Assembly: GCA_017881725.1 (NCBI GenBank) | Contig: JADGQO010000135.1 | Location: forward strand, 65,807-129,806 | DNA length: 64,000 bases | Reading direction: 5' to 3' | Source: Fibrobacteria bacterium | Lineage (GTDB): Bacteria; Fibrobacterota; Fibrobacteria; UBA11236 | Part shown: one piece after another, positions 1 through 64,000 of the stretch | Numbering within the stretch: the first letter of the stretch is position 1 | Layout of the letters: each line of letters opens with the position of its first letter | Notes under the pieces: model-generated | What the model saw: only the letters and a program-made list of their open reading frames with translations | Database searches by the model: none | What the model was told of the DNA's origin: nothing | Position numbers and translations under genes: made by a program

Positions 1-879
1 ATGAAAATCAAGACTGATTCATTCCGAGTGCGACCCGTGGGAAAAGTCGATCTCGATAAAATACCCACGAGGGGCCAACCGTTTTTCGATTCCAAGCACG
101 CCTACCGGAAATGCCTGCGCGACCATCTCAAGCAGATGGCTTTGCTGCAACGGCTTCTCTATGCCTCCGATCGCTATTCCCTGCTGCTGATTTTCCAAGC
201 CATGGACGCCGCCGGAAAGGATGGCGCCATCCGGCATGTCATGTCCGGGATCAATCCCCAAGGGTGCCAGGTGTTCAGTTTCAAGGAACCCAGTTCCGAG
301 GAGCTCGATCATGATTTCCTTTGGCGGACCAACTGCCGGCTTCCCGAACGCGGTCGGATCGGAATCTTCAATCGTTCCTATTACGAAGAGGTTTTGGTGG
401 TCCGCGTGCATCCGGAGATCCTCAAGGGACAGAACCTTCCCGACGGCCTCGGCGATGCGAAGGACGTTTGGAAAGGGCGGTTCCGATCCATCACGGAAAT
501 GGAAGCCCATCTCCACCGCAACGGCACCCGGGTCGTGAAATTCTTCCTCCACCTTTCCAAGGAGGAGCAACGCAAACGCTTCCTGGACCGGATCAAGGAG
601 TCGGACAAGAATTGGAAATTCAGCTTGGCGGATGTCCATGAACGGAAATACTGGGATGCATACATGAAGGCCTATGCGGAGTGTATTTCCGCGACCAGCA
701 CGGCGGATGCGCCTTGGTACATCATACCTGCGGATGACAAGCACGATGCCCGCTTAGCGATCTCGCAGATCATCCTCGAGACCTTGGATGGACTCAAAAT
801 GGCCTATCCAAAGGCGGATGAGGCGCGGCGCAAGGAATTGGCTGCCATCCGGAAAAATCTGGAAGGTGAAAAACGATGA
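1..879 (+). CDS. Polyphosphate kinase 2 (PPK2) family polyphosphate:nucleotide phosphotransferase; ORF begins at window position 1 so the true start may lie upstream
   Basis: The 292-aa ORF has a PPK2-type P-loop ('[16 protein letters not shown]'). Single-domain size is typical of class I/III PPK2. Its stop overlaps the next start (ATGA at 876-879). Confidence 0.8.
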
Positions 880-3068
880 CGAGCATCAACAGCGAACCCA
901 AGGCATCGAGTCCGCCGAGCCTCAGCCTGCTTCCCAAGGGCATAGCCGGAATGGATTCCTTGACGGAGCTGGCGCTCGATTTGCGCTGGTCCTGGAATCA
1001 TGCAACCGACAAAGTCTGGCGCGTGCTGGATCCCGGTTTGTGGGAGGCGACGCATAATCCCCTGGTGGTCCTGCAAACCATCTCCCGTGAGCGGATTGAA
1101 AATTCCTTAGCCGATCCGGGATTCCGGGAGACGCTCGACTTTTTGGTGGCCAGGAATCGCACGGCCGCGAAGGCGCCGTCCTGGTTCGGCAGCAAGCATG
1201 CGGAAGGTCCGCTGCGCACCATCGCGTACTTCAGCATGGAGTTCATGTTGAGCGAGGCCTTGCCGATTTATTCCGGTGGGCTGGGCAACGTGGCCGGAGA
1301 TCAATTGAAGGCGGCCAGCGATTTGGGCGTGCCCGTGATCGGCGTGGGTCTCCTTTACCAGCAGGGTTATTTCCGCCAGGCGATAGCCCGGGACGGATCG
1401 CAACAGGCGCTTTATCCGTACAATGATCCAGGGCAGTTGCCCATCTCGCCTTTGCGGCATGCGAATGGGGAATGGCTGCGTTTGGAGATCGCGCTCCCTG
1501 GATACTCCGTCTGGCTGCGGGCCTGGGAAGTGCGGGTCGGCAGGGCGAAGCTTTACCTTTTGGACAGCAACGACGCCGCGAATTTTCCCGCGCATCGCGG
1601 CATTACCAGCGAACTCTACGGGGGCGGTCCGGAGTTGCGTCTTAAGCAGGAACTGCTGCTCGGCATCGGTGGCTGGAGATTGCTGCGCGCTCTCGGCATC
1701 CAGCCGGAAATCTGCCATCTCAACGAAGGCCACGCCGCCTTCGCCGTGCTCGAACGCGCCTCCGACACCATGGTTTCCAAATCGTTGCCCTTCGAAAAGG
1801 CTTTGGCCCTCACGCGGGTCGGAAATCTTTTCACCACGCATACGGCGGTCCCGGCGGGATTCGATCGCTTCGCGCCCGCGCTCATCGAACCGTACCTTGG
1901 AAGTTACGCCAGAAATAAACTCGGAATTTCTCTCCGGGACCTGCTGGCGCTTGGGCGAGCGAATCCCAATGATAGTGGCGAGCCCTTCAATATGGCCTAC
2001 TTGGCAATCCGCGGGAGCGGGGCCGTCAACGGAGTCAGCCGCTTGCATGGGCAGGTCAGCCGCCGGCTTTTCGCGCCGCTTTTCCCGGGTCGCCGCGAAG
2101 AGGATGTGCCCATCGGACACGTGACCAACGGCGTCCACATGCCGACCTGGGATTCGGATCGGTCCGATGCGCTATGGACCGAAGCCTGCGGCAAGGACCG
2201 CTGGCTGGGTACCACCGAAGATTTGGCCGGCAGCATCCGGCAGGTATCGGATGAAAAACTCTGGGGTCTGCGGGTGGAATCCAGAAAATGTTTGGTGGAA
2301 TTCACGCGCAAGCGCCTGGCGCTGCAATTGGCGGTTTCCGGCGCGCCGCCTGCCGAAGTGGAGGAGGCTAAACACCTATTCCATCCCGACGCCTTGACCT
2401 TGGGCTTCGCGCGACGATTCGCTGCCTATAAAAGGCCCAACCTGCTTTTGCGGGATCCGGAACGTCTGCTCCGCATTCTGACCGACACGGCGCGACCCGT
2501 ACAGCTCATCCTCGCGGGCAAGGCGCATCCGCAGGACCATGACGGGCAGGCTTTAATCCTGGAGTGGATGAAATTCCTGCGCCGGCCCGAGGCGCGGCCG
2601 CATGTGATTTTCCTGAGCGACTACGATATGCGCTTGACGGAGCATTTGGTGCAAGGCGTGGATGTTTGGATCAATACGCCTAAACGGCCCTGGGAAGCCA
2701 GCGGCACCAGCGGCATGAAGGTGCTGGTCAACGGCGGCCTCAACCTATCGGAGCTGGATGGCTGGTGGGCCGAGGCCTATGCGCCGGAAGTGGGATGGGC
2801 TTTGGGAGATGGGCTGGAACACGGCGACGATCCCGGGCTGGACGGTCGGGAGGCGGATGCGCTGTATGGACTTTTGGAACGGGAAGTCGTGCCCGAATAT
2901 TATGCTCGGAACGGGAACGGCATTCCGGTCGCGTGGACCGGTCGGATTCGGGAAAGCATGGCGCGACTGACTCCGGAATTCTCGGCCAACCGGACCGTGC
3001 GCGAATACACGGAGCGGTATTACCTGCCCGCGGCGGAAGCCTACCTGGCGGGATCATCGCATGCGTAA
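876..3068 (+). CDS. glgP: Alpha-glucan (glycogen/maltodextrin) phosphorylase, GT35 family with DUF3417-type N-terminus
   Basis: 730 aa with motifs 'NEGHAAF' and '[15 protein letters not shown]'. The latter matches the PLP-lysine motif EASGTSNMKFxLNG of glycogen phosphorylases. It overlaps PPK2 by 4 bp and the HAD gene by 8 bp. Confidence 0.85.
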
Positions 3069-3714
3069 AAAATCCGAGGTAACCTGCCTGTTTCTGGACA
3101 TCGGGGGTGTGCTCCTGAGCAACGGTTGGGATCACCATGCGCGCAAACGCGCCGCCATCCGATTCAAGCTCGAGCGGGCGGAGATGGAGGAGCGCCACCA
3201 ACTGAACTTCGAGACTTATGAAATGGGAAAGATCACGCTCATCGAATACTTGGAGCGGGTGATTTTCCACCGCAAGAGACCGTTCACTCCGACGACGTTC
3301 AAAAAATTCATGTTCGCCCAGTCCCAAGCCATCCCCGGCATGATCGATCTGATGGCCCGGTTGAAGGCCCGTCACGCTTTGAAGATAGCCGTGGTCAGCA
3401 ACGAGGGCCGCGAGCTGAATGACTTCCGGATCGAGGCGTTCAAATTGGGCGGGCTCGTGGACTTTTTCATTTCCTCCTGTTTTGTGCAATTGCGAAAGCC
3501 GGATGCGGCGATTTTCCAAATGGCCTTGGACATCGCCCATGTACCGACAAGACAAATCCTTTATCTCGAAAACACGGCCTTGTTCGTGGAGGTCGCGGAG
3601 GGATTGGGGATCCGCAGCATCTTGCATACCGATCGGGCTTCCACGGAAAGCGCACTGGGATCGTTCGGATTGTCCGCTCCGATTGGAATGGCCACGAGGA
3701 AGAGGTCCCGATGA
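3061..3714 (+). CDS. HAD-superfamily hydrolase (subfamily IA-like), substrate unknown
   Basis: 217 aa with an N-terminal 'LFLDIGGVLL' motif-I-like loop and 'KPD' motif III. It is translationally coupled between glgP and ackA. Confidence 0.55.
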   Translation: MRKKSEVTCLFLDIGGVLLSNGWDHHARKRAAIRFKLERAEMEERHQLNFETYEMGKITLIEYLERVIFHRKRPFTPTTFKKFMFAQSQAIPGMIDLMARLKARHALKIAVVSNEGRELNDFRIEAFKLGGLVDFFISSCFVQLRKPDAAIFQMALDIAHVPTRQILYLENTALFVEVAEGLGIRSILHTDRASTESALGSFGLSAPIGMATRKRSR

Positions 3715-4928
3715 AACCTGCCGCCCTCCGCATCCTCACTTTGAATGGCGGCTCTTCGAGCATTAAGTGCGCCCTGTACGAGTCAGGGTCTTCCTTGCGG
3801 CTGATCTGGGAGGGAAGCCTGGAGCGGATTGGACAGCCGGGTACGGTATTCAGGATCAAGTGGCCTGAAAGTACGCAGGGTTTTACCAGGAGTCTGGAAG
3901 GATTTGATGATACGAAGTCGATTCAGGCTGTGGCGGATTGGATCGAAACGGAAGGCGCCCAGGAAGGCCTGGCTGCGGTGGGCCATCGCGTGGTGCAAGG
4001 CGGTCCGGATTTTTTCCAACCCCAGTTGATTACCGACGCCATGCTATCGGACTTGCGGCGGCTGAGCCCCCTTGATCCGGAACATATGCCTGGGGAGATC
4101 CGGATTATCGAAGCCTTTCGGAAAAAGTTCCCGCGGGTGCCGCATATCGCCTGTTTCGATACTGCCTTCCATCACGAGATGCCACACGTAGCGCGGATGT
4201 TACCGATCCCGCGCCGTTACGCATCCCAAGGCTTGCGGCGTTACGGCTTCCACGGCCTTTCCTACGAGTATCTAATGGGGGAGTTGACCCGGCTGGCGGG
4301 ACCGGAAGCCGCGCGCGGCAGGATCATCCTGGCCCATCTCGGCAGCGGAGCCAGTCTGGCGGCGGTGCGTGACGGCAAGCCCGTCGATACGAGCATGGGT
4401 TTTACGCCCGCGTCCGGCCTGGTGATGGGTACGCGGACCGGGGACTTGGATCCGGGACTTTTCAGCTACCTCTCTCGCAAGGAGGGCATGACGGAATCCG
4501 GATTCCAGCGCATGGTGAACCATGAGTCCGGGATGCGCGGCATTTCCGAGACGGTTTCCGATATGCGGGATCTGCTCGCTCGCGAAGCGCGGGATGTGAG
4601 GGCCGCCGAGGCCGTGGAACTATTCTGCTATCAGGCCCGTAAATGGATCGGAGCGTTTGCGGCAGCGCTGGGCGGCTTGGACATCTTGGTGTTCTCCGGC
4701 GGTATCGGCGAACATGCTCCCGTGGTGCGGGCACGGATTTGTGAAGACTTGGGATTCCTCGGCATCGAGATCGATGGAAAAAAGAATGACGTGAACGCGG
4801 AAGTGATTTCGACCGACTCCGGAAAGGTTTCGGTGCGGGTCACACCCACGGATGAGGAGTTGAGGATGGCGCAATTAGTTTCGCAAATTCTTGAAAGTGG
4901 AAATGACCATAAAAAGGAGTCGGTATGA
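3711..4928 (+). CDS. ackA: Acetate kinase
   Basis: 405 aa with an N-terminal 'LTLNGGSSSIKCALY' and a 'GFHGLSYEY' motif. Its stop TGA (4926-4928) overlaps the ATG of the next small ORF. Confidence 0.9.
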   Translation: MKPAALRILTLNGGSSSIKCALYESGSSLRLIWEGSLERIGQPGTVFRIKWPESTQGFTRSLEGFDDTKSIQAVADWIETEGAQEGLAAVGHRVVQGGPDFFQPQLITDAMLSDLRRLSPLDPEHMPGEIRIIEAFRKKFPRVPHIACFDTAFHHEMPHVARMLPIPRRYASQGLRRYGFHGLSYEYLMGELTRLAGPEAARGRIILAHLGSGASLAAVRDGKPVDTSMGFTPASGLVMGTRTGDLDPGLFSYLSRKEGMTESGFQRMVNHESGMRGISETVSDMRDLLAREARDVRAAEAVELFCYQARKWIGAFAAALGGLDILVFSGGIGEHAPVVRARICEDLGFLGIEIDGKKNDVNAEVISTDSGKVSVRVTPTDEELRMAQLVSQILESGNDHKKESV

Positions 4929-5050
4929 TGAACAATACGGGTGGATGGATGCATGGTTGGATGGGTGGAGGGATGTGGACTTGGTCACCGATTGGTGTCT
5001 TGGTCGCAATCTTATTGGTGGTTTTGGTCTTCAGGCTGGTGAGGAGATAA
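4925..5050 (+). CDS. Small (41 aa) Trp/Met/Gly-rich single-pass membrane peptide, MMNNTGGWMHGWMGGGMWTWSPIGVLVAILLVVLVFRLVRR; putative Cu(I)-binding micro-protein
   Basis: A strong SD (AAGGAG, 4913-4918) lies 6 nt before ATG 4925. The N-terminal region is rich in Met, Trp and His; a hydrophobic helix and an RR tail follow. It sits immediately upstream of the Cu+-ATPase and is absent from the ORF track because it is shorter than 60 aa. Confidence 0.4.
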   Translation: MMNNTGGWMHGWMGGGMWTWSPIGVLVAILLVVLVFRLVRR

Positions 5051-5103
5051 GCCTAACCCTGAAATAAGTGCATCAGGAAAATTTTTACAACAGGAAGGAT
5101 CAG

Positions 5104-7332
5104 ATGCTGAATACCCTATCCACGGCCAAGCCGGAAAATCCTATCGATAAAGTTGAATCCGCGCCTTTAAAGGAGACGTATTCAAGGGCAGACCCTTCCG
5201 CCTCTGGACCGGTGTATACTTGCCCCATGCATCCGGAGGTCCGGCAAAATAAACCCGGTGCATGCCCCAAGTGTGGCATGGCGCTGGAACCGGTTCAGTC
5301 AGGGACAAAGGCCGCAGCGGAAGGGGACGGGAATACGGAGCTGACCGATATGGAAAGGCGGTTCTGGATTGGCGGAGCGTTGACGCTTCCGGTTTTCCTG
5401 CTGGCCATGGCGCATCTTATCCCGCCCTTGGCACGGCAGGTTTGGATCATGGGTGATGTTTCACGTTGGCTGCAATTCGGCTTGACCACGCCCGTGGTCG
5501 TTTGGGCCGGTTGGCCGTTTTTTCAACGCGGGTGGCGATCGATTCTCACTTGGAATTTGAACATGTTCACCTTGATATCCATGGGAGTCAGCGCCGCTTA
5601 TCTCTTCAGCGCGGTCGCCATGTTGATGCCGGGTTTATTTCCCGTCACCATGGCGCATGGCGGCAAGGTCGCCATCTACTTCGAGGCGGCGGCCGTGATC
5701 ATCGTTTTGGTTTTGCTGGGACAAGTACTGGAACTGCGAGCCCGCAGCCGTACCGGAAGCGCCATCAAAGCGCTGTTGCACCTCGCGCCGCCCACGGCCC
5801 GGCAGGTTTCACCGGATGGAGATAACGTAGTGCCGCTGGAACAGGTCAAGGTGGGCGATTGGCTGCGCGTCGTTCCCGGGGACAAGGTTCCCGTCGATGG
5901 CGCCGTGGTTGAAGGACGCTCCAGCGTGGAGGAGTCCATGATTACCGGCGAAGCGATTCCGGTGGAAAAATCCGTGGGAGACAAGGTGACGGGCGGAACT
6001 GTCAATGGTTCCGGTAGTTTCGTCATGCGCGCCGATAGGGTGGGTAAGGACACGTTGCTGGGGCGAATCGTGGATATGGTCGCCGAGGCGCAGCGCAGCC
6101 GTGCGCCCATCCAGGGTTTGGCGGACAAGGTCGCCAAAATTTTTGTTCCCACCGTGGTGGGCATTTCGATTTTGACCTTCGTTCTCTGGTTCTGGTTGGG
6201 ACCGGATCCCAGGCTGGCGCATGCCATCGTCAACGCCGTCGCCGTCCTGATCATAGCCTGTCCGTGTGCCTTGGGGCTTGCGACACCCATGTCCATCATG
6301 GTCGGGGTGGGGCGCGGAGCCCAGGAAGGCGTGCTCGTGAAAAGCGCGGAGGCGTTGGAAAGGCTGGAGAAGGTGACCACCCTTGTCATCGACAAGACCG
6401 GCACGCTAACGGAAGCCAAGCCCAAGCTGACGGATATCCTCCCCGTGGACGGTTTTGATGCGAAGGAATTTTTGCTGCTGGCCGCTTCGCTGGAACAAAA
6501 TAGCGAACATCCGCTCGCGACCGCCATCGTGAAGGGCGCCAAGGAGAGTGGCGCAGCCCTCGAAAAAGTAGAAGCCTTTCAATCCGTTACCGCCGGTGGG
6601 GTAACCGGCACGGTACGGGGCCGGAAAGTTATCGTCGGCAAATTGGATTTCCTGAAGCAGGAAAAAATCATGGGGTTGGAAGCCATGGCGGCCTCCGCTG
6701 AAAAATTGCAGGCGGAAGGTAAAACCGCGATGTACGTCGCCGTGGACGGACGACCTGCCGGAATCCTAGCGGTAGCTGATCCCATGAAAGCCTCTACGCC
6801 GGACGCCATCAAGGGGTTGCATGCATTGGGGCTTAAAATCGTCATGCTCACAGGAGACAATCGCAAAACCGCCGATGCCGTGGCCGGAAAGCTTGGCCTG
6901 GACGATGTGGTGGCCGGCATTGATCCCGCCGGAAAGGCGGACTATGTCAAGAAATTGCGGGCCGAAGGCCGTTATGTCGCCATGGCCGGTGATGGCATCA
7001 ACGATGCGCCGGCATTGAGCGCCGCCGAGGTTGGCATCGCCATGGGCACGGGCACGGACGTAGCGATGGAAAGTGCCGGCATCACTTTAGTGAAAGGAGA
7101 TTTGGGTGGCATCGCCAAGGCCATCCATCTCAGCCATGCCACCATGCGGAACATCCGCCAGAACCTCGTCTTCGCTTTTCTTTACAACGCGCTGGGCATC
7201 CCGTTGGCTGCCGGAGCGCTCTACCCTTTCTTCGGCTGGCTCCTAAGTCCCATCATCGCCGGCGCGGCCATGAGCCTCAGTTCCGTGTCGGTAATCAGCA
7301 ACGCTTTGCGGTTGCGGAAAGTGGCGATATGA
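5104..7332 (+). CDS. copA: Copper(I)/silver-translocating P1B-type ATPase with N-terminal CPxHPx...CPxCGM heavy-metal-binding domain
   Basis: It has a TM6 'CPC' motif, a TM7 'YNALGIP', a TM8 'MSLSSVS', the phosphorylation motif DKTGTLT and 'GDGINDAP'. The track ORF starts at GTG 5068, but ATG 5104 has an AGGAAGGA SD and is the more likely start. Its stop overlaps the xfp start (ATGA 7329-7332). Confidence 0.9.
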
Positions 7333-9743
7333 AGACCAAAACCCTTGATCCCGAAACGCTGCAAAAGACCAATGCCTATTGGCGCGCCGCCAATTATTTG
7401 TCCGTCGGGCAGATCTACCTCTATGACAATCCCCTGCTGAAAGAACCGCTGAAACTCTCGCATGTGAAACCCTTAGTGGTGGGGCATTGGGGCACCACGC
7501 CGGGTCAGAATTTCATCTACGTCCATCTGAATCGCGTCATCAAAAAATATGACTTGAACATGTTCTACATCGCCGGGCCCGGCCACGGCGGACCGGCCAT
7601 CGTAGGCAACGTTTATCTCGAAGGCACCTGGAGCGAAGTGTATCCGAACGTCACGCAGGACGAAGCCGGTTTGAAAAAACTCTTCAAGCAATTCTCGTTT
7701 CCCGGAGGCATTTCCAGCCATGTGGCGCCCACGACGCCGGGCTCCATTCACGAAGGCGGCGAACTGGGCTATTCCCTCAGCCATGCCTTTGGCGCGGTCT
7801 TCGACAATCCCGATCTCATCGTCGCCTGCGTCGTCGGAGACGGTGAAGCGGAAACCGGCCCCTTGGCCACCGCGTGGCAGTCCAATAAGTTTCTCGATCC
7901 GATCTCGGACGGAGCCGTGCTGCCCATCCTGCATCTCAACGGCTACAAGATTTCCAATCCTACCGTGCTGGCCCGCATTGAACCGGATGAACTGGATCAA
8001 TTTTTTCGCGGCTGCGGCTGGACGCCTTATTTCGTTGAAGGCGACGACCCGGAAACCATGCACGAACTTATGGCCACCATGGCGGATAAAGCCATTGAGG
8101 ATATTCGCAACATCCAAAGCAACGCCCGTAACCGGAATGATACTACCCGCCCGCGCTGGCCCCTGATCGTGCTCCGATCACCCAAGGGTTGGACGGGACC
8201 GAAAGAAGTAGATGGGCTCAAAGTCGAAGGTACCTTCAGGGCGCATCAAGTGCCGTTAATAGTGAACGCGGAGCATCCCGAACATGTCGCGCAATTGGAA
8301 AGCTGGATGAAAAGCTACCGGCCCGAGGAATTGTTTGATAAGAGCGGCCGGCTCATTACGGAATTGGCTGAGCTGGCGCCGCAAGGTAACCGAAGAATGG
8401 GCGCGAATCCCCATGCCAACGGCGGCGTTTTGTTGCGCGATTTGAAAATGCCCGATTTCCATGCCCATGCGGTGCAGGTGCATGTGCCCGGCGCCGTGGA
8501 CGCACAGGATACGCTCGTGCTGGGAAATTTCCTACGCGATGTGACGCGGCTTAACCAGGAACGACGTCATTTCCGCATATTCGGCCCGGATGAGACGTTG
8601 TCCAATTTGCTGGGCGCGGTTTTTGAAGTCACCAACCGGCAATGGGATGGGCGCCAGAAAGGTGAGGATGAATTTCTCGCGCCCGCCGGAACGGTGTTGG
8701 ATTCGATGCTCAGCGAACACCAATGCGAGGGCTGGCTGGAAGGGTACCTGCTGACCGGTCGGCACGGCCTCTTCAACAGCTACGAGGCGTTCATCCGCAT
8801 CGTCGACTCGATGTTCAGCCAGCATGCCAAATGGCTCAAGGTAACCTCCGAGCTACCTTGGCGGCGGAAAATCGCGTCATTGAACTATCTGCTGGCCTCC
8901 CATGTGTGGCAGCAGGATCACAACGGATTCACGCATCAGGATCCGGGATTCATCGACCATGTCATCAACAAGAAGGCCGACATCGTGCGGGTTTACTTGC
9001 CGCCCGACGCCAATTGCCTGCTCTCGGTATTTGACCATTGCCTGCGCAGCCGGCATTACGTCAATGTGGTGGTGGCCGGGAAACACGCCCTGCCGCAATG
9101 GCTATCCATGGACGCGGCGGTGGTGCATTGCACGGAGGGCATCGGCATCTGGCAATGGGCCAGCAATGACCAGGGCAGTGATCCGGATGTGGTGATGGCC
9201 TGTTGCGGCGACACACCCACGCTGGAGATTCTGGCGGCCGTTTCCATCCTGCGCGAGCATATTCCCGATCTCAAGATCCGGGTGATCAATGTCGTCGATC
9301 TTATGAAGCTCCAATCCGCCGGCGAGCATCCGCACGGGCTGAGCGAAATTGATTACGACTCGCTGTTCACCACAAACAAACACATCATCTTCGGTTATCA
9401 CGGCTATCCCTGGCTGATCCATCGTCTGACCTATCGTCGCACCAACCGCAACCTGCACGTCCGTGGGTACAAGGAAGAGGGTACTATCACCACAGCCTTC
9501 GACATGCGCGTGCAAAACGATTTGGACCGGTTCCACCTGGTGCAGGACGTGGTGGATCGCCTACCGCATTTGGGCTCGAAAGGCGCGTACCTGAAGCAGC
9601 AGATGCAGAACAAGCTGATCGAGCACAAGCATTATATCGACGAGCATGGACAGGATTTGCCCGAGATCAGGAACTGGAAATGGGCGGAGCCTACCGGAAA
9701 GGAATCCGGAGCGAAAGCATTTGCGCTGGAATTGAAGGAATAA
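7329..9743 (+). CDS. xfp: Xylulose-5-phosphate/fructose-6-phosphate phosphoketolase
   Basis: 804 aa with '[11 protein letters not shown]', 'GPGHGGPA' and 'EGGELGYSL', which are phosphoketolase/TPP signature regions. Confidence 0.9.
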
Positions 9744-9776
9744 TCGTCGCGTTAAAACCCAAGCGGGTGAGGAACT

Positions 9777-10805
9777 ATGAATACCCAACTTCTTTTCGAC
9801 ACCGCGAAAAATTTGCTCGCCGACGGCAAGGGCTTGCTGGCCATGGATGAAAGCAATCCCACCTGCAATAAACGTTTCGCCAAGCAGGGCATTCCGCAAA
9901 CCGAAGCCGCGCGCCGCGAGTACCGGGAGTTGATCGTGACCACGCCCGGTCTTGGTGAGTCCATCGGAGGCGCGATTCTATATGACGAAACCATTCGCCA
10001 GAAAAAGCGGGATGGCACGCCTTTCGTCAAAGTCCTCCAGGATGCCGGCATCATTCCCGGCATCAAGGTGGACGTCGGCGCCAAAGACTTGGCCGGTTAT
10101 CCCGGAGAAAAAATTACCGAGGGGTTGGATGGGTTGCGCGAACGCCTTCAAGCGTATTTTCAAATGGGCGCGCGCTTCGCCAAATGGCGCGCGGTGATTC
10201 AGGTGGGCCACGGCATTCCCAGTCGTGGTTGCATAAACGCCAATGCCCATGCCTTGGCGCGCTATGCCGCGTTGTGTCAGGAAGCCGGAATGGTTCCCAT
10301 CGTCGAGCCGGAGGTGCTGATGGACGGCGAGCATAATATGGAGCGCTGCCGCGAGGTAACCGAGGAGTTACTGCGGACGGTTTTCCATCACTTGTCTGCG
10401 CAACGCGTGCTGCTGGAAGGCATGCTTTTGAAGGCCAATATGGTGTTGCCGGGATCGGCCTGTTCGCAACAAGCCTCCCTTGAGGAAGTGGCCGACGCCA
10501 CCGTCCATTGTTTCCTGCGCACGGTTCCCGCCGCTGTTCCCGGAATCGCTTTCTTGTCCGGGGGCCAACCCGGCCTATCAGCCTCGGCCCGCTTGAATGC
10601 CATGAATATGCGCTTCAAGGATCGATTGCCTTGGGCCTTGGCCTTTTCGTTTGCACGGGCCATCCAACAACCGGCGCAGGAGATATGGCGGGGCAGGGAA
10701 GCCAACGTGGCGGCGGCGCAGCAAGCTCTTTCCCATCGGGCCGCCTGCAACCGGGCGGCACGCCGCGGCGAATACAATGAACCAATGGAGACGGAAAATG
10801 CATGA
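9777..10805 (+). CDS. fba: Fructose-bisphosphate aldolase class I
   Basis: 342 aa. 'LEGMLLKANMVLPGS' matches the Schiff-base lysine region of class I aldolases; 'LLAMDESNPTC' and 'IIPGIKVD' are also present. Confidence 0.85.
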   Translation: MNTQLLFDTAKNLLADGKGLLAMDESNPTCNKRFAKQGIPQTEAARREYRELIVTTPGLGESIGGAILYDETIRQKKRDGTPFVKVLQDAGIIPGIKVDVGAKDLAGYPGEKITEGLDGLRERLQAYFQMGARFAKWRAVIQVGHGIPSRGCINANAHALARYAALCQEAGMVPIVEPEVLMDGEHNMERCREVTEELLRTVFHHLSAQRVLLEGMLLKANMVLPGSACSQQASLEEVADATVHCFLRTVPAAVPGIAFLSGGQPGLSASARLNAMNMRFKDRLPWALAFSFARAIQQPAQEIWRGREANVAAAQQALSHRAACNRAARRGEYNEPMETENA

Positions 10806-10859
10806 CTTGAATTCTTCGATTCAGGCTATCTACAACGGGATGATGGAAGGAGTGCCTCC

Positions 10860-11000
10860 ATGAAATCGGAAATCCGTTTCCCCGGCGACGTCTATGTGCC
10901 ATTGGCTCTTTCCCCGGCGGACTTCGGGTTTAGTCTCTGGCGATTCCCTAATGGCTTTTTCGAGGAGATCAAAGCCGGCCGGGTCGAAGGAAAATGCTGA
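10860..11000 (+). CDS. Small ORF (46 aa, MKSEIRFPGDVYVPLALSPADFGFSLWRFPNGFFEEIKAGRVEGKC), hypothetical
   Basis: ATG is preceded by GGAAGGAG at correct spacing. There is no homology I recognise, so this is a low-confidence small protein. Confidence 0.2.
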   Translation: MKSEIRFPGDVYVPLALSPADFGFSLWRFPNGFFEEIKAGRVEGKC

Positions 11001-11052
11001 AGTTGAAACTTAATCGAACACGGTTACAAAACATCCAATCATTGAAAGAGGA

Positions 11053-11247
11053 ATGACCATGAATCAAACGATTACATCCAAGACCAAAGACCCCATGTGC
11101 GGAATGACCGTGGACCCGGCAACGGCTCTCCACGCCGAGCGCGATGGGAAGACGTCCTACTTTTGCAGCAAACATTGTCAGGAAAAATTCTTGTCCACTC
11201 CCGCTGGTGCCAAACCGGAGGAAAAGTCTGGAGGTTGCTGTAGCTAG
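11053..11247 (+). CDS. YHS-domain (TRASH-like) metal-binding protein
   Basis: 64 aa with 'DPMCGMTVDP...YFCSKHCQEKF', a YHS-domain cysteine pattern, and a C-terminal 'GGCCS'. Confidence 0.7.
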   Translation: MTMNQTITSKTKDPMCGMTVDPATALHAERDGKTSYFCSKHCQEKFLSTPAGAKPEEKSGGCCS

Positions 11248-11402
11248 AGTGAGGGGATGGGGGACGACGAGCCGATTTCCGGCAGAACTCACTCTAGGGA
11301 CCAAGAGGACAGTTGCACCATGAAGACCAACAAACCGGCGTTGAAGCTGCCCGACACGATGGACCCCAACGTGGCGCGGAGACGCAGGGAGACGTAACCG
11401 AT

Positions 11403-12398
11403 ATGATACCCATGTATCCCCTGCGATTTGATCCGATTTACCAATACCGGTTATGGGGCGGACGTCGTTTGGCGCATTTGCTTAAGGCGCCATTGCCGGG
11501 CGATGAACCCATCGGCGAAGCCTGGCTGTTGAGTGATCGTGAAGATCATTCCAGCCGCGTCGCTGCGGGACCGCTTAAGGGCCAAACCTTGGGCCAATTG
11601 CTGCGACAAATGCCGGAGCAATTGCTGGGAAAACCGGTCGGACATTTTCCCCGGTTTCCATTGCTGTTGAAGTTTTTGGATGCCCGCACCCTGCTCTCAG
11701 TTCAAGTGCACCTGTCGGATAGTCAAACCGACTATTTGCCGGCGGGCGAACTCGGAAAAACCGAAGCCTGGGTGGTGCTGGAGACGGGGCCTAAAAGCCG
11801 TATCTACGCAGGCTTGAAGCCAGGCGTGACCGTGGGCTTAATGCGGCGCGCGGTCGCAACCGGGTCGGTGGCGGATCATTTGGCGGGTTTCAAACCCAAT
11901 CCCGGCGACGCGGTTTTCCTGCCGGCCGGCACGGTACATTCGCTCTGCGATGTAGTGGTGTTCGAAGTGCAGGAAAACAGCGACGTGACTTTTCGCCTTT
12001 CTGACTGGGACCGCATCGATGCCAAAACCGGGAAGCCCCGGCCTCTGCAAGTGGATGCGGCGTTGGCCTGCCTGGATTTTTCGCAGGGCGCAATCGCAGC
12101 GGTGACGCCGGTGGTGGAAGAAACTCGGCCGATATTTCGCGAGAGACTTTTTGATTGTAAACATTTTGCCTTGCGGCGACTTCGCGCGGGATCTCCGTTT
12201 ACGGTCGGTGCTCCGAGCAGGCTGCGGATTCTGGTGTGTCTTTCCGGCGACGGTCAGGTGCAATATGGCGGGATCGATTACCCCATCGGCACCGGCGATA
12301 CGCTGCTCTTGCCGGCCGCGGTGGGCAAGTGCATGTGCCGACCGAATGCTTCCATCACCATGTTGGAAATTTCCCTTCCCGAAGAAAGCCATCCATGA
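11403..12398 (+). CDS. manA: Mannose-6-phosphate isomerase, type I (PMI)
   Basis: 'YPLRFDPIYQYRLWGG...GEAWLLSD' is the N-terminal type I PMI signature. The ORF track starts at 11313, but ATG 11403 (MIPMYPL) matches the homologous N-terminus. Confidence 0.8.
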   Translation: MIPMYPLRFDPIYQYRLWGGRRLAHLLKAPLPGDEPIGEAWLLSDREDHSSRVAAGPLKGQTLGQLLRQMPEQLLGKPVGHFPRFPLLLKFLDARTLLSVQVHLSDSQTDYLPAGELGKTEAWVVLETGPKSRIYAGLKPGVTVGLMRRAVATGSVADHLAGFKPNPGDAVFLPAGTVHSLCDVVVFEVQENSDVTFRLSDWDRIDAKTGKPRPLQVDAALACLDFSQGAIAAVTPVVEETRPIFRERLFDCKHFALRRLRAGSPFTVGAPSRLRILVCLSGDGQVQYGGIDYPIGTGDTLLLPAAVGKCMCRPNASITMLEISLPEESHP

Positions 12399-13177
12399 AG
12401 AAACTGATTGTGTTTGACCTGGACGGCACGCTGGCCGAAAGCAAATCATCCCTTGATGCCGAAATGGCCGCGCTGCTCAACATCTTGCTGGGCCTTACAC
12501 AGGTGGCCGTCATTTCCGGCGGCAATTGGCCGCAATTTGAAAAACAGGTGCTCGCCAACCTGGCGCATGATCAGCACCTGAAAAATCTTTCGCTGCTCCC
12601 CACTTGCGGAACGAAGTTTTACCGCAATGAATCGGATTGGAAATTGATTTACTCGGAAGATTTTACGGCGGATGAAAAAAGGAAAATCATCGCAGGTTTG
12701 GGAAAGGCGATGGACTTGCCGGGCATCAAGGCCGAAAAAAGTTGGGGAGAATTGGTGGAGGATAGGGGAAGCCAGATCACTTTCTCAGCGCTGGGACAGC
12801 AGGCGCCTCTAGAAGAAAAAAGGAAATGGGATCCGGATTTCGCCAAACGGAAGCGCATGAAAACCCAGCTGGATCAAACCATCCCCGAATTCTCCGTGCG
12901 ATTGGGCGGCATGACTTCCGTGGACGTCACCAAGCCCGGCATTGACAAAGCCTATGGCATCCGTAAACTCCGCGACATACTCGGCATCGCCATTGAGGAA
13001 ATGATTTTTGTCGGTGACGCATTGTTTCCCGGCGGCAACGACTATCCGGTCAAAGAAGCGGGCGCACTGAGCATCCAAGTCAAAGATCCGCATGAGTCGA
13101 AACGGGTGATTGAAGCCATCATTGCCTGTCTGGGCGATGCGCCACCGGTCGTATCGAAAGCGGAAAAGAAATCATGA
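12395..13177 (+). CDS. Eukaryotic-type phosphomannomutase (HAD-IIB, PMM family)
   Basis: 'VFDLDGTLAESKSSLDAEMAALL...VISGG...FEKQV' and the C-terminal 'FVGDALFPGGNDYPV' resemble human PMM2 ('LFDVDGTLTAPRQKITKEM...VVGGSDFEKVQEQL' and 'FFGDKTMPGGNDHEIF', recalled from memory). The ATG overlaps the manA stop (ATGA). The track ORF start at 12236 is a spurious upstream extension. Confidence 0.65.
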   Translation: MKKLIVFDLDGTLAESKSSLDAEMAALLNILLGLTQVAVISGGNWPQFEKQVLANLAHDQHLKNLSLLPTCGTKFYRNESDWKLIYSEDFTADEKRKIIAGLGKAMDLPGIKAEKSWGELVEDRGSQITFSALGQQAPLEEKRKWDPDFAKRKRMKTQLDQTIPEFSVRLGGMTSVDVTKPGIDKAYGIRKLRDILGIAIEEMIFVGDALFPGGNDYPVKEAGALSIQVKDPHESKRVIEAIIACLGDAPPVVSKAEKKS

Positions 13178-14331
13178 GTGATTTTCAATTGCAGCGCTTG
13201 GGTCAAATCATGGAGCCGAAGCCGGGCAATCCACAGGAGGTGGAAGGCGTTCTGAACCCGGCCGCCATGCGCGGCCCCGACGGTCACCTTTATTTGTTTC
13301 CCAGACTCGTCGCGCGGGGCAATTATTCGCGCATCGGAATCGCGCGGGTTATCTTCAACTCAGCAGGCGATCCCACCGGCGTGGAACGGCTCGGCATTGC
13401 GTTGGAGCCAGAAACCGAATACGAAAGGCTGCCGGATGGCGGCGGCGGATGCGAAGATCCACGCATCACCTTTGTCGCCCCGTTACGGCGTTATGTGATG
13501 ACCTATGCGGCGCTTTCCCGGCAAGGACCGCGTATCGCCCTGGCCATTTCCCAAGATTTGTTCCATTGGAAGCGGCTGGGACTCGCGACCTTCGCTCCTT
13601 TCGAAGGCATCGATTTCGTCCACGTGGACAACAAGGATGCCAGCGTTTTCCCCGTCGCCATTCCCAATCATGCCGGAAAAATGCAACTGGCCCTTTTGCA
13701 CCGACCGCTTTTCCCCGGCACGCGCCCCGAAGAAACCTCCTTTCAAAGCGAGTCCCGTGTTGTCGATCGCGATCATGAAAGCATCTGGATTTCCTACTGC
13801 CCCATGATTTTGGATGGTCATGGCCGGGATCGTCTCGGCCTGTTCAACTCGCATCACCGGCTCGCAACTCCGGTGTCGCCTTGGGAGCGGCTCAAGATAG
13901 GCGGCGGCACTCCGCCCATCATGACCCGGCACGGCTGGTTGATTCTGTATCATGGCGTGAGAAAAATGGCGGAGCCGGACCCGCGCGGATGCCAACTCTG
14001 CTACTCAGCGGGAGTTATGGTGCTTGACCCGGAGCATCCGCGCATCATCCACTACCGTTCGACGGATCCAGTGTTGACACCGATGTTACCCCAGGAACGC
14101 AACGGCACCATCGCCAACGTCGTTTTTCCTACGGGAATCGATCGGCGCGATGATCTCGGGTTGCCGGATCGCTTCGACGTCTACTATGGAATGGCCGATA
14201 ACCGCATCGGCGCGGTGCGCCTGGATGTGCCGGATATTCTGCCGCCGGGTAACGCGGCCGATACGGCGGCATCGGGTTCAAACGCGCCTATCTTTGGAAA
14301 TTCCAAACCTCGCAACCCTGAAAGAAAATAA
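13174..14331 (+). CDS. GH130-family beta-mannoside phosphorylase / glycosidase (DUF377)
   Basis: 385 aa. 'VLNPAAMRGPDGHLYLFPRLV', 'CEDPRI' and 'YYGMADNRIGAV' fit the GH130 five-bladed propeller phosphorylases. Its start overlaps the PMM stop. Confidence 0.8.
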   Translation: MSDFQLQRLGQIMEPKPGNPQEVEGVLNPAAMRGPDGHLYLFPRLVARGNYSRIGIARVIFNSAGDPTGVERLGIALEPETEYERLPDGGGGCEDPRITFVAPLRRYVMTYAALSRQGPRIALAISQDLFHWKRLGLATFAPFEGIDFVHVDNKDASVFPVAIPNHAGKMQLALLHRPLFPGTRPEETSFQSESRVVDRDHESIWISYCPMILDGHGRDRLGLFNSHHRLATPVSPWERLKIGGGTPPIMTRHGWLILYHGVRKMAEPDPRGCQLCYSAGVMVLDPEHPRIIHYRSTDPVLTPMLPQERNGTIANVVFPTGIDRRDDLGLPDRFDVYYGMADNRIGAVRLDVPDILPPGNAADTAASGSNAPIFGNSKPRNPERK

Positions 14332-14617
14332 ACCAAGGAGAAATCATGCCCATTCAAATTCAGGAAGAAATCAATGGCAAAGCGAAATAGACGATTCGAT
14401 ACTTCGATCACACGGATACAATTGCCGCCAGGAAGTGGTTGTTTGACGCCCTGCGAATTGCGCCCCGTATGAGTCCCATGGAATGGAATTCCCCGAAATG
14501 AAGATCGCTAGGGCTGCCAATATTTTTCAGCGAAGTTGGGTTGGCTGCGATAGTCCTGAAAACGTATTTCAACCATGGAATCAGTCCGAGCAACCATAGT
14601 CACTAAAGGACAATCGA

Positions 14618-16933
<2,316 letters not shown>

Positions 16934-16941
<8 letters not shown>

Positions 16942-17269
16942 GGAGACAAAAGGAAAGTCCGACAGCGGGGACGGGTTTGGGGAGCGGGTGGGGGCCAAGG
17001 CCGATCGCTTGCTTAAGGTGAAACGGCATCCGCCTCAGGGAGTCTGGTTTGGACTGGGCATGATGGGCCTGATCGGCTGGTCGGTGGTGATCCCCACCGT
17101 AACCGGTGCGTTACTGGGGTTGTGGCTGGACGCGCGCCATCCCGGCAGCCATTCCTGGACCTTGGCGCTTTTGATGGCCGGTCTGGTGCTGGGATGCGGC
17201 AATGCCTGGCGCTGGGTCGCGAAAGAGGAAAAAGCGATGCGACGGGAACAGGAGGGCGACGATGCATGA
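16934..17269 (+). CDS. atpQ: N-ATPase accessory membrane protein AtpQ (AtpZ/AtpI-like)
   Basis: 111 aa with two hydrophobic helices ('VWFGLGMMGLIGWSVVIPTVTGALLGLWLD'). Its position after atpC matches the N-ATPase operon layout. Confidence 0.5.
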
Positions 17270-17597
17270 GGCCATGAACCGAATAACGACGGGCCTGGCG
17301 GGTCTGGCTGGTTTGGGAATAGGCACAGTCTTCTTCGGCGGCTTGTGGTGGACTGTGCGCCAAGGGGTAACCTCCAAGCGACCGGCGCTTCTTTTCACGG
17401 GCAGCATGGTGGCGCGTATGGGGTTCGCCCTGACCGGATTCTATTTCGTCTCGGCTCACCATTGGGAACGCGCGGTAGCCTGCCTGATCGGCTTTGTCGC
17501 GGCGCGCATGGCCGTGCGCATGACCGTGGAGAAGCTGGCGGGACCGAAATCGGAGCCCCAATCGGCCGAGACCCGGGAGGCCGGGAGTGCGGCTTAG
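17262..17597 (+). CDS. atpR: N-ATPase membrane protein AtpR (conserved intramembrane Arg)
   Basis: Start is MHEAMNRITTG at ATG 17262. It has two TM helices with Arg in 'SMVARMGFALTGF'. It is positioned before atpB, as in N-ATPase operons. Confidence 0.5.
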   Translation: MHEAMNRITTGLAGLAGLGIGTVFFGGLWWTVRQGVTSKRPALLFTGSMVARMGFALTGFYFVSAHHWERAVACLIGFVAARMAVRMTVEKLAGPKSEPQSAETREAGSAA

Positions 17598-18282
17598 CGC
17601 AGATGAATTGGTCTTTTGGAGGCATGGCTTCATCAAGGTCAATGCGACCATCGCCTATACCTGGGGACTGATGATCCTGATGGCCTTGGGCGCCAAACTC
17701 ATCACCCGTAACCTGTCGAAGGATCTCAAGCGATCGCGCTGGCAAAACCTTCTTGAGATCCTGGTCACGGCAATTGGGAAGCAGATCGGTGAAATCGGTT
17801 TGCGCGATCCGGGCAAGTACCTGGGCTTTCTGGGCACTCTTTTCCTGTTTATCGCCATGGCCAATATCTGCACCATCCTACCCGGATATGAACCTCCCAC
17901 GGGTTCGCTCTCGACTACAGCGGCCCTGGCCCTCTGCGTCTTCGTGGCCGTGCCCTATTATGGAATTACGGACCGTGGTTTGGGCGGCTACCTCAAGTCC
18001 TATCTGGAGCCGACTCCCATCATGCTACCGCTCAATATCATCAGCGAGCTTTCCCGCACCTTGGCCATGGCCGTCCGCCTGTTCGGCAATATGATGAGCG
18101 GCGCCATGATCATCGCGATTCTTTTGACCATCACGCCTTTTCTTTTCCCCATTGTCATGACCGCGCTGGGCCTGCTCACGGGAATGGTGCAGGCCTATAT
18201 CTTCAGCATCCTGGCCGCAGTGTACATCGCCGCCGCCACCCGCCCTGTTACTGAACAAAAACCGGAACGAAAACCGAAATGA
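17587..18282 (+). CDS. atpB: N-ATPase Fo subunit a
   Basis: 231 aa. 'LAMAVRLFGNMMSG' contains the essential Arg of subunit a. Confidence 0.85.
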   Translation: MRLSADELVFWRHGFIKVNATIAYTWGLMILMALGAKLITRNLSKDLKRSRWQNLLEILVTAIGKQIGEIGLRDPGKYLGFLGTLFLFIAMANICTILPGYEPPTGSLSTTAALALCVFVAVPYYGITDRGLGGYLKSYLEPTPIMLPLNIISELSRTLAMAVRLFGNMMSGAMIIAILLTITPFLFPIVMTALGLLTGMVQAYIFSILAAVYIAAATRPVTEQKPERKPK

Positions 18283-18297
18283 CCCAAGGAACCTGAT

Positions 18298-18579
18298 ATG
18301 GACTATACCAGCCTCATCGCCATCGCCTCCATCATCACCGCCGGATTCACGACCAGCATCGGATGCATCGCACCCGCCCTGGGGGAAGGGCGATCGGTCG
18401 CGACCGCCTTGACCGCGCTCGCCCAGCAGCCGGACGCCTCCGCCACCATTACGCGGACCTTGTTCATCGGACTCGCCATGATCGAGTCCACGGCCATCTA
18501 TTCCTTTGTGGTCTCCATGATCCTCATCTTCGCGAACCCGTTCTGGAACCATGTCATCGCTCAGGCCGCGGGGAAGTGA
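18298..18579 (+). CDS. atpE: N-ATPase Fo subunit c with complete Na+-binding ligand set
   Basis: 93 aa. Helix 1 has 'ALAQQPD' (Gln); helix 2 has 'GLAMIESTAIYSF' (Glu-Ser-Thr...Tyr). This is the Q...ESTxxY pattern of Na+-translocating c-rings such as Ilyobacter tartaricus. Confidence 0.85.
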   Translation: MDYTSLIAIASIITAGFTTSIGCIAPALGEGRSVATALTALAQQPDASATITRTLFIGLAMIESTAIYSFVVSMILIFANPFWNHVIAQAAGK

Positions 18580-18582
18580 TCC

Positions 18583-19407
18583 ATGCTCATCGACTGGTTC
18601 ACCGTCGGCGCCCAGGCGTTGAACTTTATCATCCTAGTCTGGCTGATGAAGCATTTTCTGTATAAGCCAATTCTCAATGCCATCGACGCCCGCGAGCAGC
18701 GCATCGCGAAGGAGATCGCGGATGCCGATGCCAAGAAGGCGGAAGCCTCGAAGGAGCAGGAAGAGTTCCGGAAAAAGAACGAGACCTTCGACAAGGAACG
18801 CACCGACCGGTGGGCCAAGGCCGGCGAAGAGGCGAAAACCGAAGGCGCAAGGCTCCTCACCGAGGCCCGTAAAGTCGCCGATGCCTTGAGCGCCAAGCGC
18901 CGCGAAAGCCTGGCGAGCGATGCCCGCAATCTCAACGACGCCATTCTGCGGAAAACCCAACAGGAGGTTTTCGCCATCGCGCGGAAAGCGCTGGGGGATC
19001 TCGCCTCCACCGGATTGGAGCAAAGCCTGGCAGGGGTTTTCATCCGCAAGTTGGGTGAGATGGACGCCCCGTCCAAAGAAATTTTCGGCGCGGCCCTTAA
19101 GTCCTCTGACTCTCCGGCCGTGGTCAGGAGCGCCTTTGATCTGCCACAAGATGCGCGCGATGCCGTCCAGAAGGCCCTTAATGAAACTTTTTCGACCGAG
19201 GTCCGCCTCAGCTTTGTGACCGCGCCGGATTCGATTGGCGGCATCGAACTCGCGGCCAATGGCCAGAAGGTATCGTGGAGCATCGCGAATTACCTGGGCT
19301 CTCTGGAATCGGCCGTGAGCGAACTCGCGGATCCCAAAGCCAAGGCCACGCCCGCAACAACGGCTGCGCCCGCAACGATCGGAGCATCCGATGGAAGCCA
19401 TGCCTGA
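18583..19407 (+). CDS. atpF: N-ATPase Fo subunit b (long, 274 aa; no separate delta gene in operon)
   Basis: An N-terminal TM helix is followed by a long charged coiled-coil '[28 protein letters not shown]'. Confidence 0.7.
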
Positions 19408-21064
19408 AAACCTGGAAGGCGCCGTCGACCGGGCCCTCGCTGGCCTGAGGCAAATCCGCGAAAACTTTCGGCCGCAGATCATTCCCCATGAGGTGGGCCT
19501 GATCGCATCGGTATCGACAGGTATCGCCAAGGTTACGGGGTTGCCGGGCGTGGGTTACGAAGAACTTATCCGATTCCCGGGCGGGGTCTCCGGCATCGCC
19601 TTCAATGTGGACGAAAACGAAATCGGCGTTGTGTTGCTTGGCGAATACTGGCACCTCCAGGCCGGCGATGAGGTGGAACGTACGGGGCGCGTCATGGACG
19701 TCCCCGTGGGCGACGGGCTGCTTGGCCGCGTACTCGATCCGCTCGGACGGCCGCTGGATAACCATGGTCCAGTCGCTTCGCAGGGAAGGCTGCCCATCGA
19801 AAGGCCGGCGGCGGCCATCATGGATCGTGCGCCGGTCACAGTGCCGCTGCAAACGGGACTCAAGGTGATCGATGCGCTCATTCCCATTGGGCGCGGGCAG
19901 CGCGAATTGATTCTCGGGGACCGGCAAACCGGCAAGACCGCCATCGCGCTCGACACCATTCTCAACCAAAAGGGCAAGAACGTTCTCTGCGTCTACTGCG
20001 CCATCGGCCAGCGCGCCTCGGCCGTGGCCAAGGCGGTTGCGGTCCTCCAGGAAAAAGGCGCGATGGAATATACGGTGGTGGTCGTATCGGAAGGCAACGA
20101 TCCTCCCGGGCTCGCTTATATCGCCCCCTATGCCGCAACCAGCATCGCCGAGCATTTCATGGAGACTGGCCGCGACGTGCTCATCGTCTATGATGATCTC
20201 ACCCAACATGCGCGCGCTTACCGCGAATTATCCCTGCTGCTCCGCCGCCCGCCCGGCCGTGAAGCCTTTCCCGGGGACATCTTCTATATCCATTCCCGCA
20301 TGCTCGAACGCGCCACCCACTTGGGCAAGGAGCATGGCGGCGGTTCGTTGACCGCCCTGCCCATCATCGAAACCGAGGCGCAAAACATCTCCGCCTATAT
20401 TCCCACCAATCTGATTTCGATTACCGACGGACAGATCTACCTGTCGCCGAGCCTGTTCGAGTTGGGCGTATTGCCCGCCGTGGACGTTGGCAAATCCGTT
20501 TCCCGCGTGGGCGGCAAGGCGCAGCGGGCCGCCTATCGGGCCGTTGCCGGCGATCTCAAATTGGCCTATGCGCAATTCGAAGAGCTGGAAACCTTCGCAC
20601 GTTTCGGCGCGCGTCTGGACGATGACACGCGCAAGAAGCTGGAGCACGGTCGTCGCATCCGCTCCTGCCTCAAACAATCAGAATTCTCCCCCGTCTCTGT
20701 ACCCGCGCAGATCATGGTCCTCCTGGCTTTGACCGGCGGCCTGTTTGATCCGGTCCCGATGGAGAAAATGAAAGAGGCGGAAAAGGCCGTCCAGGCTGCT
20801 GCGACGGATATCCCGCAGGAAATCGTAACCCGCTTCGAAGCCACGGCGAAACTGGCCGACGACGATCGGAAAGCCATCCTCGCCATTGCCGATAAGACCC
20901 TGACGCCCTTCCGGCCCAAGCCCAATCCGGATGACAAGGACAAAGCAAAGGTCGATAAAAAAGTAGCCTCCAATACCGATGCGAAGGCCGACTTGAACCA
21001 TGAGGCGAAGTCCGAAGCAAAGACCACGGCCAAACCTAGTCCGGTAAACGAGGCGGCCGCTTGA
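19391..21064 (+). CDS. atpA: N-ATPase F1 alpha subunit with about 45-aa Lys/Asp/Ala-rich C-terminal tail
   Basis: Walker A '[11 protein letters not shown]'. The C-terminus is '...[47 protein letters not shown]'. Confidence 0.95.
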
Positions 21065-21951
21065 GCGAGAACACCGAAAGCCTGCGCCGCAAGATGGCCA
21101 GCGCCGGCGATCTTCAATCCGTTGTCCGCACCATGAAAGCCCTGGCGGCCTCCAGCATCGGTCAGTACGAAAAATCCGTTCAAGCCCTCTCCGAATATTA
21201 TCGAACCGTGGAACTCGGCTTGGCCGTATGCTTCCGGGAAATCCAATCCACCACGCCGGACCCGGCAAGGAAACCGCACGCGGATACGGGCGCCATAGGC
21301 GCAATTGTTTTCGGGTCCGATCAGGGATTGGTAGGTCAATTCAACGAAGTGGTGGCCGACTATGCCATCAAGGCCATCCACGCGCTGGGAACGAAGTCCG
21401 GTAAGCTTCAGGTGTGGGCCGTGGGTGAAAGGGTCCATTCCCATTTAGCCGAAGCGGGGCTTCCCATAGCGGGCCTGTTCGCTGTGCCCACTTCTGTTGC
21501 GGCCATTATTCCCTTGGTCGGGAAAATCCAAATCGCAAGCGAATCCCGACGCGGAACTGACGATACGGCGCGCGTTTTCGTCTTCCACAACCGTCCGCAA
21601 GCCGGCGGCCAATATGAGCCCTTCAGCCAACGTTTATTGCCGCTGGATTCCGAATGGCAACGGGGATTGGCCGATATCAAATGGCCCGTTAAAACGGCGC
21701 CGCAAGTCTTGGCCGGTGCGGCCCCGACCTTGATCTCCCTGGTGCGCGAATATCTGTTCATCTCCCTCTTCCGAGCCTGCGCGGAATCCCTAGCGAGTGA
21801 AAATGCGAGCCGCCTTTCGGCCATGGAACGGGCGGAAAAGAATATCGGGGAATTACTGGAACAGTTGCATGGCACCTTCAACCAACTCCGGCAGAGCGGC
21901 ATCGATGAGGAATTGTTCGACGTGATCTCCGGATTCGAGGCAATGTCGTAA
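21061..21951 (+). CDS. atpG: N-ATPase F1 gamma subunit
   Basis: 296 aa with a gamma-subunit N-terminal helix '[25 protein letters not shown]' and a C-terminal helix. Its start overlaps the atpA stop. Confidence 0.85.
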
Positions 21952-22149
21952 GCCAAACATTAAAACTGACATGCTAGGTCGTCGATATTATAACCGAGAT
22001 GGTAAAAGAGCTTTGACTCTTGCTAGATTTTCCCCCGAGGTGCGGACACTTGCTGCGGACACCCAGGGAGGATCGGCGGTACACGAGGCTAAAAAGTAAG
22101 CGCGACGGGAAGAATCGAGTCGGGCGAAAATGGCGAAATCCTTAAAGAA

Positions 22150-22186
22150 AACCAATAAAAAAAGCCCCCCATCACTGGGAGGCTTT
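22150..22186 (-). terminator. Rho-independent terminator hairpin (bidirectional: downstream of tRNA-Gly on the minus strand, and about 200 nt downstream of atpG on the plus strand)
   Basis: On the plus strand, AAAAAAAGCCCCCCATCACTGGGAGGCTTTTGG. On the minus strand, a GC stem followed by TTTTTTTATT. Confidence 0.6.
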
Positions 22187-22262
22187 TGGAGCGGGTTAAG
22201 AGACTCGAACCCTCGACCTTCTCCTTGGCAAGGAGATGCTCTACCAACTGAGCTAAACCCGC
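22187..22262 (-). tRNA. tRNA-Gly (anticodon GCC), CCA encoded
   Basis: The reverse complement reads GCGGGTT-TA-GCTC-AGTTGGTA-GAGC-A-TCTCC-TTGCCAA-GGAGA-AGGTC-GAGGG-TTCGAGT-CTCTT-AACCCGC-T-CCA. This is a cloverleaf with U8, A9, a GTTCGAGT T-loop and anticodon loop TT-GCC-AA. The T-stem contains two G-U pairs. Confidence 0.8.
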
Positions 22263-22346
22263 TAGATTCTTAGAGTTATCGAAAGCAAGCTTTCAATCAC
22301 CCCTTTGAAAAGAGCCCTATAAGTTTAAAAAAAGGCCTATTCGTCG

Positions 22347-25368
<3,022 letters not shown>

Positions 25369-25395
25369 GCGCCGATTTTCAGGGGTTAAGTCCGG

Positions 25396-25968
25396 TTACT
25401 GCGGATCGCGGGGAGGGGCATTGGAATCGTCTCCCAAATGTTTTCCCGGCCAGGAGAATAATTTTTGCAGCATCATGTCCCGGTATTTCGCCACTTGGGC
25501 GGGCATATTGACCGTTACCGTTGCATGGACGGCATAGGGCACGACCACGGCTCCCAGCCAGGTTTGCAAATAGGCGTCGGCCGTCACCTGGAATTGCGCG
25601 GCGGTATCGGACCAGATATTCGCAGGCAATTGCTTCCAGGCGGCATTGGGAAGATCGAGAAGCGTCGAAACCATTTGCGAGTCCCCGGCGGCGATGGTCA
25701 CGGCATTGGGATTCCAACCGGACAGAAGGGTATCCGAGGCGTGCAGGATGGCGAAGTGCATCTTGACGAGGTCGACGGATTTCACGTTGGGATTGTAGAT
25801 CGAAAAATCCAATTGCCAATGGGTCTGACTCCCCTCCATGCCCGTGAAGGCGAGATTCTTGAATTGGTAACGGCAACCTTTCAGAGTCTTCGCGGGATTG
25901 ACCGCGCATCCGGTCCAGAGCAAAACCAACAGGATTGCATTGACTTTTCGCAGCATGGCGAATAACAT
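25396..25968 (-). CDS. Lipoprotein, LEA_2 (LEA14/WHy-like) family
   Basis: Signal peptide 'MLFAMLRKVNAILLVLLWTGC' with a lipobox Cys. 'FSIYNPNVKSVDL' is the NPN motif typical of the LEA_2 fold. The track ORF from 26079 is an upstream extension. Confidence 0.5.
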   Translation of the reverse strand: MLFAMLRKVNAILLVLLWTGCAVNPAKTLKGCRYQFKNLAFTGMEGSQTHWQLDFSIYNPNVKSVDLVKMHFAILHASDTLLSGWNPNAVTIAAGDSQMVSTLLDLPNAAWKQLPANIWSDTAAQFQVTADAYLQTWLGAVVVPYAVHATVTVNMPAQVAKYRDMMLQKLFSWPGKHLGDDSNAPPRDPQ

Positions 25969-25979
25969 ACTCAAATACC

Positions 25980-27182
25980 GTGAAGCCCGCCGATAACGCC
26001 GATTCAATAGCCCAAGAATTTCACCTGAATCCTGATTTCGATTTCTCCCTGACGGGGGCGGAATCCCGATTGGATTCACCGGGGGAATCTTACGTGCATG
26101 AAATGACTTGGCATTTTCTTTTCGCGCCGAGTCCGCGGGATTCCTTAATCGTTTTCAAACCGTTCCCGATGGAATTCATGGAATATCTGCGCGCCAAAAA
26201 CCTGGAGACGCCGCGCATTGTCCTGCACCCGGATTTCACGCCGACCTCGCGATTCGCTCCCTTTGGATGGAATGCGCAAACCAAAAAATTGGCGGCCCGG
26301 TATGATTCACATGGGTCTCAAGTCCGACATCCCGATTTGGATACGATACGCAAGGTAAACTCGCGTGAATTCAGTCTGGGTCTGGAAGGGACATGGAGTG
26401 GGTCCCGATTATTTCGTGAGTGGAACGAATTGGAATTTTTTTTACAAAAATTGGACGTGGACTTCGAGTGGATGGCCAAAGGAATTCACGGGCATGCCGG
26501 AACGGCGAATTTGCATTTCAGAACTAAAAACCGATCCGAAATGGAAAATCAATTCCTGAAGGCCTTGCTGCGCGACCATGACGCACTGGTTTTAGAACCC
26601 TGGCATCAGCGCATAATGGATCTGGCGGTGAACTTCACCGTATCGGAAGGCGGAGAGATTTCCGATTTCCGCGGTCATGAATTGTTGAATTCCCGGGACG
26701 GCGCCTTCCTCGGAATCAAAATTTTTCCGGATCGTATGCCTCCAAATCCTTGGCGCGTCGAGTTGATGGCGTCAGCTCGCAAATTAGGACAGGCCTTGTG
26801 GAGGGAAGGCTATTTTGGCCCCGTCAGCGTGGACGCTTATGTCCATTCGACACCGACTGGCCCGCAGCTGCGCGCTTTGGTGGACGTCAATGCCCGACTC
26901 TCCATGGCCGCCCAGGCCCATGGTTTGGCCAAGCGCATCCCTGACCGTCATTTAATCTGGACTTGGATTAAACCACGTAAATTGCGGCCCCTTTCGGACT
27001 ATGCCGATATGGAGACCAAATTGGGCGTCGCCGCATTCGATCCCATCACGCAAAGGGGTATCCTTCCGGTTTCCCCGATTCGAGCCACGCCGCGACGGAT
27101 CGGCTTTCTGCTTGCCGGACGCGATGAGGATGATTTGCGCAACTTGCAAAACGTGTTCCGAAATAAGTTGGGGCGCGTCTGA
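25980..27182 (+). CDS. Hypothetical protein, possibly ATP-grasp-like fold; start (GTG 25980) uncertain
   Basis: 400 aa. 'GPVSVDAYV' and 'LVDVNARLS' resemble the ATP-grasp hh(E/D)hNxR motif. Its stop overlaps the miaA start (TGATG). There are no confident family motifs. Confidence 0.35.
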   Translation: MKPADNADSIAQEFHLNPDFDFSLTGAESRLDSPGESYVHEMTWHFLFAPSPRDSLIVFKPFPMEFMEYLRAKNLETPRIVLHPDFTPTSRFAPFGWNAQTKKLAARYDSHGSQVRHPDLDTIRKVNSREFSLGLEGTWSGSRLFREWNELEFFLQKLDVDFEWMAKGIHGHAGTANLHFRTKNRSEMENQFLKALLRDHDALVLEPWHQRIMDLAVNFTVSEGGEISDFRGHELLNSRDGAFLGIKIFPDRMPPNPWRVELMASARKLGQALWREGYFGPVSVDAYVHSTPTGPQLRALVDVNARLSMAAQAHGLAKRIPDRHLIWTWIKPRKLRPLSDYADMETKLGVAAFDPITQRGILPVSPIRATPRRIGFLLAGRDEDDLRNLQNVFRNKLGRV

Positions 27183-28132
27183 TGCATCTCATTGTGATCG
27201 GCGGACCCACCGCAACGGGTAAAACCGCCATCGCCGCAGAATTGGCCCATCGCCTAAACGCCGACGTCATCTCAGCGGACTCGCGGCAAGTGTACCGAGG
27301 TCTGGATCTCGGTTCCGGCAAAGACTTGTCTGAATTTTTGCAATACATGCCGCCGGTACGTTATCATTTAATCGATATCGTGAACGCCGATTCCGTTTTT
27401 TCGTTGTACCAATACCAAAGCGCCTGTTATCGGGCCATCGAGAATATCGCTACCCATGGCTCGGGGCGCCGCGACGTGGTTATCCTGGTCGGAGGAACCG
27501 GGATGTATATCGAATCCGTTTTGCGACGTTACCGTATCGCCAATGTTACGGAGAATCCCGCGCTAAGGGCGTCGATGATCGATACGGCTCGCGAGGAATT
27601 GGAGGCGCGGTTGCGCACGGTCGATCCCGAGTTGGCATCCATCACGGATCTGACGAGCAAAAAACGCATCATCCGGGCCCTGGAAATTCACGCGCACGGC
27701 CAAACGCGGCCCATCGAATACAGCGTCCTCCCGGGATTGGATTGGACCTACACTTTATTCATCACCGAATTGGAGCGAAAGGAATCGCGGCGGCGCATCG
27801 ATCAACGCCTGGAAGAGCGGCTGTCCCAGGGCATGGTGGAGGAAGTCCGTGGATTGATGCGGAACGGGATTGGTTTGGAGCGCATGCGATTGCTGGGCAT
27901 GGAATATCGGGAAATCGCCGAGCATCTGGCGGGACTTCGCGATTATCCTTCCATGGTCGAGACGCTGCGGCATCAAATCCATTTGCTCGCGAAAAGGCAG
28001 GAAACTTATTTCCGGGGCATGGCTAGACGAGGATTAACGGTGTATCCTTTGGGAGCCGGTGACGGCGCGGAGCAAATCCTGTCCATGTTGGGAAAGCAAA
28101 ATTTAACCTTTCATCCGGGGACATTTCCGTGA
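27182..28132 (+). CDS. miaA: tRNA dimethylallyltransferase
   Basis: P-loop 'IGGPTATGKTAIA' and 'ISADSRQVYRGLDLGS'. Confidence 0.9.
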   Translation: MHLIVIGGPTATGKTAIAAELAHRLNADVISADSRQVYRGLDLGSGKDLSEFLQYMPPVRYHLIDIVNADSVFSLYQYQSACYRAIENIATHGSGRRDVVILVGGTGMYIESVLRRYRIANVTENPALRASMIDTAREELEARLRTVDPELASITDLTSKKRIIRALEIHAHGQTRPIEYSVLPGLDWTYTLFITELERKESRRRIDQRLEERLSQGMVEEVRGLMRNGIGLERMRLLGMEYREIAEHLAGLRDYPSMVETLRHQIHLLAKRQETYFRGMARRGLTVYPLGAGDGAEQILSMLGKQNLTFHPGTFP

Positions 28133-28566
28133 ATAGCTGCGTTAACGACCCTCTGAATTTCGTGGTCGCGGTCATCATGGATGGACAAGACCGGCTTTTA
28201 CTTCTTAAGCGATCTCCCCTGGCCATGCGCGCGCCTGGTACTTGGGGGTTTGCCGGGGGTCGTATGGAAGCGGGCGAGTCGCCAGACACCGCAATGAGTC
28301 GCGAGTTGGCCGAAGAGATCGGGAGCGATGTGGCGCTGACCTTGTTGGACACCATGGGTCCATTGCCCTCGATCGGAGAGAATCCAGGCAGCGTCCATCT
28401 CTATAAGTATCATTACCAAGGCGGCGCGATTCGCCTAAACCCGGAGCACACCCAATTCCAATGGGTGGATCAAACGGCCTATGCGACCTTCGATTTAATG
28501 CCGGGCGTCGACTTGGATTTAACCTATTTCGGAATCTGGCCGGAGCGTCCACGCAAGCCGGGATGA
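28129..28566 (+). CDS. NUDIX hydrolase
   Basis: Nudix box 'GGRMEAGESPDTAMSRELAEEIG' (GX5EX7REUXEEXGU). Its start overlaps the miaA stop. Confidence 0.8.
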   Translation: MNSCVNDPLNFVVAVIMDGQDRLLLLKRSPLAMRAPGTWGFAGGRMEAGESPDTAMSRELAEEIGSDVALTLLDTMGPLPSIGENPGSVHLYKYHYQGGAIRLNPEHTQFQWVDQTAYATFDLMPGVDLDLTYFGIWPERPRKPG

Positions 28567-28596
28567 CTATATTTCAAAAGTTGTGGAATTGAAAGG

Positions 28597-29499
28597 ATGC
28601 GCATGAACATGGGATCGCACGGGATCGTTCGCTTCGCTTTGTCCGCTTTCGCGGGACTGAGTTTTTGGCAATGCGAAAGAACGGTTGTCTTCGCCCCCAA
28701 GGTGCCCGACTCGGCGCATTTCCGTGATTTTCATCTCGGCACCTATTCCACTAAATACGACGAGGATAAGGAAATCGAGGGAACGATTTTCCAGACCACG
28801 CTTTCCTTCGACTTAAAAAAAGAAAGCGGCGGGTGGCTATGGCACAGGAAACTCGACACGTTGATCGCTCGAGGCTATCATAAATTGTCCATGCCGCATG
28901 AGCTGGAGCGGAAAGTCGATTTGGATTTTCACATGGACGCCTCCATGATCCCGATTCGCATCAACGGATACGACAGCCTCAAGGCCGTTTTAGGCAGGAT
29001 CCAACAAAAGGAAGAGTTTAAAAAAGTCTTGTTGCAGTCCAGCGACACGGCTCATTATCGGGCGGAATGGCGCGACTGGTGGCGGATGAATAATGCGTTG
29101 CCGAAAGGCGTGAAGCTGGAGGCTAAAAAGGCCCTTCCGGTCACAGAGCTCAACAAATCCCTGGAAACCGTAAAAGTGGATTCCGCGCGCTTCGACGGCC
29201 CGCGTCCCCGCTTGAAGCGCACTTGTCTCGATTTCACCTTGTACTACCACCGCACCGATTCCCTGGCATTGTTGGTCGAACAATTCTTTTTCTCCGGAAC
29301 GCAGAATCGGAAATACCGAAAGTATTCCTGGAAGCCAACCGTCGTACAGGGTTTCCTCCAGTATTCGGTCGAGAGATCCACGGGCCTTCCCTGTTTCCAG
29401 TCGAAAACGGAAATGGCCGATATAACCTTGGAATACAAACCGGAGAAGGCCGAAGCGCCCATCCATCTTTACCGGTATGAAGAAGATATTTACGAATAG
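28597..29499 (+). CDS. Hypothetical secreted protein
   Basis: 300 aa with a hydrophobic N-terminus 'GIVRFALSAFAGLSFW'. The SD 'GAAAGGA' favours ATG 28603 over 28597. Confidence 0.4.
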   Translation: MRMNMGSHGIVRFALSAFAGLSFWQCERTVVFAPKVPDSAHFRDFHLGTYSTKYDEDKEIEGTIFQTTLSFDLKKESGGWLWHRKLDTLIARGYHKLSMPHELERKVDLDFHMDASMIPIRINGYDSLKAVLGRIQQKEEFKKVLLQSSDTAHYRAEWRDWWRMNNALPKGVKLEAKKALPVTELNKSLETVKVDSARFDGPRPRLKRTCLDFTLYYHRTDSLALLVEQFFFSGTQNRKYRKYSWKPTVVQGFLQYSVERSTGLPCFQSKTEMADITLEYKPEKAEAPIHLYRYEEDIYE

Positions 29500-29878
29500 T
29501 CGCCTGCTCTTATCCGGTCTGGCGTTGCTCTGTAGCGCTTGCGCTTTCACCGACTACGGGAACCGGATTAATCAGGAACAATTGGATATTGCCCGCATGG
29601 AAGACCGGCGCCACAAATTGGAAACCGAGTACATCATCGTACTGAATAATTTGGAAACCCATCCAACCGAAGATCGGCTGATCAAGGAACGCGACGTCGT
29701 ACGAGAAAAGTTGCGCGATTTAGAGACCCAAATCGAAGAAAAACGGAAGGGTCTCGACCAAAGTTTCCGGGAATGGGAAGAAAAAATCGTACAGGAAAAG
29801 ATTGAGAAGCAAATGGTCGACAAGGAAGTTAAGGAAAACGCCGGCAAAGACGAGGACGTGGAGTTCAATCCGAAATAG
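29477..29878 (+). CDS. Hypothetical lipoprotein with coiled-coil
   Basis: Signal peptide plus lipobox 'LLLSGLALLCSAC', then a Glu/Lys-rich helical region. It overlaps the previous gene by 23 bp. Confidence 0.45.
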   Translation: MKKIFTNSRLLLSGLALLCSACAFTDYGNRINQEQLDIARMEDRRHKLETEYIIVLNNLETHPTEDRLIKERDVVREKLRDLETQIEEKRKGLDQSFREWEEKIVQEKIEKQMVDKEVKENAGKDEDVEFNPK

Positions 29879-29918
29879 GTTCCATACAAAATAGCCGCCA
29901 TTCTAATTAACCGCCGCG

Positions 29919-30698
29919 TTAAATTCCAAAAATCCTCCGCGTATTCGCGCGCGCCTCCGAATAAATTTCATCGACCGATTTGCCTTGCAGTTCCGCCACC
30001 TTTTGAGCGATTAAGGGAATATGCCCCGGATGCGCCGGTTTCCCGCGATGGGGAACAGGCGCCAAGTAAGGTCCGTCCGTTTCCAGGAGAATGCGCGATG
30101 TCGGAGTGGCTTTGACAACTTCCTGAAGCTCCAACGCGTTTTTGAAAGTAATGATTCCCGTAAAACCCAGGCAGAGGTTCGGGAAATCCGCCAAAAGTTT
30201 TTCCGCCATGCCCGGCGAAGAAGTGAAACAATGGACATGGATTTTCCAGTCCTTCGGTAAGTTTGCAGCCATTAAGGCCAAGGTATCTTCTTCGGCTTCC
30301 CGAGTATGGATGACCACCGGCTTGGCGGCCGCCACGGCCTGGAGCAATTGTTTTTCGAATGCGTTGCGTTGCATGGGCCGTTCGGAAAAGTCGTAGTGGT
30401 AATCCAAACCGATTTCGCCCCACGCCACGGTTCGGGTATCTGCCATCGCGAGCGACAACTCTGCTTCGATATCCGCTGAATAGTGTTTCGCGTCATGCGG
30501 ATGAATTCCAAAGGCGCCATAGACGCCCTCGTTTCGCATCAACTTGCGCAAGGGTCCAAAGGCTTGCGCATCGCAAGCGATACTGATACAGCCGCCGAAA
30601 TTGGAAGGAAAATACCGCGATTTCAGGTCCGCGTATTCAGTTAGGCCGAGTTTGCTGAGGATGCTGTCCAGATGGCAATGCGTATCGATGAAGTCCAT
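29919..30698 (-). CDS. tatD: TatD-family metal-dependent hydrolase/DNase
   Basis: 'MDFIDTHCHLD', 'GEIGLDYH' and 'IHTREAEEDT' are TatD metal-ligand motifs. Confidence 0.85.
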   Translation of the reverse strand: MDFIDTHCHLDSILSKLGLTEYADLKSRYFPSNFGGCISIACDAQAFGPLRKLMRNEGVYGAFGIHPHDAKHYSADIEAELSLAMADTRTVAWGEIGLDYHYDFSERPMQRNAFEKQLLQAVAAAKPVVIHTREAEEDTLALMAANLPKDWKIHVHCFTSSPGMAEKLLADFPNLCLGFTGIITFKNALELQEVVKATPTSRILLETDGPYLAPVPHRGKPAHPGHIPLIAQKVAELQGKSVDEIYSEARANTRRIFGI

Positions 30699-30775
30699 GC
30701 GGGAAAGATATATTTATCCCTTTCCGCGCAAGGAATCCGACGGTCGGCTCTAAGTGAACAAGACTACTTGGACTA

Positions 30776-30800
30776 CCGGCCGGACCCAGGGTCCGGCCGG
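30776..30800. promoter_or_regulatory. Perfect 12-bp GC-rich palindrome CCGGCCGGACCC-a-GGGTCCGGCCGG in the divergent tatD/ridA intergenic region
   Basis: Read directly from the sequence, and it is followed by a partial third copy, 'ACCCTG'. It lies in the 5' region of both genes and not at a 3' end, so it is more likely an operator or 5'-UTR structure than a terminator. Confidence 0.4.
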
Positions 30801-30837
30801 ACCCTGCGAAACTTCTGACCCGAAAGGCAGGAATGAA

Positions 30838-31302
30838 ATGGACACGATCGCTGCTAGACTCGCTTCCCTGGGCCTTAAATTGCCGGCTACACCGGCGCCG
30901 CAGGGTTCGTATATCCCCGCCGTGCGAACGGGAAATCTGGTTTTCGTGTCGGGGCAATTGCCCATCCGCGATGGCGTGCTGCTTTTTAAGGGCAAGGTCG
31001 GCGCCGATTTGGACATCGCGCAGGCCCAAGAGGCATCGACCATTTGTTTCCTGAACGCTTTGGCCGCCCTGGGTACCGCAGGTGTTACTCCGGAGCAAGT
31101 CAAACGCGTGGTTCGCTTGGGAGGATTCGTGCAGGGCGTAGACGGTTTTTCGGATCAACCCAAGGTCGTCAACGGGGCATCGGATCTAGCCAAAAAAATA
31201 TTCGGGGAGGCGGGTGTGCACGCGCGAGCGGCCGTAGGAGTACACTCCTTGCCGCTGAACGCCGCAGTGGAAATAGACGCCGTTTTTGAAGTAACTGATT
31301 AA
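30838..31302 (+). CDS. ridA: RidA/YjgF family reactive-intermediate deaminase
   Basis: 'GNLVFVSGQLP' and the C-terminal 'RAAVGVHSLPLNAAVEIDAVFEV' fit the family. ATG 30838 has an AAGGCAGGA SD. The track ORF from 30754 is an extension. Confidence 0.8.
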   Translation: MDTIAARLASLGLKLPATPAPQGSYIPAVRTGNLVFVSGQLPIRDGVLLFKGKVGADLDIAQAQEASTICFLNALAALGTAGVTPEQVKRVVRLGGFVQGVDGFSDQPKVVNGASDLAKKIFGEAGVHARAAVGVHSLPLNAAVEIDAVFEVTD

Positions 31303-31315
31303 CGGCACTTAGCCG

Positions 31316-31732
31316 TCAGCAAAATTTGTCGAAGGCCTCGACCAATTCTTGCGCGATTTCCTGGGCGCCGCGTCCGGAAATATTATGGCGCTCCAGCATG
31401 AACACGATATCGCCATCCTTGAACAAGGCGATTTGGGGCGACGACGGCTGATATCCGACGAAATAGGATCGCGCACGGGCGGTCGCTTCGGCATCGTTTC
31501 CGGCGAATACAGTAATCGCGTCATCCGGTAGCTTTTCATGGCGCAGGGCCATGGTGATTGCAGGACGGGCATTGGCCGCAGCACAACCGCATACGGAGTT
31601 GACGACCACCAAGGTCGTACCTTTTTGATTGGACAAATGTTCATCGACCTGCGTGGCCGTCCGGGTTTCGTGGATGCCCAATTCAGTAAGTTCTTGGCGC
31701 ATGGGCGCGACCAGCATTTCATCGTACATCAT
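31316..31732 (-). CDS. Bacilliredoxin (BrxA/BrxB, DUF1094/YphP family) with CGC redox motif
   Basis: 138 aa. 'TTLVVVNSVCGCAAANARP' is the CGC active site of the YphP/YqiW family. Confidence 0.75.
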   Translation of the reverse strand: MMYDEMLVAPMRQELTELGIHETRTATQVDEHLSNQKGTTLVVVNSVCGCAAANARPAITMALRHEKLPDDAITVFAGNDAEATARARSYFVGYQPSSPQIALFKDGDIVFMLERHNISGRGAQEIAQELVEAFDKFC

Positions 31733-31965
31733 GTTTTTTTCCTCGGTTCAAAGTGACACGGACCCTAATTTGGCCCGCTTCAGGCTTGAGCTAATTGTAT
31801 ACTAAATTTGTAGATAATATAAAAAATTATCCTCCTTTCCGCACCTAACCGCAGTTGCAAAAATATCCGACACTTCTCGTGGGAAATCCCCTAATTTGAA
31901 AATGATCGGAAAAAATGCGTCGATGCATCTTTTATTTTGACGAATAAGATCATATCCTTCCCGCC

Positions 31966-33765
31966 ATGCCAACCGCGGCATTTCATTCTTGGCTAATAGC
32001 AACCTGCTTAATGCTCCATGCAACATGGAGTGCGACGACTACGTCTATAAACTTGGTGAGGGAGGATTTCAGCGAAGCAACGGATTCCCTTTGGCATTTC
32101 CAGTCCGCAGCATACCGTGACGGCGTATTGAGTCCGGGACGAGAGGCGAGCATTCCAGGGATTGGGCCGAGCACCGGGCAGCTTCACATCGATCGGAGCG
32201 CTAAAGGCCTGATTTTCACTCCTAGGTTTCTTCACAATTCATTCCGATCATGCTTTTTAGCCTACCGGAACGATTTCCGCATGGAGTCGGTTTATGCAAG
32301 TCATGTCCGCGTTGAGTTCCAGGAAAACCTGGTCGATCCCGCGCAGGACGATTCGTTGGGCGGTTTATTCCTGCTCATCAAATTCGAAGGGGAGGCAGGA
32401 TATCACGGATTGATTCGGACCACCTCAAAGGTGCGGGGCGGGAAATCCTACAATCTGGATACTTGTCAATTCATCGGTGTGAATACAGGCGATTGGCTGA
32501 GTCAGCAAAAAGTTGAACCGGATGTTCGCGAGTTTGCGCTGGGGCATATTTCCGGGGTCGGGTTCTTTTATATCTCGGGTGAAAACGGATCCGCCGCGAC
32601 AAAATCCTTACAGGTTGGATCAGTTCACGCCAAAGGCGATTTAAATTGGCCGCGCTTGGATGGTAAAACGGAAAATGTCCATGTCCGAGCTGGCGATACA
32701 GTGACCTTACGGTGGGATTTCCCCTCGGGATTGCCAGCTAAATTCCACTGGTTCCGAAATGAAAAACCGGTCCAGGATGCGCAGGGTCCGGTGTACCGAT
32801 ATACGCCTTCCAAAGAAAATATTATGACGCATGTATTCCGCGCGGAAGCCACGCTCGAAAACGGGCAATTGATCCCCATGGGCGATTTCCGGGTTCAAGT
32901 CGTCAGATCGGCGGCGCCGGTGATCCGTATGCAATCCGGCGATACCTCCGTTCCGATCGGTGGCGACGTCATTTTTAGGATTAAGGCCGAAGGCATGGAG
33001 CCCTTGGCACTTCAATGGTTTAGAAACGCCAAACCCATTGTGGGTGCGAAACAAATCTTGTACACGTTCGAGCCAACTTCCATCAATGAGGGAGGCCAGT
33101 ACTATTGTGAAGTTACCGATCGACAGGGTCTTGTCGCCCGCAGCCGGCAGGTTGGATTGATCATAAAGCCGGGGCCCGGCGCGGACGGTTGGTTGCCGGA
33201 GGGATTTTCCGTATCCGCTAAAGTAGGGGTTAATCTCTCGGATTATTATCGAGATGAATCCGGACTCCCGGCGAGCGAGTTCCAATTCAATTATTTCCAT
33301 GCCGGATTGCAAGCAGATTGGCTGTTCAGACCGGCGGTCGGATTGCAGGCGGACTTGCTCTTCGTCCGGAAATCCGTTGGGCGCACCTATTCGGATCACT
33401 CCGCTTTATTGTTAATGAATACCCTGGAATCGCCCTTGCTTGTTAAAATCCGGCTCGTGAAGAGTATGCCGAAAACGCCGTTGTATGCTCTCATAGGCGG
33501 ATATGCCGCCTACGTTTTGAGCGCGGACATGGAAAATGATTGGGGATCTTGGAAAACCTCCGGGCCCGCCGACGGTTATGCCAGTTGGGATTACGGACCA
33601 ACTGTGGGAATGTCCTGGCAAATCGGAGTCCTATCCTTGGAATGGCGGTATTCACTGGGCCTTGCGGATCTGGGCGGTGGAAATGGAACAGGCCAAATGA
33701 TGATGGGCGCGGTTTCCGGGACGATTGGCTTCAGTCTTTTTTCCGCGCAAGACTCGGCGAGGTAG
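31966..33765 (+). CDS. Secreted protein with two Ig-like (I-set-like) domains and a C-terminal beta-barrel-like region
   Basis: It has a signal peptide. Two domains each carry 'WFRN(E/A)KP' and the second a 'GGQYYCEV' Ig signature. The C-terminal third has alternating aromatic/Gly strands ('WLFRPAVGLQADLLFV', 'EWRYSLGLADLGGG'). Confidence 0.6.
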   Translation: MPTAAFHSWLIATCLMLHATWSATTTSINLVREDFSEATDSLWHFQSAAYRDGVLSPGREASIPGIGPSTGQLHIDRSAKGLIFTPRFLHNSFRSCFLAYRNDFRMESVYASHVRVEFQENLVDPAQDDSLGGLFLLIKFEGEAGYHGLIRTTSKVRGGKSYNLDTCQFIGVNTGDWLSQQKVEPDVREFALGHISGVGFFYISGENGSAATKSLQVGSVHAKGDLNWPRLDGKTENVHVRAGDTVTLRWDFPSGLPAKFHWFRNEKPVQDAQGPVYRYTPSKENIMTHVFRAEATLENGQLIPMGDFRVQVVRSAAPVIRMQSGDTSVPIGGDVIFRIKAEGMEPLALQWFRNAKPIVGAKQILYTFEPTSINEGGQYYCEVTDRQGLVARSRQVGLIIKPGPGADGWLPEGFSVSAKVGVNLSDYYRDESGLPASEFQFNYFHAGLQADWLFRPAVGLQADLLFVRKSVGRTYSDHSALLLMNTLESPLLVKIRLVKSMPKTPLYALIGGYAAYVLSADMENDWGSWKTSGPADGYASWDYGPTVGMSWQIGVLSLEWRYSLGLADLGGGNGTGQMMMGAVSGTIGFSLFSAQDSAR

Positions 33766-33958
33766 AGAGTTCGATGTCGATGATGGATTTTCAGGGAAAC
33801 TCAACCGCAGTCCGAAGCAGCTGGGACAGAAACGCCGCCCTAGAAGCGGAAGAATCTTTGCCGCAAACCCTAACACTTACTGGGAAACACCTTTGAACCT
33901 GAAGGTAGTGAGCGGCTTACGTGCAGGGCACGGAAACCGTAAAGGAATGGGGAGGGGC

Positions 33959-34354
33959 ATGCAATTGTTGACGCGAATCTCGTTAGGCTTGCTATTGGCT
34001 CTGGCTTCGAACTCCAATGTTAGCGCGGGTGTGGTGACAGTCTGGGGCGAAGAGGTTAACCCCGCGCTCGGAGCAAAGATTCTGATCAACAACTTTTACA
34101 ATAGTTTGCCGGGAACTAGTTCATTGATAGCCAACGGCGATTTGACAACGGTCGACTTGACGACCACCAATTTATTATGGGCCACCCAATCCGCAGACGA
34201 TTATACCCCTGCCGAACTCGCCAAGATGGCGAGTTTCGTGGCTTCGGGCGGTCGCATCGCATTCATGGGGGGAACATGGCCAAATCGCCCCCAGCCAGAA
34301 TCTCCGCATCAATGCCGCATTGGCATATTTAGGAAGCAGCATTACGATCAATAA
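33959..34354 (+). CDS. Small secreted hypothetical protein (131 aa)
   Basis: ATG 33959 has a GGAGGGG SD and a signal peptide 'MQLLTRISLGLLLALASNSNVSA'. The track ORF from 33725 is an extension. Confidence 0.35.
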   Translation: MQLLTRISLGLLLALASNSNVSAGVVTVWGEEVNPALGAKILINNFYNSLPGTSSLIANGDLTTVDLTTTNLLWATQSADDYTPAELAKMASFVASGGRIAFMGGTWPNRPQPESPHQCRIGIFRKQHYDQ

Positions 34355-34732
34355 TCTCGGCTTTGGCATTTCAAAGCCGCAGCCTATAGGGACGGCGTTC
34401 TCAGCCCCGGCCAGCAAGCCGAAATCCCCGGAAGTGGACCCGCAACCGGTCAGTTGGGGATCGATCCGGAAGTCGCTCGCCTTCGCTTCATCCCGAAGCG
34501 TTTGCATAACGCCTTTCGCTCCTGTTTCCTGGCATCCCGGAATGACTTCCGCGCCGATTCGGTTTTTGCTTCTCACGTATAGGTTAATATCGCCGAAAAG
34601 CTGGTGGTTCCGGCATCCGATGATTCCATGGACGGGCTGTATATCATGATCCTATACGAATCCGAAATGGGATTCCAGGCGATGGCCAGAACCTTGGTTA
34701 AAGTAAAGCAAAATGCGGAGCAATAGCAGGCA

Positions 34733-37700
34733 ATGAGCGTCAAGAACATTCGAAAAACGGTTTTCGCTTTTACGTGTCTTTTTTCCGTCTTCAATTCATC
34801 GCTATTCGGACAGGCGGTCAGGTCTATCCCCCTATCGGGGTCCCTTCCGCGAGTGGACGATGACGGAAGCGTATCTACGGGACTTGGCTTTACCATAAAC
34901 TTTTTCGGCGTCAATTATTCGAATGTTTGGGTCAATAACAACGGCAATATCACCTTCAACTCGGCTTTGGACACTTACACGCCGTACTTGATCGCCCATA
35001 ACTCAATCCCAATGTTCGCGCCCTTTTTCGCGGATGTCGATTCCCGTTTTTACGGGAACGTGACCAAGTATGGCACCGGAACCTTGGAAATCGCTCCGGG
35101 AAATTCCAGACCCATCTTTTGCGTGAATTGGATCGATGTCGGATTTTTTAACGGCAGCGGTGCGCCTTCCGATAGGACCATCCTGAACAGCTTCCAAATG
35201 ATCATAACGAACAGAGATGACATCGCGCCCGGCGATTTCGATCTCGAGTATAATTACGACAAAGTAAAATGGGAGGCGGGGACGGCGAGCGAGGGAAGTT
35301 CTTCCGGTTTAGGCGGCACAAAGACCGCGTCCATGGGGTGGTCCAACGGAACCACCACCTATTACTCCCACAGCGGATCTTTGCAAGCGGGAGCGTTTCT
35401 GGATACCGGCCCGAAAAGCCTAAAGGATAACAGCCTGAATTCGACCGTCAAAGGACGGTATGTCTTTTTCGTCCGTAACGGCGTCGTGGTCGACCTGATA
35501 GGCCCGCAAACCTTTACTATCAGCGAATTGGCCGGTCCATCCGCCCTTGTCGGCCGGGTGAACACGACGACTTTATTCCCCCGCGATAGCATTTCCTTTT
35601 CCATCGTTCCTCCGGTGCTGCCGGAATTCGCCATGGCCGCCGATACCAGCGGCGCCATCAGAGTGGGCGCGGACGCTCGCTTCGATTTCGCGAACAAGAG
35701 CACCTACACTTTTTTGGTGGTCGCGAATTATCGGAACGGCGTCTATCGGGATACAGCCCTGATGACGGTCAATCTCACCCCGAATATCCTTCCCACGACG
35801 AATCCGGTCACCATATCCAATCCGCTGACTCCCTCCCCGACAATCGGATGGACCTATACCGATGCGGAAAACCGGCCGCAGACCCGGTATGATGTGGAAG
35901 TGCGGACAGGGCCTAATGGTACCGGGTCCAGTTTTTGGCATCCGGATACGGGAAATGGGGCGGCATCGAATCTCCTATACGCGGGACCCGCCTTGCTCAA
36001 TGGACAAACCTACTATGCGAGGGTAAGGGCCTTCGATGGCACCGGCTGGGGATCATGGTCCGAAGCCGCCTGGACAACGGCGCTGAATGCCCCGCCGGTC
36101 GCCAAAGCGGGACGGGATTCGACCCTCTATGCGGGTGCGAGTTGCCAGGCCGCACTAAGGTTGGACGGGAGCGGCTCTTCCGACCCGGATGGGGATTCCA
36201 TCACCTATGCATGGAGCGGCGCCTTCAGCGGAACATTGACCGGGATTTCACCGACAGTTTCGCTCCCCCTCGGCGCCCAGAACATCTTGCTTGCCGTTAC
36301 CGATTCAAAAGCCGCTATCGGTCGCGATACGGTCGCCATTACGGTCCTGGACAGCCTTAAACCTATTCCCTCCCTGGCAAGACTGCCCGATGTCTTAGGA
36401 TCCTGTTCGGCGAGCCTCAAATCCATCGCTCCCACTGCCACCGACAATTGCAAAGCGACTATAACCGCTACCACCGTCGATTCCATCTCCTTTGCCACCC
36501 AAGGTACTCGTACCGTGCATTGGATCTATACCGATGACAACGGCAATATCTCAACTCAAAATCAAACCGTTATCGTACGCGATCTGGTTCCTCCAAAAAT
36601 CACGCCGGGCTCGGATACCTCGATTATCATTTCCGCGTCCATGCTTTCCTCCAGGGTCGCGCTCAAGCCCGCTTCCGCCATCGACAGCTGTTCCCTCGCT
36701 ACAAGCTTGGGGACCCGTGATGATGGCTTATCGCTGGATTCCGCTTATAGGCTGGGAATTACCAAGGTACAGTGGAAAGCTTGCGACAACTTCGGTAATT
36801 GCGATAGTTCGATTCAAAAGGTGACTTTGATAAGGAATCGTCCCCCCGTTCTTGTTGCCAACCTGGATACCGCCTATAAAGAAAAAGACTTCCTCCGGTT
36901 CTTGATTACCGCAACGGATTCCGATGGCACCCTTGCAAGGATTTCAGCTGCGACAGAACTCCCGTCGGGCGGTTCATTCATAGACAGCGGGAGCGGAAAG
37001 GCATCACTGCTCTGGCCAAGGAATTGCAATGATCATTGCGTAGATCGGGTTACGCTTCAAGCTTCTGACGGCATTGATTCCGTTTCCAGCCAGATCATCG
37101 TGCAACAGGTGGATAAGCCCGCGGCCTTCCATCCAAATGCCACCGCATTCGCCGATTCCACCTTGTTCCCCGATTCGATTTGCATGCAATTCACCACCCC
37201 AACCGATAGCGCCACCCTGCATTATGTCTTGAGTGGGCCAGGTCGGGATACTTCGTCTTTCCTGATCGGCGACAGGCAAAACCTTTGCTTCGATCGTACC
37301 GTGACGGTGACGGTGGCGGCCACCCGGCCCGGGTGGATTAATAGCCTTCCCCTAAGCCTGCATGTGTTGAAAATGGATACCGCGCAAGCGCCCGAGGCCA
37401 AGCCCGGCGACTCCACGTATTTTCAAAAATCGCTTTGCGTCACCCTGACATCCGCGACCCCTGGGTCGAAAATAAATTTGACCCTCCGCGGCCGCTCTGA
37501 GGATTCAATGGGTATCGTGAAACCGAATGGAGATTCGGTATGCATTGAAGATACGACCACGATTCTCGCCATAACCCGAAAAGCGGGCATGGTCCAAAGT
37601 CCCGAGCGATCCTTCAATTTCATCCGCATGCAAAAAGCGGCCACGCCGGTTGCGGACAAACCCGATTCCACTTGGTTCGCCGATTCCCTTTGCTTGCGCA

Positions 37701-40600
37701 TCGTTACCGCCACGCCGGATGCAGAAGTCCACTATTCACTGAATGGGAGCGCTCCGGATTCTTCGGCCTTGATTCTGGTGGCGGGAACATCGCTTTGTCT
37801 CGATGGAAGTGCGAAAATTCGAGCTATCGCCCTTAAGCCTCATTGGATAAACAGCGACGAAATATTGCTTCACATGATTAAGATGGACACCGTCGGCATT
37901 CCGGTTTCCGACCGAAAGGATTCCACGTATTTTCGTGACTCGTTGTGTTTCAATTTATCCGTGCCGACAGCCGGCGCGGAAATTCATTATACCCGTGACG
38001 GCGGCGCTCCGGATACCTCCCGCGCCCTGTTTAACGGCAGCGGACGAATGTGCGTGTACGATACGGCCAAGGTTCGGGCCATCGGGAAAAAAACCAACTG
38101 GATCACGGGACAACCCGCTGCCTGGACCTATATCCGTATGCAAAAAGTGGCTGGCCCCATCGCCGACAAGCCGGACTCATCTTGGTTCGTGGATACCTTA
38201 TGCGTACGCTTTACTCTGCCGACCCCTGGATCGGAAATCCATTATACCTTGGACGGCGGCCGGGCGGACACATCCACCTTGGTATTACCCGCCGGCGAGG
38301 CCCTATGCCGCGACCGCAGCGGGGACATCCATGTCGCCGCCCTGAAAACCAACTGGATTCCCAGTAATGAAATCCTGCTGACGGTCAAAAAAATGGATAC
38401 GGTTTCCGTGCCCGTCGCGGATAAATCGGATTCCATCTATTACCAGGATTCCGTCTGCGTGAATCTGTCCACCGCCACGCCCGGCGCGGACATTCGCCTA
38501 ACGACCGACGGTGGAACTCCGGATACCACCGCGAACAAGCTTTCGGAACATGGCCGCGTATGCATGGACAAAACCGAAAACCTCCGCGCCGTAGCAACGC
38601 GCGAGCATTGGATCAACAGTCAGGCCATCAGTCGGACCTTTATCCGCATGCAGCGCATAGCTCAGCCGCGTTTCGATCAATCGGACTCCACGTACTTCAA
38701 AGATTCACTCTGTGTTCACGTCACGTCGGCTACCGACAGCGTGAAAATCCAGTATAGCACGGACGGCGGACGCGCGGATACGTCCTCTCGTTTCATGAGC
38801 AACGGTGCCCTGCTTTGCCTAGACGCTTCAGCGAAAATTAACGCCATAGCCGTGCAACAAAATTGGATTCCCAGCGAAGCTGGCGCACTGACCATTTTCC
38901 GAATGGAAACCGTGGCTCCTCCGCTCACGGACATCCCCGACTCGACCTTTTTCAAGGATTCCCTTTGCGTTCATTGGACTATCCCAACCCCCAATTCCGA
39001 AATCCACTACACCCACGACGCTGGGAAACCGGATACGACTTCCACATTTATGTTGGGCGGAACCACCACATGTTTTGACCGGTCCGTATCGATTCGATCC
39101 GTGGGCATGAAAACGCACTGGATCAACAGCGCGGAAGTGAACCGCGAGTATATTCGCATGCAGCCCATACCTAAGCCGGGGTTCGATAGGGGGGATACGG
39201 TATTTTACCCATCCGTTTGCGTGCAACTTTCTTCGGCCGTTGCGGGAGCCGATTTGCATTATACCCTGGATGGGGGAAACCCGGATACATCCTCCCAAAT
39301 CAAGCATGGCGGCGATACCTTGTGCCTGGACCGGACCGGCGACATCAAGGTCATGGCCAAGAAAAAGAATTGGTTGGACAGCGACCCGGCATCGATTCAC
39401 CTGGTAAAGATGGCGCAAGTCGCCGAAATCCATTCCAGCGTGGGGACGGATTCCATCGTTTATGCCCACAAGCTTTGTTTTAGATTGTTCTCAGCCACGG
39501 ATAGCACTCGCATTAAATACTCCCTGGACGGAGGCGATCCGCTTACGTCCGGACTTTCCATCGCCAGCGGTGATTCCGTATGCCTTGAGCAATCCGCCGT
39601 CGTCGTCGCCGTGGGTACTCGGGACTTGTGGAGAAATAGTCTGCCCTCAAGATTTGTTTTTGTCGTGGATAATGCCGGCCCCGACATTCTTAAGGCAGTC
39701 AAGCATCCCTTCAATATCCAGAATCTCTCGGTGACCGGAAATTGCCGCGGCATAGGGCAGGATACATTGGTGCTGACGCTTTCCGAAAAGTTGAAACCCA
39801 AATCCAATCCTCCCCGTTGGGATCGATTGGCCGTATTTTCATCGCGTTGCGATTTTAACGCGGCCATGCCTGTGACGATTCAAGGCGATCCGATTATTTC
39901 CTCGGATAGTCTTACCCTTTCGCTGCTTTTGGACAATAATTCTTCGGCCGAGGCGCCGAAACTTTCCAATTGCATTTATTTGGATTCGAAATCCGGTGAG
40001 TTTACGGATCAGGTTTTGAATCTTCCGGAAAAAAATGGGATCAAAATCACGGGTTCGGAAAAACTGGTGCGGATCAGCCAGTTGCGGGCCTATCCACCCA
40101 TAGTCGGATTGGACAATACTTCGACATCGCAAGGGTGCATTGACGAGGGCGTATCCGACAATACGTGGATTCCGCCGGTTGGATTTGACCCGGTCAAAGG
40201 CATCGTGGATCCCAATGCGTCCAACACCTGTACATCAGGCAGTGACAACGGGACCGATACTCCGCGAAGCTCCATCCCTGCTTGTACATCGATTCTTGAA
40301 GTGATCTCCGACGGCGCCTATGTGGCGGACGTCCGAATTTTCGACCAGTTGGGAAATTTCGTGAGTGGGTCCCGTCAACGTTTCGGCGCTTGCGGCGAGT
40401 TGGATAATTTGAATCGAAGCGTGGCCGGAAAGAAGCGAAGCTTTTTGGTTTGGAACACCCGGGATAACCAGGGCGCGCGCGTAGGCACCGGCGCCTATGT
40501 CTGGCGAGTGAATTTCATTTCCGACCGGAACGACGGGAAACAATCGGAAACCGTTTTTATCCGCACCGGTTTTTTACGCGGAGCCGCATGCAACGATTAA
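34733..40600 (+). CDS. Giant (1955 aa) secreted multidomain surface protein: NIDO-like N-domain, PKD-like and HYR-like modules, 10 tandem CHB_HEX_C-like two-Cys repeats, beta-sandwich-like C-terminal domain
   Basis: Signal peptide 'MSVKNIRKTVFAFTCLFSVFNSSLFGQA'. 'FFGVNYSNVWVNNNGNITFNS' is NIDO-like. 'DGSGSSDPDGDSITYAWSG' is PKD-like. 'TDNCKATITATTVDSISF...GTRTVHWIYTDDNGNIS' is HYR-like. There are ten repeats of the form 'DSxxFxDSLCxxxxxxTPxxEIHYTLDGxxPDTSSxxxxxGxxLCxDxSxxIxAxAxKxxWINSxxxxxxxIxM'. Confidence 0.75.
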   Translation: MSVKNIRKTVFAFTCLFSVFNSSLFGQAVRSIPLSGSLPRVDDDGSVSTGLGFTINFFGVNYSNVWVNNNGNITFNSALDTYTPYLIAHNSIPMFAPFFADVDSRFYGNVTKYGTGTLEIAPGNSRPIFCVNWIDVGFFNGSGAPSDRTILNSFQMIITNRDDIAPGDFDLEYNYDKVKWEAGTASEGSSSGLGGTKTASMGWSNGTTTYYSHSGSLQAGAFLDTGPKSLKDNSLNSTVKGRYVFFVRNGVVVDLIGPQTFTISELAGPSALVGRVNTTTLFPRDSISFSIVPPVLPEFAMAADTSGAIRVGADARFDFANKSTYTFLVVANYRNGVYRDTALMTVNLTPNILPTTNPVTISNPLTPSPTIGWTYTDAENRPQTRYDVEVRTGPNGTGSSFWHPDTGNGAASNLLYAGPALLNGQTYYARVRAFDGTGWGSWSEAAWTTALNAPPVAKAGRDSTLYAGASCQAALRLDGSGSSDPDGDSITYAWSGAFSGTLTGISPTVSLPLGAQNILLAVTDSKAAIGRDTVAITVLDSLKPIPSLARLPDVLGSCSASLKSIAPTATDNCKATITATTVDSISFATQGTRTVHWIYTDDNGNISTQNQTVIVRDLVPPKITPGSDTSIIISASMLSSRVALKPASAIDSCSLATSLGTRDDGLSLDSAYRLGITKVQWKACDNFGNCDSSIQKVTLIRNRPPVLVANLDTAYKEKDFLRFLITATDSDGTLARISAATELPSGGSFIDSGSGKASLLWPRNCNDHCVDRVTLQASDGIDSVSSQIIVQQVDKPAAFHPNATAFADSTLFPDSICMQFTTPTDSATLHYVLSGPGRDTSSFLIGDRQNLCFDRTVTVTVAATRPGWINSLPLSLHVLKMDTAQAPEAKPGDSTYFQKSLCVTLTSATPGSKINLTLRGRSEDSMGIVKPNGDSVCIEDTTTILAITRKAGMVQSPERSFNFIRMQKAATPVADKPDSTWFADSLCLRIVTATPDAEVHYSLNGSAPDSSALILVAGTSLCLDGSAKIRAIALKPHWINSDEILLHMIKMDTVGIPVSDRKDSTYFRDSLCFNLSVPTAGAEIHYTRDGGAPDTSRALFNGSGRMCVYDTAKVRAIGKKTNWITGQPAAWTYIRMQKVAGPIADKPDSSWFVDTLCVRFTLPTPGSEIHYTLDGGRADTSTLVLPAGEALCRDRSGDIHVAALKTNWIPSNEILLTVKKMDTVSVPVADKSDSIYYQDSVCVNLSTATPGADIRLTTDGGTPDTTANKLSEHGRVCMDKTENLRAVATREHWINSQAISRTFIRMQRIAQPRFDQSDSTYFKDSLCVHVTSATDSVKIQYSTDGGRADTSSRFMSNGALLCLDASAKINAIAVQQNWIPSEAGALTIFRMETVAPPLTDIPDSTFFKDSLCVHWTIPTPNSEIHYTHDAGKPDTTSTFMLGGTTTCFDRSVSIRSVGMKTHWINSAEVNREYIRMQPIPKPGFDRGDTVFYPSVCVQLSSAVAGADLHYTLDGGNPDTSSQIKHGGDTLCLDRTGDIKVMAKKKNWLDSDPASIHLVKMAQVAEIHSSVGTDSIVYAHKLCFRLFSATDSTRIKYSLDGGDPLTSGLSIASGDSVCLEQSAVVVAVGTRDLWRNSLPSRFVFVVDNAGPDILKAVKHPFNIQNLSVTGNCRGIGQDTLVLTLSEKLKPKSNPPRWDRLAVFSSRCDFNAAMPVTIQGDPIISSDSLTLSLLLDNNSSAEAPKLSNCIYLDSKSGEFTDQVLNLPEKNGIKITGSEKLVRISQLRAYPPIVGLDNTSTSQGCIDEGVSDNTWIPPVGFDPVKGIVDPNASNTCTSGSDNGTDTPRSSIPACTSILEVISDGAYVADVRIFDQLGNFVSGSRQRFGACGELDNLNRSVAGKKRSFLVWNTRDNQGARVGTGAYVWRVNFISDRNDGKQSETVFIRTGFLRGAACND
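37110..39660 (+). repeat. Intragenic tandem array, 10 x about 255 bp (about 85-aa units, diverged), within the giant surface protein gene
   Basis: The protein-level repeat recurs 10 times with conserved Cys pairs and WINS/IRMQK linker motifs. Boundaries are approximate. Confidence 0.7.
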
Positions 40601-40676
40601 GCGGCCGATGATCAGAGGATTCGGATTTAAATCGTTGTTGATGGCCTAGAAACCATCACCCTTTCGCGTTCAAAAA

Positions 40677-41984
40677 TTACGGCGCGGGCATCTTTTCCGG
40701 AAAGGCCCGAAAGTTTTCCAAAGCCGCGAAACACGCCTCTGCCTGTTTGCTCTTCTTGTCTTTCTTTCCCGCGTCCAAAGCCTTGGGCAATAATCCAAAG
40801 TTGAAATTCATGGGTTGAAAATCGGGGTTGGGGAAGGTGAGGTGGCGGGTCAACGAGCCAAGACATGTCGTTTCCGGCCATTCCAGGGTTTTCCCACGCG
40901 CCTCGGCGACAATCATCGATGCCGCGTATAAGCCGGTGCCTACTGCCTCGGTGTAGCCTTCCGCGCCGGTCAATTGCCCCGCGCAATAAATGCGAGTTCC
41001 CTTGATGCGTAAGCTCGGTTCCAGAACCTGCGGGGAATTGATGAAGGTGTTGCGATGCATGGCGCCGAAGCGGGCGAAGGCCGCTTCCTTCAGGGCCGGA
41101 ACCATGGCGAAGATTTTTTTTTGGGTTCCCCATTTCAGCCGGGTTTGAAAACCGACCATATTGTACAGGGTTTTTTCACGATTCTCCGCGCGCAGTTGAA
41201 TCACCGCGAAAGGGGTTTTGCCCGTTTCCGGATGACGCAATCCAATCGGGCGCATCGGCCCATAACGCAAGGTTTCTTTTCCGCGCCGGGCCATTTCCTC
41301 CACGGGCAGGCAGCCTTCAAACAATTGGCCTTTCTCGAATGGTTTGGGTTCGACCGTATCGGCCGCCACCAAAGCTTCGACGAAAGCGAAATACGCGTCC
41401 TTGTCCAACGGGCAATTCAGGAAATCCGGCGCCTCACCCTTGTCCCAACGATTCTTGGCAAATACCTGTTCCATGTCCAGGGAATCCAATTCCACCACCG
41501 GCGCGATGGAATCGAAGAAGTACAATTTCTCGGAACCGATCAAAGCAAACAAAGCTTGGGTCAGTTTATCGGAGCTTAAAGGACCGGTCGCAACCACGGT
41601 CAATTCCTGAGGATCCAAGGTTTGCACCTCTTCGCGATGCAAGCGGATACGCGGATGGTTCTCAATGGCTTGGCCCACGGCGTTGGAAAACATTTCCCGG
41701 TCAATGGCCAGGCTTTCGCCGGCGGGCACGCGCGCCTCCATGGCCAGGGCCAACAACCGGGAGCCCATGCGTTTGAGTTCTTCCTTGAACAATCCATGCG
41801 CCGAGGTTAGGCCCAAGCCTTTGAAGGAATTGGAACACACCAGCTCCGCCAGGTTGCCGGTTTTATGGGCCGGTGTTTCCACGCGCGGACGCATTTCCCA
41901 TAGGTCCACATCCATCCCCTGATCGGCAAGCTGCAAGGCGGCTTCGCAACCCGCGAGCCCGCCGCCGATGATTTTTATTTTCAT
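40677..41984 (-). CDS. trmFO: Methylenetetrahydrofolate--tRNA-(uracil54-C5)-methyltransferase
   Basis: FAD-binding 'IIGGGLAGCEAA' and 'CSNSFKG', with TrmFO/Gid family length. Confidence 0.9.
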   Translation of the reverse strand: MKIKIIGGGLAGCEAALQLADQGMDVDLWEMRPRVETPAHKTGNLAELVCSNSFKGLGLTSAHGLFKEELKRMGSRLLALAMEARVPAGESLAIDREMFSNAVGQAIENHPRIRLHREEVQTLDPQELTVVATGPLSSDKLTQALFALIGSEKLYFFDSIAPVVELDSLDMEQVFAKNRWDKGEAPDFLNCPLDKDAYFAFVEALVAADTVEPKPFEKGQLFEGCLPVEEMARRGKETLRYGPMRPIGLRHPETGKTPFAVIQLRAENREKTLYNMVGFQTRLKWGTQKKIFAMVPALKEAAFARFGAMHRNTFINSPQVLEPSLRIKGTRIYCAGQLTGAEGYTEAVGTGLYAASMIVAEARGKTLEWPETTCLGSLTRHLTFPNPDFQPMNFNFGLLPKALDAGKKDKKSKQAEACFAALENFRAFPEKMPAP

Positions 41985-41990
41985 ATTGCC

Positions 41991-42440
41991 TTAATGGCTG
42001 ATGCCCAGACCCTTGGACTCCAAGTTCTCCGAAAAAACCCGTAGCGCCATCTTTTGAATTTGCTCTCGCGTGGCCGGCAAGGTCGTGAGGAAGGCGCAGT
42101 TTTCAATCAACATTTCCAATTGCGGCGGTCCGATCAAACCCAGACGGTAGAGTTCCAATAAATAGTCGTAGGCATCGACGGAGAGGAACTCCCGCTCCAT
42201 GGGATGCAGAACCCGGATTTTAACCGGACTTTGGCGGCTCTCCTGGGCTTGGGAATCGGCCCAGGAGATCAACGCGTCGGCGGTGTTTTTGTTCAGTCCC
42301 AATTGATGCAAATCCCAAGCGAGACGCTCCCACGCGGGCGATGGTCCGCTGGGAAGTCTCGTTCCGGCCCGCTCGGCTTTCATATGCAGCAACAGCGAGT
42401 CGAAAATTTTGGATTGCAATTGGGGGCTCAGATAAAACAT
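41991..42440 (-). CDS. Hypothetical protein
   Basis: 149 aa with no recognisable motifs. It lies between purH and trmFO on the same strand. Confidence 0.35.
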
Positions 42441-42446
42441 GGACCC

Positions 42447-44165
42447 TCAGTGGCGGAAATGCCGCGTCCCGGTGAAAACCATGGCGACGCCTAATTTGTC
42501 GGCGGTGGCCAAGACCTCGGCATCGCGCAACGATCCGCCGGGCTGGACAATATACCGAATTCCACCTTCATGGGCCGCGACCACATTGTCGTCGAAGGGA
42601 AAAAAGGCGTCCGAAGCCAGCACGCATTGGCCCAGGGAGTCCGTGATGTAGGTGTCGACAGCGGCTCCCGCGATGCCTTTGGCCTCCGCTTGGCGGCGCA
42701 GGTTTTCCCGCGCGCGGGGCTGGCACAGCTTCAAATTGGAGTCGATGCGGTTCGGCTGGCCCGGGCCGATTCCCAACACTTGGTATTGGCCCGGCGCGTA
42801 CTCCTGGCAAATCACGATGGCATTGGATTTCACATGCTTGCAGGCCTTCCAGGTGAACAATGCCAGAGCATGGAGTTTTTCCGGAAACGGCGTTTTAGTC
42901 GCCGGCTCCCATTTGCGATTGAGTTCCACGTCCCGGTCCTGGACCAGCATACCGCCCAGGATATGCTTGTAAACCTTCCGGTTTTGCGCCGGGGCCAAAG
43001 TACCGATGTCGAGCAAGCGAATATCCTTGCTCTTTTTCTGCAGGTACTCCAGGGCCTCGGGTGAAAAGCCCGGAGCCACCAACAACTCCACGAAGCGGCC
43101 TTTTAATTTCTCCGCCGTCGCCAAATCCACTTTTTGCGAGACGGCGATCACGGAACCGAACGCGGAAACGGGATCCCCGTCCCATGCGGCCTCAAAAGCC
43201 TGGTCCAGGGTCTTTCCCGTGGCGTAGCCGCAAGGGTTGGTATGCTTGATGATGGCCACGGCGGGCGTGCCGTGCAACTCGCGCACGGCTTCCAAGGCGG
43301 CGTCCGCGTCGACAAGGTTGTTGTAGCTCAGTTCCTTGCCGTGCAATTGCTTCGCCGAACCGATATTCGGCTCCTGGGCGCCAATGGCATCCTTTTCCAA
43401 AAAGAATGACGCCTTTTGATGATCGTTCTCGCCGTAACGCAAGGTTTTCCCGCCCACGAAGGAAAGGCGCAAGGACGGCGCACCGGTGAATCGCTCCGAC
43501 AAAAACTCGTCGATGGCGGAATCATAGTCGGCCGTGTGCCGGAAAGCCTTCAAGGCCAGCATTTGTCGGGTCTGCGGGGTGGTCGAACCCTCCCGGCGCA
43601 ACTCCTGCGCGACGATGGAATAATCACCTGGGTCGCAAACCACGGTGACGAACCGATAATTTTTCGCCGATGACCGCAGCATGGCCGGACCGCCGATATC
43701 GATGTTCTCAATGGCTTCTTCCAAAGCCACGTCGGGCTTGGCCACGGTTTCCCGGAACGGATACAGGTTCACCACCACGAAGTCGATGGGCTCAATGGCG
43801 TTCTCGCGCATGGCCTGCTCATGGGCCACATTTCCGCGGATGGCCAGAATGCCGCCATGAATACGGGGGTGCAGGGTCTTGACGCGACCGTCCAGGATTT
43901 CCGGCGAACCGGTGTGTTCGGAAATCGCGAGGGCGGGAATGCCCTTGTCCTTCAGGAATTTCAACGTGCCGCCCGTGCTGAGAATGCGGACATTCAAGGC
44001 GGTCAGTGCCTGGGCGAATTCCAATAATCCGGTCTTATCCGAAACGCTTAGAAGGGCGGTTTTCAAAATGGCTTCTCGCTCCGGAGTTGCTGACGCAACT
44101 CCACGCTCCTCGCTTTGATGATGACTATTGGCTCCTCGGTCCTCGCCCTGATATTGATTACTCAC
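42447..44165 (-). CDS. purH: Bifunctional AICAR transformylase / IMP cyclohydrolase
   Basis: '[11 protein letters not shown]' (MGS-like cyclohydrolase domain) and 'KHTNPCG' (transformylase domain). Its start overlaps the purC stop. Confidence 0.9.
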
Positions 44166-45051
44166 GAAATTCCTTTCCAGTCAGAAGCGCGAAGGCTTCC
44201 AGGTATTTTTGCCGCGTTTTGGCCACCACTTCGGCGGGCAATTCCGGCCCCGGATAGGTTTTGTCCCAATCCAAGGTGTTCAAATAATTACGCACGTATT
44301 GCTTGTCGAAGCTGTCCTGGTCCCGGCCCTCGGCATAACCGGCCGCAGGCCAAAACCGGGAAGAGTCGGGCGTCAACACTTCATCGATCAAAATGGTTTT
44401 CCCGTCCACGACGCCGAATTCGAATTTGGTGTCGGCGATGATCACGCCTTTGGTTAGCGCATAGGCCCGGGCACGCGCATAGATGTCCAGCGTCAACTTC
44501 CGCAATCGCGCGGCATCATCCACGCTCGTGATTTTTTCCATGGCGGCGAAGTCGACATTTTCGTCATGGCCCACGTCGTTCTTGGCTGCGGGCGTGAATA
44601 GCGGCGGGTCCAACTTACAGCATTGCTTCAAGCCCGGCCGTAGCGCATGGCCGCACACCTTGCCCGTCGCCAGATAATCTTTCCATCCGGAACCCACCAA
44701 GTATCCGCGCGCCACGCATTCCACGTCGAAGCGTTTGGCTTTCTTCACCAGCATAAACCTGCCCCGCAAATAATCGGAATGTTTTTGCAGCTTGGCGGGC
44801 AAATCTTTCAAGTCGGCGGAAATAAAATGACTCGGAACGTTCAGGTATTGAAACCAAAATACGGACAACTGGGTCAGAATGGCGCCCTTGTCCGGAATCG
44901 GTGTTGGCAATACCACATCAAAAGCCGAAAGCCGGTCGGTTGCGACCATCAATAGCGTATCGCCCAAGTCATACACGTCACGCACTTTTCCACGCGAGAA
45001 AAGCGGGACTTCGGTAATGGGCGGAGGGGTCGCGGAGGCAGGATGATTCAT
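44158..45051 (-). CDS. purC: Phosphoribosylaminoimidazole-succinocarboxamide (SAICAR) synthase
   Basis: 'GKVRDVY...LLMVATDRLSAFD' is the SAICAR synthetase signature. Confidence 0.9.
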   Translation of the reverse strand: MNHPASATPPPITEVPLFSRGKVRDVYDLGDTLLMVATDRLSAFDVVLPTPIPDKGAILTQLSVFWFQYLNVPSHFISADLKDLPAKLQKHSDYLRGRFMLVKKAKRFDVECVARGYLVGSGWKDYLATGKVCGHALRPGLKQCCKLDPPLFTPAAKNDVGHDENVDFAAMEKITSVDDAARLRKLTLDIYARARAYALTKGVIIADTKFEFGVVDGKTILIDEVLTPDSSRFWPAAGYAEGRDQDSFDKQYVRNYLNTLDWDKTYPGPELPAEVVAKTRQKYLEAFALLTGKEFRE

Positions 45052-45150
45052 GGGTCAAAAATAGCCCATCGCTATCCGCACCGTCAATCGGTGCGGCCGG
45101 GAGGTCAATCAATCGGCCGGTCAAATTCCCGTGGGAGTGGACGATTCTGG

Positions 45151-46398
45151 CTATTTTGAGCGCGTCGAATCGGAAGCCGCAGGCAGCGGTTTTTTTTCGA
45201 CTATGGAATGGCATGAATCAGCGCGGATCGGCGCGGCCCCTGGAGTCGCGGTCGGCGCAGGCCCCGTGGGCGCAAGGGTTCCCGCTGCCGGTGCCGACGA
45301 GGCTGCCGATGTGGATGTCGGCTGTGTCGGTGATCCAGCCCCAGTTGCCGTCGCTGCGGCCGAGGTTGCCGGTGGGGATGTCGTAGTGGTTGACGAACCG
45401 GCGACGTTTGATATCGCTGCGGCAGGGGCTGCCGGGGGTTTGAAGCCGAATCGATACCAGAGCAGCAACGCGGCATGCATGGACGAAATTGTCCAGTGTG
45501 CGTCGCCGGATTCCGCGACGTCGGGCAAAAGATTTTTCCACGGCGTATGCGTATGGAATTGCTGATGGACAAATCCCAGCGTCCCGCTGATTTCCCAGGA
45601 TTTAGTCACGGCTTGTTCGAAACCGAGCAAAACCTCGAAGCCTGAACCGGCCGGATCAAACTGAGCGGGAGCCGATCCATAGCGGGTGTAGATTTCCGAA
45701 TTTCCCAAGTTCCAATACCAAAGTCCTTGGATGTAAAGTCCCAACTGATCCTTGACGGATAAAAGGGAAGGCGGGATCAAATAACGCAGACCCGTACCCG
45801 CCAGGTTACCCTGAACGGCGAAAAATTCGCTTCCGGAAGTCGTGGACGCGCCGCCGACGACCGTTTTGCCGACAATGGCCGTTTGTTGGTACCAGTAGGA
45901 TGCGGTTTTCGCCACCCAATCCAGGTAATCGGAAATGGGCCATTGCAATTGCAAACCGATGGGAAAGGCCAGGTGCACTGGTTCGTAGGCTTGCAGCAAG
46001 GTGAGGCTGTCGCGGCGATTGGTGGAGTCGACTTGCCGGGCGAACAAATCCTTGGCGCTCAAATCGATGAAATCCACCCCGGCGTAGATGGCCAAGCCGG
46101 GCAGCCGTTGCCGTATCTTGACGGTTACGCTGTCGTTGTGCGCGGAAGAAGTATCGGCCTTGACAGGGACATTAGGTGACCCTGGGGCTCCGGGCACTCC
46201 CGTCGCGCCGGGTTGCGCCGCTGGACCTCCAAATGGGGTCCGACCGGATTCGACTTGCCGAAAGGGATCCTGCGAAGCGGAATCGGACTTGAAAGCCGGA
46301 AGCGAATCGGCGGAGGCGGCATGCGCGCTAGTATACTTGCCTACCAGAACTGCCAAAAGGAATCCCGTCGCAACCCAGCGAGTTTTAAAATGATTCAC
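45151..46398 (-). CDS. Secreted hypothetical protein with C-terminal Ala/Thr/Ser/Pro low-complexity tail
   Basis: It has a signal peptide 'MNHFKTRWVATGFLLAVLVGKYTSAHA'. The body is aromatic-rich and possibly a beta-barrel. An approximately 80-aa 'AAPAAAISNVAGSSTTTTSPPATSAAATATGAGSPTQPTSTSAASSAPAAG' tail follows. Confidence 0.5.
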   Translation of the reverse strand: MNHFKTRWVATGFLLAVLVGKYTSAHAASADSLPAFKSDSASQDPFRQVESGRTPFGGPAAQPGATGVPGAPGSPNVPVKADTSSAHNDSVTVKIRQRLPGLAIYAGVDFIDLSAKDLFARQVDSTNRRDSLTLLQAYEPVHLAFPIGLQLQWPISDYLDWVAKTASYWYQQTAIVGKTVVGGASTTSGSEFFAVQGNLAGTGLRYLIPPSLLSVKDQLGLYIQGLWYWNLGNSEIYTRYGSAPAQFDPAGSGFEVLLGFEQAVTKSWEISGTLGFVHQQFHTHTPWKNLLPDVAESGDAHWTISSMHAALLLWYRFGFKPPAAPAAAISNVAGSSTTTTSPPATSAAATATGAGSPTQPTSTSAASSAPAAGTLAPTGPAPTATPGAAPIRADSCHSIVEKKPLPAASDSTRSK

Positions 46399-46988
46399 AG
46401 ATGCGTCCCCGATTTTCCGACTCCGTACAATCCCTGCGCGCGCACATAATCCAGGATTTGCGCCGGTACTCCGGCATCGGCCGGGTCCATGCCTCGCCGC
46501 AGGTTGTCACGGATGTCGGTAGCCTGCGCCATCATTTCGGGAAGATAAAGATTCTCTACGCCTGTAGGCAACGCTTCCAGGGCTACGCCACCACGAGGGA
46601 AAACCACCAATGTGACTTCCTGAAGGATTTCTTCCCAGCGATGCCACTGCTTGAAGTTCAGCCAATTGTCGGCGCCGATCAAAAAGTGCCAATCATGTTG
46701 CGAACCCCGCTCGTCTTTCAAGGCGCGGATTAGATTCAAAGAATAGGAAGGGTGGGGAAGCTGCGACTCGATTTCGGACGCTTCCATTCCGGGTTCATCG
46801 GCAATCAGCAAGCGGACCATAGCCAAACGGTGGCTGTAAGGGGTCCCCGGTTTTTCTTTGAGAGGCGGGTCCAGCGCCGGGACCCAGAGCAAGGAGTCAA
46901 AATTCAGGGAGGCCTTAGCCGATTGGGCTATGTAGAGATGGCCCGCATGGGGTGGATCGAAGGACCCACCGAAAATGCAAAGTTTCAC
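46395..46988 (-). CDS. nadD: Nicotinate-nucleotide adenylyltransferase
   Basis: 'IFGGSFDPPHAGH' (HxGH nucleotidyltransferase motif). It has a GTG start and overlaps both neighbours by 4 bp. Confidence 0.85.
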   Translation of the reverse strand: MKLCIFGGSFDPPHAGHLYIAQSAKASLNFDSLLWVPALDPPLKEKPGTPYSHRLAMVRLLIADEPGMEASEIESQLPHPSYSLNLIRALKDERGSQHDWHFLIGADNWLNFKQWHRWEEILQEVTLVVFPRGGVALEALPTGVENLYLPEMMAQATDIRDNLRRGMDPADAGVPAQILDYVRAQGLYGVGKSGTHL

Positions 46989-47899
46989 ATCGATTCCGAG
47001 CGCTTTTCCTGCTCCTTCTCGACTTTCTTTTGGCGCGCCAATTTGGAGCGGGCGGCTTCCAATTTCTGGTAGGCGGTCTTTACCTGCAGCCGGAAGGGAT
47101 CGTCTTTCGCGATCCCATCGAACTTCACCAAGTAGGATTCCGCTTCATCGAATTGGTTCAACTGGATATAGCAATCCGCCAGCTTGAGGCTGATCTCGCG
47201 TTGGTTGACGCGTCCGCCGTACTCTTTCAACAAATTCTTGTAATAGATGGCAGCGGCTTGCGGCTCGTCCATGCGCGTATACAAGCGGGCGATCATCATC
47301 TGCTTGGCCGCCAATTGATCCTTCAATTTTTCCAATTGGGTTTTGGCGCTATCCGCATAGACCGATTCCGGGTATTCATCGAGAAAGGATCCGTAGCTTT
47401 TGATGGCATCGGTGGTCTTGGTCTGATCCCGGGCGGGAATCTCGACTTGATTGGAGTTCACTTGCGCCAGACGGTAATGGGCCAGTTCCCCGTATTTTTT
47501 AGAGGCGGGATAATCTTTAAGGAACGATGAATATTCGGTTTCGGCTTCAATCCACTCTTCCAAACGGAAGTGGGACTCGCCCACGTCGAACATGGCCTCT
47601 TCGGTAAAGGCCGAACCCGGACAACTGGTCACCAATTCCGAAAGCGGTTCCTTGGATTCCAGATAATGCTTTTTCTCGAACTTGGCCCTGGCCTTGTCCC
47701 ATTTTTCCTGACAGGATTCCTCTTGGGTCAGTTTCTTATGCCCGAAACAGCCGGAAAGGCCGATGGCGGTACCGGCCAAAAGAAAGGTGAATCCCAGGGA
47801 GTACCGCTTGCGCGCGGCGATTGAATTGTTCAAGAGAAAAACTTTTTTAAAGAGAAAAGCATTTTTTAAGAAAAAAGCTCTTTTAAAGAGAAAAGCCAT
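46985..47899 (-). CDS. bamD: Outer membrane protein assembly factor BamD-like TPR lipoprotein with unusual repetitive N-terminal extension
   Basis: Lipobox 'LLAGTAIGLSGC' followed by TPR-like helices ('EAETEYSSFLKDYPASKKY', 'AAIYYKNLLKEY'). The N-terminal 26 aa 'MAFLFKRAFFLKNAFLFKKVFLLNNS' are encoded by an 18-bp tandem repeat. An alternative TTG start lies near 47833. Confidence 0.7.
   Translation of the reverse strand: MAFLFKRAFFLKNAFLFKKVFLLNNSIAARKRYSLGFTFLLAGTAIGLSGCFGHKKLTQEESCQEKWDKARAKFEKKHYLESKEPLSELVTSCPGSAFTEEAMFDVGESHFRLEEWIEAETEYSSFLKDYPASKKYGELAHYRLAQVNSNQVEIPARDQTKTTDAIKSYGSFLDEYPESVYADSAKTQLEKLKDQLAAKQMMIARLYTRMDEPQAAAIYYKNLLKEYGGRVNQREISLKLADCYIQLNQFDEAESYLVKFDGIAKDDPFRLQVKTAYQKLEAARSKLARQKKVEKEQEKRSESM
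47828..47899 (-). repeat. 18-bp tandem repeat x4 (GCTTTTCTCTTTAAAAGA-like) at the 5' end of the bamD ORF
   Basis: On the minus strand: atggcttttctctttaaaaga / gcttttttcttaaaaaat / gcttttctctttaaaaaa / gtttttctcttgaacaat. The units are in frame and encode (A/V)F(L/F)(F/L)K(R/N/K). Confidence 0.7.
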
Positions 47900-47912
47900 T
47901 TGGGCCCCGATT

Positions 47913-48833
47913 TCATTCCAGTTTGGCTAATTCTTCCTTAGCCCGTTCCGTATACTCGCTATCGGGGTACAAAGATACAACTTTTTTGAATTCGAGGGCA
48001 GCTTGCTTCTTATCGCCCAACCGTAGATAGCAGTAGCCCAATTTCAATTGCGCGTCGTCGGCTTTTTCCGTTTCGGGAAAGGTGAAAACCTTGCGGAAGC
48101 TGGCGATGGCTTTTTGGAAATTTCCATTTGCGAAATGACATTCCCCAATCCAATAGGCGCAATTGTCGGCGTAGGTGCTGGCCGGATATTTTTGCAGCAC
48201 CTCTTCGAATTTAATGACGGCTTGATCGTAGTTGCGGGCATAAAACAAGTCGAAAGCCTTCTTGTATAAGGTCGCCTCGCCTTCGGTGGCCGGAGGTTTC
48301 CGGGCGGCGGGTTTGACGGGGTTCTCTGAGGCGTTTTTGGCCGGGGCGGTTTTTCCCGTTCCGGTCTTTCCTGCGCCTGGTTTATTCGCGGAACCTTTGC
48401 CGGTATCGGCCGCAGACTTCGTTAATGCCGCGCCCGAGTCCAACGCGGTTGGGGAAAACGTCGCCAGCGGTTTCTTGGGTCCGGGACCCGCGCCGACTTT
48501 CGCCAGCCTTTCCTCAAGGGAGCGCAACTGTTCCGTCATCAAACTCATTTGTTGCGTAAGTTCATCGACCTTTGACACCGGTAAATTCGCCAATTCATCG
48601 CCAAGGGAAGACAGGCGACTTTCCATTTCCCGGACCTTGGTTTCCAGACTTTGCAGGTCCAGCTTGTTTTCCTGTGCCAATTTTAAGGCTTCATCGGAAT
48701 TTTCCTTCAGCTGCAGGACGTCGATTTCCGGAAGCGAAGGATCGCCGCTTTGAACCCTGGGTTTGGGCGCGCAGGCTAAGAAAAAGCCGGCCGTTCCTAA
48801 GCAAAGGACTCGCAGCAAGAGGGAATTTTTCAT
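47913..48833 (-). CDS. cpoB: Tol-Pal system protein YbgF/CpoB-like (coiled-coil plus TPR lipoprotein)
   Basis: Lipoprotein signal 'MKNSLLLRVLCLGTAGFFLAC', an N-terminal coiled coil 'LQSLETKVREMESRLSSLGDEL', and C-terminal TPR repeats 'YDQAVIKFEEVLQKYPAS...NCAYWIGECHF'. The track start at 48857 is a GTG extension. Confidence 0.7.
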   Translation of the reverse strand: MKNSLLLRVLCLGTAGFFLACAPKPRVQSGDPSLPEIDVLQLKENSDEALKLAQENKLDLQSLETKVREMESRLSSLGDELANLPVSKVDELTQQMSLMTEQLRSLEERLAKVGAGPGPKKPLATFSPTALDSGAALTKSAADTGKGSANKPGAGKTGTGKTAPAKNASENPVKPAARKPPATEGEATLYKKAFDLFYARNYDQAVIKFEEVLQKYPASTYADNCAYWIGECHFANGNFQKAIASFRKVFTFPETEKADDAQLKLGYCYLRLGDKKQAALEFKKVVSLYPDSEYTERAKEELAKLE

Positions 48834-48909
48834 GGTTATCCGCCGGTAGGCAATCACGTTATGACGCAGTCCTGTTTACGTACTTTAAGATGTAGTATAT
48901 TCAACTCAG

Positions 48910-50355
48910 ATGATCCTAGCAAGGTATATCCTTAAGGAGCATATCGCCCCTTTCCTGTACGCACTGTTCGTGATCACTTTCCTCTTTCTAATTGATTTCC
49001 TGATCCGAATCCTGGCGTCCATCCTCTCCAAGGGATTGGGTTGGCGCGTGGTGGTGGAAATCATCATGCTGAACATGGCTTGGATGCTGGCCTTGTCCAT
49101 CCCCATGGCTGTCCTGGTCGCCACGCTCATGGCCTTCGGGCGTTTTTCATCCGACAACGAAATCACGGCGATGAAATCCTTGGGCATCTCTCCGTGGAAA
49201 GCCATGCTGCCGGTGCTGCTCGTCGCTTTATGCCTAGGCGTCGGATTGACTTATTTCAATAACGATGTGCTTCCAGAGGCGAACTTCCGGGCCGCGGCCT
49301 TGCGCAACGACATCGGGCGAAAGAAGCCCACCGCTTTGATTACACCCCGTTCCCTAATCCGCGATTTCGATAATTACCTGATCTGGATCGATAAGCTGGA
49401 CGAAAAAACGGAAACCTTGGGTGGAATCCGGATCTATAATCTCGAATCGGGAAAACCGCTCCGCTATACCTATGCCGATTCCGCCACCATGGAATACGCC
49501 AATGGGGGAAAGAGCATCGTCATCCATTTGTTGGGCGGCGAAAACCATTTCGTCGACCATAAGGATCCCAACAATTATGTCCGCGTCCATTTCCGGAGCC
49601 AGGACGTCGCCATCGATAATGTGGACCCAACCCTGGAAAGGCATGAACGATCGTACCGCACGGATCGGGAAATGAAAGTCCAGGAAATGTTCGGTATCGT
49701 CAACGGCGCCAAGGATCGTTTGAGATCCTTGCGTACGGAATATACCGACAAGATTTTCGACGAGATGCACGCTTTGGATATCGTGATGAAGGCCGATACC
49801 GTCAAGACCGTGCCTCCCCGTTTGGTGCAGGGGCATTGGTATTTGGACGATCCCATCAGCTCCTTGGCGTACGCGGAAGTGAAGCGCCAGGAAAAGGATA
49901 AGATTTACCTGATCGATCGCTATGATCGCCGGGAAGACAATGAACTCATGGAGATCAACCAATTCATGGTCGAAATCCACAAGAAATTTTCCATTCCCGT
50001 GGCCTGCCTGGTGTTCGTCTTCATCGGTGCGCCGCTCGGGATCATGGCGCGCCGGGGCGGCATCGGCACGGGCGTCATTTACAGCATGTCGTTTTTCCTT
50101 TTGTATTTGGCCTGCATGATTCGGGGCGAAGTCATGGCCGATCATCGTACCTTGGAGCCGTGGGTAGCCATGTGGGGACCGAATATCCTGGTAGGCGCGG
50201 GGGGGCTGTACCTGGTCATTCGGATGGCCCGGGAAAATTATCTCAATAATATTTCGCTGCCGATGAAAATCGTCAAATTGATTCTTCGGCCAACGGGAAT
50301 TTGGACGCGGGCTGTCAAAGCCGACGAAAACCCGAACGGGTCCGGAAGCGCATGA
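48910..50355 (+). CDS. lptF: LPS export ABC transporter permease LptF (YjgP/YjgQ family)
   Basis: The N-terminus 'ILARYILKEHIAPFLYALFVITFLFLIDFL' is typical of LptF/LptG. It has six TM segments and a periplasmic beta-jellyroll insert. Confidence 0.8.
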   Translation: MILARYILKEHIAPFLYALFVITFLFLIDFLIRILASILSKGLGWRVVVEIIMLNMAWMLALSIPMAVLVATLMAFGRFSSDNEITAMKSLGISPWKAMLPVLLVALCLGVGLTYFNNDVLPEANFRAAALRNDIGRKKPTALITPRSLIRDFDNYLIWIDKLDEKTETLGGIRIYNLESGKPLRYTYADSATMEYANGGKSIVIHLLGGENHFVDHKDPNNYVRVHFRSQDVAIDNVDPTLERHERSYRTDREMKVQEMFGIVNGAKDRLRSLRTEYTDKIFDEMHALDIVMKADTVKTVPPRLVQGHWYLDDPISSLAYAEVKRQEKDKIYLIDRYDRREDNELMEINQFMVEIHKKFSIPVACLVFVFIGAPLGIMARRGGIGTGVIYSMSFFLLYLACMIRGEVMADHRTLEPWVAMWGPNILVGAGGLYLVIRMARENYLNNISLPMKIVKLILRPTGIWTRAVKADENPNGSGSA

Positions 50356-51431
50356 AAATCTACACGCGCCTCATCCTGAACGCCTTTCTGGGCCTCCTTT
50401 TCCTTACGGTCGGTGTTTCCATCGTGGTTTTCGTCGTGGTGGATTTCGTGGGCAATACCAAGGTTTGGCTGGCGCGTCCGCCCAAGGAAGTGCTCCATTA
50501 TTACTTCGACTATTTGCCGCATATCCTCTATCTGGTATTGCCCGTGGCCGTTTTGCTTTCCTCGGTATTTTCGGTGGGGAACATGGCGCGCCATTTAGAG
50601 CTCGTGGCCTTGCGCGCCGCCGGAATTCCTATCCTACGCATCTTGTCGCCCATTTTGTTTTTCGGACTGCTGTGCAGCGGCGTCATGTTTTGGTTCGAGA
50701 ATCGCATTATGCCCGACGCCAACCATCGACGCTATCAAATCAGTGAGCCGCATTCAGTCGATGGGGACGTTGGCGGGGATCCGCTGGAGAAATTCAATTT
50801 TTTTTACACCGCTTCCGACGGCGGCGTGTATTTCTTTGAGTTCTATACCGGTCATCGCAATTCCGGGCAAAACGTGACGGCCTTGACGCAACCCAAGCGC
50901 GGCGCCTTGCAAATGCGCATTGACGCCAAACTCCTGAATTGGGAAAAAAGCGGCTGGGTGTTCCATGACGGGACCCGAAGAGTTTTCAAGGATGGCAAAC
51001 TGCAAGCGACATCGTTCAAGGAATTGCCCTACCCGGAATTTCGCGATCAACCCAAGGATCTGTTGGACGATAGAACTTATCCGGAAGAAATGGGCGTGCA
51101 GGAATTGGATCGACGAATTGCAATATTGCAGCGATCCGGAGAGTCGCCGCGGGTTTTGGAAACCGAACGCTACTTCCGGTTTTCCAGCAGCCTGGTTAAT
51201 CTTTTCATGGCCTTCATCGGCACCGCCATGTCGGTCAATACCATCAAATCCGGTTTGGCGCGCAATTTCGGAATCGCTTTGGGCATCACTTTCCTTTACT
51301 ACGTGGCGTTGCGGCTGGGTTTGGTCATGGGCGAAAACGGGAGTCTTACGCCCTTGGTCGGGGCCTGGTTCGGAAATCTGATCTTCGCGCCGGTAGGTTT
51401 TCTACTGATGTGGAAAGCGGCCCGGGTTTGA
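50352..51431 (+). CDS. lptG: LPS export ABC transporter permease LptG
   Basis: 'MKIYTRLILNAFLGLLFLTVGVSIVVFVV' is from the YjgP/YjgQ family. Its ATG overlaps the lptF stop (ATGA). Confidence 0.8.
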   Translation: MKIYTRLILNAFLGLLFLTVGVSIVVFVVVDFVGNTKVWLARPPKEVLHYYFDYLPHILYLVLPVAVLLSSVFSVGNMARHLELVALRAAGIPILRILSPILFFGLLCSGVMFWFENRIMPDANHRRYQISEPHSVDGDVGGDPLEKFNFFYTASDGGVYFFEFYTGHRNSGQNVTALTQPKRGALQMRIDAKLLNWEKSGWVFHDGTRRVFKDGKLQATSFKELPYPEFRDQPKDLLDDRTYPEEMGVQELDRRIAILQRSGESPRVLETERYFRFSSSLVNLFMAFIGTAMSVNTIKSGLARNFGIALGITFLYYVALRLGLVMGENGSLTPLVGAWFGNLIFAPVGFLLMWKAARV

Positions 51432-53209
51432 TGAAAAGCCTGTGGTTCTTCCTAGCCGGGCTTTTCGGCGGCTTGGGAGGGCTGGGCGGAGAGTGGCGCT
51501 GGGCTTGGGTTCCAGGGTTGGCCTCAGCATTGCTCGGAGCCATGGGAGCCCGTAAGCGTTTCAGTGGACTTGCCCCGATTCCTCCGCGCAAAGGCCTTCC
51601 CGTGACTGTGCCTCCGACGCCGGAAATGGAAAATGAGGATCGGCGCAATGATACCACCCGCGCCTTCCTGAAAGGCGATTTGGCCATGGCCGGCCAAGAA
51701 CTACAGGCCCGCGAAACTCGTAGGTTGGCCTTGCAGGAAGTTGAAGACGCCATCGACGCGACCTTGTTCGACGGCCTGACCCTGCTTAAGGACGCCGTCC
51801 CCAAAGGACATACTTACGCGGTGCTTTTCCCCGGAAAGTCCGAAGGATATTATTTCCGCGCTTGGATCACCTCCAGTGATAACTTGGTACCTGGTGCCGC
51901 GCTGAACAGCAATCAGGGTTTGGCTGGACAATTGCTCAAGGAAAATATCAAACGGGTCCTCGAAGGGGACATCGTCGCGGACTCATCCCAACTGCATTAT
52001 TATTCCTCCGCGGAAGAAAAAATCCGCTCCCTGGCAGGAGTTCCCATCGTCGTGAAAGGCGTTCGGCGCGGGGCGGTTCTGGTCGATAGCCGGGAACCGC
52101 AAGCTTTCGATTCCGGGACTTTGGATAAGCTGGAGGCGTTGGCGCATATCGCCGGCAACCTAGCCTATCATGCCTATATGGCTTTTGAAAAAGGCGTGCA
52201 TGCCGACCAACTCACCGCGTTGACCAATTACCAGCGCAAGTTCCTGGAAAACATGTCCGTCGAAAATATCGTTGGCCATGTGCAGAATTACATGGCCGAA
52301 TGCCTGGAGGGCGATCGTTTTATGGTGGTTGAGCGGAAGGAACGCCACGGTAATACGGCCCGCATCACCAGTTGCTTGGGCACCAGTGCGGCGGACCTGC
52401 AAGGTCTGGAATTTTCCTTGCTGGACAAGGGTTTGGTGAGTTTGGTTTTCGAGAAGGAGCAAATCATCAATCGCGCCTTTCCGCCCAACCCGTATGTCCC
52501 ACGGTTCAGCCCCGGGGAAAAGGCCCAAGGGCGCATGGCCAGCTTATTGGCCGTACCCGTTCCGACGGATCAAGGCTTGGACATGGCTTTGGTCGTCGAA
52601 TCAGCCCGGTCCCGGCGCTTTCCGGAACATCAACAGAACATGCTTACGACCATCGCGCGCGCGGCGGGATTCGCTCTTTCCAGAGCGCGGCTCTATCAAG
52701 AGAAGGAGCAATTGGCCAGTCGCGACGGGTTGACCGGCGTCGATAATCATCGCACTTTCCAGGAACGTTTCCAGACTGAAATTCTCCGCGCTCAACGCTA
52801 TAACCATCAATTGGCCGTGCTCATGATGGATATCGATTTTTTCAAAAAGGTCAATGATTCCCATGGCCATCCTATCGGCGACGTGGTCTTGAAGGACGTT
52901 GCGAAAATCATTTCGCAGAGCATCCGTGCGGGTACGGATCTATTGGCCCGCTACGGCGGCGAGGAATTCGTCTGCATGCTGGCCGACACGGATCGAACGT
53001 TGGCGGCGGAAACGGCCGAGCGCATCCGCGAAAGCGTGGCCACGCGGGTTTTCGAGGCCGGCTCGACGCGCTTTCAGGTGACCCTCAGTATCGGCGGGGC
53101 GATGTATCCCTCCGACTCCAAGCATGGACGGGAAATCCTGGAAAAAGCGGACAAGTCATTGTACCGGGCCAAGGAAACCGGTCGAAATCGTTTGGTATTC
53201 TACAATTAA
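51431..53209 (+). CDS. GAF-domain-containing diguanylate cyclase (GGDEF)
   Basis: The C-terminus has 'RYGGEEFVCML' (GGEEF active site), 'DIDFFKKVND' and 'RAKETGRNR'. The N-terminus has two GAF-like regions. ATG 51431 overlaps the lptG stop. Confidence 0.85.
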   Translation: MKSLWFFLAGLFGGLGGLGGEWRWAWVPGLASALLGAMGARKRFSGLAPIPPRKGLPVTVPPTPEMENEDRRNDTTRAFLKGDLAMAGQELQARETRRLALQEVEDAIDATLFDGLTLLKDAVPKGHTYAVLFPGKSEGYYFRAWITSSDNLVPGAALNSNQGLAGQLLKENIKRVLEGDIVADSSQLHYYSSAEEKIRSLAGVPIVVKGVRRGAVLVDSREPQAFDSGTLDKLEALAHIAGNLAYHAYMAFEKGVHADQLTALTNYQRKFLENMSVENIVGHVQNYMAECLEGDRFMVVERKERHGNTARITSCLGTSAADLQGLEFSLLDKGLVSLVFEKEQIINRAFPPNPYVPRFSPGEKAQGRMASLLAVPVPTDQGLDMALVVESARSRRFPEHQQNMLTTIARAAGFALSRARLYQEKEQLASRDGLTGVDNHRTFQERFQTEILRAQRYNHQLAVLMMDIDFFKKVNDSHGHPIGDVVLKDVAKIISQSIRAGTDLLARYGGEEFVCMLADTDRTLAAETAERIRESVATRVFEAGSTRFQVTLSIGGAMYPSDSKHGREILEKADKSLYRAKETGRNRLVFYN

Positions 53210-53212
53210 GCC

Positions 53213-53830
53213 ATGCTGTTACCTCCCGACGACGAATATTTCATGCGCCAGGCCCTGCGCGAAGCCCAAGCCGCCTATGGTGATGGAGAAGTCCCCATCG
53301 GTTGCGTCATCGTTAAAGACGGTAAAATTCTGGGCCGGGGCCGCAATCATATGGAGACGTTGCAGGATCCCACCGCGCATGCGGAAATCCTGGCCTTAGG
53401 CGCGGCCAGCGGCGCTCTGAAGAATTGGCGCTTGGAAGGCTGTACCTTGTACGTTACGCTGGAGCCTTGCCCCATGTGCGCCGGGGCCATACTAAACGGT
53501 CGAATCGCCAAGGTGGTGTATGGCGCGCAGGACAAGCGGCTCGGGGCCTTGGGATCGACCTACAACATCTTATCCGAGAATCCCATCAATCGGAAAATCG
53601 ACATCGTCCCTGGCATTTTAGGCGGCGAATGCCTCGATCTGCTCAAATCCTTTTTCCGGGAGATTCGCATTCGCGGCCCTAAAAAGAAACTGGCCGCTTC
53701 GGACCATCCCGATGAGTTGAGCGCAGCCGAGCAAGTTCCGGGGCGGAATTTATCCGAGCTCTCCGGCTTTGAGGAAGTGGACAGTGAAATGGATGGGGAT
53801 ATTGACGGGGAATTCGAAGAGGATTCCTGA
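53213..53830 (+). CDS. tadA: tRNA-specific adenosine-34 deaminase with acidic C-terminal extension
   Basis: 'TAHAEILAL' and 'EPCPMCAGA' are the zinc-ligand motifs. The C-terminal tail is acidic: 'ELSGFEEVDSEMDGDIDGEFEEDS'. Confidence 0.9.
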   Translation: MLLPPDDEYFMRQALREAQAAYGDGEVPIGCVIVKDGKILGRGRNHMETLQDPTAHAEILALGAASGALKNWRLEGCTLYVTLEPCPMCAGAILNGRIAKVVYGAQDKRLGALGSTYNILSENPINRKIDIVPGILGGECLDLLKSFFREIRIRGPKKKLAASDHPDELSAAEQVPGRNLSELSGFEEVDSEMDGDIDGEFEEDS

Positions 53831-53987
53831 CAACCCGGTATGACCCTACTTGGTAGGGACTGCGTCTTTGAATATATTGGTGACGCTCATCTCGGAAGGC
53901 TCGGACCTCACGCAATAGTGGAGAGCTGAACCCCGCCAGGACGAAAGTAGCAACGGTAGGCATCAAGCCTATGTGCCGTGCCAAAGT

Positions 53988-54116
53988 CCGCCGCCAACTG
54001 AGGTGAGCACTATTAAAGTCAATTAGTTGGCGCGCTAACTGAGGTGAGCACCTTTTTTACATCTCAGTTGGCGCGCTGACTGAGATGAGCACCTTTTTTT
54101 TACATCAGTTGGCGAT
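53988..54116. repeat. Three tandem approximately 40-bp imperfect direct repeats, each forming a long hairpin (CGCCAACTGAG(G/A)TG...CATCTCAGTTGGCG) with T-rich loops, between convergent tadA and def
   Basis: ccgccAACTGAGGTGAGCAC...GTTGGCG / cgcTAACTGAGGTGAGCACCttttttaCATCTCAGTTGGCG / cgcTGACTGAGATGAGCACCttttttttaCATCAGTTGGCG. Confidence 0.65.
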
Positions 54117-54140
54117 GATTTCCAAACCCCGCAAACCCCG

Positions 54141-54692
54141 TTAACGCTTCACGTCAATGCCCGTCAGGGCCTTATACTCCTCCAAGGACACCAAAGGATC
54201 CTGCGGCTCCATCCGGGAGGGAAATAAGATGCCTTCCAAGTGGTCGAACTCATGTTGGAATAATCGGGCTAGAAACCCGGCAAAGTGTACCTCGACGCGC
54301 TCGCCGAAACGTGTGGTGTAAGCGACATCAATCTCCGTGTGGCGCGGGACCAGTCCGCGGAAACCGGGAACGCTCAGACATCCTTCCCAGCCTTTTTCAA
54401 ACGTGTCCGCGCGCCGGAGAATTTCAGGGTTTATAAGAGCGGTTGGTTCCATGCCTGGAGCATCCGGATACCTCGCATTCGGAGATCCATCCTTGGAGCG
54501 CGGGGCCATAATGAAAAGGCGAACCGAATGGCCCACCTGGGGAGCGGCGATACCAACGCCTTCGTTCTCTTCACCGCATCGGATCAATTGATCGATAAAT
54601 GTCTGGAATTCCGGATTGGAAAAATCCTCCACCATGCCGGCTTGCCGAATCAATTGGGGGTCGTTACGATTCAATAATGCGAGAGATTCCAT
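54141..54692 (-). CDS. def: Peptide deformylase
   Basis: 'GIAAPQVG', 'EGCLSVPG' and 'QHEFDHLEG' are the three PDF motifs. The start is MESLALL (ATG 54692); the track ORF extends to 54725. Confidence 0.9.
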   Translation of the reverse strand: MESLALLNRNDPQLIRQAGMVEDFSNPEFQTFIDQLIRCGEENEGVGIAAPQVGHSVRLFIMAPRSKDGSPNARYPDAPGMEPTALINPEILRRADTFEKGWEGCLSVPGFRGLVPRHTEIDVAYTTRFGERVEVHFAGFLARLFQHEFDHLEGILFPSRMEPQDPLVSLEEYKALTGIDVKR

Positions 54693-54693
54693 T

Positions 54694-55767
54694 TTACCTC
54701 GACTCAATATAATCGGTAGTCGCAAGCACCGAGTCCGAATAGGGGATGGGTTCGACGCCGAATCCTGGATTCGGGCCCAGGCTTAAACGGCCTTGATGGA
54801 TTGAAAGCCCGTCAAACGGATCATTATTAATCAGCCAAGCCCCATCCAAATCGGCAAAATCCGTTTTTTGCGCTAGGACGGTTCCTGCGGAGATGAGCAA
54901 ACTGGACTCCAGCATGCATCCAATCATGATTTGCAAACCCAGCTCCCGCCCGGCGGCTATCATCCGAACGGCCGGGGTAATTCCGCCGCACTTTACCAAT
55001 TTGATATTAAATCCCGAAAAAGATCCCGCTAATTTCGGTATGTCCGAGGGACCCAGACAACTTTCATCGGCGAGAATGGGAAGTACCGATTTCGACAACC
55101 AATCGGGCATCCTTTCGTTCTGGGCGGGCGGTAAAGGTTGTTCGATGAATTCCACATTCAATTCCGCTAGCTTCCGGCTTAAGGCTCCGATATCCATTGC
55201 CGACCAAGCACAGTTTGCGTCTACACGAATGGGCGCGGAGCTTTTTTCCCGGATGGCCCGGATGAAATCGATATCGGCGCGGTCATCCATCTTAACCTTG
55301 ATGGCTGGGAATTCCACGGCTTCGGCAATGCGGACGTCCCATTCCTCCCGGGGACAGATCCCCAAGGTGGCGGAACTCGCGATGGGCCGTGGGGCTGCTT
55401 GCCAAATGGTTTCGCAAGCGGATTGGCCTTGCAGTTTGGACCATAAGTCCCACAAGGCGAGATCAACGGCGCATTGGCCGGCGCGGGATGGAGAAAGAAA
55501 GGGCCACAACTCGTCCCAAATTCGGGCGATATCGTCCACGGAGTCCAACGTTTGGCGGCGGAAATAATCCGGGAGGGAAGACAGCTTTGAATGCACATCG
55601 GAAGGATCCTCACCGAACAAGGAATTGGGTGACGCCTCTCCGTAACCCAACACGCCCTTCTGTTCCAGCACCAGAAACACATTTTCAACGGACCGCCGCG
55701 TTGCGCGGGAGGTTTGAAAAATATGCTTTGGGATAAGGGTTTTACGCGTGCAATTGGAACGGATCAT
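54694..55767 (-). CDS. Enolase-superfamily dipeptide epimerase (L-Ala-D/L-Glu epimerase-like)
   Basis: 'AIKVKMDD', 'IEQPLP', 'LADESC' and 'FNIKLVKCGG' are MR/MLE-type metal-ligand and catalytic regions. Confidence 0.7.
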   Translation of the reverse strand: MIRSNCTRKTLIPKHIFQTSRATRRSVENVFLVLEQKGVLGYGEASPNSLFGEDPSDVHSKLSSLPDYFRRQTLDSVDDIARIWDELWPFLSPSRAGQCAVDLALWDLWSKLQGQSACETIWQAAPRPIASSATLGICPREEWDVRIAEAVEFPAIKVKMDDRADIDFIRAIREKSSAPIRVDANCAWSAMDIGALSRKLAELNVEFIEQPLPPAQNERMPDWLSKSVLPILADESCLGPSDIPKLAGSFSGFNIKLVKCGGITPAVRMIAAGRELGLQIMIGCMLESSLLISAGTVLAQKTDFADLDGAWLINNDPFDGLSIHQGRLSLGPNPGFGVEPIPYSDSVLATTDYIESR

Positions 55768-55836
55768 TTTCTTTTTCCATGGGCTCGGAGGCCAATCGCA
55801 TTACTAAGACTTCCGACATTTGATATTTATGATATT

Positions 55837-56694
55837 ATGGAGCCAGGAAACAGGCAAGGGATGCAGATCATTTTAGGGCAAAGCGTCGCAGGCAGGGACA
55901 TCGTCGCCCATGCGAATGTCAATTTTACGGCAGACCGTATTAACAACCCGAATGCACACCGCTTGCAATCCACCTTGATTATCGGCGGCACACACGGCGA
56001 TGAACGCGCGACCGTACCTTTGGCGGAACGGTTTCTGAATCGCTTCCGGGACACCGACGCTATGCCCGCCCACGTAGCCATGATTCCGATTCTTAATCCG
56101 GATGGCGTGGCTGCGGATACGCGTTACAACGGGCGCGGGGTGGATTTGAACCGCAATTTTCCGCATCAATGGTCCGCTCAATCCGTCGAGCCTCCCGGCT
56201 CCAAACCGCTGTCCGAGCCGGAAAGCCAATCGCTCCATGATTTTATTTTGGAATGGATGCCGGCCAAAATCATCAGCTTGCATTGGGCCTTAGCGGAAAT
56301 CGACGCCGACGGCCCGCAAAGCGCATCCCTGGGGCGCCATATTTGGTCCGTCCTTCCGGCACACCGGGAGAATCCCTATCGACTTCGCCTCCAAGAAAAT
56401 GCAGTCCCCTTTTCAGACCCTTGTCCCGGGTCTCTGGGCCTTTGGGCGGGGCATGGGCTTGTCTACCGAGATGGACGCCGGCCGGCCATGATCACTTTGG
56501 AATTGCCATTTCATCCGCAGGCGACTCCTCGGCCGGAAACGTTGCCGGAGAATCATTGGGATATGGTCCGATCGATGTGGGCGGAAAATCCGGATCAGTA
56601 TTTAGCCGGCGTTGAGAAGCATGTTTATCGGATTTTGGACGCAACTTGCGGATTCTCCATGAACTTCGAAAACGCGGACCATTCGCCGCGATGA
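55837..56694 (+). CDS. M14-family zinc carboxypeptidase-like protein (MpaA-like murein peptide amidase)
   Basis: 'IIGGTHGDERA' (HxxE zinc motif) and 'ISLHWA'. The start is uncertain: ATG 55837 or 55861. The track ORF from 55714 overlaps the epimerase on the opposite strand. Confidence 0.55.
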   Translation: MEPGNRQGMQIILGQSVAGRDIVAHANVNFTADRINNPNAHRLQSTLIIGGTHGDERATVPLAERFLNRFRDTDAMPAHVAMIPILNPDGVAADTRYNGRGVDLNRNFPHQWSAQSVEPPGSKPLSEPESQSLHDFILEWMPAKIISLHWALAEIDADGPQSASLGRHIWSVLPAHRENPYRLRLQENAVPFSDPCPGSLGLWAGHGLVYRDGRRPAMITLELPFHPQATPRPETLPENHWDMVRSMWAENPDQYLAGVEKHVYRILDATCGFSMNFENADHSPR

Positions 56695-57902
56695 AAATCC
56701 TGGTTTGCCCATTGGACTGGGGGCTGGGCCATGCGACGCGGTGCATTCCCCTGATTCGGGCTCTGGAAAAGTGTGGCCACGCGGTAAGCATTGCCGCCGG
56801 TGGCGGCGGCCTCCATTTATTGCGCCAGGAATTTCCGCAACGTCCCTGCCTTGAGTTCACGGGGTATCGCGTACGTTACGCCCGTTCTGCTTGGGGGTTT
56901 TTGCCATTTCTCCTCTGGCAAGCACCGGCGATTGCGCTGGGTTTGTGGCGCGAATCCCGGCAACTGAAACGCTTGGTAAAAGAGCACGGCGTGGAAATCG
57001 TCATTTCCGACGGACGCTATGGGTTACTTGCCAAAAAGGTCCCGACCATTTTCATCACCCATCAAATTTTTCTGCGCGTGCCGGGAGATTTCCTGGGTCG
57101 GAGTATGTTGGAGCGATTAGTTCGCATGCTGAATTTGACTTGGTTAAAACGATTTCAGGAGGTGTGGGTTCCCGATTTTTCCGGCCCCGAAAACCTATCC
57201 GGGGCGTTAAGCCATGGCGCGCTTCTAGCGAATGCCCGGTTCATCGGCCCGCTTTCACGTTTCCAGGGAAAGCAAGAGAAACCGGAGGACAATGCCAAAC
57301 GTTTCGAGGAGGGAATTGTCCGCATCGACGTATTGGCCATGGTAAGCGGTCCGGAGCCTCAGCGAACCACCTTTGAATCCCGGTTGCGCGAACAGATGGG
57401 GAAGATGAAAGGTACCCGAGTAATCGTGAAAGGATTGCCGGGCGCGGACAAAACCAAGGGAAACCCTGAAGGCCAGTTCCCCGGGTCGGAATATCGGATT
57501 GCACCGGGTGAATTGAATGAGTTCAATCATGCTCCCGGCGCGGTTTTATCCGAATGGATGCGCGCGGCAAATTGGGTGGTGGCCCGTTCCGGTTATACGA
57601 CTTTGATGGAGATGGCGGGGTTGGGATTGAAAGCCGTATTACTCGTGCCTACGCCCGGACAATCCGAACAGGAATACCTTGCCCAACATTTGCACGATCA
57701 GGGTGTCGCGTTCACGCAGAAGCAAAGCGACTTGGAATTGACCGAGGCGAGCCTGAAAGTCACGGCCATGAAAGGTTTCGGCGACGGACTCCCTCGCCAG
57801 GCGGAGCGTCTTTTCGAATTCCTTATTGAACACCCGATGCTTCGATCACGTATGCCGGACAAGGAAACTCATCGGGAGAAGCTTCCTCGTCAACAATTCT
57901 AG
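56691..57902 (+). CDS. Glycosyltransferase, GT1/GT28 (MurG/UDP-glycosyltransferase-like) fold
   Basis: 'MKILVCPLDWGLGHATRCIPLIRAL' is the N-terminal acceptor-domain motif of the MGT/GT28-like family. ATG 56691 overlaps the M14 stop. Confidence 0.65.
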   Translation: MKILVCPLDWGLGHATRCIPLIRALEKCGHAVSIAAGGGGLHLLRQEFPQRPCLEFTGYRVRYARSAWGFLPFLLWQAPAIALGLWRESRQLKRLVKEHGVEIVISDGRYGLLAKKVPTIFITHQIFLRVPGDFLGRSMLERLVRMLNLTWLKRFQEVWVPDFSGPENLSGALSHGALLANARFIGPLSRFQGKQEKPEDNAKRFEEGIVRIDVLAMVSGPEPQRTTFESRLREQMGKMKGTRVIVKGLPGADKTKGNPEGQFPGSEYRIAPGELNEFNHAPGAVLSEWMRAANWVVARSGYTTLMEMAGLGLKAVLLVPTPGQSEQEYLAQHLHDQGVAFTQKQSDLELTEASLKVTAMKGFGDGLPRQAERLFEFLIEHPMLRSRMPDKETHREKLPRQQF

Positions 57903-57921
57903 ATTTCAACGGAAGGATTGC

Positions 57922-59760
57922 ATGCTAAGGGCACTTGAACGACCGCATAACATGACAGCACTTGTCCGGACAAAACCGGTTGAGTCGGTCTCGAAATCGG
58001 GGCGCCTTCTCACTCGGAAGTTTTTCATCTCGAGCCTAATCGCAATCCTGATCGCTCCAGGAATTTTACCTTGGGGCTCAGCCAGCGCGAAACCGGTTGC
58101 ATCGACCAAGGCGCCACAAGCCCACGCCGCGGTATTCGATCGGGTCAAGTTTTACCAGGACCGGCTACACAAATATTTATCGGCCCTGCAAAAAGCCGAC
58201 TCTCTAAAGCCCTATTTCTTGGCTTACCGCGTCAACGACAGCCTTTCCCAGTCCTACACGGTTAACAAGGGCGGTGTCATCGAAGACAAGGGCGGCGCAT
58301 CGCGGTATCTGGGAGTGGAAGTCCGGGTCGGTAACTCGAAATTCGACAACACCCACCCGATGCGCGAAAACCTGGACTTCACCAATTGGGACGGCTACCA
58401 GAATGTAAGGCTGCCCATGGAGCCTGAAGGCCCATTAGCCGAGCGCGCTTTAAAGGTGGCCACGGATTACGCCTTTCGGGCTGCCAAGGACCAGTTCATT
58501 AAAATCCAAGCGAACGTGAAAGTACGCCCGGAGGAAAATGATACCGGTTTGGATTTTGCCCCCAACCCTGTCGCCCAGCACCGGGATCCGGATCTCAAGC
58601 CGTTGCCGGAGCGCAAATCCCTGGACAGCCTTTTTTCTAAACTACGCCAAGCTTCGCGCATCTTCGCCAATCGACCGCATTTGTACACCAGCCAGATCGA
58701 ATTCAATTATCGCAAGGTCCAAAAATTGTTGGTTAATTCCGACGGGACGGCCATTACCCATGATGAAACCTTGGGTAATATCGGGTTGTACGTGGAAACC
58801 AAGGCCGATGACGGAATGATTCTTTGGCTGACCAAGGATTTTTTCTTCAAGGAAATTCCCCTCGACTTCCCCATGGACAGCGTAGTGCAAGCCGCCAACT
58901 TGTTGCTCGCCCGGTTGGATTCCCTGCGAACCGCGCCCGTGATGGAAACGTTCGTCGGTCCCGTGATCTTGGAAAACATCGCCGCCGCGGTATTCACCCA
59001 TGAAGTATTCGGCCATCGGGTGGAAGGCCACCGGCAGAAAGCCGTGGACGAGGGTCAAACCTTCGTATCGAAAATAAATCAATCCCTGACCGCGCCCTTC
59101 GTAACCATTGTGGATGATCCGACGCTGGAATACGAAGGACAAGTGCCCTTGAACGGATTCTATCGCTATGATGACGAGGGAGTGTCGGCGCGACGGACCC
59201 TGTTGATGGAAAATGGCGTGTTCAAGGATTTCCTTTTCAGCCGTTCCGTGTTGTCGCCCAAAGGCGTTTCGAATGGCCATGGGCGCGGCATGCTGGGGCT
59301 GGCGCCGACCGCGCGCATGGGCAACACCATTTTACAGGCTTCCAAAACCGTTCCCGCATCGTCTTTGCGGGATTCCCTAAAAGCCATACTTCATCGCACC
59401 GGAAAACCGTATGGCCTTTTATTGCATGATATATCCGGCGGATTCACCTATACCGGCCGGGATCTTCCCCAGTCCTTCCGGGTGGAACCGTTATATGTAT
59501 CACAAATCTTCGCGGATGGGCGTCCGGATCGCGTGGTACGGGGAGTCGATGCCGTAGGCACGCCCTTGGTCAGCCTTAAGCAGATTGCGGCGGTAGGCGA
59601 TGATCCCGCCGTCTTCAACGGATTTTGCGGGGCCGAATCCGGATGGATCCCGGTCTCGGCCATTGCGCCTTCCATCCTTTTGGAGTCGATGGAATTCGAA
59701 AGCCGCGCCAAGGATCAAAATCTCCCTCCCATCTTGCCCCCCCCAGAGGTGAAGCCATGA
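57922..59760 (+). CDS. Secreted TldD-type metalloprotease (peptidase U62, TldD/PmbA family) with HExxxH
   Basis: 'FTHEVFGHRVEGH' (HExxxH), 'GRGM' and 'GNGHGRGM'. ATG 57922 has a GGAAGGA SD and a signal peptide follows ('LISSLIAILIAPGILPWGSASA'). Confidence 0.8.
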   Translation: MLRALERPHNMTALVRTKPVESVSKSGRLLTRKFFISSLIAILIAPGILPWGSASAKPVASTKAPQAHAAVFDRVKFYQDRLHKYLSALQKADSLKPYFLAYRVNDSLSQSYTVNKGGVIEDKGGASRYLGVEVRVGNSKFDNTHPMRENLDFTNWDGYQNVRLPMEPEGPLAERALKVATDYAFRAAKDQFIKIQANVKVRPEENDTGLDFAPNPVAQHRDPDLKPLPERKSLDSLFSKLRQASRIFANRPHLYTSQIEFNYRKVQKLLVNSDGTAITHDETLGNIGLYVETKADDGMILWLTKDFFFKEIPLDFPMDSVVQAANLLLARLDSLRTAPVMETFVGPVILENIAAAVFTHEVFGHRVEGHRQKAVDEGQTFVSKINQSLTAPFVTIVDDPTLEYEGQVPLNGFYRYDDEGVSARRTLLMENGVFKDFLFSRSVLSPKGVSNGHGRGMLGLAPTARMGNTILQASKTVPASSLRDSLKAILHRTGKPYGLLLHDISGGFTYTGRDLPQSFRVEPLYVSQIFADGRPDRVVRGVDAVGTPLVSLKQIAAVGDDPAVFNGFCGAESGWIPVSAIAPSILLESMEFESRAKDQNLPPILPPPEVKP

Positions 59761-61523
59761 GCGTCTGCATTTCATCCATCACCCGCTCGATTCGCGTATT
59801 CGCCGCCTTGGCTGCGGCCACCGGTTTTGTTTACGGCAAGACCATGCCCGGCGCCTTGAAAAACCATGGTAACCCGCCAGATACGTTGGCGTCCCGACTA
59901 GATGCCAATCCCGTCATTCGCACCATGGAACGCGAACTGCAACGATCCTTCAACAAATTGCATATCAAGGGGAATCCTAAACCGTATTTCATTTCCTATT
60001 TGCTCTGGGACGTGCGTTCGTACCACATGCAAGCGGCCTTGGGTTCGAAGGAATCCTCGGAAAAGGATCACCAGCATCTGTTGGAAGTGGATTTGCGGGT
60101 GGGCGATTACCGCCAGGACAATTCCAATTTCCAAGGGGGCATCGTTTTCGGTCCGCGCCTGCGATTGCCCTTGCCCCAAGAGAACGACACGGATTTGATC
60201 GCGCTGTCCCTATGGGCGGCGACGGACGCGAAATATAAAGTGGCCTTGGAACAGTTGGAGCAGAAACGGGCCTTTCTGGCCGGACACAATGGCAAGGATA
60301 CCTTGCCGGATTTCTCGCGCCAGAAAGTGCTGCGTCAAATCCACGGGGATGACACCACGGTTTTGGACACGGCCGGGATCAACGCCACAGGCAAGGATTT
60401 GAGCCGTGTATTCATGGATTATCCCTGGTTGGAAGAATCGCGCGTAGGCTACCAGTACTATTACACCACGTTTTATTATGTCGACTCGGATGGCTCCAGA
60501 TATATCGAAAGCGTGAAGGAGCATACCTTGCTGGTTTCCCTGCTGACGCAAGCCAAGGATGGCGCCCCGTTATGGGATTATTTGCGGGTATCGACGCGCG
60601 CGCCGCTTGCAGTCGGGCAGGGCGCGTTCTCAACCTCCGCGTTACGGGATTCCGTAGCGCCTCTGATTAAGCGCCTGGACTATTTGCGCAATGCGGATCC
60701 ATTGCCCAACTATCGCGGCCCGATTCTTTTTACGGGAACGGCCGCTGGGGAGTTGCTCAACAAATCCTTGCTTTTCCCCCAGTCCCGATTACGCGAACCC
60801 TTGGGAGCCGGAGTCGAACCGAATTTCATGCTGAGCCTGTCGGGACGAAAACTTTTCCCCAATGAAGTCACGGTGGTCGATACTCCCGGCATGGCCGATT
60901 TCCGGGGGCAAGCGCTGTTCGGACATTATGCCGTGGATCAGCAGGGTCAACCGGCGGAAACCGTACGCTTGGTTTCGGATGGCCGAGTGACGGGGTATTT
61001 GCTCGGGAAGGTGCCGGTGTTGAAGGTTAAGGATTATGCCAGCAACGGCCATTGGCGCTATGGCGGAGGTTTTCCCGGCGTGACGGTTCTCCGCTCCAGC
61101 AAGGCCGTAAGCGAAAGGGAACTCCAATCCAGATTGGCGGCACTGGGGAGCGACGAAGGCACCGGTTACGGCCTGGTCGTGAGCAAATTGCTGGATGAAG
61201 ATGCATATAAATTATTGCATCATCCGTTGGCCGCGCAATTAGCAGTCAGCGAAGGGTTGGATGGCAGGGGAGTGTTCACTTTGTCCACGCCTTGTGAAAT
61301 GGATAGGCTGGACTCCCATACCGGCAAAGTCACCGCGGTTCGCGGGCTGTCTTTTCCGGTTTTGGATTCGAAATCCCTGCGCGACATTGCCGCCATCGGC
61401 AACATGCCTTATCTAACGGAGCCGCAGGCTTCGTTTTCCATTCTTTGCCCGTCCCTACTTTTCAGCTTATTGGACATGAAAGGCAGTCATAACACGCAAC
61501 CGCGCTTGCCGTACCTGCCTTAA
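59757..61523 (+). CDS. Secreted PmbA/TldE-type partner protein (peptidase U62 family, no HExxxH)
   Basis: ATG 59757 overlaps the TldD stop (ATGA). Signal peptide 'MSVCISSITRSIRVFAALAAATGFVYG'. It has the same U62 fold architecture but lacks the HExxxH motif, consistent with the TldE/PmbA subunit of a heterodimer. Confidence 0.65.
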   Translation: MSVCISSITRSIRVFAALAAATGFVYGKTMPGALKNHGNPPDTLASRLDANPVIRTMERELQRSFNKLHIKGNPKPYFISYLLWDVRSYHMQAALGSKESSEKDHQHLLEVDLRVGDYRQDNSNFQGGIVFGPRLRLPLPQENDTDLIALSLWAATDAKYKVALEQLEQKRAFLAGHNGKDTLPDFSRQKVLRQIHGDDTTVLDTAGINATGKDLSRVFMDYPWLEESRVGYQYYYTTFYYVDSDGSRYIESVKEHTLLVSLLTQAKDGAPLWDYLRVSTRAPLAVGQGAFSTSALRDSVAPLIKRLDYLRNADPLPNYRGPILFTGTAAGELLNKSLLFPQSRLREPLGAGVEPNFMLSLSGRKLFPNEVTVVDTPGMADFRGQALFGHYAVDQQGQPAETVRLVSDGRVTGYLLGKVPVLKVKDYASNGHWRYGGGFPGVTVLRSSKAVSERELQSRLAALGSDEGTGYGLVVSKLLDEDAYKLLHHPLAAQLAVSEGLDGRGVFTLSTPCEMDRLDSHTGKVTAVRGLSFPVLDSKSLRDIAAIGNMPYLTEPQASFSILCPSLLFSLLDMKGSHNTQPRLPYLP

Positions 61524-61612
61524 CCCTTAACATGGTGTTGAAAAACAGGGTTTTGGAAAAGTCCGTGCGGACGTCGATTCGCTGCCCCCGCCGGGGCCAG
61601 CGTCGCGGAGAT

Positions 61613-64000
61613 TTATTCCGGATTGGTGAGTCCCGGCATTCCGGTCCAACCCGCCAATTCCGGGCTGATGGCCCACAATTTTGGTTCCGAAACGCTTTGC
61701 CAGCGCACAAGAATTTCATCCCAAGGCTGACGCTGGGAGCGCGCTGCGGCCCAATCCCGGCCGATGGTTGAAATGCCGCTTTCGCTTTGGCCGCTGACCG
61801 TCACCACTCGATAATGGGATCCGGCGGAAAGCCCTGCCTTGGACGCTGCCATTTTCAAAGCGGTTTCCAAGCCGCCCAAAGTGTCGACCAAGCCATTCTT
61901 AAGGCCCTGGCTGCCCGTGAAGATCTGTCCTTGCCCGAGGCTGTCGATGCCGTTTTTGGTTTTGTGGCGGCCGTCCGCGACCTTTCCGATGAAGTCCTGG
62001 TAAAAATCGTCCATGTGCTTTTGCAGTATCACCACTTCGCCGCTGTCCCAACTGCGCGACATGCTGTTCCCGTCCGCGTGGGGCGCGGTTTTCACCGTCT
62101 CGGTGGCCAGGCCGAGCTTTTCATATAATCCTTTCAATACGAATTTCCCCCATAATACGCCGATGCTTCCGACGGTGGAATTGGGTTCCGCCACGATTTT
62201 ATCCGCGCCGCAAATCAGGTAATAGCCGCCCGAGGCGGCGTCATGGCCTACGGAGGCAATCACGGGGATATGTGCTTGTTTCAGCAACTCGACTTCGCGC
62301 CACATCTCGTCGGCCGCCTGCGCGGAACCGCCGGGCGAATCGACGCGCAGCACCACGGCTCTAACGCCGGGCATCATCCTCGCGGCCCGTAACTGCTGGG
62401 TTACGGTCTCCGATCCCGCCATTTCCGGCCCCGCCAGCCACCCGTGCGCGCTGGGCCCGCTAACCATTTCCCCCGTCACCACCACCAAGGCGATTTTAGG
62501 CGCGATGTTCCAATCCTCGCGGTATGGGGCTTCCGACTCCACCCTTTGCGCCTGGGCATGCGGTCCGCCGGCCCAAACCAAGGTTTCGTCGGCTTGCAGC
62601 AAGGTGTCGATCAGACCCGACTTCCGCGCTTGACGCAAACCGATTTCACCCGATTCCAATACTTTGCGCAGCGAATCGGCGGAGATTTTGCGCGCTTGGG
62701 AGACCACATCGAGATAATGTTCCCACTCGTCGTTGATAAAGGCGGTAAGGTTTTGCCGGGCCGGTTCCGAAAGGCTGGTGCGCGTATACGGCTCTTCGAA
62801 GGATTTGTATTTCCCATGCCGGAGGAATTGGGGTTGCACGCCCAATTTGTCGAACAAGCCGCGGTAAAAGGTAAGTTCGGCCGCGAAACCCGTGACGGCG
62901 AAATACCCTTGAGGTTGCATGCCGATGGCATCGGCCGCCGACGCCAGGAAATAATTCAAAGCCGTCGTCTGTTCCATATAGGCCACGACGTGTTTTCCAT
63001 GTCCTCGCAAGCGCAGAATACGCGCGCGGATTTCCTCGCCCATGGCCCAACCGCAGCGGGCATTGCCTAACTTGATCAACACAAAGTGCGTGTTAGGATC
63101 GGACTCCATCGCGTCCAACCTGCGCAGCAAGTCCAGAAAGCCCAGAGCCTTATTCCGGCCGGTCCAATCCTGCTGGGACTCCCCTTCGATCAAGGGTCGG
63201 TTCAAATCCAATACGGCAACGGTTCCGGTGGAGGTCAGGTAGGGAAGACGCTGATCGTTCCGGAAGGAAATTCCCGCAGCACGGCCCAATACGCGTCCGT
63301 CTACGAAATCGGATCCTCCCTTACCATTCCGTGCCGGGAGCTCGGCGGCATTACTGCTCCAACCGAACGCCGCCACACTATGACTGGTCGCCTGCAACAC
63401 CAATCCCAGGGTGCCCTGATGATTCGCAAAATCATACTGCGTTTGCATCCGCAATCCGAAGGGAAGGGGGATTTGCGTAAACAGGAACCCTTGTTGGCGC
63501 TGATCCTTGGCCTGGAGGCTGCCCAATCCGATTTGCAGGTCGGAGGGCCAACCCGTTCGGGAACCGAACGGGCGATAAGCCAATGCCAGGTGATGAATAG
63601 GCAATTCGTTCCCGCCGCTCCACAGGTTTTCCCCCCAGTAGGAGGCCATTAAAACCTTCAGGGGACGGAAGTGTAACCCTGCATCGACAACCGCGTGATT
63701 TTCTCCGCCGTTGAGAGCCCAATAGCCGATTCTAATTCCGGGGGAAAAAAGATTCAGCCAATCGGTGGCCCAGGCCATATCGAACCTTGCCTGCATGGGA
63801 CCGCCGCCCTCCAAAATCCGCAAACCCTCGGCATGATGTTCGCCCTGATGGGAACCGGCCCATAATCGAGTGGCCGTTCCGGAACCAATACGGCTTTCGG
63901 CCCAACCAAAACCGAATTCGTCGTCGATTAATGCCGCTGAGGCCGGGTTCTCGAAGGCGGCGGGCCCGTCTGAGGTCGCTTTTTTGTTCGAGAAGGGTAA
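61613..64000 (-). CDS. sppA: SppA-like (peptidase S49, 67K tandem-domain type) with N-terminal beta-barrel-like domain; 5' end beyond window
   Basis: The C-terminal half has two S49 domains ('VVAYMEQTTALNYFLASAAD', 'IASVGHDAASGGYYLICGADKIVAEPNSTVGSIGV' with Ser and Lys). The reading frame is open upstream of ATG 63823 to position 64000. Confidence 0.7.
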   Translation of the reverse strand, partial: LPFSNKKATSDGPAAFENPASAALIDDEFGFGWAESRIGSGTATRLWAGSHQGEHHAEGLRILEGGGPMQARFDMAWATDWLNLFSPGIRIGYWALNGGENHAVVDAGLHFRPLKVLMASYWGENLWSGGNELPIHHLALAYRPFGSRTGWPSDLQIGLGSLQAKDQRQQGFLFTQIPLPFGLRMQTQYDFANHQGTLGLVLQATSHSVAAFGWSSNAAELPARNGKGGSDFVDGRVLGRAAGISFRNDQRLPYLTSTGTVAVLDLNRPLIEGESQQDWTGRNKALGFLDLLRRLDAMESDPNTHFVLIKLGNARCGWAMGEEIRARILRLRGHGKHVVAYMEQTTALNYFLASAADAIGMQPQGYFAVTGFAAELTFYRGLFDKLGVQPQFLRHGKYKSFEEPYTRTSLSEPARQNLTAFINDEWEHYLDVVSQARKISADSLRKVLESGEIGLRQARKSGLIDTLLQADETLVWAGGPHAQAQRVESEAPYREDWNIAPKIALVVVTGEMVSGPSAHGWLAGPEMAGSETVTQQLRAARMMPGVRAVVLRVDSPGGSAQAADEMWREVELLKQAHIPVIASVGHDAASGGYYLICGADKIVAEPNSTVGSIGVLWGKFVLKGLYEKLGLATETVKTAPHADGNSMSRSWDSGEVVILQKHMDDFYQDFIGKVADGRHKTKNGIDSLGQGQIFTGSQGLKNGLVDTLGGLETALKMAASKAGLSAGSHYRVVTVSGQSESGISTIGRDWAAARSQRQPWDEILVRWQSVSEPKLWAISPELAGWTGMPGLTNPE

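Follow-up and report, generated by a model that had tools for sequence, protein, structure and literature searches.

The lxa locus of Burkholderia cenocepacia, as presented in the main text of its description, contains genes for acetate kinase, a cation-transporting P-type ATPase, an alpha-crystallin/Hsp20 protein, several USPs and storage-polymer turnover, and was compared by its authors with the DosR dormancy regulon of Mycobacterium tuberculosis (PMC3721108). The island described here resembles both as a co-localised gene set that would serve persistence without respiration, and its related copies are like lxa in carrying USP, Hsp20, hibernation factor and P-type ATPase genes. There are also clear differences. 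The main text of the lxa paper nowhere uses the words ‘phosphoketolase’, ‘glycogen’ and ‘polyphosphate’; nor does a GH130 or an N-ATPase appear among the lxa genes listed there (PMC3721108). By the same text, the lxa polymer is PHA, the regulators are known and induction was measured, whereas in the island no regulator is seen. Unlike lxa, the island is spread across phyla, and the likeness is one of gene content.

In the bifid shunt and in synthetic non-oxidative glycolysis, phosphoketolase (Xfp) and acetate kinase (AckA) give ATP from Fru-6-P or Xu-5-P via acetyl-phosphate, as they would in the island. The combination of phosphoketolase with carbon rearrangement is reportedly redox-neutral in the non-oxidative glycolysis of Bogorad et al. 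2013, and likewise in the bifid shunt; recycling by aldolase or transaldolase would give the island the same neutrality. Unlike in the bifid shunt, this island copy has no transketolase or transaldolase gene (and no phosphoglucose isomerase), ion pumps are physically linked, and the proposed feed would be phosphorylases of reserves, not imported sugar. A further likeness is to the Leishmania mannogen cycle (GT108 MTPs), as the island's gene trio of mannose-6-phosphate isomerase (PMI), mutase and GH130 could interconvert hexose phosphate and beta-mannoside without a nucleotide sugar. Full-text literature searches found no description of this island and no paper treating phosphoketolase and N-ATPase together.

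The DNA analysed, hereafter the window, is a 64,000-nucleotide stretch of a Fibrobacteria bacterium contig. We somewhat favour reading its positions 1-21951 as a single horizontally mobile ‘reserve-powered ion-pump’ island, a ~22-kb package of 21 genes, all with families assigned and all on the plus strand. The ppk2 start codon is the very first codon of the window, and the left edge of the island is therefore outside view. The polyphosphate, glucan and phosphoketolase genes are as follows.

1-879, plus strand: PPK2 of the ADP-polyphosphate phosphotransferase type (PF03976, 219 bits)
876-3068, plus strand: alpha-glucan (glycogen/maltodextrin) phosphorylase (GlgP), DUF3417 type (DUF3417 and Phosphorylase domains; TIGR02094, 775 bits)
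3061-3714, plus strand: HAD-IA hydrolase of unassigned specificity, between GlgP and AckA (PF00702, PF13419)
3711-4928, plus strand: AckA (PF00871, 366 bits; TIGR00016, 350 bits, cutoff 293)
7329-9743, plus strand: Xfp (XFP_N, XFP and XFP_C; NF003619, 1423 bits)
9777-10805, plus strand: class I fructose-bisphosphate aldolase, FBA (PF00274, 437 bits; NF033379, 508 bits)

PPK2 scores 492.6 bits with NF042973 (cutoff 450) over the whole profile (positions 1-285 of 285), and its homologues, at 65-69% identity, occur in 17 of 43 related loci. The alpha-glucan phosphorylase has 72-77% identity to its counterparts. The best solved relative of the HAD-IA hydrolase is 3CNH (6e-37), itself an uncharacterised hydrolase, while the match to the YihX glucose-1-phosphatase is weak (5e-5); the order GlgP-HAD-AckA is seen again in related loci. 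Xfp falls in a 90%-identity cluster of 3110 sequences, and the Xfp-FBA pair is also found on plasmids of cultured bacteria.

The initial annotation had described positions 1-14331 as a run of twelve same-strand genes with eight named sugar- and phosphate-metabolising families. Pfam and NCBIfam HMMs found all eight where they had been placed, and the six short stop/start overlaps are real (4, 8, 4, 4, 4 and 4 nt at 876, 3061, 3711, 7329, 12395 and 13174). The shared strand also holds, with 11 genes supported instead of twelve: a 46-aa ORF at 10860-11000 was dropped for want of support, Pfam included. Interspersed among the named enzymes and previously unnamed are a CopA ATPase, a YHS protein and the HAD-IA hydrolase, and genes on the same strand continue past 14331, through an N-ATPase operon, as far as 21951.

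Three genes form the mannose branch.

11403-12398, plus strand: type I PMI (PMI_typeI_cat)
12395-13177, plus strand: HAD-IIB alpha-phosphohexomutase, PMM/PgmH family (PF03332, 44 bits)
13174-14331, plus strand: GH130, predicted cytoplasmic beta-1,2-mannoside phosphorylase (PF04041, 110 bits)

For PMI the start was taken as ATG 11403, with the ORF opening at TTG 11313. Its TIGR00218 score (110.9 bits) is slightly below the 116.2 cutoff, and it matches the B. subtilis PMI 1QWR over its full length (9e-36). The sequence has QVH, GKTEAW and GTVHSL, which we take to be the Zn-ligand positions of type I PMIs. The HMMs place the mutase and GH130 ORFs in PF03332 and PF04041 and not in unrelated families, but the label ‘eukaryote-type PMM’ does not fit: the nearest solved relative is the Lactococcus lactis HAD-type alpha-phosphoglucomutase PgmH (4BND), and the alignment with it spans the HAD-IIB protein of 260 aa from end to end (2.6e-43, as against ~1e-14 for true eukaryotic PMMs) with the DxDGT motif kept. 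PgmH is said to be glucose-specific (Neves et al. 2006), and the island mutase could be so too. The island mutase may act in either the glycogen or the mannose branch, or in both; its fixed place between PMI and GH130, an invariable setting unlike that of PgmH, argues for a role in mannose phosphate.

GH130 shares with Teth514_1788/1789 and Lin0857 the PF04041 fold family, the catalytic Asp, the Pi-binding Arg/His pair and the E/K pair of the +1 subsite. Its nearest solved relative is Teth514_1788, a 1,2-beta-oligomannan phosphorylase, and the relation to characterised GH130s is distant only (E 1e-21 to 1e-29 in local alignments). E94-D95, K154, R177, H260 and D342 are invariant. The phosphorylase-type Pi pair R177/H260 lies where hydrolases show YNG, and E94/K154 is the beta-1,2 E/K pair, so that the residues match the published beta-1,2 phosphorylase signature. 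The enzyme is thus predicted to be a beta-1,2-mannoside phosphorylase, neither a hydrolase nor a beta-1,4 enzyme: phosphorolysis as first proposed is borne out by the signature, and beta-1,4-mannan as the substrate is not. GH130 has no N-terminal hydrophobic signal. Compared with characterised GH130s, it has a ~20-45-residue insertion after R177 and belongs to an extraordinarily conserved clade, itself uncharacterised.

The F6P-M6P-M1P-mannoside steps are reversible, and the same three genes could therefore lay the reserve down at high hexose phosphate and low Pi; the island has no dedicated mannan synthase. We know of no report of a beta-1,2-mannan or mannogen-like reserve in bacteria. Reversibility without a nucleotide sugar also speaks for a biosynthetic module in which PMI, mutase and GH130 run from Fru-6-P to a beta-mannoside by reverse phosphorolysis, the product being a compatible solute or protective oligomer (osmotic, acid, desiccation) instead of an energy supply. 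Beta-1,2 GH130 enzymes make oligomannan from Man-1-P in vitro and Leishmania mannogen is both reserve and stress buffer, according to the literature, and YflT, Hsp20, USP and CsbD stress genes are found as neighbours in related loci. Linkage to GlgP, Xfp, AckA and ATP-consuming pumps nevertheless fits energy release better, and we consider this alternative unlikely. It is compatible with the main explanation, as the same genes could serve both.

A species-level genome scan found at least 510 relatives, so the arrangement, first called unusual, is not a rare one. The best 80 of these 510 come from soil, peat and wetland and span more than 10 phyla, with GH130 identities of 74-83%; all are MAGs, so phylum labels may partly be binning errors, though many are on contigs >1 Mb. 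In the 43 loci with full 10-kb flanks we counted same-strand genes around GH130: mutase in 98%, PMI in 86%, P3A H+-ATPase in 74%, Xfp in 63%, FBA in 49%, AckA in 44% and PPK2 in 40%. HAD and GlgP likewise recur on the same strand. The PMI-mutase-GH130 trio is nearly invariant (37-42 of the 43), with mutase adjoining GH130 in 42. Recurrent accessories point to stress and dormancy (ribosome hibernation factor, tandem USP, Hsp20, YflT, PRC-barrel, STAS), and one related locus, L004, has a cytochrome bd oxidase; none of these stress genes is in the visible part of this window.

Such neighbours bear on a nutritional explanation, by which external beta-mannosides, in the form of mannan fragments from plants, fungi or yeast, and alpha-glucans are imported, phosphorolysed and fermented via phosphoketolase for growth, the pumps being unrelated neighbours. 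In gut bacteria, imported mannosides are known to be processed through GH130, PMM and PMI; those GH130 phosphorylases that have been characterised take imported oligosaccharides as substrates; and plant and fungal glycans abound in the source habitats. We regard it as quite unlikely, however: no transporter, SusC/D, sugar-binding protein, secreted glycosidase or sugar-responsive regulator was found in the island or among recurrent neighbours of related loci, which are pumps and stress proteins, and the clade is ~80% identical across phyla, unlike diversifying substrate-specific utilisation loci.

An Acidobacteriota locus, L078, is colinear with window positions 144-20816 at 65-80% nucleotide identity, N-ATPase included. 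Every enzyme family here is common, xfp-ackA pairs are widespread, and searches revealed neither a common promoter or operator motif for the island nor any promoter, terminator or operator evidence joining its five apparent transcription units, all of which would suit a chance grouping of ordinary central-metabolism genes that do not work together. That view is strongly disfavoured by the synteny data: dozens of genomes spanning more than 10 phyla keep the order and strand, with nucleotide-level colinearity over 15 kb; a chance arrangement is very unlikely because the same layout recurs in dozens of unrelated genomes. Conserved synteny instead supports one module that would turn polymers into acetyl-phosphate and ATP by means of phosphate, not water or ATP.

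Beyond 14331 the run continues with a Met-rich protein gene and a complete N-type (alternate F1Fo) ATPase operon at 15081-21951.

15081-16562, plus strand: N-ATPase beta, atpD (TIGR03305 alternate F1F0 beta, 891.7 bits, cutoff 752)
16552-16941, plus strand: epsilon, atpC (TIGR03166, 156 bits, cutoff 100)
16934-17269, plus strand: AtpQ, putative F0F1-ATPase subunit, gene 1 (TIGR02230, 114.8 bits, cutoff 46.7)
17262-17597, plus strand: AtpR, Methanosarcina-type subunit 2 (TIGR03165, 88.4 bits, cutoff 55.5)
17587-18282, plus strand: a subunit, atpB (TIGR03306, 376 bits, cutoff 302)
18298-18579, plus strand: c subunit, atpE, with GEG...ESTxxY ion-site motif (TIGR03322, 154.5 bits, cutoff 130.9)
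18583-19407, plus strand: b subunit, atpF (TIGR03321, 299 bits, cutoff 224.7)
19391-21064, plus strand: alpha, atpA (TIGR03324, 921.5 bits, cutoff 750.5)
21061-21951, plus strand: gamma, atpG, last gene of the island (TIGR03323, 400.6 bits, cutoff 282)
22187-22262, minus strand: tRNA-Gly(GCC), right edge of the island (ARAGORN; Rfam, 69.5 bits)

None of the related loci matches the window beyond 22000. The operon lacks a delta subunit and follows the diagnostic order atpD-C-Q-R-B-E-F-A-G, each of its nine products scores above the cutoff of its NCBIfam ‘alternate F1F0’ model, and the c subunit has the E...ESTxxY motif. Dibrova et al. 2010 reportedly describe N-ATPases as laterally transferred and as likely pumps that move ions at the expense of ATP. 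Here the N-ATPase sits after the GH130/phosphoketolase block, where it is exchangeable with a P3A proton ATPase (TIGR01647, 1053 bits, cutoff 615.5, in relatives). Of 66 loci, 43 (65%; 39 P3A, 3 N-ATPase, 1 P1B) have an ion-pump ATPase that starts no more than 3 kb downstream of GH130, and 23 have no ATPase within that distance of it. The initial annotation had proposed a storage-polymer-to-ATP module; its functional unity is supported by conserved synteny, but the ATP consumer had been overlooked, and the pump after GH130 extends the ‘storage polymer to ATP’ reading by a further step, to an ion gradient. The original observation is confirmed, and its interpretation as a whole is partly supported.

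Three further genes are candidates for a role in copper handling.

5068-7332, plus strand: CopA-type P1B heavy-metal ATPase with N-terminal HMBD, accessory insert (E1-E2_ATPase, Hydrolase, HMBD; TIGR01511, 594 bits)
11053-11247, plus strand: YHS-domain (metal-binding) protein of 64 aa, accessory (PF04945, 42.6 bits)
14618-15073, plus strand: Met-rich secreted protein with signal-peptide-like N-terminus, accessory

The YHS gene has a purine-rich GAAAGAGGAA just 5′ of its ATG, a candidate ribosome-binding site. The Met-rich protein (34 Met in 151 aa, 22%) has no Pfam match and is possibly a periplasmic Cu(I) binder. These genes are interleaved in the island, and in plasmids of Nitrobacter and Bradyrhizobium the GH130 block is embedded in copper/heavy-metal resistance regions, with a P1B ATPase directly after GH130 in pBBta01. 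One could accordingly imagine a copper-stress island that detoxifies the metal by means of polyphosphate, P-type ATPases and metal-binding proteins, with the carbohydrate genes as passengers. We find this improbable: CopA-like genes (>=40% identity) occur in only 3 of the 43 fully flanked loci, L078 lacks the CopA, YHS and Met-rich genes altogether, and the dominant pump is the proton P3A ATPase, not a metal pump. The CopA-type gene has 73% identity in L011 and 59% on N. hamburgensis plasmid 2. We propose that the three are lineage-specific cargo.

Median between-phylum identities are 79.7% for GH130, 88.7% for Xfp and 85.0% for the H+-ATPase (maxima 91-99%), whereas for the window's own housekeeping genes TatD has no relative above 70% and PurH goes down to 58%. 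Sub-blocks of the island are found on conjugative or mobilizable plasmids of cultured bacteria, and a plasmid version adds a third glycoside phosphorylase, GH65 fused to beta-PGM. The high between-phylum identity against divergent TatD and PurH, together with the plasmid sub-blocks, supports a probable spread of the island by horizontal transfer between phyla.

With moderate confidence we infer a horizontally mobile survival module that would turn reserves into acetyl-phosphate and ATP without redox cost and power ion extrusion. Three intracellular reserves would be mobilised by phosphate chemistry without ATP priming: glycogen to Glc-1-P by alpha-glucan phosphorylase, a beta-1,2-mannoside reserve to Man-1-P by GH130, and polyphosphate, used by PPK2 to phosphorylate ADP. 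Hexose phosphates would reach Fru-6-P via the HAD-IIB mutase, plus PMI in the mannose branch, with phosphoglucose isomerase supplied from elsewhere in the genome (it is present in some related islands). Phosphoketolase would convert Fru-6-P and Pi to acetyl-phosphate and Ery-4-P, and acetate kinase would make ATP. The C4/C3 remainder would be recycled by class I aldolase, plus transaldolase in some relatives, by which the proposed route would be redox-neutral and need no electron acceptor. To judge from neighbouring genes and sample origin, anoxia, acid or starvation may be the physiological trigger. The co-located pump, in this copy an N-ATPase but in most relatives a P3A proton ATPase, would spend the ATP to expel H+ or Na+, and membrane potential and cytoplasmic pH would thus be held when respiration is impossible, as in anoxic, often acidic peat and soil.

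HMM scans against Pfam and NCBIfam bore out every enzyme family named by the initial annotation, which had read a plus-strand run at 1–14331 as twelve genes for the phosphorolytic conversion of carbohydrate to acetyl-phosphate. The ORFs lie on that strand where they had been placed, and the six stop/start overlaps are real, each of 4 or 8 nt. Eleven of the twelve genes are supported; the twelfth is a 46-aa ORF (10860–11000) for which no match was found. The island itself is thus confirmed, and it is also extended, as the same-strand run goes on past 14331 through a gene for a methionine-rich protein and nine genes of an alternate F1Fo ATPase (N-ATPase).

Genes of the island and the feature at its right edge
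1–879, +, PPK2 (ADP-polyphosphate phosphotransferase equivalog model, 492.6 bits against a cutoff of 450)
876–3068, +, alpha-glucan phosphorylase (GlgP) of the DUF3417 type (TIGR02094, 775 bits)
3061–3714, +, HAD-IA hydrolase, absent from the initial list
3711–4928, +, acetate kinase (AckA; Pfam/NCBIfam)
5068–7332, +, CopA-type P1B ATPase (HMBD at the N-terminus; 4-nt overlap with xfp), absent from the initial list
7329–9743, +, phosphoketolase (Xfp; 1423 bits)
9777–10805, +, class I aldolase (FBA; 508 bits)
11053–11247, +, YHS-domain protein of 64 aa ending in GGCCS, absent from the initial list
11403–12398, +, type I mannose-6-phosphate isomerase (PMI; Pfam/NCBIfam)
12395–13177, +, PMM-family HAD-IIB protein, here called the mutase (PF03332)
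13174–14331, +, GH130 (Pfam/NCBIfam)
14618–15073, +, secreted Met-rich protein of 151 aa, with no Pfam match
15081–21951, +, N-ATPase operon of nine genes (NCBIfam 'alternate F1F0 ATPase' models)
22187–22262, –, tRNA-Gly(GCC), 236 nt after atpG

Since the same-strand run continues and similarity to related loci ends past position 22000, beyond which the window has no match in any of them, the unit spans at least 1–21951. The left edge is out of view, as position 1 already falls on the ppk2 start codon. Beyond tRNA-Gly both strands carry housekeeping genes (ligA, cysK-like, miaA, tatD, trmFO/gid, purH, purC, bamD, lptFG, sppA). A promoter and terminator scan of 1–17000 returned 3 promoter-like sites (7.2 expected) and 22 terminator-like ones (20.9 expected); being no better than expectation, these counts are uninformative on transcription units. 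The FNR/CRP-type box TTGAT-N4-ATCAA (at most one mismatch) occurs 0 times in the window against 2.2 expected by chance, the four intergenic gaps hold no inverted repeats except hairpins around the tRNA and so no operator candidate, and no regulator gene lies within the island. The HAD-IA hydrolase resembles only the uncharacterised hydrolase 3CNH and, weakly, the glucose-1-phosphatase YihX. A 95-nt 'tRNA-Thr' called by ARAGORN at 466–560 (–), inside the ppk2 coding region and without an Rfam report, is probably a false positive.

Several features of the rest of the window were recorded on the way. A 1955-aa protein at 34733–40600 (+) with NIDO, Rha78A-like Ig, HYR, CHB_HEX_C_1 and Fn3_assoc domains is presumably a giant surface or adhesion protein; just upstream of it, at 31966–33765, lies an Ig-domain outer-membrane beta-barrel protein. 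In the ligA ORF (22347–24794, –) about 150 residues precede the first recognised domain, while the purH ORF (42447–44165, –) carries some 45 additional residues at its N-terminus; each is either a genuine extension or an ORF called too long. Three ORFs of 300–415 aa (25980–27182 and 28597–29499, +; 45151–46398, –) gave no Pfam match.

The nearest solved structures to the GH130 enzyme are the 1,2-beta-oligomannan and beta-1,2-mannobiose phosphorylases of Thermoanaerobacter (E 1e-21; profile 5e-29). According to Li et al. 2020 (PMC7660257), GH130 phosphorylases retain the proton-donor Asp without a second carboxylate, and keep an Arg/His phosphate pair (R168/H231, UhgbMP numbering) that is absent in GH130 hydrolases; the +1-subsite pair reads E/K for beta-1,2, Y/R for beta-1,4 and E/R for beta-1,3 enzymes (PMC7660257). 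In the window protein we found E94-D95 (GGCEDPRI), K154 (NKDAS), R177, H260 (YHG) and D342, all invariant in 17 relatives. The proton donor corresponds to D95, whose invariant GGCEDPRI aligned to EDPRI of Teth514_1788. Both members of the phosphate-binding pair are present: H260 (WLILYHG) aligned with the YH of both Thermoanaerobacter phosphorylases, where the hydrolases BT3780 and 4ONZ have YNG, and R177 (LLHRP) corresponds to LHRR of Teth514_1788, a stretch that HMMER did not align and that was matched by comparing the motifs on either side. Beyond R177 the sequence carries an insertion, which left the site of the hydrolase base E227 unaligned. E94, immediately before D95, and K154, in an NKDAS identical to that of Teth514_1788, make up the beta-1,2 E/K pair. 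The N-terminus, MSDFQLQRLGQIMEPKPGNPQ, has no hydrophobic leader and no signal peptide. We conclude that the protein is a predicted cytoplasmic beta-1,2-mannoside phosphorylase of an uncharacterised clade: it bears the Arg/His and E/K marks of beta-1,2 phosphorylases yet falls in no characterised subgroup. An AlphaFold2 model built on the 17-sequence alignment (mean pLDDT 51.9) was of too low quality to inspect the active site. At E <=1e-10 the database search gave more than 7000 relatives, and the best 120 clusters are all at least 66% identical; WP_011505187.1 shares 70% identity with the window enzyme, and exact look-up of the window protein gave a 2.2-kb Logan contig as the sole match. Compatible-solute pathways for mannosylglycerate and mannosylglucosylglycerate were considered and dropped, with no GT55/MpgS or MPGP-type match; these pathways are not known to use GH130.

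The designation 'eukaryote-type PMM' given to the adjacent mutase holds for the family (PF03332, 44.1 bits against a cutoff of 22.4, with DxDxT present as FDLDGTL at the N-terminus) but not for closeness to PMMs. The protein aligns end to end with the HAD-type alpha-phosphoglucomutase 4BND of Lactococcus lactis (2.6e-43), whereas true PMMs score about 1e-14. Sequence pulls it towards alpha-PGM, while its neighbours speak for mannose, as it lies between PMI and GH130 in 42 of 43 loci. PMI matches the B. subtilis enzyme 1QWR over its full length (9e-36) and scores 110.9 bits with TIGR00218, slightly under the cutoff of 116.2; it contains QVH, GKTEAW and GTVHSL, which we take to be the Zn-ligand positions (Gln/His/Glu/His) of type I PMIs.

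At the downstream end, the nine ATPase genes at 15081–21951 are adjacent or overlapping and follow the order atpD-atpC-atpQ-atpR-atpB-atpE-atpF-atpA-atpG (beta, epsilon, AtpQ, AtpR, a, c, b, alpha, gamma), beginning with beta; no match to an OSCP/delta subunit was found in the operon. All nine subunits exceed the curated cutoffs of their models (TIGR03305, 03166, 02230, 03165, 03306, 03322, 03321, 03324 and 03323). We take the set to be a complete N-ATPase operon as Dibrova et al. 2010 use the term; judged by its sequence, this part of the island is a full member of its family. The c subunit carries the ion-site motif GEG...ESTAIY (GEG...ESTxxY), from which neither the choice between Na+ and H+ nor the direction of transport can be read.

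With each GTDB species represented by one genome, relatives turned up in at least 510 species-level genomes. The best 80 of these 510 relatives, with GH130 identities of 74–83%, are MAGs without exception, and most come from projects on peat, bog, fen and soil; their labels are Verrucomicrobiota, Planctomycetota, Acidobacteriota, Bacteroidota, Ignavibacteria, Deltaproteobacteria, Gammaproteobacteria, Chloroflexi, Zixibacteria, Fibrobacterota, Omnitrophota, Armatimonadota, Acidimicrobiia and Saccharimonadales. Neighbours were counted by tblastn in the 43 loci with full 10-kb flanks, where they nearly always lie on the GH130 strand; single-linkage clustering of ORFs merged families via read-through ORFs and served only to choose Pfam representatives.

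Families neighbouring GH130 in 43 fully flanked loci
HAD-IIB mutase, 98%
PMI, 86%
P-type (P3A) ATPase, 74%
Xfp, 63%
FBA, 49%
PRC-barrel protein, 49% (21/43)
AckA, 44%
YflT-like protein, 42% (18/43)
PPK2, 40%
STAS/SpoIIAA-like protein, 35% (15/43)
HAD-IA hydrolase, 26%
hibernation factor (HPF), 23% (10/43)
transaldolase, 16% (7/43)
PGI, 14% (6/43)
tandem USP, 14% (6/43)
Hsp20, 12% (5/43)

Exact protein look-up returned three contexts: GlgP-HAD-AckA-Xfp-PGI-...-PMI-mutase-GH130-P-type ATPase-6PGD-6PGL-G6PD; cyt bd-PRC-HMBD-Xfp-FBA-PMI-mutase-GH130-STAS-P-type ATPase-ferritin; and mutase-GH130-P-type ATPase. One locus labelled Acidobacteriota (L078) is colinear with window positions 144–20816 at 65–80% nucleotide identity, the N-ATPase included, and the pair of Xfp and AckA found in the island recurs in related loci. 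That these genes lie together by chance is hardly credible, since synteny excludes it. PRC-barrel, YflT-like and STAS/SpoIIAA-like proteins travel with the island, for example in the related loci L054 (4926–5726), L038 (15691–16239) and L007 (6139–6912).

The P-type ATPase of the related loci is a plasma-membrane-type proton-efflux pump (P3A; TIGR01647, 1053 bits against a cutoff of 615.5). An ion-pump ATPase starts within 3 kb after GH130 in 43 of the 66 loci with enough flank: 39 are P3A, 3 N-ATPase and 1 P1B. Thus, N-ATPase and P3A ATPase share one slot, as both begin within that distance across loci. The P3A ATPases and an Hsp20 of related loci carry a DUF2934 segment.

The window also has copper-related genes within the same run. 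The Met-rich protein encoded between GH130 and the N-ATPase has 34 Met in 151 aa (22%) and could be a periplasmic Cu(I)-binding protein; an identical copy lies on a Logan contig (L001), and none of the best 80 related loci encodes it. A copper-stress island would suit the window and two alphaproteobacterial plasmids, and YHS and CopA genes also lie near the island in the related loci L011 (61%/73%) and L066 (57%/59%) and on plasmid 2 of Nitrobacter hamburgensis (48%/59%), with only a 116-aa HMBD ORF retained ahead of xfp in L004, the closest relative of the window island. However, copper genes occur in only 3 of the 43 fully flanked loci, and the colinear L078 lacks the CopA, YHS and Met-rich genes, which are therefore lineage-specific inserts; we consider a copper-stress function very unlikely.

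Median identity of island proteins between phyla and within a phylum
Xfp, 88.7% and 92.0%
P3A ATPase, 85.0% and 87.5%
GH130, 79.7% and 82.6%
FBA, 79.6% and 87.5%
mutase, 76.4% and 80.9%
PPK2, 75.5% and 77.1%
AckA, 66.8% and 80.8%

Between-phylum maxima reach 91–99%, the nearest neighbour belongs to the same phylum in only 29–75% of cases depending on the protein (from 6/21 for PPK2 to 30/40 for PMI), and the window Xfp belongs to a 90%-identity cluster of 3110 sequences. The housekeeping TatD, in contrast, has no relative above 70%, its named relatives being Fibrobacteria/Fibrobacteres MAGs at 60–62%, and PurH identity falls to 58%, with Chitinispirillum (Fibrobacterota) among the matches at that level. 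By these matches the host is an uncultured member of the Fibrobacterota. Island proteins are thus nearer to other phyla than housekeeping proteins are to their own kin. The shift in composition is modest (GC 0.580 in the island against 0.547 outside; GC3 0.695 against 0.647). Incongruently high identity (67–89% between phyla), carriage on mobile elements and a tRNA-flanked edge, by which a genomic island is recognised, were all found, and the island has apparently been shared between phyla by exchange. No integrase, transposase or direct repeat was found at the borders in the visible part, the left border lying outside the window. The tRNA-Gly(GCC) gene at 22187–22262 stands exactly where similarity to all related loci stops, and may be an old integration site. 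It does not mark a general attachment site: when 46 related loci were scanned, no tRNA gene came up in the 10 kb around GH130, and there was a single tmRNA.

Plasmids carry parts of the same unit. Conjugative plasmid 2 of N. hamburgensis X14 encodes AckA, glucokinase, a beta-PGM+GH65 fusion, HAD-IIB, GH130 (71%) and Xfp, surrounded by copper/heavy-metal resistance genes. The conjugative pBBta01 of Bradyrhizobium BTAi1 has ppk2 ... GH130-P1B ATPase amid copper genes, glgA and IS elements; on an IncP-like plasmid of Methylotuvimicrobium alcaliphilum 20Z, Xfp-FBA adjoins IS21; and a Hymenobacter psoromatis plasmid carries P-type ATPase-...-HAD-AckA-Xfp-FBA-...-CsbD. As such sub-blocks on plasmids show, the island is modular, [GlgP-HAD-AckA-Xfp-FBA] being one module and [PMI-mutase-GH130-pump-PPK2] the other. 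The fusion on the N. hamburgensis plasmid (L085, 15969–19235) is a 1088-aa protein joining a beta-phosphoglucomutase-type HAD to a complete GH65 phosphorylase directly upstream of HAD-IIB-GH130-Xfp, a third kind of phosphorylase joined to the same module. On the H. psoromatis plasmid (L088), the gene at 8311–10647, which precedes HAD-AckA-Xfp-FBA, encodes a 779-aa 'hypothetical protein' that shares 40% identity with the P3A pump and is itself a P-type ATPase; a gap with no gene recorded (18107–21815) gives a weak P-type ATPase-like tblastn match, 27% to CopA, from about 18839. In L004 (GH130 88%), xfp is preceded by a cytochrome bd oxidase, and a TraG-like conjugative coupling protein is encoded downstream at a distance of about 9 kb (features at 412–2703 and 20506–21158), and in L011 a tmRNA gene (15201–15555) follows GH130 by about 4 kb; these are possible traces of association with mobile elements.

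From the gene content we cautiously lean towards reading the island as a survival module that would turn reserves into ATP and ATP into an ion gradient; the storage-polymer-to-ATP interpretation of the initial annotation is supported in part. Each reserve would be opened by phosphate rather than by water or ATP, GlgP yielding Glc-1-P and GH130 Man-1-P, and PPK2 would phosphorylate ADP at the expense of polyphosphate. With a PGI encoded elsewhere, the mutase and PMI would converge on Fru-6-P, which Xfp would convert with Pi to acetyl-phosphate and Ery-4-P; AckA would then make ATP. Recycling by aldolase or transaldolase would render the route redox-neutral, as phosphoketolase routes with carbon recycling are in the bifid shunt and non-oxidative glycolysis, and no electron acceptor would then be needed. 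No transketolase, transaldolase or SBPase gene was found in window 1–21951. The co-encoded pump would spend the ATP on extruding H+ or Na+, as a cell in anoxic, acidic peat would need to do to keep up its membrane potential and internal pH.

Survival rather than growth is also what the surroundings point to: HPF, USP, Hsp20, YflT and cytochrome bd in sister islands, the origins of the samples, and the lack of a transporter or secreted glycosidase. In the window itself, where the island's left flank lies out of view, tblastn found no USP, alpha-crystallin or hibernation factor. A nutritional locus for imported mannosides would draw on the same phosphorolytic enzymes of the mannose branch, but neither the 21 island genes nor the recurrent neighbour families include a transporter (SusC/D, ABC), secreted glycosidase or sugar sensor; with uptake genes absent and a pump and stress genes as neighbours, we regard this explanation as improbable.

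The three mannose steps could also run backward and lay down the mannoside: as they are reversible and free of nucleotide sugars, the same genes could deposit it. Precedents for such deposition are GH130 and GT108 enzymes in vitro and Leishmania with its mannogen. That the mannoside is mainly protective or biosynthetic seems unlikely to us, although such a role is compatible with the survival module and hard to separate from it. A bolder version of the survival module, possible but doubtful, is a portable, plasmid-spread pack common to many bacteria of soil and peat in more than ten phyla, in which a bacterial beta-1,2-mannan (mannogen-like) reserve would be built and consumed by the reversible trio of PMI, HAD-type mutase and GH130, with glycogen and polyphosphate also feeding a redox-neutral phosphoketolase route whose ATP would be dedicated to an H+/Na+ pump (N-ATPase or P3A). 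Were this so, cells could sustain their membrane potential and internal pH over long stretches with no electron acceptor at all.

The nearest described systems are the lxa (low-oxygen-activated) locus of Burkholderia cenocepacia and the DosR regulon of mycobacteria. In common with the island and its relatives they have acetate kinase, a P-type ATPase for cations, alpha-crystallin, USPs and turnover of storage polymers (PMC3721108). The main text of the lxa paper nowhere uses the words phosphoketolase, glycogen or polyphosphate, and the lxa genes listed there, unlike the island, include no GH130 or N-ATPase (PMC3721108). No paper describing this gene set was found in the literature searched, which covered phosphoketolase in combination with GH130, PPK2, USP and either kind of ATPase, as well as with DosR and peat phyla; this is no proof of novelty. 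We file the unit as a putative survival or energy-maintenance island assembled from known enzyme families.

Characterising it would touch on the substrate of a GH130 clade conserved at about 80% across phyla, on a possible bacterial counterpart of Leishmania mannogen, and on what N-ATPases and bacterial P3A proton pumps do in the physiology of the cell. Plasmid-bearing bacteria available in culture (Nitrobacter hamburgensis X14, Bradyrhizobium sp. BTAi1, Hymenobacter psoromatis) offer ready experimental handles. How non-fermentative or facultative soil bacteria survive long anoxic, acidic periods bears on carbon turnover in peat and wetlands, and the island offers a testable answer, in which reserves would pass through acetyl-phosphate and ATP to an ion gradient with no redox by-product.

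Follow-up and report, generated by a model that had tools for sequence, protein, structure and literature searches.

A 41-codon reading frame lies between the genes for acetate kinase and a copper pump in the 64,000-nt stretch of bacterial DNA analyzed here (the window), and it raises the question of whether it is a gene and, if so, what a membrane peptide of this size does beside a copper exporter. Proteins of fewer than 50 residues are systematically overlooked by annotation, and the departure of Cu(I) from a CopA-type exit site, as well as its periplasmic recipient, is only partly understood.

A conserved gene coupled to ackA

The micro-ORF occupies 4925..5050 on the + strand (41 codons from an ATG start, then TAA), as read from the sequence and the ORF list and as an earlier note on this DNA had placed it; translation of the window gives the peptide MMNNTGGWMHGWMGGGMWTWSPIGVLVAILLVVLVFRLVRR. 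The consensus Shine-Dalgarno sequence claimed for it is AAGGAG (4914..4919, + strand), read directly from the sequence within the last ackA codons and 5 nt 5′ of the ATG, and the claimed overlap with the ackA stop takes the form ATGA (ATG at 4925-4927, TGA at 4926-4928). The upstream gene, ackA (acetate kinase; 3711..4928, + strand), matches Pfam PF00871 (E = 3e-109). The downstream gene (5104..7332, + strand) encodes a copA-like copper-type P1B ATPase with the Pfam domains E1-E2_ATPase, Hydrolase, and HMBD (PF19335), a match to the copper-translocating NCBIfam model TIGR01511 (594 bits), a CPC motif, and an N-terminal HMBD of the form CPMHPE...CPKCGM. Its start is likely the ATG at 5104, which has its own Shine-Dalgarno sequence (AGGAAGGA) and is also where copA is called to start on Logan contig L008, which is identical; the ORF listing contains an in-frame GTG upstream, at 5068. 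The phosphoketolase gene xfp (7329..9743, + strand; Pfam XFP_N, XFP, and XFP_C) overlaps the copA stop and is part of the same operon as copA.

The micro-ORF had been described as translationally coupled to the Cu(I)-ATPase. That description fails, because 53 nt separate the end of the micro-ORF (5050) from the copA ATG, which is preceded by a separate Shine-Dalgarno sequence; the coupling is to ackA. There is no terminator-like site in the 53-nt gap, and Rfam scans of 14 loci and the whole window returned no match upstream of the micro-ORF, the only match within the window being one tRNA.

We searched for relatives of the peptide in two ways that differed greatly in yield. A word-indexed search with the single window peptide found only two proteins, an identical peptide and a 37-aa relative, whereas a full HMMER scan of 1.84 billion proteins found 408 family representatives at E ≤ 1e-3, and a second search, with a profile, found at least 1886 clusters at 90% identity; the family became apparent only with the exhaustive HMMER scan. 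Its consensus is MMNHTDGWMGGWMGGGMWIWTVIGVLVVVLLVVVINKLSKK, and we defined it by the pattern MMN-x3-GWM-x-GWMGGGMW-x-W, followed by a TM helix and KLSKK. Members have about 40 residues (roughly 37-43), and the definition takes in lengths of 36-45 with a G/M/W-rich tail ending in GGGMWxW, one Val/Leu helix, and a basic C-terminus. The window peptide has this form, aligns end to end with members at 44-70% identity, and retains W8, M9, G11, W12, G14-16, M17, W18, W20, L30, and L31. The Gly/Trp/Met motif whose conservation the earlier note had proposed to check, together with a search for homologs, is therefore a family feature, with W8, M9, G11, W12, G14-16, M17, W18, and W20 near-invariant.

To sample loci, we used a degenerate DNA pattern that returned 118 matches; seven unrelated low-complexity proteins (Aquiflexum and others) were discarded, and 110 loci from at least 10 phyla were analyzed. 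Carriers include the culturable Methylobacter svalbardensis LS7T4A (L091) and Acidobacteriaceae from palsa and bog at Stordalen Mire (L084, L092, L120). The distance from WMGGG to the stop is fixed at 31 codons in 97 of 111 sequences (the 110 loci and the window), and among 97 distinct DNA versions the entropy at the three codon positions is 0.73, 0.52, and 1.04, the third position being the most variable, which is a substitution pattern of the coding type. The micro-ORF is a real, conserved gene under purifying selection, and it is probably translated in the window organism. The frame is short and of low complexity, and spurious ORFs are frequent in G+C-rich genomes such as this one, so a chance ORF or annotation artifact without a product had to be considered; the hundreds to thousands of homologs (408 representatives, at least 1886 clusters), their conservation in length, start, and stop, the coding substitution pattern, and synteny conserved across loci refute this reading and leave it a negligible probability.

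The start context is also kept, as a Shine-Dalgarno sequence followed by ATGATG; the equivalent position in other loci has GAAAGGAG or GAAAGGGG, within the conserved core GGTCGCAGCGCAACGAAAGG. ATGATG makes a TGA in the +1 frame, and 89 of the 110 loci have TGA at +2 to +4 of the chosen start ATG; the upstream genes (ackA or a gene for an unnamed membrane protein) end exactly there. Such an arrangement would suit a regulatory leader ORF whose translation or membrane insertion sets expression of the downstream pump, through coupling or a copper-sensitive nascent chain, the mature peptide being irrelevant. In many loci the micro-ORF is indeed the first cistron before a DUF302 or ATPase gene, and there is a precedent in CutF of Rhodobacter, a small exported peptide that senses copper and governs the translation of what lies downstream (PMC9973294). 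The leader reading is nevertheless very improbable: the gap and separate Shine-Dalgarno sequence before copA in the window argue against it, as do the varying downstream gene, the lack of a proline-rich or other known stalling motif in the peptide, and purifying selection across phyla on the peptide from end to end, helix and C-terminal KLSKK included. Some 95 nt of conserved DNA upstream of many micro-ORFs, considered as a promoter or as an element acting in RNA, proved to belong to the 3′ end of the unnamed membrane-protein gene, often as a deletion remnant.

The family has no Pfam or NCBIfam model, and no member has a functional name in the source databases, so the earlier statement that it belongs to no recognized described family stands. 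Pfam (E ≤ 1) and NCBIfam scans of the window peptide and the consensus gave only TM-like noise below threshold (DUF4191, 13.5 bits vs. a cutoff of 30; PA2779 and EYxxD, E about 0.05), and none of the 120 best family members, from at least 1886 clusters, has a precomputed Pfam domain. A tblastn search of PLSDB plasmids with the consensus had no match, possibly as a result of low-complexity masking, and a text search of 8 million papers for the motif WMGGGMW found nothing. Two other identities were rejected. Against a type I toxin or bacteriocin-like peptide, the gene sits mid-operon, is translationally coupled, and keeps its synteny; against a larger domain protein (e.g., SHOCT) cut down to its N-terminus, the 120 best matches have no Pfam domain and every match runs to the C-terminal end.

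Composition and predicted topology of the peptide

Residues 1-20 (MMNNTGGWMHGWMGGGMWTW; 4925..4984, + strand) form a Gly/Met/Trp-rich N-terminal tail that is predicted to be flexible and to face the periplasm, and residues 21-41 (SPIGVLVAILLVVLVFRLVRR; 4985..5047, + strand) form a single TM helix with a basic C-terminal end that is predicted to be cytoplasmic. Across the family the tail is 29% G, 24% M, and 18% W (71% G/M/W), with medians of four Met and three Trp and essentially no Cys. In the AlphaFold2 model the tail is mostly coil and predicted disordered (pLDDT 59-65), and residues 20-40 are a helix (pLDDT 92-94). The layout first described, with Met and Trp concentrated at the N-terminus and a single TM helix behind it, is supported. 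The peptide stops 5-6 residues past the helix (..RLVRR or ..KLSKK), which leaves the N-terminal tail as its sole non-TM segment. Because the last eight residues have a family mean net charge of +2.7, vs. about -0.4 for the tail, the positive-inside rule points to a single-pass protein that is probably N-out/C-in.

We propose that the micro-protein is a single-pass inner-membrane component of copper-export and stress islands, with a Cu(I)/Ag(I)-handling tail, an accessory helix for the pump, or both; we put the probability of this tentative reading at about 45%. The Val/Leu helix (residues ~20-40) with its Lys/Arg end would anchor the peptide with the C-terminus in the cytoplasm, leaving the flexible tail of ~19 residues, nearly all Gly/Met/Trp, at the periplasmic membrane surface. 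There, Gly-spaced Met thioethers and Trp indoles could make a putative soft Cu(I)/Ag(I) site, tethered beside the P1B pump, that would buffer exported Cu(I) or hand it on. The helix may pack on the pump, or on DUF302-associated machinery, as a small accessory subunit, and these two parts of the mechanism are not mutually exclusive. Metal binding by the tail and physical contact with the pump are both putative, and the family is a good candidate for a new small partner in copper export.

The chemistry behind this proposal is that of CusF, in which Met thioethers and Trp, sometimes with His, are soft Cu(I)/Ag(I) ligands in an oxidizing compartment without Cys. The tail resembles CusF and the 'Mets' motifs of Ctr1, PcoE/SilE, and CusB N-termini in having Met and Trp, sometimes His, without Cys, and CusF genes adjoin the micro-ORF in L128/L129. 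CusF, however, is a soluble β-barrel of ~90 residues (PF11604) with a defined Met2His-Trp site, whereas the tail has ~19 residues and is Gly-rich, predicted disordered, and membrane-tethered, with no positionally conserved His; Pfam returned no match to the CusF_Ec domain PF11604, and the AlphaFold2 model is coil plus one helix. His occurs somewhere in the tail of 78 of 110 members (71%), at no fixed position. The window peptide lacks the common His4, neither of the two commonest His positions fits it, and its own His10 is not a family position, all of which counts against the copper-handling proposal. In the CusF-like Met/Trp/His ligand set that had been suggested, Met and Trp positions are near-invariant but His10 is not conserved, and the Met2His set is not kept as such. 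The proposal is further weakened by the conservation of the TM helix, which equals or exceeds that of the tail, and by the purely structural roles that Trp, Gly, and Met can serve at a membrane interface.

Neighboring genes in 110 loci

The micro-ORF is strongly linked in genomes to genes for P-type ATPases, for DUF302, and for Met-rich proteins of the periplasm. A P-type ATPase gene, mostly of the P1B copper types, lies within 6 kb of the micro-ORF in 51 of 110 loci; it is directly adjacent in 23, and directly downstream in 15 besides the window. At least one metal-homeostasis gene is nearby in 80 of 110 loci, or in 91 if DUF302 is counted, and the copper genes among these neighbors encode P1B ATPases, CusA/B/F, multicopper oxidase, YHS, DUF4396, and Met-rich secreted proteins; independent gene calls around the micro-ORF likewise include CusF, CusBA, YHS, HMBD-CopA, and DUF2933. 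A Met-rich secreted protein is encoded directly upstream in 20 loci, with no match for this neighbor in a PDB sequence search, and the first relative found (P0002) is located behind a Met/His-rich lipoprotein.

The micro-ORF is retained upstream of copA orthologs, as had been anticipated. The gene order is AckA-micro-CopA(CPC)-Xfp in L084 and L092 and micro-DUF302-CopA in L077 and L107, and in all four the CopA is 75-79% identical to that of the window. AckA is the immediate upstream neighbor in 12 other loci, and Xfp is found again in 19 loci of the micro-ORF. The copA genes of L128/L129 run convergent to the micro-ORF and are therefore not cotranscribed with it, which counts against the copper-handling proposal.

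The link is not specific to CopA with CPC and HMBD, because the neighboring ATPases also include CPH (9, CopB-like), SPC (4), CPD (1), and P3A H+-type (4) pumps besides CPC (13). This spread would be expected of a generic small accessory or stabilizing subunit of P-type ATPases or other ATP-driven ion pumps, one that acts through its TM helix in the manner of KdpF, sarcolipin/phospholamban, yeast PMP1, or PacL as a scaffold, has no metal role, and uses the tail as an interfacial anchor only. P3A pumps are encoded directly downstream of the micro-ORF in L102 and L121, and in five loci the micro-ORF lies between a P1B ATPase gene and an N-ATPase operon; these P3A and N-ATPase pairings count against the copper-handling proposal. 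In the alignment, columns of the helix and the LL/KK positions rank with the best conserved, and genomes have several copies, each in its own island (L029, L078, and L107 share a Nitrospirota bin; L084 and L099 share a contig). Against such a subunit, more than half of the loci have no ATPase within 6 kb (many contigs being short), DUF302 is the more frequent immediate partner, and the neighbors repeatedly include genes of periplasmic copper handling (CusF, multicopper oxidase, Met-rich proteins), while the near-invariance of W8, M9, W12, M17, W18, and W20 across phyla exceeds what an anchor needs. We consider this reading rather unlikely.

The commonest immediate partner across the family is indeed DUF302 and not an ATPase (directly downstream in 33 vs. 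15 loci), so that the description of the micro-protein as a partner of copA has some support in the copper-gene-rich neighborhoods but none in the most frequent adjacent gene, which counts against the copper-handling proposal as well. Among loci with at least 1 kb of downstream sequence, DUF302 follows directly in 33 of 86, with a gap of only 3 nt in L128/L129, and in several loci (e.g., L021, L058, L072, L083, L105, and L111) the micro-ORF is accompanied by DUF302 but has no pump next to it. Furthermore, AckA, Xfp, PPK2, glucan phosphorylase, or N-ATPase genes are found in 53 of 110 loci. With carbon and energy genes in roughly half of the loci, and with the P3A and N-ATPase pairings, what the loci have in common could be an island for stress or energy instead of copper. 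The micro-protein might then be a membrane partner of DUF302 in a stress function, such as hypoxia or dormancy, with the copper genes as copassengers on horizontally transferred islands. We think this distinctly unlikely: the window and L084, L092, L029, L038, L075, L102, L108, L109, and L121 have no adjoining DUF302, and a 128-residue DUF302 representative (starting MLFKLSTDKTV) has, by eye, no obvious N-terminal signal sequence, so the part of the micro-protein within its reach would probably be no more than the 5-6 cytoplasmic residues. Reported heavy-metal resistance clusters also include DUF302 and DUF4396 (PMC7760498), which again argues against a role apart from metals. Under the copper-handling proposal, the micro-protein would instead be part of a widespread module, spread by horizontal transfer, of islands for stress and for the export of heavy metals, mainly copper. 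A literature search for the combination of phosphoketolase, acetate kinase, PPK2, and P-type ATPase found no instance.

Small partners of P-type ATPases

Single-helix peptides such as KdpF, sarcolipin/phospholamban, yeast PMP1, and MgtR/MgtS are associated genetically or physically with P-type ATPases and regulate them. The micro-protein is like them in its size (theirs being ~30-50 residues) and single TM helix, but shares no sequence similarity with them; they lack a Met/Trp-rich extracytoplasmic tail, and their partners are P1A, P2, or P3 pumps, not P1B, the association with a pump here being one of gene neighborhood. The micro-protein had no kdp match in Pfam or NCBIfam, and there were no kdp genes among the labeled neighbors. 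CcoS/FixS is a membrane protein of ~50 residues encoded with the Cu-ATPase CcoI/FixI in ccoGHIS. It resembles the micro-protein in being small and encoded beside the gene of a copper-translocating P1B ATPase (for fixI, see PMC6515984), but FixS has its own Pfam family, its gene follows that of the pump, and its cytoplasmic C-terminus carries a conserved motif; Pfam scans of the window peptide and the consensus gave no FixS match.

A precedent for the copper-handling proposal is the arrangement of PacL1-3 in M. tuberculosis, small single-TM proteins that are encoded upstream of P1B ATPases, stabilize the pumps, and are needed for their clustering, PacL1 also binding metal (PMC13460109). The window has the same layout, with the micro-ORF (4925-5050) upstream of copA (5104-7332) on the same strand. 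PacL1, PacL2, and PacL3 (DUF1490; partners of CtpC, CtpG, and CtpV) are likewise small, single-TM, and encoded directly upstream of coexpressed P1B exporters, with several paralogs per genome, one per pump, and PacL1 has a short metal-binding motif (PMC13460109). PacL proteins are longer, however, with a cytoplasmic Glu/Ala-repeat and a disordered region that binds the cytoplasmic metal-binding domain of the pump, whereas the micro-protein has just 5-6 cytoplasmic residues. Moreover, the PacL metal motif is His/Asp-rich and lies in the cytoplasm at the C-terminus, and the candidate site of the micro-protein, built on Met and Trp, lies at the N-terminus with a predicted periplasmic location. 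At E ≤ 1, neither the window peptide nor the consensus matched DUF1490 in Pfam-A.

A stronger form of the copper-handling proposal would make the family a hitherto overlooked class of micro-proteins that spans phyla and binds Cu(I)/Ag(I) while tethered to the membrane, and the first periplasm-facing small subunit of a P1B copper pump, one that would take or buffer Cu(I) at the pump exit through a Cys-free Met/Trp site and, with DUF302 and the unnamed Met-rich periplasmic protein, constitute a mobile copper module; we hold this wider claim to be possible and somewhat doubtful. A tail that does bind Cu(I) would offer bioinorganic chemistry a natural Met/Trp copper site of minimal size, and it would parallel, in other phyla, the mycobacterial PacL 'effluxosome' scaffolds.

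The module of P1B ATPases, DUF302, and a second unnamed Met-rich family is reproducible, and it gives DUF302 and the islands a concrete, testable context. It marks horizontally transferred islands that join glycogen-to-acetyl-phosphate ATP generation with ATP-driven ion pumps. Such islands are common in Acidobacteriota, Verrucomicrobiota, Gemmatimonadota, and Planctomycetota of peat and soil.

The micro-ORF and its operon

The micro-ORF (4925-5050, + strand) begins with ATG, has 41 codons and encodes MMNNTGGWMHGWMGGGMWTWSPIGVLVAILLVVLVFRLVRR. A Shine-Dalgarno sequence (AAGGAG, 4914-4919, +) lies 5 bases 5' of the ATG, with which the ackA stop TGA (4926-4928) shares bases; reading of the window sequence bears out the earlier note on all three points. 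Its further proposal of translational coupling to the copper ATPase does not hold, since the micro-ORF ends at 5050 and the copA-like gene most likely starts at 5104, leaving a 53-nt gap, which contains no terminator-like site. ATG 5104 is most likely the true copA-like start, being more plausible than the alternative in-frame GTG 5068 in the ORF listing; it has its own AGGAAGGA, four bases upstream, and is the start called on L008, an identical 1378-bp Logan contig.

The surrounding operon is densely packed on the same strand: PPK2 (1-879), a DUF3417-type alpha-glucan phosphorylase (876-3068), a HAD hydrolase (3061-3714), AckA (3711-4928), the micro-ORF, a copper-type P1B ATPase with an HMBD N-domain (5104-7332; TIGR01511, 594 bits), phosphoketolase (7329-9743), a class I aldolase with mannose-related enzymes and, from ~15.1 kb, an N-type ATPase operon (beta subunit, 15081-16562; ATPase_gene1, 16934-17269; a-subunit, 17587-18282). 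In this same-strand island (window 1-21000), PMI-like, PMM-like and GH130 genes stand between the aldolase and the N-type ATPase operon, and the island's gene content suggests conversion of glycogen via acetyl-phosphate to ATP, feeding ATP-driven ion pumps. Because the island proteins are 75-87% identical to neighbors in MAGs of other phyla, and because IS91 and integrase genes adjoin one micro-ORF locus, horizontal transfer is suggested as the means of spread. The rest of the window holds no further module gene, be it DUF302, Met-rich or another, and the sole Rfam match within it is a tRNA gene (22190-22262, -).

A family of short membrane proteins

No Pfam or NCBIfam model matches the peptide, and a word-indexed search retrieved nothing beyond the identical peptide and a relative of 37 residues, MMDGYGGWMGGGMWTWAVLGLVVLVLLVVVIGKLSKK. 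An exhaustive HMMER search with a two-sequence profile against 1.84 billion representatives yielded 408 representatives of the family that pass E <= 1e-3, of which 56 also pass E <= 1e-10 (consensus: MMNHTDGWMGGWMGGGMWIWTVIGVLVVVLLVVVINKLSKK). Nearly all matches have 37-115 residues, with the alignment ending at the C-terminus; the longer sequences, when read, proved to be over-extended start calls ahead of a conserved MMN start. A profile search of a 5.8-billion-cluster collection, with 8000 candidates scored, gave at least 1886 clusters at E <= 1e-3, the best 120 of which carry no Pfam domain; the names given are 'hypothetical protein', 'uncharacterized membrane protein' or, in a few evidently spurious cases, 'anti-sigma-K factor RskA'. 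A degenerate DNA pattern for WMGGGMWxW matched more than 118 species-representative genomes; among the matches listed, 111 encode a family member, and 7 are unrelated low-complexity proteins that were left out. The 110 loci with a placeable start codon form our analysis set.

The distance from motif to stop is exactly 31 codons in 97 distinct DNA sequences, and column entropy, with the searched motif excluded, is 0.73, 0.52, and 1.04 at codon positions 1, 2, and 3. Judged by sequence comparison, this fixed spacing and codon-position pattern mark the family as translated genes under purifying selection, and that there is no gene at all is hardly credible. No paper in the searched literature contains the motif, and keyword searches gave no description of the family.

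Carriers, mostly soil, peat, and sediment MAGs, belong to Acidobacteriota (many Terriglobia, Bryobacteraceae, Solibacteraceae), Verrucomicrobiota, Planctomycetota, Gemmatimonadota, Nitrospirota, Beta-, Gamma-, and Deltaproteobacteria (Nitrotoga, Crenothrix, Methylobacter svalbardensis, Anaeromyxobacter, Desulfuromonadales), Chlamydiota (Waddlia), Bacteroidota, Chloroflexota, Armatimonadota, Sericytochromatia, and Dormiibacterota. Some genomes have multiple copies: three in one Nitrospirota bin (L029, L078, L107), and two located 16 kb apart on one Acidobacteriaceae contig (L084, L099).

Gly, Met, and Trp make up 29%, 24%, and 18% of the tail up to GGGMWxW (~19 residues; medians of 4 Met and 3 Trp), which contains His in 78 of 110 members and Cys in 2. 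Mean net charge is -0.4 in the tail and +2.7 in the last eight residues, a difference that, by the positive-inside rule, would orient the peptide N-out/C-in and leave the Met/Trp tail on the periplasmic membrane surface. AlphaFold2, given a 50-sequence alignment, predicted a confident helix at residues 20-40 (pLDDT 92-94) and a tail that is mostly coil at low confidence (pLDDT 59-65). Near-invariant tail residues are W8, M9, G11, W12, G14-16, M17, W18, and W20. His10 of the window peptide, which had been singled out as a copper ligand, is not conserved in the family, and where members commonly have His4 the window peptide has Asn. Fourteen of 123 trimmed representatives have 40 residues; the examples shown start with MNH, not MMNH, which would place His at position 3 as in an amino-terminal Cu(II)/Ni(II) (ATCUN-like) motif. 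Such a His3 is absent from the window peptide (MMNN).

Gene neighborhoods and proposed function

We clustered all ORFs lying up to 5-6 kb from each of the 110 micro-ORFs, labeled the clusters by Pfam and by the window proteins, and counted same-strand recurrences. DUF302 (PF03625) is immediately downstream at 33 loci, and a P-type ATPase is immediately downstream at 15, immediately upstream at 8, and within 6 kb at 51. Immediately upstream are a Met-rich secreted protein of ~150 residues (20 loci) or AckA (12 loci); an N-ATPase operon follows directly at 5. Rarer neighbors are Xfp, PPK2, glucan phosphorylase, aldolase, transaldolase, G6PDH, CusA/CusB, multicopper oxidase, DUF4396, dodecin, and PRC-barrel proteins. 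The ATPases comprise 13 of CPC type with HMBD like that of the window, 9 CPH (CopB-like, His-rich), 4 SPC, 1 CPD, 4 P3A H+-type, and 19 unclassifiable fragments. At the P3A loci (L102, L121, also L011 and L051), a plasma-membrane H+-ATPase-like pump replaces the P1B pump after or near the micro-ORF within the same aldolase, transaldolase, and Xfp surroundings. At least one metal-homeostasis gene occurs in 80 of 110 loci (91 counting DUF302), carbon/energy island genes in 53, both in 46, and neither in 12, mostly on truncated contigs.

Independent gene calls with precomputed Pfam bear these neighborhoods out: one locus (L127) reads CusBA, CBS, ferredoxin, micro-ORF, DUF302, DUF5676, P-ATPase, YHS, AckA, Xfp, and others (L128/L129) read CusF, micro-ORF, DUF302 (3-nt gap), convergent YHS-HMBD CopA, DUF2933, RND pump. 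Absence upstream of copA orthologues, which the earlier note would have taken as evidence against its proposal, was not what we found: the window order AckA-micro-ORF-CopA(CPC)-Xfp recurs at L084 and L092, and micro-ORF-DUF302-CopA occurs at the CopA orthologues of L077 and L107. The original interpretation survives in part, in that the family is real, conserved beside copper pumps, and undescribed, but its proposed partnership is broader than CopA.

From sequence and gene context, we give a probability of about 0.45 to a copper-linked accessory, because the neighbors include P1B pumps, CusF/CusBA, multicopper oxidase, YHS, DUF4396, and two kinds of secreted Met-rich protein, and because the tail composition is ligand-like. 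On the model that fits the data best, a membrane-tethered, Cys-free Met/Trp peptide would act with copper-export modules. Beside the pump, on the periplasmic side, it would buffer Cu(I)/Ag(I) or hand it on; alternatively or additionally, it could pack against the pump as a stabilizing helix. Both Cu(I) binding and pump partnership are what we infer. The idea of a pump subunit is based on the adjacency of the micro-ORF to several ATPase subfamilies and on the precedent of PacL1-3, short proteins with one TM helix whose genes precede those of mycobacterial P1B ATPases; they stabilize the pumps, and PacL1 also binds metals (PMC13460109). Against over-confidence, H+-type or N-type ATPases stand beside the micro-ORF at some loci, the most frequent immediate partner is DUF302, and half of the loci double as energy-metabolism islands. 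We consider a metal-independent pump subunit rather unlikely, and a stress function centered on DUF302 seems improbable. By analogy with CutF (PMC9973294), the micro-ORF might be a leader ORF, which we regard as very doubtful.

The micro-protein is related in kind to small single-helix ion-pump partners and to copper motifs rich in Met. Its gene position, and the concept of a small membrane protein associated with a pump, recall PacL, whereas its composition recalls the ligand chemistry of CusF and 'Mets' motifs. What sets it apart from these and from KdpF and FixS is a predicted extracytoplasmic tail of Gly-spaced Met and Trp, carried by a minimal scaffold of 40 residues. It should lend itself well to experiment. 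Membership in PacL/DUF1490, CusF, KdpF, or FixS was rejected, as no model matches and the architecture differs.

Neighboring unnamed proteins and start-site DNA

The secreted Met-rich (Met/His-rich) proteins immediately upstream in 20 loci (L013, L056, L071, L073, L106, L110, L116, L015, and others; L001 at 1043-1546) are of two kinds: one has ~150 residues, a signal peptide and, at its C-terminus, a MAQCPMMKGMKGMD..HKEH motif, and the other is a 167-residue lipoprotein with MHMGGTMGGG..MSGMMMPP. Neither has Pfam, NCBIfam, or PDB relatives, and both are likely to be additional copper-binding families that have not been described before.

An unnamed membrane protein of ~180 residues (...NEIWEMAQM...LWPLLQMTLLPPLTFWIAQWWAGRSATKGAL), with no Pfam or NCBIfam match, adjoins the micro-ORF upstream in L031, L054, L067, L091, L101, and L104 and downstream in L047; where it precedes the micro-ORF, its TGA overlaps the micro-ORF ATG. 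In 40 of 110 loci from many phyla, only the last 20-95 nt of its gene are left directly upstream of the micro-ORF, conserved at the nucleotide level (core GGTCGCAGCGCAACGAAAGG) and in some loci still a 24-codon ORF.

In 89 of 110 loci, window 4925-4930 among them, a TGA occupies positions +2 to +4 counted from the chosen start ATG. An ATGATG start automatically creates that TGA in the +1 frame; because unrelated upstream genes (ackA and the unnamed membrane protein) end at precisely this point, selection may maintain the double Met not only for the peptide but also as a termination-reinitiation junction. In one locus only, that of Crenothrix polyspora (L047), the DNA ~130-90 nt ahead of the micro-ORF start has a TTGACA box and, after it, a perfect inverted repeat (TCCACTG-N5-CAGTGGA), possibly the operator of a regulator that responds to metal.

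Follow-up and report, generated by a model that had tools for sequence, protein, structure and literature searches.

A putative PgmH-like HAD mutase encoded between a phosphomannose isomerase and a predicted GH130 phosphorylase points to a probable ATP-independent β-mannoside route in a horizontally spread stress and energy island

The route leading from a GH130 enzyme through a mutase to phosphomannose isomerase (PMI) has been described in gut and thermophilic bacteria, and its logic is textbook. GH130 phosphorylases release α-Man-1-P, which phosphomannomutase (PMM) and PMI then convert into Fru-6-P (PMC4264767). PMMs of the HAD type are able to act as phosphoglucomutases (PGM) as well, some of them handling both mannose and glucose phosphates (PMC3465800). 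In the HAD family discussed below, the only structurally solved member that we found is the α-phosphoglucomutase PgmH (APGM) of L. lactis. Neves and colleagues reportedly found in 2006 that PgmH is specific for glucose phosphates and inactive on mannose phosphates, and that its gene is a stand-alone, essential housekeeping gene. Against this background, the locus described here is new in its type of mutase, in its GH130 subfamily and in its island setting.

The window (the whole analyzed stretch of 64,000 nucleotides from a Fibrobacteria bacterium) carries at positions 11403-14331 three co-directional genes on the + strand, encoding a PMI of type I, a HAD-IIB protein of 260 aa and a GH130 enzyme. 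The PMI reading frame extends from an ATG at 11403 to a TGA at 12396-12398, where it shares an ATGA overlap with the HAD start codon (ATG at 12395, within ccATGAag); the HAD stop codon (13175-13177) overlaps in the same manner with the GH130 start (ATG at 13174, within tcATGAgt), and GH130 ends at 14331. With these two ATGA overlaps, the three genes form one translationally coupled unit. The first-pass annotation had placed the trio at exactly these coordinates and had called the HAD gene operonic with GH130 and type I PMI, and on both points it was right.

The middle gene (12395..13177, + strand) encodes a predicted hexose-phosphate mutase of a bacterial, PgmH-like HAD-IIB family. Its best Pfam match is PMM (PF03332; 44.7 bits, cut-off 22.4), covering profile positions 84-219 only; PMM thus ranks ahead of Hydrolase_3 (40.5 bits), MPGP and S6PP (16.4 bits, under its cut-off), though its lead over Hydrolase_3 is just 4 bits, in agreement with the initial proposal of a PF03332-type HAD protein rather than an α-D-phosphohexomutase (ManB). 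HAD motifs I-IV (the DxDxT nucleophile and acid, Ser/Thr, Lys and GDxxxxGGND) are all present, and the N- and C-terminal motifs by which the gene had been recognized were found as FDLDGTL (7-13), EM (23-24), SGGN (41-44), FEKQ (49-52) and GDALFPGGND (207-216). Residues D8, D10, T12, S41, K185, D208 and D216 are invariant among 77 aligned sequences, while N215 is kept by nearly all family representatives. In PDB searches, the protein matches L. lactis PgmH (4BND) over its full length (residues 1-244, E 2.6e-43, 37% identity), whereas PMM1 and PMM2 follow at E 1e-14 to 1e-8 and approximately 25% identity; the 17 top matches are all HAD-type mutases, comprising one α-PGM sequence pair and PMMs.

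A neighbour-joining tree places the protein in a bacterial clade with L. lactis APGM, separated by a long branch from the PMMs and outside the PMM1/PMM2 group. The family comprises 619 clusters at 50% identity (E < 1e-30) and is bacterial. With eukaryotic PMM1/PMM2 (2AMY, 2FUC, 9HN3), the window protein shares the HAD-IIB architecture, the DxDGT and GDxxxxGGND motifs and a score above the Pfam PMM gathering threshold, but it differs from them in identity, in branch length and in the cap. Of six PMM2 residues that we take, from the PMM1/PMM2 structures, to belong to the cap domain, R123, S179 and D181 align with R124, S175 and D177, whereas N128, R134 and R141 are replaced by Thr, Gln and Lys. 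The GDxxxxGGND motif together with R124, S175 and D177 is found in PMM/APGM too and is kept throughout 150 family representatives. Q135 and K142 are common to the window protein and L. lactis APGM, with Arg at both positions in PMM2; T129, S175 and D177, found in the window protein and in nearly all 150 representatives, replace the A129, T175 and N177 particular to L. lactis APGM. As far as can be judged from sequence, the full-length homology to 4BND and the clade signature are those of a PgmH-type α-phosphoglucomutase, and the protein belongs to a bacterial PgmH-like sister clade instead of the eukaryotic PMM1/2 clade, so that the description of the gene as a eukaryote-type PMM is overstated. 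The accompanying remark on how seldom such genes receive a correct annotation is half true: it stands for NCBI, where RefSeq names them 'HAD-IIB family hydrolase' and NCBIfam models reach the HAD-IIB subfamily level only, but not for JGI, which calls many of them phosphomannomutase. L. lactis APGM likewise belongs to this bacterial HAD-IIB family related to the eukaryotic PMMs, with approximately 250 aa and four HAD motifs; the window gene differs from its gene in being wedged between PMI and GH130 in a mobile island.

The third gene (13174..14331, + strand) encodes a divergent GH130 of 385 aa, which we predict to be a cytoplasmic β-mannoside phosphorylase of the β-1,2 type because it retains the catalytic Asp, the basic residues that bind phosphate and the β-1,2-type determinants. 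It scores 110 bits against Pfam Glyco_hydro_130 (cut-off 26), and its top PDB matches are the 1,2-β-oligomannan phosphorylase 9FJ8 (E 1.9e-21) and the β-1,2-mannobiose phosphorylase 7FIP; none of the NCBIfam equivalogs is reached, the best being β-1,2-mannobiose phosphorylase with 103 bits versus a cut-off of 450. Residues E94, D95, K154, R177, K241 and H260 are invariant among 49 aligned sequences (the window and 48 orthologues). D95, within CEDPR, aligns with the catalytic Asp in the EDPR of 9FJ8, 7FIP and BT3780. Sequence alignment further equates R177 with the Arg in the LHRP of Lin0857 and the SRP of UhgbMP (R168), and H260 with the His in the YHG of the phosphorylases (H231 of UhgbMP), a position at which the hydrolases BT3780 and BACOVA_03624 have Asn (YNG) (PMC4599007; PMC12814180). 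K241 corresponds to an Arg or Lys of Teth514_1788/1789, and K154 is kept as well. As β-1,2 determinants, E94 and K154 correspond to E136 of Uhgb_MS and K199 of BT3780, respectively (PMC4599007; PMC12814180). The alignment therefore displays basic phosphate-binding residues rather than the Glu/Asn of the hydrolases, and the earlier view of the enzyme as a phosphorylase gains support at the level of predicted active-site residues; no N-terminal signal-like segment is seen in the translation.

With the characterized β-1,2 phosphorylases Teth514_1788/1789, Lin0857 and Uhgb_MS, the window enzyme shares the family, the catalytic Asp, the phosphate-binding Arg/Lys/His, the β-1,2-associated Glu and Lys, a predicted cytoplasmic location and the proposed downstream steps from Man-1-P through Man-6-P to Fru-6-P (PMC4264767; PMC12814180). 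It is distant from the characterized enzymes (E 1e-21), however, and has a C-terminal tail and a segment of unusual length following the HRP motif (approximately residues 178-222, as read off alignments). By alignment, this segment corresponds to the loop L2 region, which has been linked to donor accommodation (PMC12814180). The loci differ as well, since the window has neither an ABC transporter nor an extracellular glycosidase nearby and its mutase is of the HAD type, not the ManB type. A Streptomyces GH130 that is 43% identical to the window enzyme lies in an operon with a classical PMM/PGM, indicating that this GH130 lineage normally has a mutase partner.

The first gene (11403..12398, + strand) encodes a type I (short, Bacillus-type) mannose-6-phosphate isomerase of 331 aa. 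It has the type I catalytic domain (Pfam PMI_typeI_cat, PF20511; 40.3 bits, cut-off 22) and the Zn ligands Q, H, E and H, present as Q101, H103, E121 and H179 and invariant in 35 orthologues. Its top PDB match is the B. subtilis PMI (1QWR; E 8.8e-36, residues 5-308), and its score against TIGR00218 manA (111.4) is slightly under the cut-off of 116.2.

A total of 80 related loci were surveyed for neighbours within 6 kb of the HAD gene. The order PMI-HAD-GH130, on the same strand, recurs in 47 of them, which is far beyond chance. The pair encountered most often is HAD-GH130, and 61 of the 80 loci have GH130 within reach of the HAD gene. The presence of PMI is associated with that of GH130 (Fisher p = 1.5e-5, over loci that are not phylogenetically independent), and the two genes are gained or lost together. 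The HAD gene stands without both PMI and GH130 in nine loci, and in metal-resistance regions of plasmids that contain no sugar genes, heavy-metal P-type ATPases are coupled to a paralogue of 53% identity; the HAD gene is therefore not exclusively a mannose-pathway gene. On a Bradyrhizobium plasmid, a lone GH130 adjoins a metal ATPase.

The genes of the island surrounding the trio all run in one direction (+ strand). Upstream lie a polyphosphate kinase 2 (1..879, 5' end cut by the window edge; Pfam PPK2, 219 bits; PPK2 in 21 of the 80 loci), an α-glucan family phosphorylase of the DUF3417 type, a source of α-Glc-1-P (876..3068; Pfam DUF3417 and Phosphorylase; TIGR02094, 775 bits), a HAD-IA phosphatase-like protein (3061..3714; Pfam Hydrolase and HAD_2, NCBIfam matches weak only), acetate kinase (3711..4928; Pfam Acetate_kinase, 365 bits), a copper-type P1B ATPase with an HMBD domain (5068..7332; Pfam E1-E2_ATPase and HMBD; TIGR01511, 594 bits), an Xfp phosphoketolase (7329..9743; Pfam XFP_N, XFP and XFP_C) and a class I, metal-independent fructose-bisphosphate aldolase (9777..10805; Pfam Glycolytic, 437 bits; NF033379, 508 bits), the last also found in 36 of the 80 loci. 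In 37 of the 80 loci, a phosphoketolase is encoded no more than 6 kb upstream of the HAD gene (median identity 84%); this enzyme is likely the sink for Fru-6-P from the trio. The 600-bp spacer between aldolase and PMI contains a 64-aa reading frame (11053..11247) that resembles YHS/TRASH metal-binding proteins, with 71% tblastx identity to a gene bearing Pfam YHS and HMBD in one related locus (L083). Downstream, a Met-rich 151-aa protein with a hydrophobic N-terminus in its translation (14618..15073; no family match in Pfam or NCBIfam) precedes the operon of an alternate F1F0 'N-ATPase' (15081..21951), ordered beta, epsilon, gene1, subunit 2/AtpR, a, c, b, alpha and gamma, as in L083, and identified by TIGR03305 (alternate F1 beta, 892 bits), TIGR02230 and TIGR03165, with gamma recognized by Pfam. 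A tRNA-Gly(GCC) on the - strand (22187..22262; Rfam tRNA, 69.5 bits; ARAGORN) marks the right-hand edge. Neither a sugar transporter nor a β-mannoside source is encoded in the island, and the Pfam and NCBIfam searches yielded no PGM other than the HAD protein.

The trio probably links a cytoplasmic β-mannoside to Fru-6-P without ATP, by way of a PgmH-family HAD mutase set in a stress and energy island. GH130 would cleave the β-mannoside, most likely β-1,2-linked, with phosphate to α-Man-1-P; the mutase would convert Man-1-P into Man-6-P via a phospho-enzyme formed at Asp8 and with hexose-1,6-bisphosphate as intermediate, as a stand-in for the classical α-D-phosphohexomutase (ManB/PMM-PGM) of other GH130 loci; and the zinc-dependent PMI would form Fru-6-P. 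Phosphorolysed reserves could then pass through the α-glucan phosphorylase, phosphoketolase, acetate kinase, class I aldolase and PPK2 to yield acetyl-phosphate and ATP in a redox-neutral manner, the ATP serving the P-type ATPases and the N-ATPase under what we presume to be the trigger, namely oxygen, energy or metal stress. The sequence from β-mannoside through Man-1-P and Man-6-P to Fru-6-P had been proposed at the outset, and it is the standard GH130 route (PMC4264767). In favor of this reading, plasmid 2 of Nitrobacter hamburgensis has HAD-IIB, GH130 and phosphoketolase in this order. Weighing against it are the reported glucose specificity of the closest characterized HAD relative, the Gln and Lys in place of R134 and R141 of PMM2, the loci and plasmids in which the HAD gene or GH130 stands without its partners, and an island lacking both a mannoside source and a transporter. 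With no sugar transporter encoded there, the cell may itself produce the mannoside.

The HAD protein might instead be chiefly an α-phosphoglucomutase, converting the Glc-1-P that the α-glucan phosphorylase releases from glycogen into Glc-6-P, its position between PMI and GH130 being secondary. We regard this as unlikely, although its closest solved relative is an α-PGM, Q135 and K142 follow the L. lactis enzyme and not the PMM arginines, the phosphorylase shares the island with no second PGM, and the nine loci without PMI and GH130 retain the gene; on the Nitrobacter plasmid, which lacks PMI there, it comes after a glucokinase gene and another that is annotated 'beta-phosphoglucomutase family hydrolase'. 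Mannose-pathway enzymes are nevertheless translationally coupled on both sides of it, HAD-GH130 is the most conserved pair, the positions that are A129, T175 and N177 in APGM carry T, S and D, of which S and D are as in PMM2, and the α-glucan phosphorylase lies 8 kb away, beyond the 6-kb reach of most loci. The protein may well be bifunctional, in which case this explanation overlaps with the mannoside route.

That the trio works in the synthetic direction, from Fru-6-P through Man-6-P to Man-1-P, with GH130 forming a β-mannoside protectant or reserve by reverse phosphorolysis (or weakly from GDP-Man) when the island is on, seems to us doubtful. All three reactions are reversible, a point in its favor and against the catabolic direction. 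β-1,2 GH130s readily make oligomannans from α-Man-1-P, a few of them acting as glycosyltransferases too (PMC4264767, PMC12814180), the missing transporter and the long segment in the loop L2 region would fit a synthetic role, and the island carries stress genes in other genomes (HPF, GrpE/DnaJ, Band_7 and metal ATPases). Cellular phosphate, however, normally favors phosphorolysis, the neighbouring phosphoketolase and acetate kinase are catabolic, and no acceptor-forming enzyme is encoded. It is very improbable that the HAD protein is a sugar-phosphate phosphatase of the generic HAD-IIB/Cof-like kind, as its RefSeq name, its subfamily-level NCBIfam assignment and its nearly equal Hydrolase_3 score would suggest, because the Hydrolase_3 match is limited to residues 151-209, the full-length PDB matches are mutases (the best non-mutase reaching E 0.008 over approximately 40 residues) and GDxxxxGGND, R124, S175 and D177 are conserved as in PMM/APGM.

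Returning to the ATP-independent mannoside route, a broader and quite speculative version, to which we give little credence, would have many soil and wetland bacteria of unrelated phyla contain an endogenous cytoplasmic β-1,2-mannoside (a mannogen-like oligomer or a mannosyl solute), built and broken reversibly by the trio without ATP cost as a second reserve beside glycogen and polyphosphate, all of them supplying redox-neutral ATP formation by phosphoketolase and acetate kinase, which in turn would drive ion-pumping ATPases in anoxia or metal stress. We know of no bacterial mannogen, nor of any cytoplasmic β-mannan in bacteria. In Leishmania, mannogen is a cytoplasmic β-1,2-mannan reserve that GH130-related mannosyltransferase/phosphorylases build and degrade via Man-1-P (PMC4264767; PMC10913872). 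The mannogen cycle may serve as a conceptual analogue of an endogenous mannoside pool, the likeness being one of idea only, with no homology found closer than family level.

Three features set this locus apart from the known route: a HAD-type mutase whose bacterial family is large and has hardly been studied, a GH130 from an uncharacterized subfamily, and a transporter-less module within an island whose proteins are 70-90% identical across phyla. Knowing the substrate of the GH130 and the specificity of the mutase would put right the widespread NCBI names 'HAD-IIB family hydrolase' and 'glycosidase', and could reveal a new bacterial reserve or protectant. The island of which the trio forms a module has spread horizontally, and its proteins keep this identity across at least eight phyla (Verrucomicrobiota, Planctomycetota, Acidobacteriota, Bacteroidota, Ignavibacteriota, Chloroflexota, Bacillota and Pseudomonadota); among at least 8000 scored candidates of a protein search, the best 120 share 74-100% identity with the window protein. 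Conservation and spread to this extent imply strong, shared selection, and the pressure is likely the need to survive stress from energy, oxygen or metals in soils and peat. This main context, a widely transferred phosphoketolase/N-ATPase island with the trio among its modules, did not figure in the first-pass annotation. Parts of the island are also borne by conjugative plasmids.

The PMI gene (11403..12398, 331 aa), the HAD gene (12395..13177, 260 aa) and the GH130 gene (13174..14331, 385 aa) lie on the forward strand exactly where the first-pass annotation had placed its three open reading frames (11403-14331). PMI starts at the ATG at 11403, the HAD gene at an ATG at 12395 that overlaps the PMI stop codon (ccATGAag), and GH130 at an ATG at 13174 that overlaps the HAD stop codon (tcATGAgt). 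In gene order, the products belong to the Pfam families PMI_typeI_cat, PMM (PF03332) and Glyco_hydro_130, and every motif quoted earlier for the middle protein (FDLDGTL, EM, GG, EKQ and GDxxxPGGND) is found in it.

The HAD protein had been read as a eukaryote-type PMM, a label of which the PMM part is better founded than the eukaryotic part. PMM is its top Pfam family (44.7 bits) by a thin margin over Hydrolase_3 (40.5 bits), and the PMM profile match spans the cap and the C-terminal core only. The refuting outcome named in the first-pass annotation, a best hit to Hydrolase_3, MPGP or sucrose-phosphatase, thus did not occur. NCBIfam assigns no more than 'HAD-IIB family hydrolase', and many of these genes have already been named phosphomannomutase by JGI. 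In a PDB search, the best match by far is PgmH, the α-phosphoglucomutase (APGM) of L. lactis (4BND, E 2.6e-43, residues 1-244), followed by 15 eukaryotic or protist PMM entries (E 1e-14 to 1e-8). Searched exhaustively with HMMER, a set of 1.84 billion cluster representatives yielded a family of 2797 clusters (50% identity level; 619 of them at E < 1e-30), most of them of bacterial size (~250 aa) and 41-69% identical to the query. In a neighbour-joining tree built from an alignment of 150 family members, APGM and three PMMs, the window protein, together with its orthologues from the island, falls inside a bacterial clade that contains APGM and is separated from the PMMs by a long branch. Because of this placement, and because the protein is 37% identical to APGM versus ~25% to the PMMs, we call it PgmH-like rather than eukaryote-type. 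As judged by these comparisons, it is a PF03332-type HAD-IIB mutase homologue of a bacterial sister family, and the PDB matches settle its predicted fold family yet change its label. MPGP, sucrose-phosphatase and Cof phosphatase were discarded as best fits, given an S6PP score below the Pfam cut-off and a nearest non-mutase PDB match at E 0.008.

Residues D8, D10, T12, S41, K185, D208 and D216 form catalytic motifs that are invariant among the aligned orthologues, and N215 is present in nearly all family representatives. In the cap, the family consensus is R124, T129, Q135, K142, S175 and D177, to which the window protein conforms; the corresponding residues are R, N, R, R, S and D in PMM2 and R, A, Q, K, T and N in APGM. 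The window protein thus shares Q135 and K142 with APGM, whereas it shares S175 and D177 with PMM2, and APGM itself departs from its own family consensus at three of these positions. In several of the 150 representatives, a T129 to Ser change is coupled with S175 to Thr, which suggests that positions 129 and 175 may touch each other or the sugar. Reportedly, Neves et al. found in 2006 that APGM is specific for glucose phosphates, and it is unlikely, though compatible with a role in mannose metabolism, that the HAD enzyme is likewise mainly a PGM; the two cap residues held in common with APGM lean that way, and the two held in common with PMM2 lean the other. HAD-type PMMs can use both mannose and glucose phosphates, and in the case of Trypanosoma brucei PMM stands in for PGM (PMC3465800). 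A bifunctional enzyme acting on both is plausible.

PMI belongs to the short, Bacillus-type enzymes (1QWR match, E 8.8e-36), with invariant zinc ligands Gln/His/Glu/His. GH130 is divergent and scores far below the NCBIfam equivalog cut-offs. By alignment, its catalytic Asp is D95 (within CEDPR), R177 (in LHRP) corresponds to the LHRP of Lin0857 and to the Arg of UhgbMP, K241 stands opposite the Arg or Lys of Teth514_1788 and Teth514_1789, and H260 (in YHG) corresponds to the phosphate-binding His of UhgbMP, a position occupied by Asn in the hydrolases BT3780 and BACOVA_03624. Two further residues are equivalent to those associated with β-1,2 links: E94, adjoining the catalytic Asp (E136 of Uhgb_MS), and K154 (K199 of BT3780). 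All six are invariant in 49 aligned GH130s (the window protein and 48 orthologues), and the roles of the phosphorylase-defining and β-1,2-linkage residues have been described (PMC4599007; PMC12814180). A hydrolase was ruled out, as the protein has none of the Asn/Glu substitutions seen in BT3780 and BACOVA_03624. Since these residues are kept and no signal peptide-like N-terminus was found, GH130 is predicted to be a cytoplasmic, inverting mannoside phosphorylase that yields α-Man-1-P, probably from β-1,2 links. Relative to Teth514_1788, the stretch that directly follows the HRP phosphate-binding motif (residues ~178-222, the loop L2 region) is ~25 residues longer, and residues ~356-385 form a low-complexity C-terminal tail.

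Among 522 relatives located by a scan restricted to one genome per species, 80 loci were retained, in which the HAD protein is 70-80% identical. Their hosts belong to Verrucomicrobiota, Planctomycetota, Acidobacteriota, Bacteroidota, Ignavibacteriota, Chloroflexota, Bacillota and the delta- and gamma-proteobacteria, a spread that mis-binning cannot explain because many of the loci are on contigs of 1-5 Mb. The order PMI-HAD-GH130 occurs in 47 of the 80 loci; HAD-GH130 without PMI is found in seven, PMI-HAD without GH130 in two, and the HAD gene without either in nine. A tblastn panel, used after de novo ORF clustering had been dropped as swamped by spurious antisense ORFs, places the following genes no more than 6 kb from the HAD gene: GH130 (61 of 80), PMI (52), type II cation P-ATPase (42; 81% identity), phosphoketolase (37; 84%), class I aldolase (36) and PPK2 (21), all with the same orientation. 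Loci have both PMI and GH130, or neither, more often than chance would give (Fisher p = 1.5e-5, a value that ignores shared ancestry), which argues for a functional tie between the two, the HAD gene being the element that stays constant.

We consider it rather probable that the trio works as a link between mannosides and Fru-6-P. In this scheme, GH130 would use phosphate to convert a β-mannoside into α-Man-1-P, the HAD mutase would convert Man-1-P into Man-6-P by way of an enzyme phosphorylated on Asp8 and a bisphosphate intermediate, and PMI would isomerize Man-6-P to Fru-6-P. The published GH130 route comprises the same three steps (PMC4264767), and the first-pass annotation had proposed them as well. 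Gene content suggests an extension in which Fru-6-P would pass to the adjoining phosphoketolase, giving acetyl-phosphate and then ATP via acetate kinase, with glycogen and polyphosphate mobilised in parallel by α-glucan phosphorylase and PPK2; Glc-1-P could also be handled by the HAD mutase. The whole scheme would be ATP-sparing and redox-neutral and would suit aerobes without oxygen, the ATP being spent on ion pumps. Two points fit poorly with this scheme: the island encodes neither a mannoside transporter nor an extracellular mannanase, and bacteria are not known to make an endogenous β-mannan. That the module instead runs toward mannoside synthesis is quite unlikely. That the HAD protein is merely a phosphatase, the reading toward which its Hydrolase_3 score would point, is highly improbable beside its matches to mutase structures.

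The co-directional island around the trio extends on the forward strand from the left edge of the window to 21951 (at least 22 kb). From left to right, it encodes PPK2, α-glucan phosphorylase, a HAD-IA protein and acetate kinase; then a copper P-ATPase, phosphoketolase, class I aldolase and a small YHS-like ORF; and, after the trio, a Met-rich ORF and the nine genes of an alternate F1F0 'N-ATPase' operon. On the right it is bounded by a tRNA-Gly gene (22187-22262, reverse strand), with ordinary housekeeping genes beyond. Across at least eight phyla the island proteins keep 70-90% identity, also where they are encoded on chromosomes of 1-5 Mb, and additional genes in other genomes encode a hibernation factor, a PRC-barrel protein, a histidine phosphatase, Nramp and GrpE/DnaJ. 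In base composition (GC and GC3) the island stands close to the remainder of the window (0.580 vs 0.547), which is no clear indication of recent transfer. Promoter and terminator scans stayed at background level and were uninformative on operon limits, and Rfam revealed no riboswitch or other RNA in the island except a tRNA.

Conjugative plasmids (MOBP/MPF_T) from cultured bacteria also carry parts of the island. In the case of Nitrobacter hamburgensis X14 plasmid 2, positions 14238-25034 encode acetate kinase, glucokinase, a 1089-aa 'beta-phosphoglucomutase family hydrolase' that is possibly a phosphorylase-mutase fusion, HAD-IIB (72% identity), GH130 (71%), phosphoketolase and a histidine phosphatase, without PMI. 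On a Streptomyces plasmid, a GH130 with 43% identity belongs to a conventional sugar operon (LacI, ABC transporter, GH130, oxidoreductase, GH13 and a classical PMM/PGM); a mutase is therefore the normal partner of this GH130 lineage, and the case supports displacement of the classical mutase by the HAD enzyme in the island.

On plasmids, HAD and GH130 genes also occur singly, each beside metal ATPases. Plasmid pBBta01 of Bradyrhizobium sp. BTAi1 has GH130 (70%) alone, adjoining a heavy-metal ATPase gene with PPK2 nearby, and a HAD-IIB homologue (~53% identity) overlaps a heavy-metal P-type ATPase gene in at least 17 sphingomonad plasmid records. In Sphingobium sp. SYK-6 pSLPG (9503-12750), the PgmH-like HAD-IIB gene lies over the 3' end of the ATPase gene, within a metal-resistance region without sugar genes. 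A pure sugar-catabolism reading leaves these solitary genes without explanation; speculatively, the HAD mutase and the class I aldolase, which is metal-independent, could be stress-proof stand-ins for metal-sensitive housekeeping enzymes.

Neither the enzyme families nor the three-step logic is new. The HAD-type mutase as a GH130 partner, this uncharacterised GH130 subfamily and the place of both in a very widely transferred island appear undescribed; no account of the island or of a GH130/HAD-PMM operon was found in the full-text literature searched, which omits most subscription journals. A role of the Burkholderia 'lxa' low-oxygen locus as a phosphoketolase carrier was considered but not borne out, the word 'phosphoketolase' being absent from the lxa paper.

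Several smaller features accompany these genes. The 600-bp spacer between aldolase and PMI, only ~40 bp in several related loci, holds a 64-aa ORF (11053-11247, forward strand) that matches a YHS/HMBD gene of one comparison locus (L083) and has a CGM...C..HC pattern typical of YHS/TRASH metal-binding domains. Downstream of the trio, a 151-aa ORF (14618-15073, forward strand) without a family match has a hydrophobic N-terminus and is extremely Met-rich (MM runs, MxxM patterns); it may code for a periplasmic protein that binds copper and is related to the nearby Cu-ATPase. A 95-nt tRNA-Thr called by ARAGORN within the PPK2 coding region (466-560, reverse strand) has no Rfam support and is probably a false positive. 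Beyond the island, positions 34733-40600 (forward strand) encode a 1955-aa protein with NIDO, Ig-like, HYR, PKD, CHB_HEX_C and Fn3-associated domains, probably a large surface protein with no relation to the trio or the island.

Follow-up and report, generated by a model that had tools for sequence, protein, structure and literature searches.

The Fibrobacterota, which belong to the FCB superphylum, rank among the main degraders of insoluble polysaccharides and have to attach to what they degrade. Their ways of exporting and retaining surface proteins are only partly understood, the role ascribed to the T9SS resting mostly on annotation overlap and on the proteomics of one species. Among described T9SS proteins, the RgpB gingipain has an IgSF domain, a linker and a CTD in that order, and CHU_C is a Pfam family of T9SS secretion signals. 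T9SS-type sorting has been reported for Fibrobacterota (PMC6851124, PMC11285876). BTD/Fpm-1 of the Fibrobacter succinogenes glycoside hydrolases, which has a pI >9, has been proposed to be a T9SS-type signal and to be cleaved on attachment, and BTD overlaps the TIGR04183 annotation in some of the F. succinogenes enzymes (PMC6851124). For SprB and SprF of Flavobacterium johnsoniae, it has been proposed that barrels of the PorP/SprF type anchor type-B CTD cargo via its C-terminal domain (PMC9143113, PMC11205867).

The locus described here lies in a 64-kb window, i.e. the whole stretch of DNA that was analysed, and contains a gene for an outer-membrane protein (P1) followed by one for a giant surface protein (P3), with a short ORF (P2) in between (Table 1). 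All three plus-strand ORFs called by the sequence-only reading are present, P1 and P3 with the same boundaries and lengths, and P2 as the mechanical ORF 33725-34354 (209 aa from a TTG), within which the ATG is a plausible start. That reading had also seen envelope or surface proteins in the locus, and the domain architectures of P1 and P3 support this. What is new in P3 is its last ~305 aa, which belong to a family uncatalogued in Pfam and NCBIfam.

Table 1. Features of the locus (window coordinates) and the evidence on which each is based.
Feature	Position	Strand	Description and basis
P1	31966..33765	+	599-aa outer-membrane protein; Pfam, PDB profile search, homologs
P1 I-set Ig domain 1	32668-32865	+	aa 235-300; Pfam
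P1 I-set Ig domain 2	32917-33129	+	aa 318-388; Pfam
P1 OMP_b-brl_2 beta-barrel, C-terminal	33202-33672	+	aa 413-569; Pfam, E 1.7e-11
P2 orphan ORF	33959..34354	+	131 aa from ATG 33959; N-terminus signal-peptide-like
Decayed second P1-type gene fragment	34361..34708	+	equals P1 aa 42-157; three-frame translation, DNA alignment, blastp
P3	34733..40600	+	1955-aa modular surface protein; ORF, domain matches, orthologs
P3 NIDO (nidogen-like) domain	34922..35476	+	aa 64-248; PF06119
P3 Ig_Rha78A_N/fn3-like, PKD-like and HYR_4C domains	35828..36574	+	Pfam
P3 ten tandem CHB_HEX_C_1/Fn3_assoc repeats	37109..39658	+	aa 793-1642; Pfam
P3 conserved C-terminal module	39683..40597	+	~305 aa, aa ~1651-1955; alignments, hmmsearch, AF2 models
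Ig-like subdomain of the module	~39761-40093	+	alignments
Linker of the module, 'RAYPPIVG ... NTWIPPVGF'	~40094-40234	+	alignments
Terminal basic beta-sandwich of the module (predicted)	40235-40597	+	ends 'IRTGFLRGAACND'

P1 and the two-gene cassette

P1 begins with a signal peptide, which is followed by a conserved domain (aa ~24-230) without a family match, by the two Ig domains and by a barrel of ~190 aa that is of the OMP_b-brl_2 type, has no POTRA and ends in an aromatic-rich last strand ('TIGFSLF'). Pfam gathering scores were exceeded by OMP_b-brl_2 (45 bits, cutoff 27) and, within aa 235-390, by Ig_2 (37 bits, cutoff 27), Ig_3 (35.8 bits, cutoff 30) and I-set (28.4 bits, cutoff 23.7), which bears out the earlier description of P1 as I-set Ig domains joined to a C-terminal barrel. 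All four models matched in 13 of 13 P1-family members, the architecture is common to 14 homologs, and a PDB profile search with P1 matched I-set Ig proteins at 1.5e-36. Among the 13 family members no match to PorP/SprF was obtained at E<=0.1, nor was there any PorT signal.

In three syntenic loci (L001, L009 and L010) the giant gene is immediately preceded by that of a P1 homolog, with only 3 nt from stop to start, and the same gene order is found on an ENA contig. P2 has no counterpart in the three syntenic loci, where a spacing of 3 nt leaves no room for it, and the conserved unit is thus a two-gene cassette. Judging from these comparisons of gene content and order, the locus is a conserved P1-plus-giant cassette of uncultured Fibrobacterota. 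P1-type genes accompany the P3-orthologous subfamily only, and are absent beside the paralogous carriers of the C-terminal module in L003-L008; neither a recurrent partner nor a T9SS gene was found among the neighbours of paralogous carriers in L003, L006 and L001. Genes for a pyruvate dehydrogenase, a LytR-type regulator and a PBP-like protein are seen next to such carriers.

The giant protein and its C-terminal module

P3 has a Sec signal peptide (aa 1-26) that ends in SLFG before QAVRS, with Gln at +1. Its NIDO domain covers profile positions 2-185 of 186 (E 7.5e-20, 72.2 bits, cutoff 25), and the block that follows consists of an Ig_Rha78A_N/fn3-like domain (aa 366-450), a PKD-like domain (aa 452-540) and a HYR_4C domain (PF23237, aa 560-614). 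The latter reached 38.9 bits on the isolated segment (cutoff 27), classical HYR (PF02494) staying below its cutoff (16.7 bits, cutoff 21.7). Of the PKD models considered (PF00801, PF18911 and PF22352), K319L-like_PKD and PKD_4 scored 25.7 and 25.0, respectively, against a cutoff of 27, and the PKD-containing part of NF038112 matches P3 at 1.4e-08. The order NIDO, PKD, HYR and ten CHB_HEX_C that had been read from the sequence therefore stands above cutoff for NIDO, for HYR in the form of HYR_4C and for the repeats, the PKD-like domain remaining just under. By eye, aa 250-365 and 620-792 are cadherin-like, HYR-like and He_PIG-like; neither segment has a Pfam match. The first 800 residues are common to no other family member, whereas the repeats and the C-terminal module are conserved. 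Heads are seen swapped on the same putative stalk and anchor (NIDO-PKD-HYR versus fn3-Big_7), and here a leftover P1-allele fragment lies beside the junction.

The ten two-cysteine repeats had been likened to CHB_HEX_C, and they do score above the Pfam gathering thresholds both for CHB_HEX_C_1 (PF13290; 3.5e-42, 142.6 bits, cutoff 22) and for Fn3_assoc (PF13287; 5.4e-34, 116.5 bits, cutoff 23). There are exactly ten copies of an 85-aa unit (255 nt), each with a Cys pair 35 residues apart, and all ten align in register, with pairwise identities of 22-55% in protein and 39-58% in DNA and a partial super-period of two repeats (510 nt). The P3 orthologs have related arrays, in which 9-15 Cys pairs are spaced in the same way. 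The repeats did not map to a different established family, and since they are ordinary CHB_HEX_C_1/Fn3_assoc domains, the suggestion that the block has no described counterpart falls away. NCBI names related giants after their CHB_HEX_C domain.

The conserved C-terminus, for which a segment of about 100 aa had been proposed, is really ~305 aa long and tripartite, with an Ig-like subdomain, a linker that follows the pattern R(A/G)YPPVxG…WIPP across the family, and a terminal domain; the overall signature reads IFDxLGxFV ... QxFGYxGEL ... SYLVW ... GxGVYxWK ... RTGxxR. It is not covered by any model of Pfam or NCBIfam. In an exhaustive hmmsearch 302 cluster representatives were found, word-indexed homolog searches giving 4 and 7 matches, far below that number. 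All 154 members retrieved carry the module at their very end, no more than 14 aa from the C-terminus (median distance 1 residue), and each protein has just one copy. Apparent carriers of the terminal domain only were rejected as a class, because most of them proved on local re-analysis to contain the whole module, divided over two stretches. Upstream of the module the domains are diverse and adhesin-like, including Flg_new_2, VWA, CHB_HEX_C, FG-GAP, PA14, Big_7 and InlB-B repeats. Of the 87 full-length carriers, 69 have a hydrophobic N-terminal core; signal peptides of the Sec type occur commonly, and sites of the type AxA followed by Q were found in 22 carriers. With a median pI of 9.2 in the family and a pI of 9.0 in P3, the terminal domain is basic. 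All eight genome loci and all five organism-tagged carrier proteins are from Fibrobacterota, including proteins of the genus Fibrobacter such as the VWA protein MCQ2101685.1, so that, as far as members are tagged, the family has no known occurrence outside the phylum. MAGs with the module include DAINDC01, JAYUVP01, JANYDA01 and DATENA01. The AF2 models reached a pLDDT of 69.7 for the whole module and of 90.4 for the terminal domain alone, which is modelled as a compact beta-sandwich of six to seven strands.

The affinity of the module to T9SS sorting domains is weak and recurrent. Among 38 members, the C-terminal end of the NCBIfam PorU model was matched by 16 (best 1.9e-05), Pfam FlgD_ig by 12, CHU_C by five (best 0.0032; P3 sequence 0.03-0.08), the PorZ CTD and TIGR04183 by four each (the latter with a best E of 0.0048) and TIGR04131 by one (E 0.074), in every case below the cutoff; no member tested reached the curated cutoff of a T9SS CTD model. 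P3's own sequence gave E values of 0.013-0.077 against T9SS CTD models; TIGR04183 did not match the whole of P3 at E<=1, PF18962 (Por_Secre_tail) matched neither P3 nor the members, and a PDB sequence-profile search with the module retrieved no solved T9SS CTD. PorU was the top Foldseek match of the whole-module model (E 5.8e-07), a two-domain model of 316 aa whose matches were generic tandem-Ig ones with low TM-scores (~0.2). The model of the terminal domain superposes on solved T9SS CTDs, but FlgD and Fn3-like domains from C5a peptidase and Vpr match at least as well, and the whole module is about three times the length of canonical CTDs. Of the claim that the C-terminus is T9SS-CTD-like, the recurrent matches and the superposition of the fold thus speak in favour and the failure to reach any curated cutoff speaks against. 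On the sequence matches and models together, the terminal domain is best read as a putative sorting or anchoring module, divergent but of the T9SS type. No T9SS component was detected among the 20 large ORFs scanned in the window, where a YbgF/CpoB-like protein has a TPR-level match to PorW (1.3e-06). Public annotation of the carriers never uses a T9SS cargo label.

Possible functions and alternative readings

P3 would be exported by Sec via its N-terminal signal peptide. It appears to be built as a fibrillar adhesin, in which the lineage-specific head (NIDO, fn3/Ig, PKD-like and HYR) would contact the ligand and the ten disulfide-stapled CHB_HEX_C/Fn3_assoc beta-sandwiches would form a stalk that holds the head off the cell. 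The ~305-aa module would then carry P3 across the outer membrane or fix it there, and its last ~105 aa, predicted to form the basic beta-sandwich, may be a distant relative of T9SS cargo sorting domains, the PorU CTD being the closest. From the gene pair we infer that P1 could interact with P3 and serve the adhesin as a dedicated partner or anchor in the outer membrane, as a functional analogue of PorP/SprF; counting against anchoring by P1 is that a barrel of 8-10 strands normally leaves an N-terminal extension in the periplasm. As a whole, the reading of P1 and P3 as a surface-adhesin cassette, with a module related to T9SS CTDs and with P1 as outer-membrane partner, has in our estimate an even chance of being correct. 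TPS, T1SS-adhesin and autotransporter models were rejected, since neither the domains that define them nor the accompanying genes are present; as to TpsA/TpsB, the P1 barrel has no POTRA, and the N-terminus of P3 is a NIDO domain and not a TPS/haemagglutination domain.

The sequence-only reading had instead combined P1, P2 and P3 into a dedicated adhesion or polysaccharide-binding machine, P2 being its secreted subunit. Consecutive ORFs on one strand, the signal-peptide-like start of P2 and a P2 GC3 close to that of the neighbouring genes would fit such a machine. However, P2 gave no match in Pfam or NCBIfam, none in the PDB below E 0.1, and no homolog by tblastn or phmmer in any related locus or retrieved protein, and the 3-nt spacing in the syntenic loci likewise stands against a third gene. 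Moreover, directly after the P2 stop and in the same frame follows a decayed P1 fragment with two in-frame stops, which aligns ungapped with P1 at 60% identity (blastp, E 3e-49) and is 70% identical (blastp) to the P1 homolog P0176, which comes from a different metagenome; on these alignments it derives from another P1 allele. With a pseudogenised P1 fragment in frame behind P2, the entire ~970-bp spacer looks like rearrangement debris. P2 is thus hard to maintain as a genuine small secreted protein; it is not conserved and probably has no functional part in the cassette, a three-protein apparatus is highly improbable, and the polysaccharide-binding role had no basis other than domain names. 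Scanning the locus for promoters and terminators gave nothing better than shuffled sequence.

It could also be that the module has nothing to do with the T9SS and, after export by some other route, docks on an envelope receptor (the Ig domains or barrel of P1 in this locus, other partners elsewhere), the likeness to CTDs then reflecting a shared FlgD-Ig-type fold. Such a Fibrobacterota-specific anchoring would be in keeping with the sub-threshold level of every T9SS-model match, with the length of the module and its Ig-like subdomain and R(A/G)YPPVxG...WIPP linker, both of which canonical CTDs lack, with the tight conservation of the P1-giant operon, with the lack of T9SS genes among the window ORFs and locus neighbours scanned, and with the restriction of the family, as seen, to one phylum. 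We nevertheless consider it unlikely: no TpsB/Omp85, T1SS ABC/MFP/TolC, autotransporter barrel or usher is found beside the carriers examined, most carriers have no P1-type neighbour, and the nearest relatives in sequence and structure are PorU and PorZ, T9SS proteins that themselves bear CTDs. Alternatively, the module might be a structural or ligand-binding tail, for instance a carbohydrate-binding one, without any sorting role, in which case P3 would be a secreted or loosely associated glycan binder and the adjacency of P1 would reflect co-regulation only. A generic Ig/Fn3-like fold, to which non-sorting domains of glycoside hydrolases, C5a peptidase and Vpr match well, and the occurrence of the CHB_HEX_C, PKD and fn3 domains in carbohydrate-active proteins are compatible with this. 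Yet there is no reason why a binding domain should sit at the C-terminal end of all 154 retrieved members in a single copy, the joining to unrelated upstream domains (VWA, InlB-B repeats, FG-GAP) resembles that of a sorting signal, and a conserved terminal 'RTGxxR' strand and a basic pI are traits of a sorting tail rather than of a CBM; a purely structural or binding tail is quite improbable.

At least 300 clusters of adhesin-like giants carry the module, and a profile made from it could identify a whole class of surface proteins that at present are called 'hypothetical' or take their names from passenger domains. The module is also a candidate, open to testing, for a divergent signal of secretion or anchoring, with P1 as a candidate outer-membrane partner in one subfamily. 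Should it prove to be no more than a distant type-A CTD, the benefit would be in annotation and not in new biology. A bolder view is that the module defines a Fibrobacterota-specific system of sorting and anchoring, in which it would be a third class of T9SS signal, served by a shuttle or anchor of its own, or else mark a route independent of the T9SS; giant adhesins would be tethered via outer-membrane proteins like the Ig-bearing barrel P1, and heads would be swapped by recombination of cassettes. This is doubtful as it stands; if true, cassette recombination would diversify adhesin specificity.

Comparison with described systems

The P3 repeats are members of the known CHB_HEX_C_1/Fn3_assoc arrays and show no essential difference from them, the Cys pair 35 aa apart and the arrays of 9-15 copies being traits of the P3 orthologous group. 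The gene arrangement recalls SprB and SprF, where a giant repetitive adhesin gene likewise stands beside the gene for a small outer-membrane beta-barrel. Here, however, the barrel is of the OMP_b-brl_2 and not of the PorP/SprF type, the partner gene is upstream and not downstream, and P1 is set apart from PorP/SprF by its two I-set Ig domains and by an N-terminal domain found in it alone. FlgD Ig-like domains (PF13860) and the Fn3-like domains of the C5a peptidase ScpA and of Vpr differ from the module in being internal, hook-cap or Gram-positive peptidase domains and not sorting tails. BTD/Fpm-1, compared by description only, comes from the same phylum and is C-terminal and basic like the module (median pI 9.2), but the module is much longer, occurs on adhesin-like giants and not on enzymes, and matches TIGR04183 weakly.

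The module also resembles the type A CTDs of the T9SS (PorU and PorZ in particular), which are likewise strictly C-terminal, in single copy and on large Sec-exported surface proteins of an FCB-superphylum lineage, and in which a 'G.G.Y.W' strand likewise precedes a last conserved strand. The module differs from these by its length of ~305 aa, by a signature of its own and by an Ig-like subdomain and PPV/WIPP linker that have not been described for CTDs. With an Ig-like domain and a linker placed before a predicted terminal beta-sandwich, the module recalls the arrangement in RgpB.

A C-terminal module of giant Fibrobacterota surface proteins

The last ~305 residues of P3, the 1955-aa adhesin-like protein of the locus, match no Pfam or NCBIfam family. 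Alignments divide this C-terminal module into an Ig-like subdomain ('DTLxxTLSE ... GNCxYLN ... YTDxxGNxP'), a linker in which 'R(A/G)YPPVxG' and 'W(I/V)PP' are invariant, and a terminal domain of ~105 aa ('IFDxLGxFV ... QxFGYxGEL ... SYLVW ... GxGVYxWK ... RTGxxR') that is basic (median pI 9.2). Whereas word-indexed searches returned merely 4-7 relatives, exhaustive hmmsearch gave 302 matches among 1.84 billion representatives, 243 at E<=1e-10 and 135 at E<=1e-30. The module ends at most 14 residues from the C-terminus in all 154 retrieved sequences (median 1), is complete in its three parts in 123 of them, and occurs in exactly one protein per locus. Its carriers are 600-3200 aa long, with Flg_new_2 arrays, VWA, CHB_HEX_C/Fn3_assoc arrays, FG-GAP, PA14 or Big_7 upstream, and all available organism tags read Fibrobacterota, Fibrobacteria or Fibrobacter sp. 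Databases name them 'hypothetical', 'Fn3 associated', 'VWA domain-containing' or 'chitobiase ... C-terminal domain-containing', never as cargo of type IX secretion (T9SS). A Sec signal peptide is present in many carriers, and 22 of these show an AxA|Q site; the P3 site is 'SLFG|QAVRS' (window 34733-34825). Gln after the cleavage site, seen in P3 and in many carriers (P0008-P0154), recalls the 'Q-rule' reported for substrates of signal peptidase I in Bacteroidota.

The sequence-only reading had flagged features that are mostly real but built from known parts (Ig, OMP barrel, NIDO, PKD-like, HYR, CHB_HEX_C). What is new is the uncatalogued ~305-aa module, defining at least 300 clusters of giant Fibrobacterota surface proteins, and, for one subfamily, the conserved pairing of its carriers with a barrel that bears Ig domains.

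A C-terminus resembling T9SS C-terminal sorting domains (CTDs) had also been proposed. The module from the window alone matched CHU_C (E 0.03-0.08), FlgD_ig (0.04-0.09) and the C-terminal ends of PorU (0.013) and PorZ (0.037). When 38 short family members were scanned singly, matches recurred, all of them sub-threshold: the C-terminal end of PorU (positions ~1026-1087 of 1095, PorU's own CTD) in 16 (best E 1.9e-05), two FlgD models in 13 and 7 (2.4e-04 and 3.5e-04), Pfam FlgD_ig in 12 (5.1e-05), Pfam CHU_C in 5 (0.0032), the PorZ CTD end in 4 (0.0016), TIGR04183 in 4 (0.0048) and TIGR04131 in one (0.074). For the terminal domain AlphaFold2, run on the family alignment, confidently predicts a six-to-seven-strand beta-sandwich (pLDDT 90.4, pTM 0.79). 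This domain probably falls within the FlgD-Ig/T9SS-CTD structural group, where CTDs of T9SS proteins are the closest relatives that can be detected, but by the thresholds of the curated CTD families it is in none of them. Our best reading of the module is a divergent one of CTD type that serves sorting or anchoring.

Head, stalk and surroundings of P3

The three same-strand ORFs of the sequence-only reading are present in the window (Table).

Features of the surface-protein locus (cutoffs are those of the respective models)
Feature	Window	Protein (aa)	Strand	Remarks
P1	31966-33765		+	599-aa ORF
P1, two Ig domains		235-390		Ig_2, Ig_3 and I-set each above Pfam cutoff
P1, C-terminal OMP_b-brl_2 barrel		413-569		Pfam, E 1.7e-11
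P2	33725-34354		+	209 aa from TTG; plausible ATG start at 33959
Pseudogenised P1-type fragment	34361-34708			between P2 and P3; equivalent to P1 aa 42-157
P3	34733-40600		+	1955-aa ORF
P3, NIDO		64-248		72 bits (cutoff 25)
P3, Ig_Rha78A_N/fn3-like		366-450		
P3, PKD-like				25-26 bits (cutoff 27), just short of threshold
P3, HYR_4C				38.9 bits (cutoff 27)
P3, repeat block	37109-39658	793-1642		CHB_HEX_C_1 142.6 bits; Fn3_assoc 116.5 bits

The domain mix claimed for P3 stands for NIDO and, as HYR_4C, for HYR; the PKD-like domain falls just short of threshold. By eye, the stretches lacking a Pfam hit (window 35480-35827 and 36590-37108) resemble a cadherin-type repeat (aa 250-365), a second HYR-like domain (aa ~625-712, 'VQWKACDNFGNCDSSIQKVTL') and an Ig domain of He_PIG/cadherin-like kind (aa ~713-792), none of which Pfam detects at E<=10. 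The repeat block comprises exactly ten two-cysteine units resembling CHB_HEX_C, as the earlier reading held, each of 85 aa with cysteines 35 residues apart; the suggestion that it lacks an obvious described counterpart fails, the family being CHB_HEX_C_1/Fn3_assoc. The units are 22-55% identical to each other, with a partial 510-nt two-unit super-period, and several DNA repeat families recur at 510-nt spacing, which implies that the array expanded through duplicated two-repeat units. Two flavours alternate (junctions '...IRMQK...DKPDS' and '...KMDT...'). P3 orthologs have 9-15 Cys pairs, likewise 35 residues apart, which we take as equivalent repeats; copy number therefore varies.

Stalk and C-terminal module are conserved across the orthologs. 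The first 800 residues of P3, from NIDO to HYR, match no other family member, and the closest orthologs have fn3-Big_7x4 heads in their place. As judged from sequence, P3 would be laid out as a fibrillar adhesin with an exchangeable ligand-binding head.

The rest of the window (G+C ~55%) holds housekeeping genes, among them glucan phosphorylase, acetate kinase, phosphoketolase, LigA, MiaA, TrmFO, PurH, PurC, BamD, LptF/G and SppA. Fibrobacterota MAGs alone yielded relatives of the locus, which assigns the window to that lineage. Acetate kinase, a copper P-type ATPase, phosphoketolase (1423 bits) and class I fructose-bisphosphate aldolase stand in a row (window 3711-10805), a hint that this lineage of Fibrobacterota may use a phosphoketolase route. 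A cluster at 15081-21951, including an 'alternate F1F0 ATPase' beta subunit (TIGR03305, E 7.6e-269), is an N-ATPase-type operon beside ordinary metabolism genes. Near the locus, ORFs of 300, 133, 400 and 415 aa (window 28597-29878, 25980-27182, 45151-46398) match no NCBIfam model; that of 133 aa looks like a lipoprotein with a charged coiled-coil.

P1, P2 and the conserved two-gene unit

That P1 joins eukaryote-like I-set domains to a barrel is borne out by Pfam (Table) and by a profile of 13 homologs, which matched I-set proteins in PDB (bacterial Ig-like protein 1.5e-36, phage tail protein 3.6e-27, titin 1.6e-19). The identical public entry (P0172) starts at an internal Met and has only 494 aa, so that the signal peptide and ~105 residues of the N-terminus, conserved in all 590-635-aa homologs, are missing; this gene call is probably too short.

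In syntenic loci of three other genomes (L001, L009, L010) a P1 homolog (41-65% identity) stops 3 nt before a giant gene of 1983-2450 aa that ends in the P3-type module, and the same order is found on an ENA contig. In L001 (Fibrobacterota MAG DAINDC01), which has the closest ortholog, the terminal domain of the giant gene continues in another frame (10717-10956 vs 3722-11074). This reflects a frameshift of the assembly or else a pseudogene; there are 20 Ns in the locus. P1-type genes adjoin the P3-orthologous subfamily only.

The P1-P3 gap in the window is ~970 bp, with the P2 ORF inside. Directly past the P2 stop and in its frame lies the P1-type fragment, with two in-frame stops and 60% identity to P1 (E 3e-49, ungapped). 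It is nearer (70%) to P0176, a P1 homolog from another metagenome, and is therefore a remnant of a different allele rather than a recent local duplicate. The spacer looks like rearrangement debris, and the identities of the fragment suggest that the cassette once recombined with, or was replaced by, another allele. The relic adjoins the gene for P3, whose head of 800 aa bears no relation to ortholog heads, and its position next to P3 may be read as consistent with recombination at the locus.

Proposed sorting of P3 and comparison with known systems

T9SS has been placed in the FCB superphylum, Fibrobacterota being listed as one of its possible host phyla, and the basic C-terminal domain of F. 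succinogenes enzymes has been proposed as a T9SS signal (PMC6851124, PMC11285876). The best explanation as a whole, to which our analysis gives about an even chance, is that Sec would export P3, T9SS-type machinery would recognise it via the terminal beta-sandwich, P3 would be displayed as a long adhesin, and P1 would serve as its dedicated outer-membrane partner. This explanation is weakened by the sub-threshold matches, the generic fold and the length of the module, and, as regards P1, by its barrel type and its confinement to one subfamily. A T9SS-independent anchoring system particular to this phylum is unlikely, and a plain structural or binding tail rather more so. The three-gene apparatus of the sequence-only reading is highly improbable: P2 has no match in Pfam, NCBIfam, PDB, any related locus or the retrieved proteins, and the 3-nt gaps in the syntenic loci speak against its belonging to the conserved unit.

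The module is useful for annotation, and through it the sorting of surface proteins can be approached in a concrete and testable way in a phylum of ecological importance; it would surprise a T9SS specialist only if it proved T9SS-independent. Type-B CTD cargo such as SprB is held on the surface by a PorP/SprF-family barrel of the outer membrane, and the sprB gene adjoins sprF (PMC11205867, PMC9143113). The explanation given above for P3 and P1 is drawn by analogy with such published systems. The barrel of P1, in contrast to that of the SprB-SprF pair, is of the OMP_b-brl_2 and not the PorP/SprF type.
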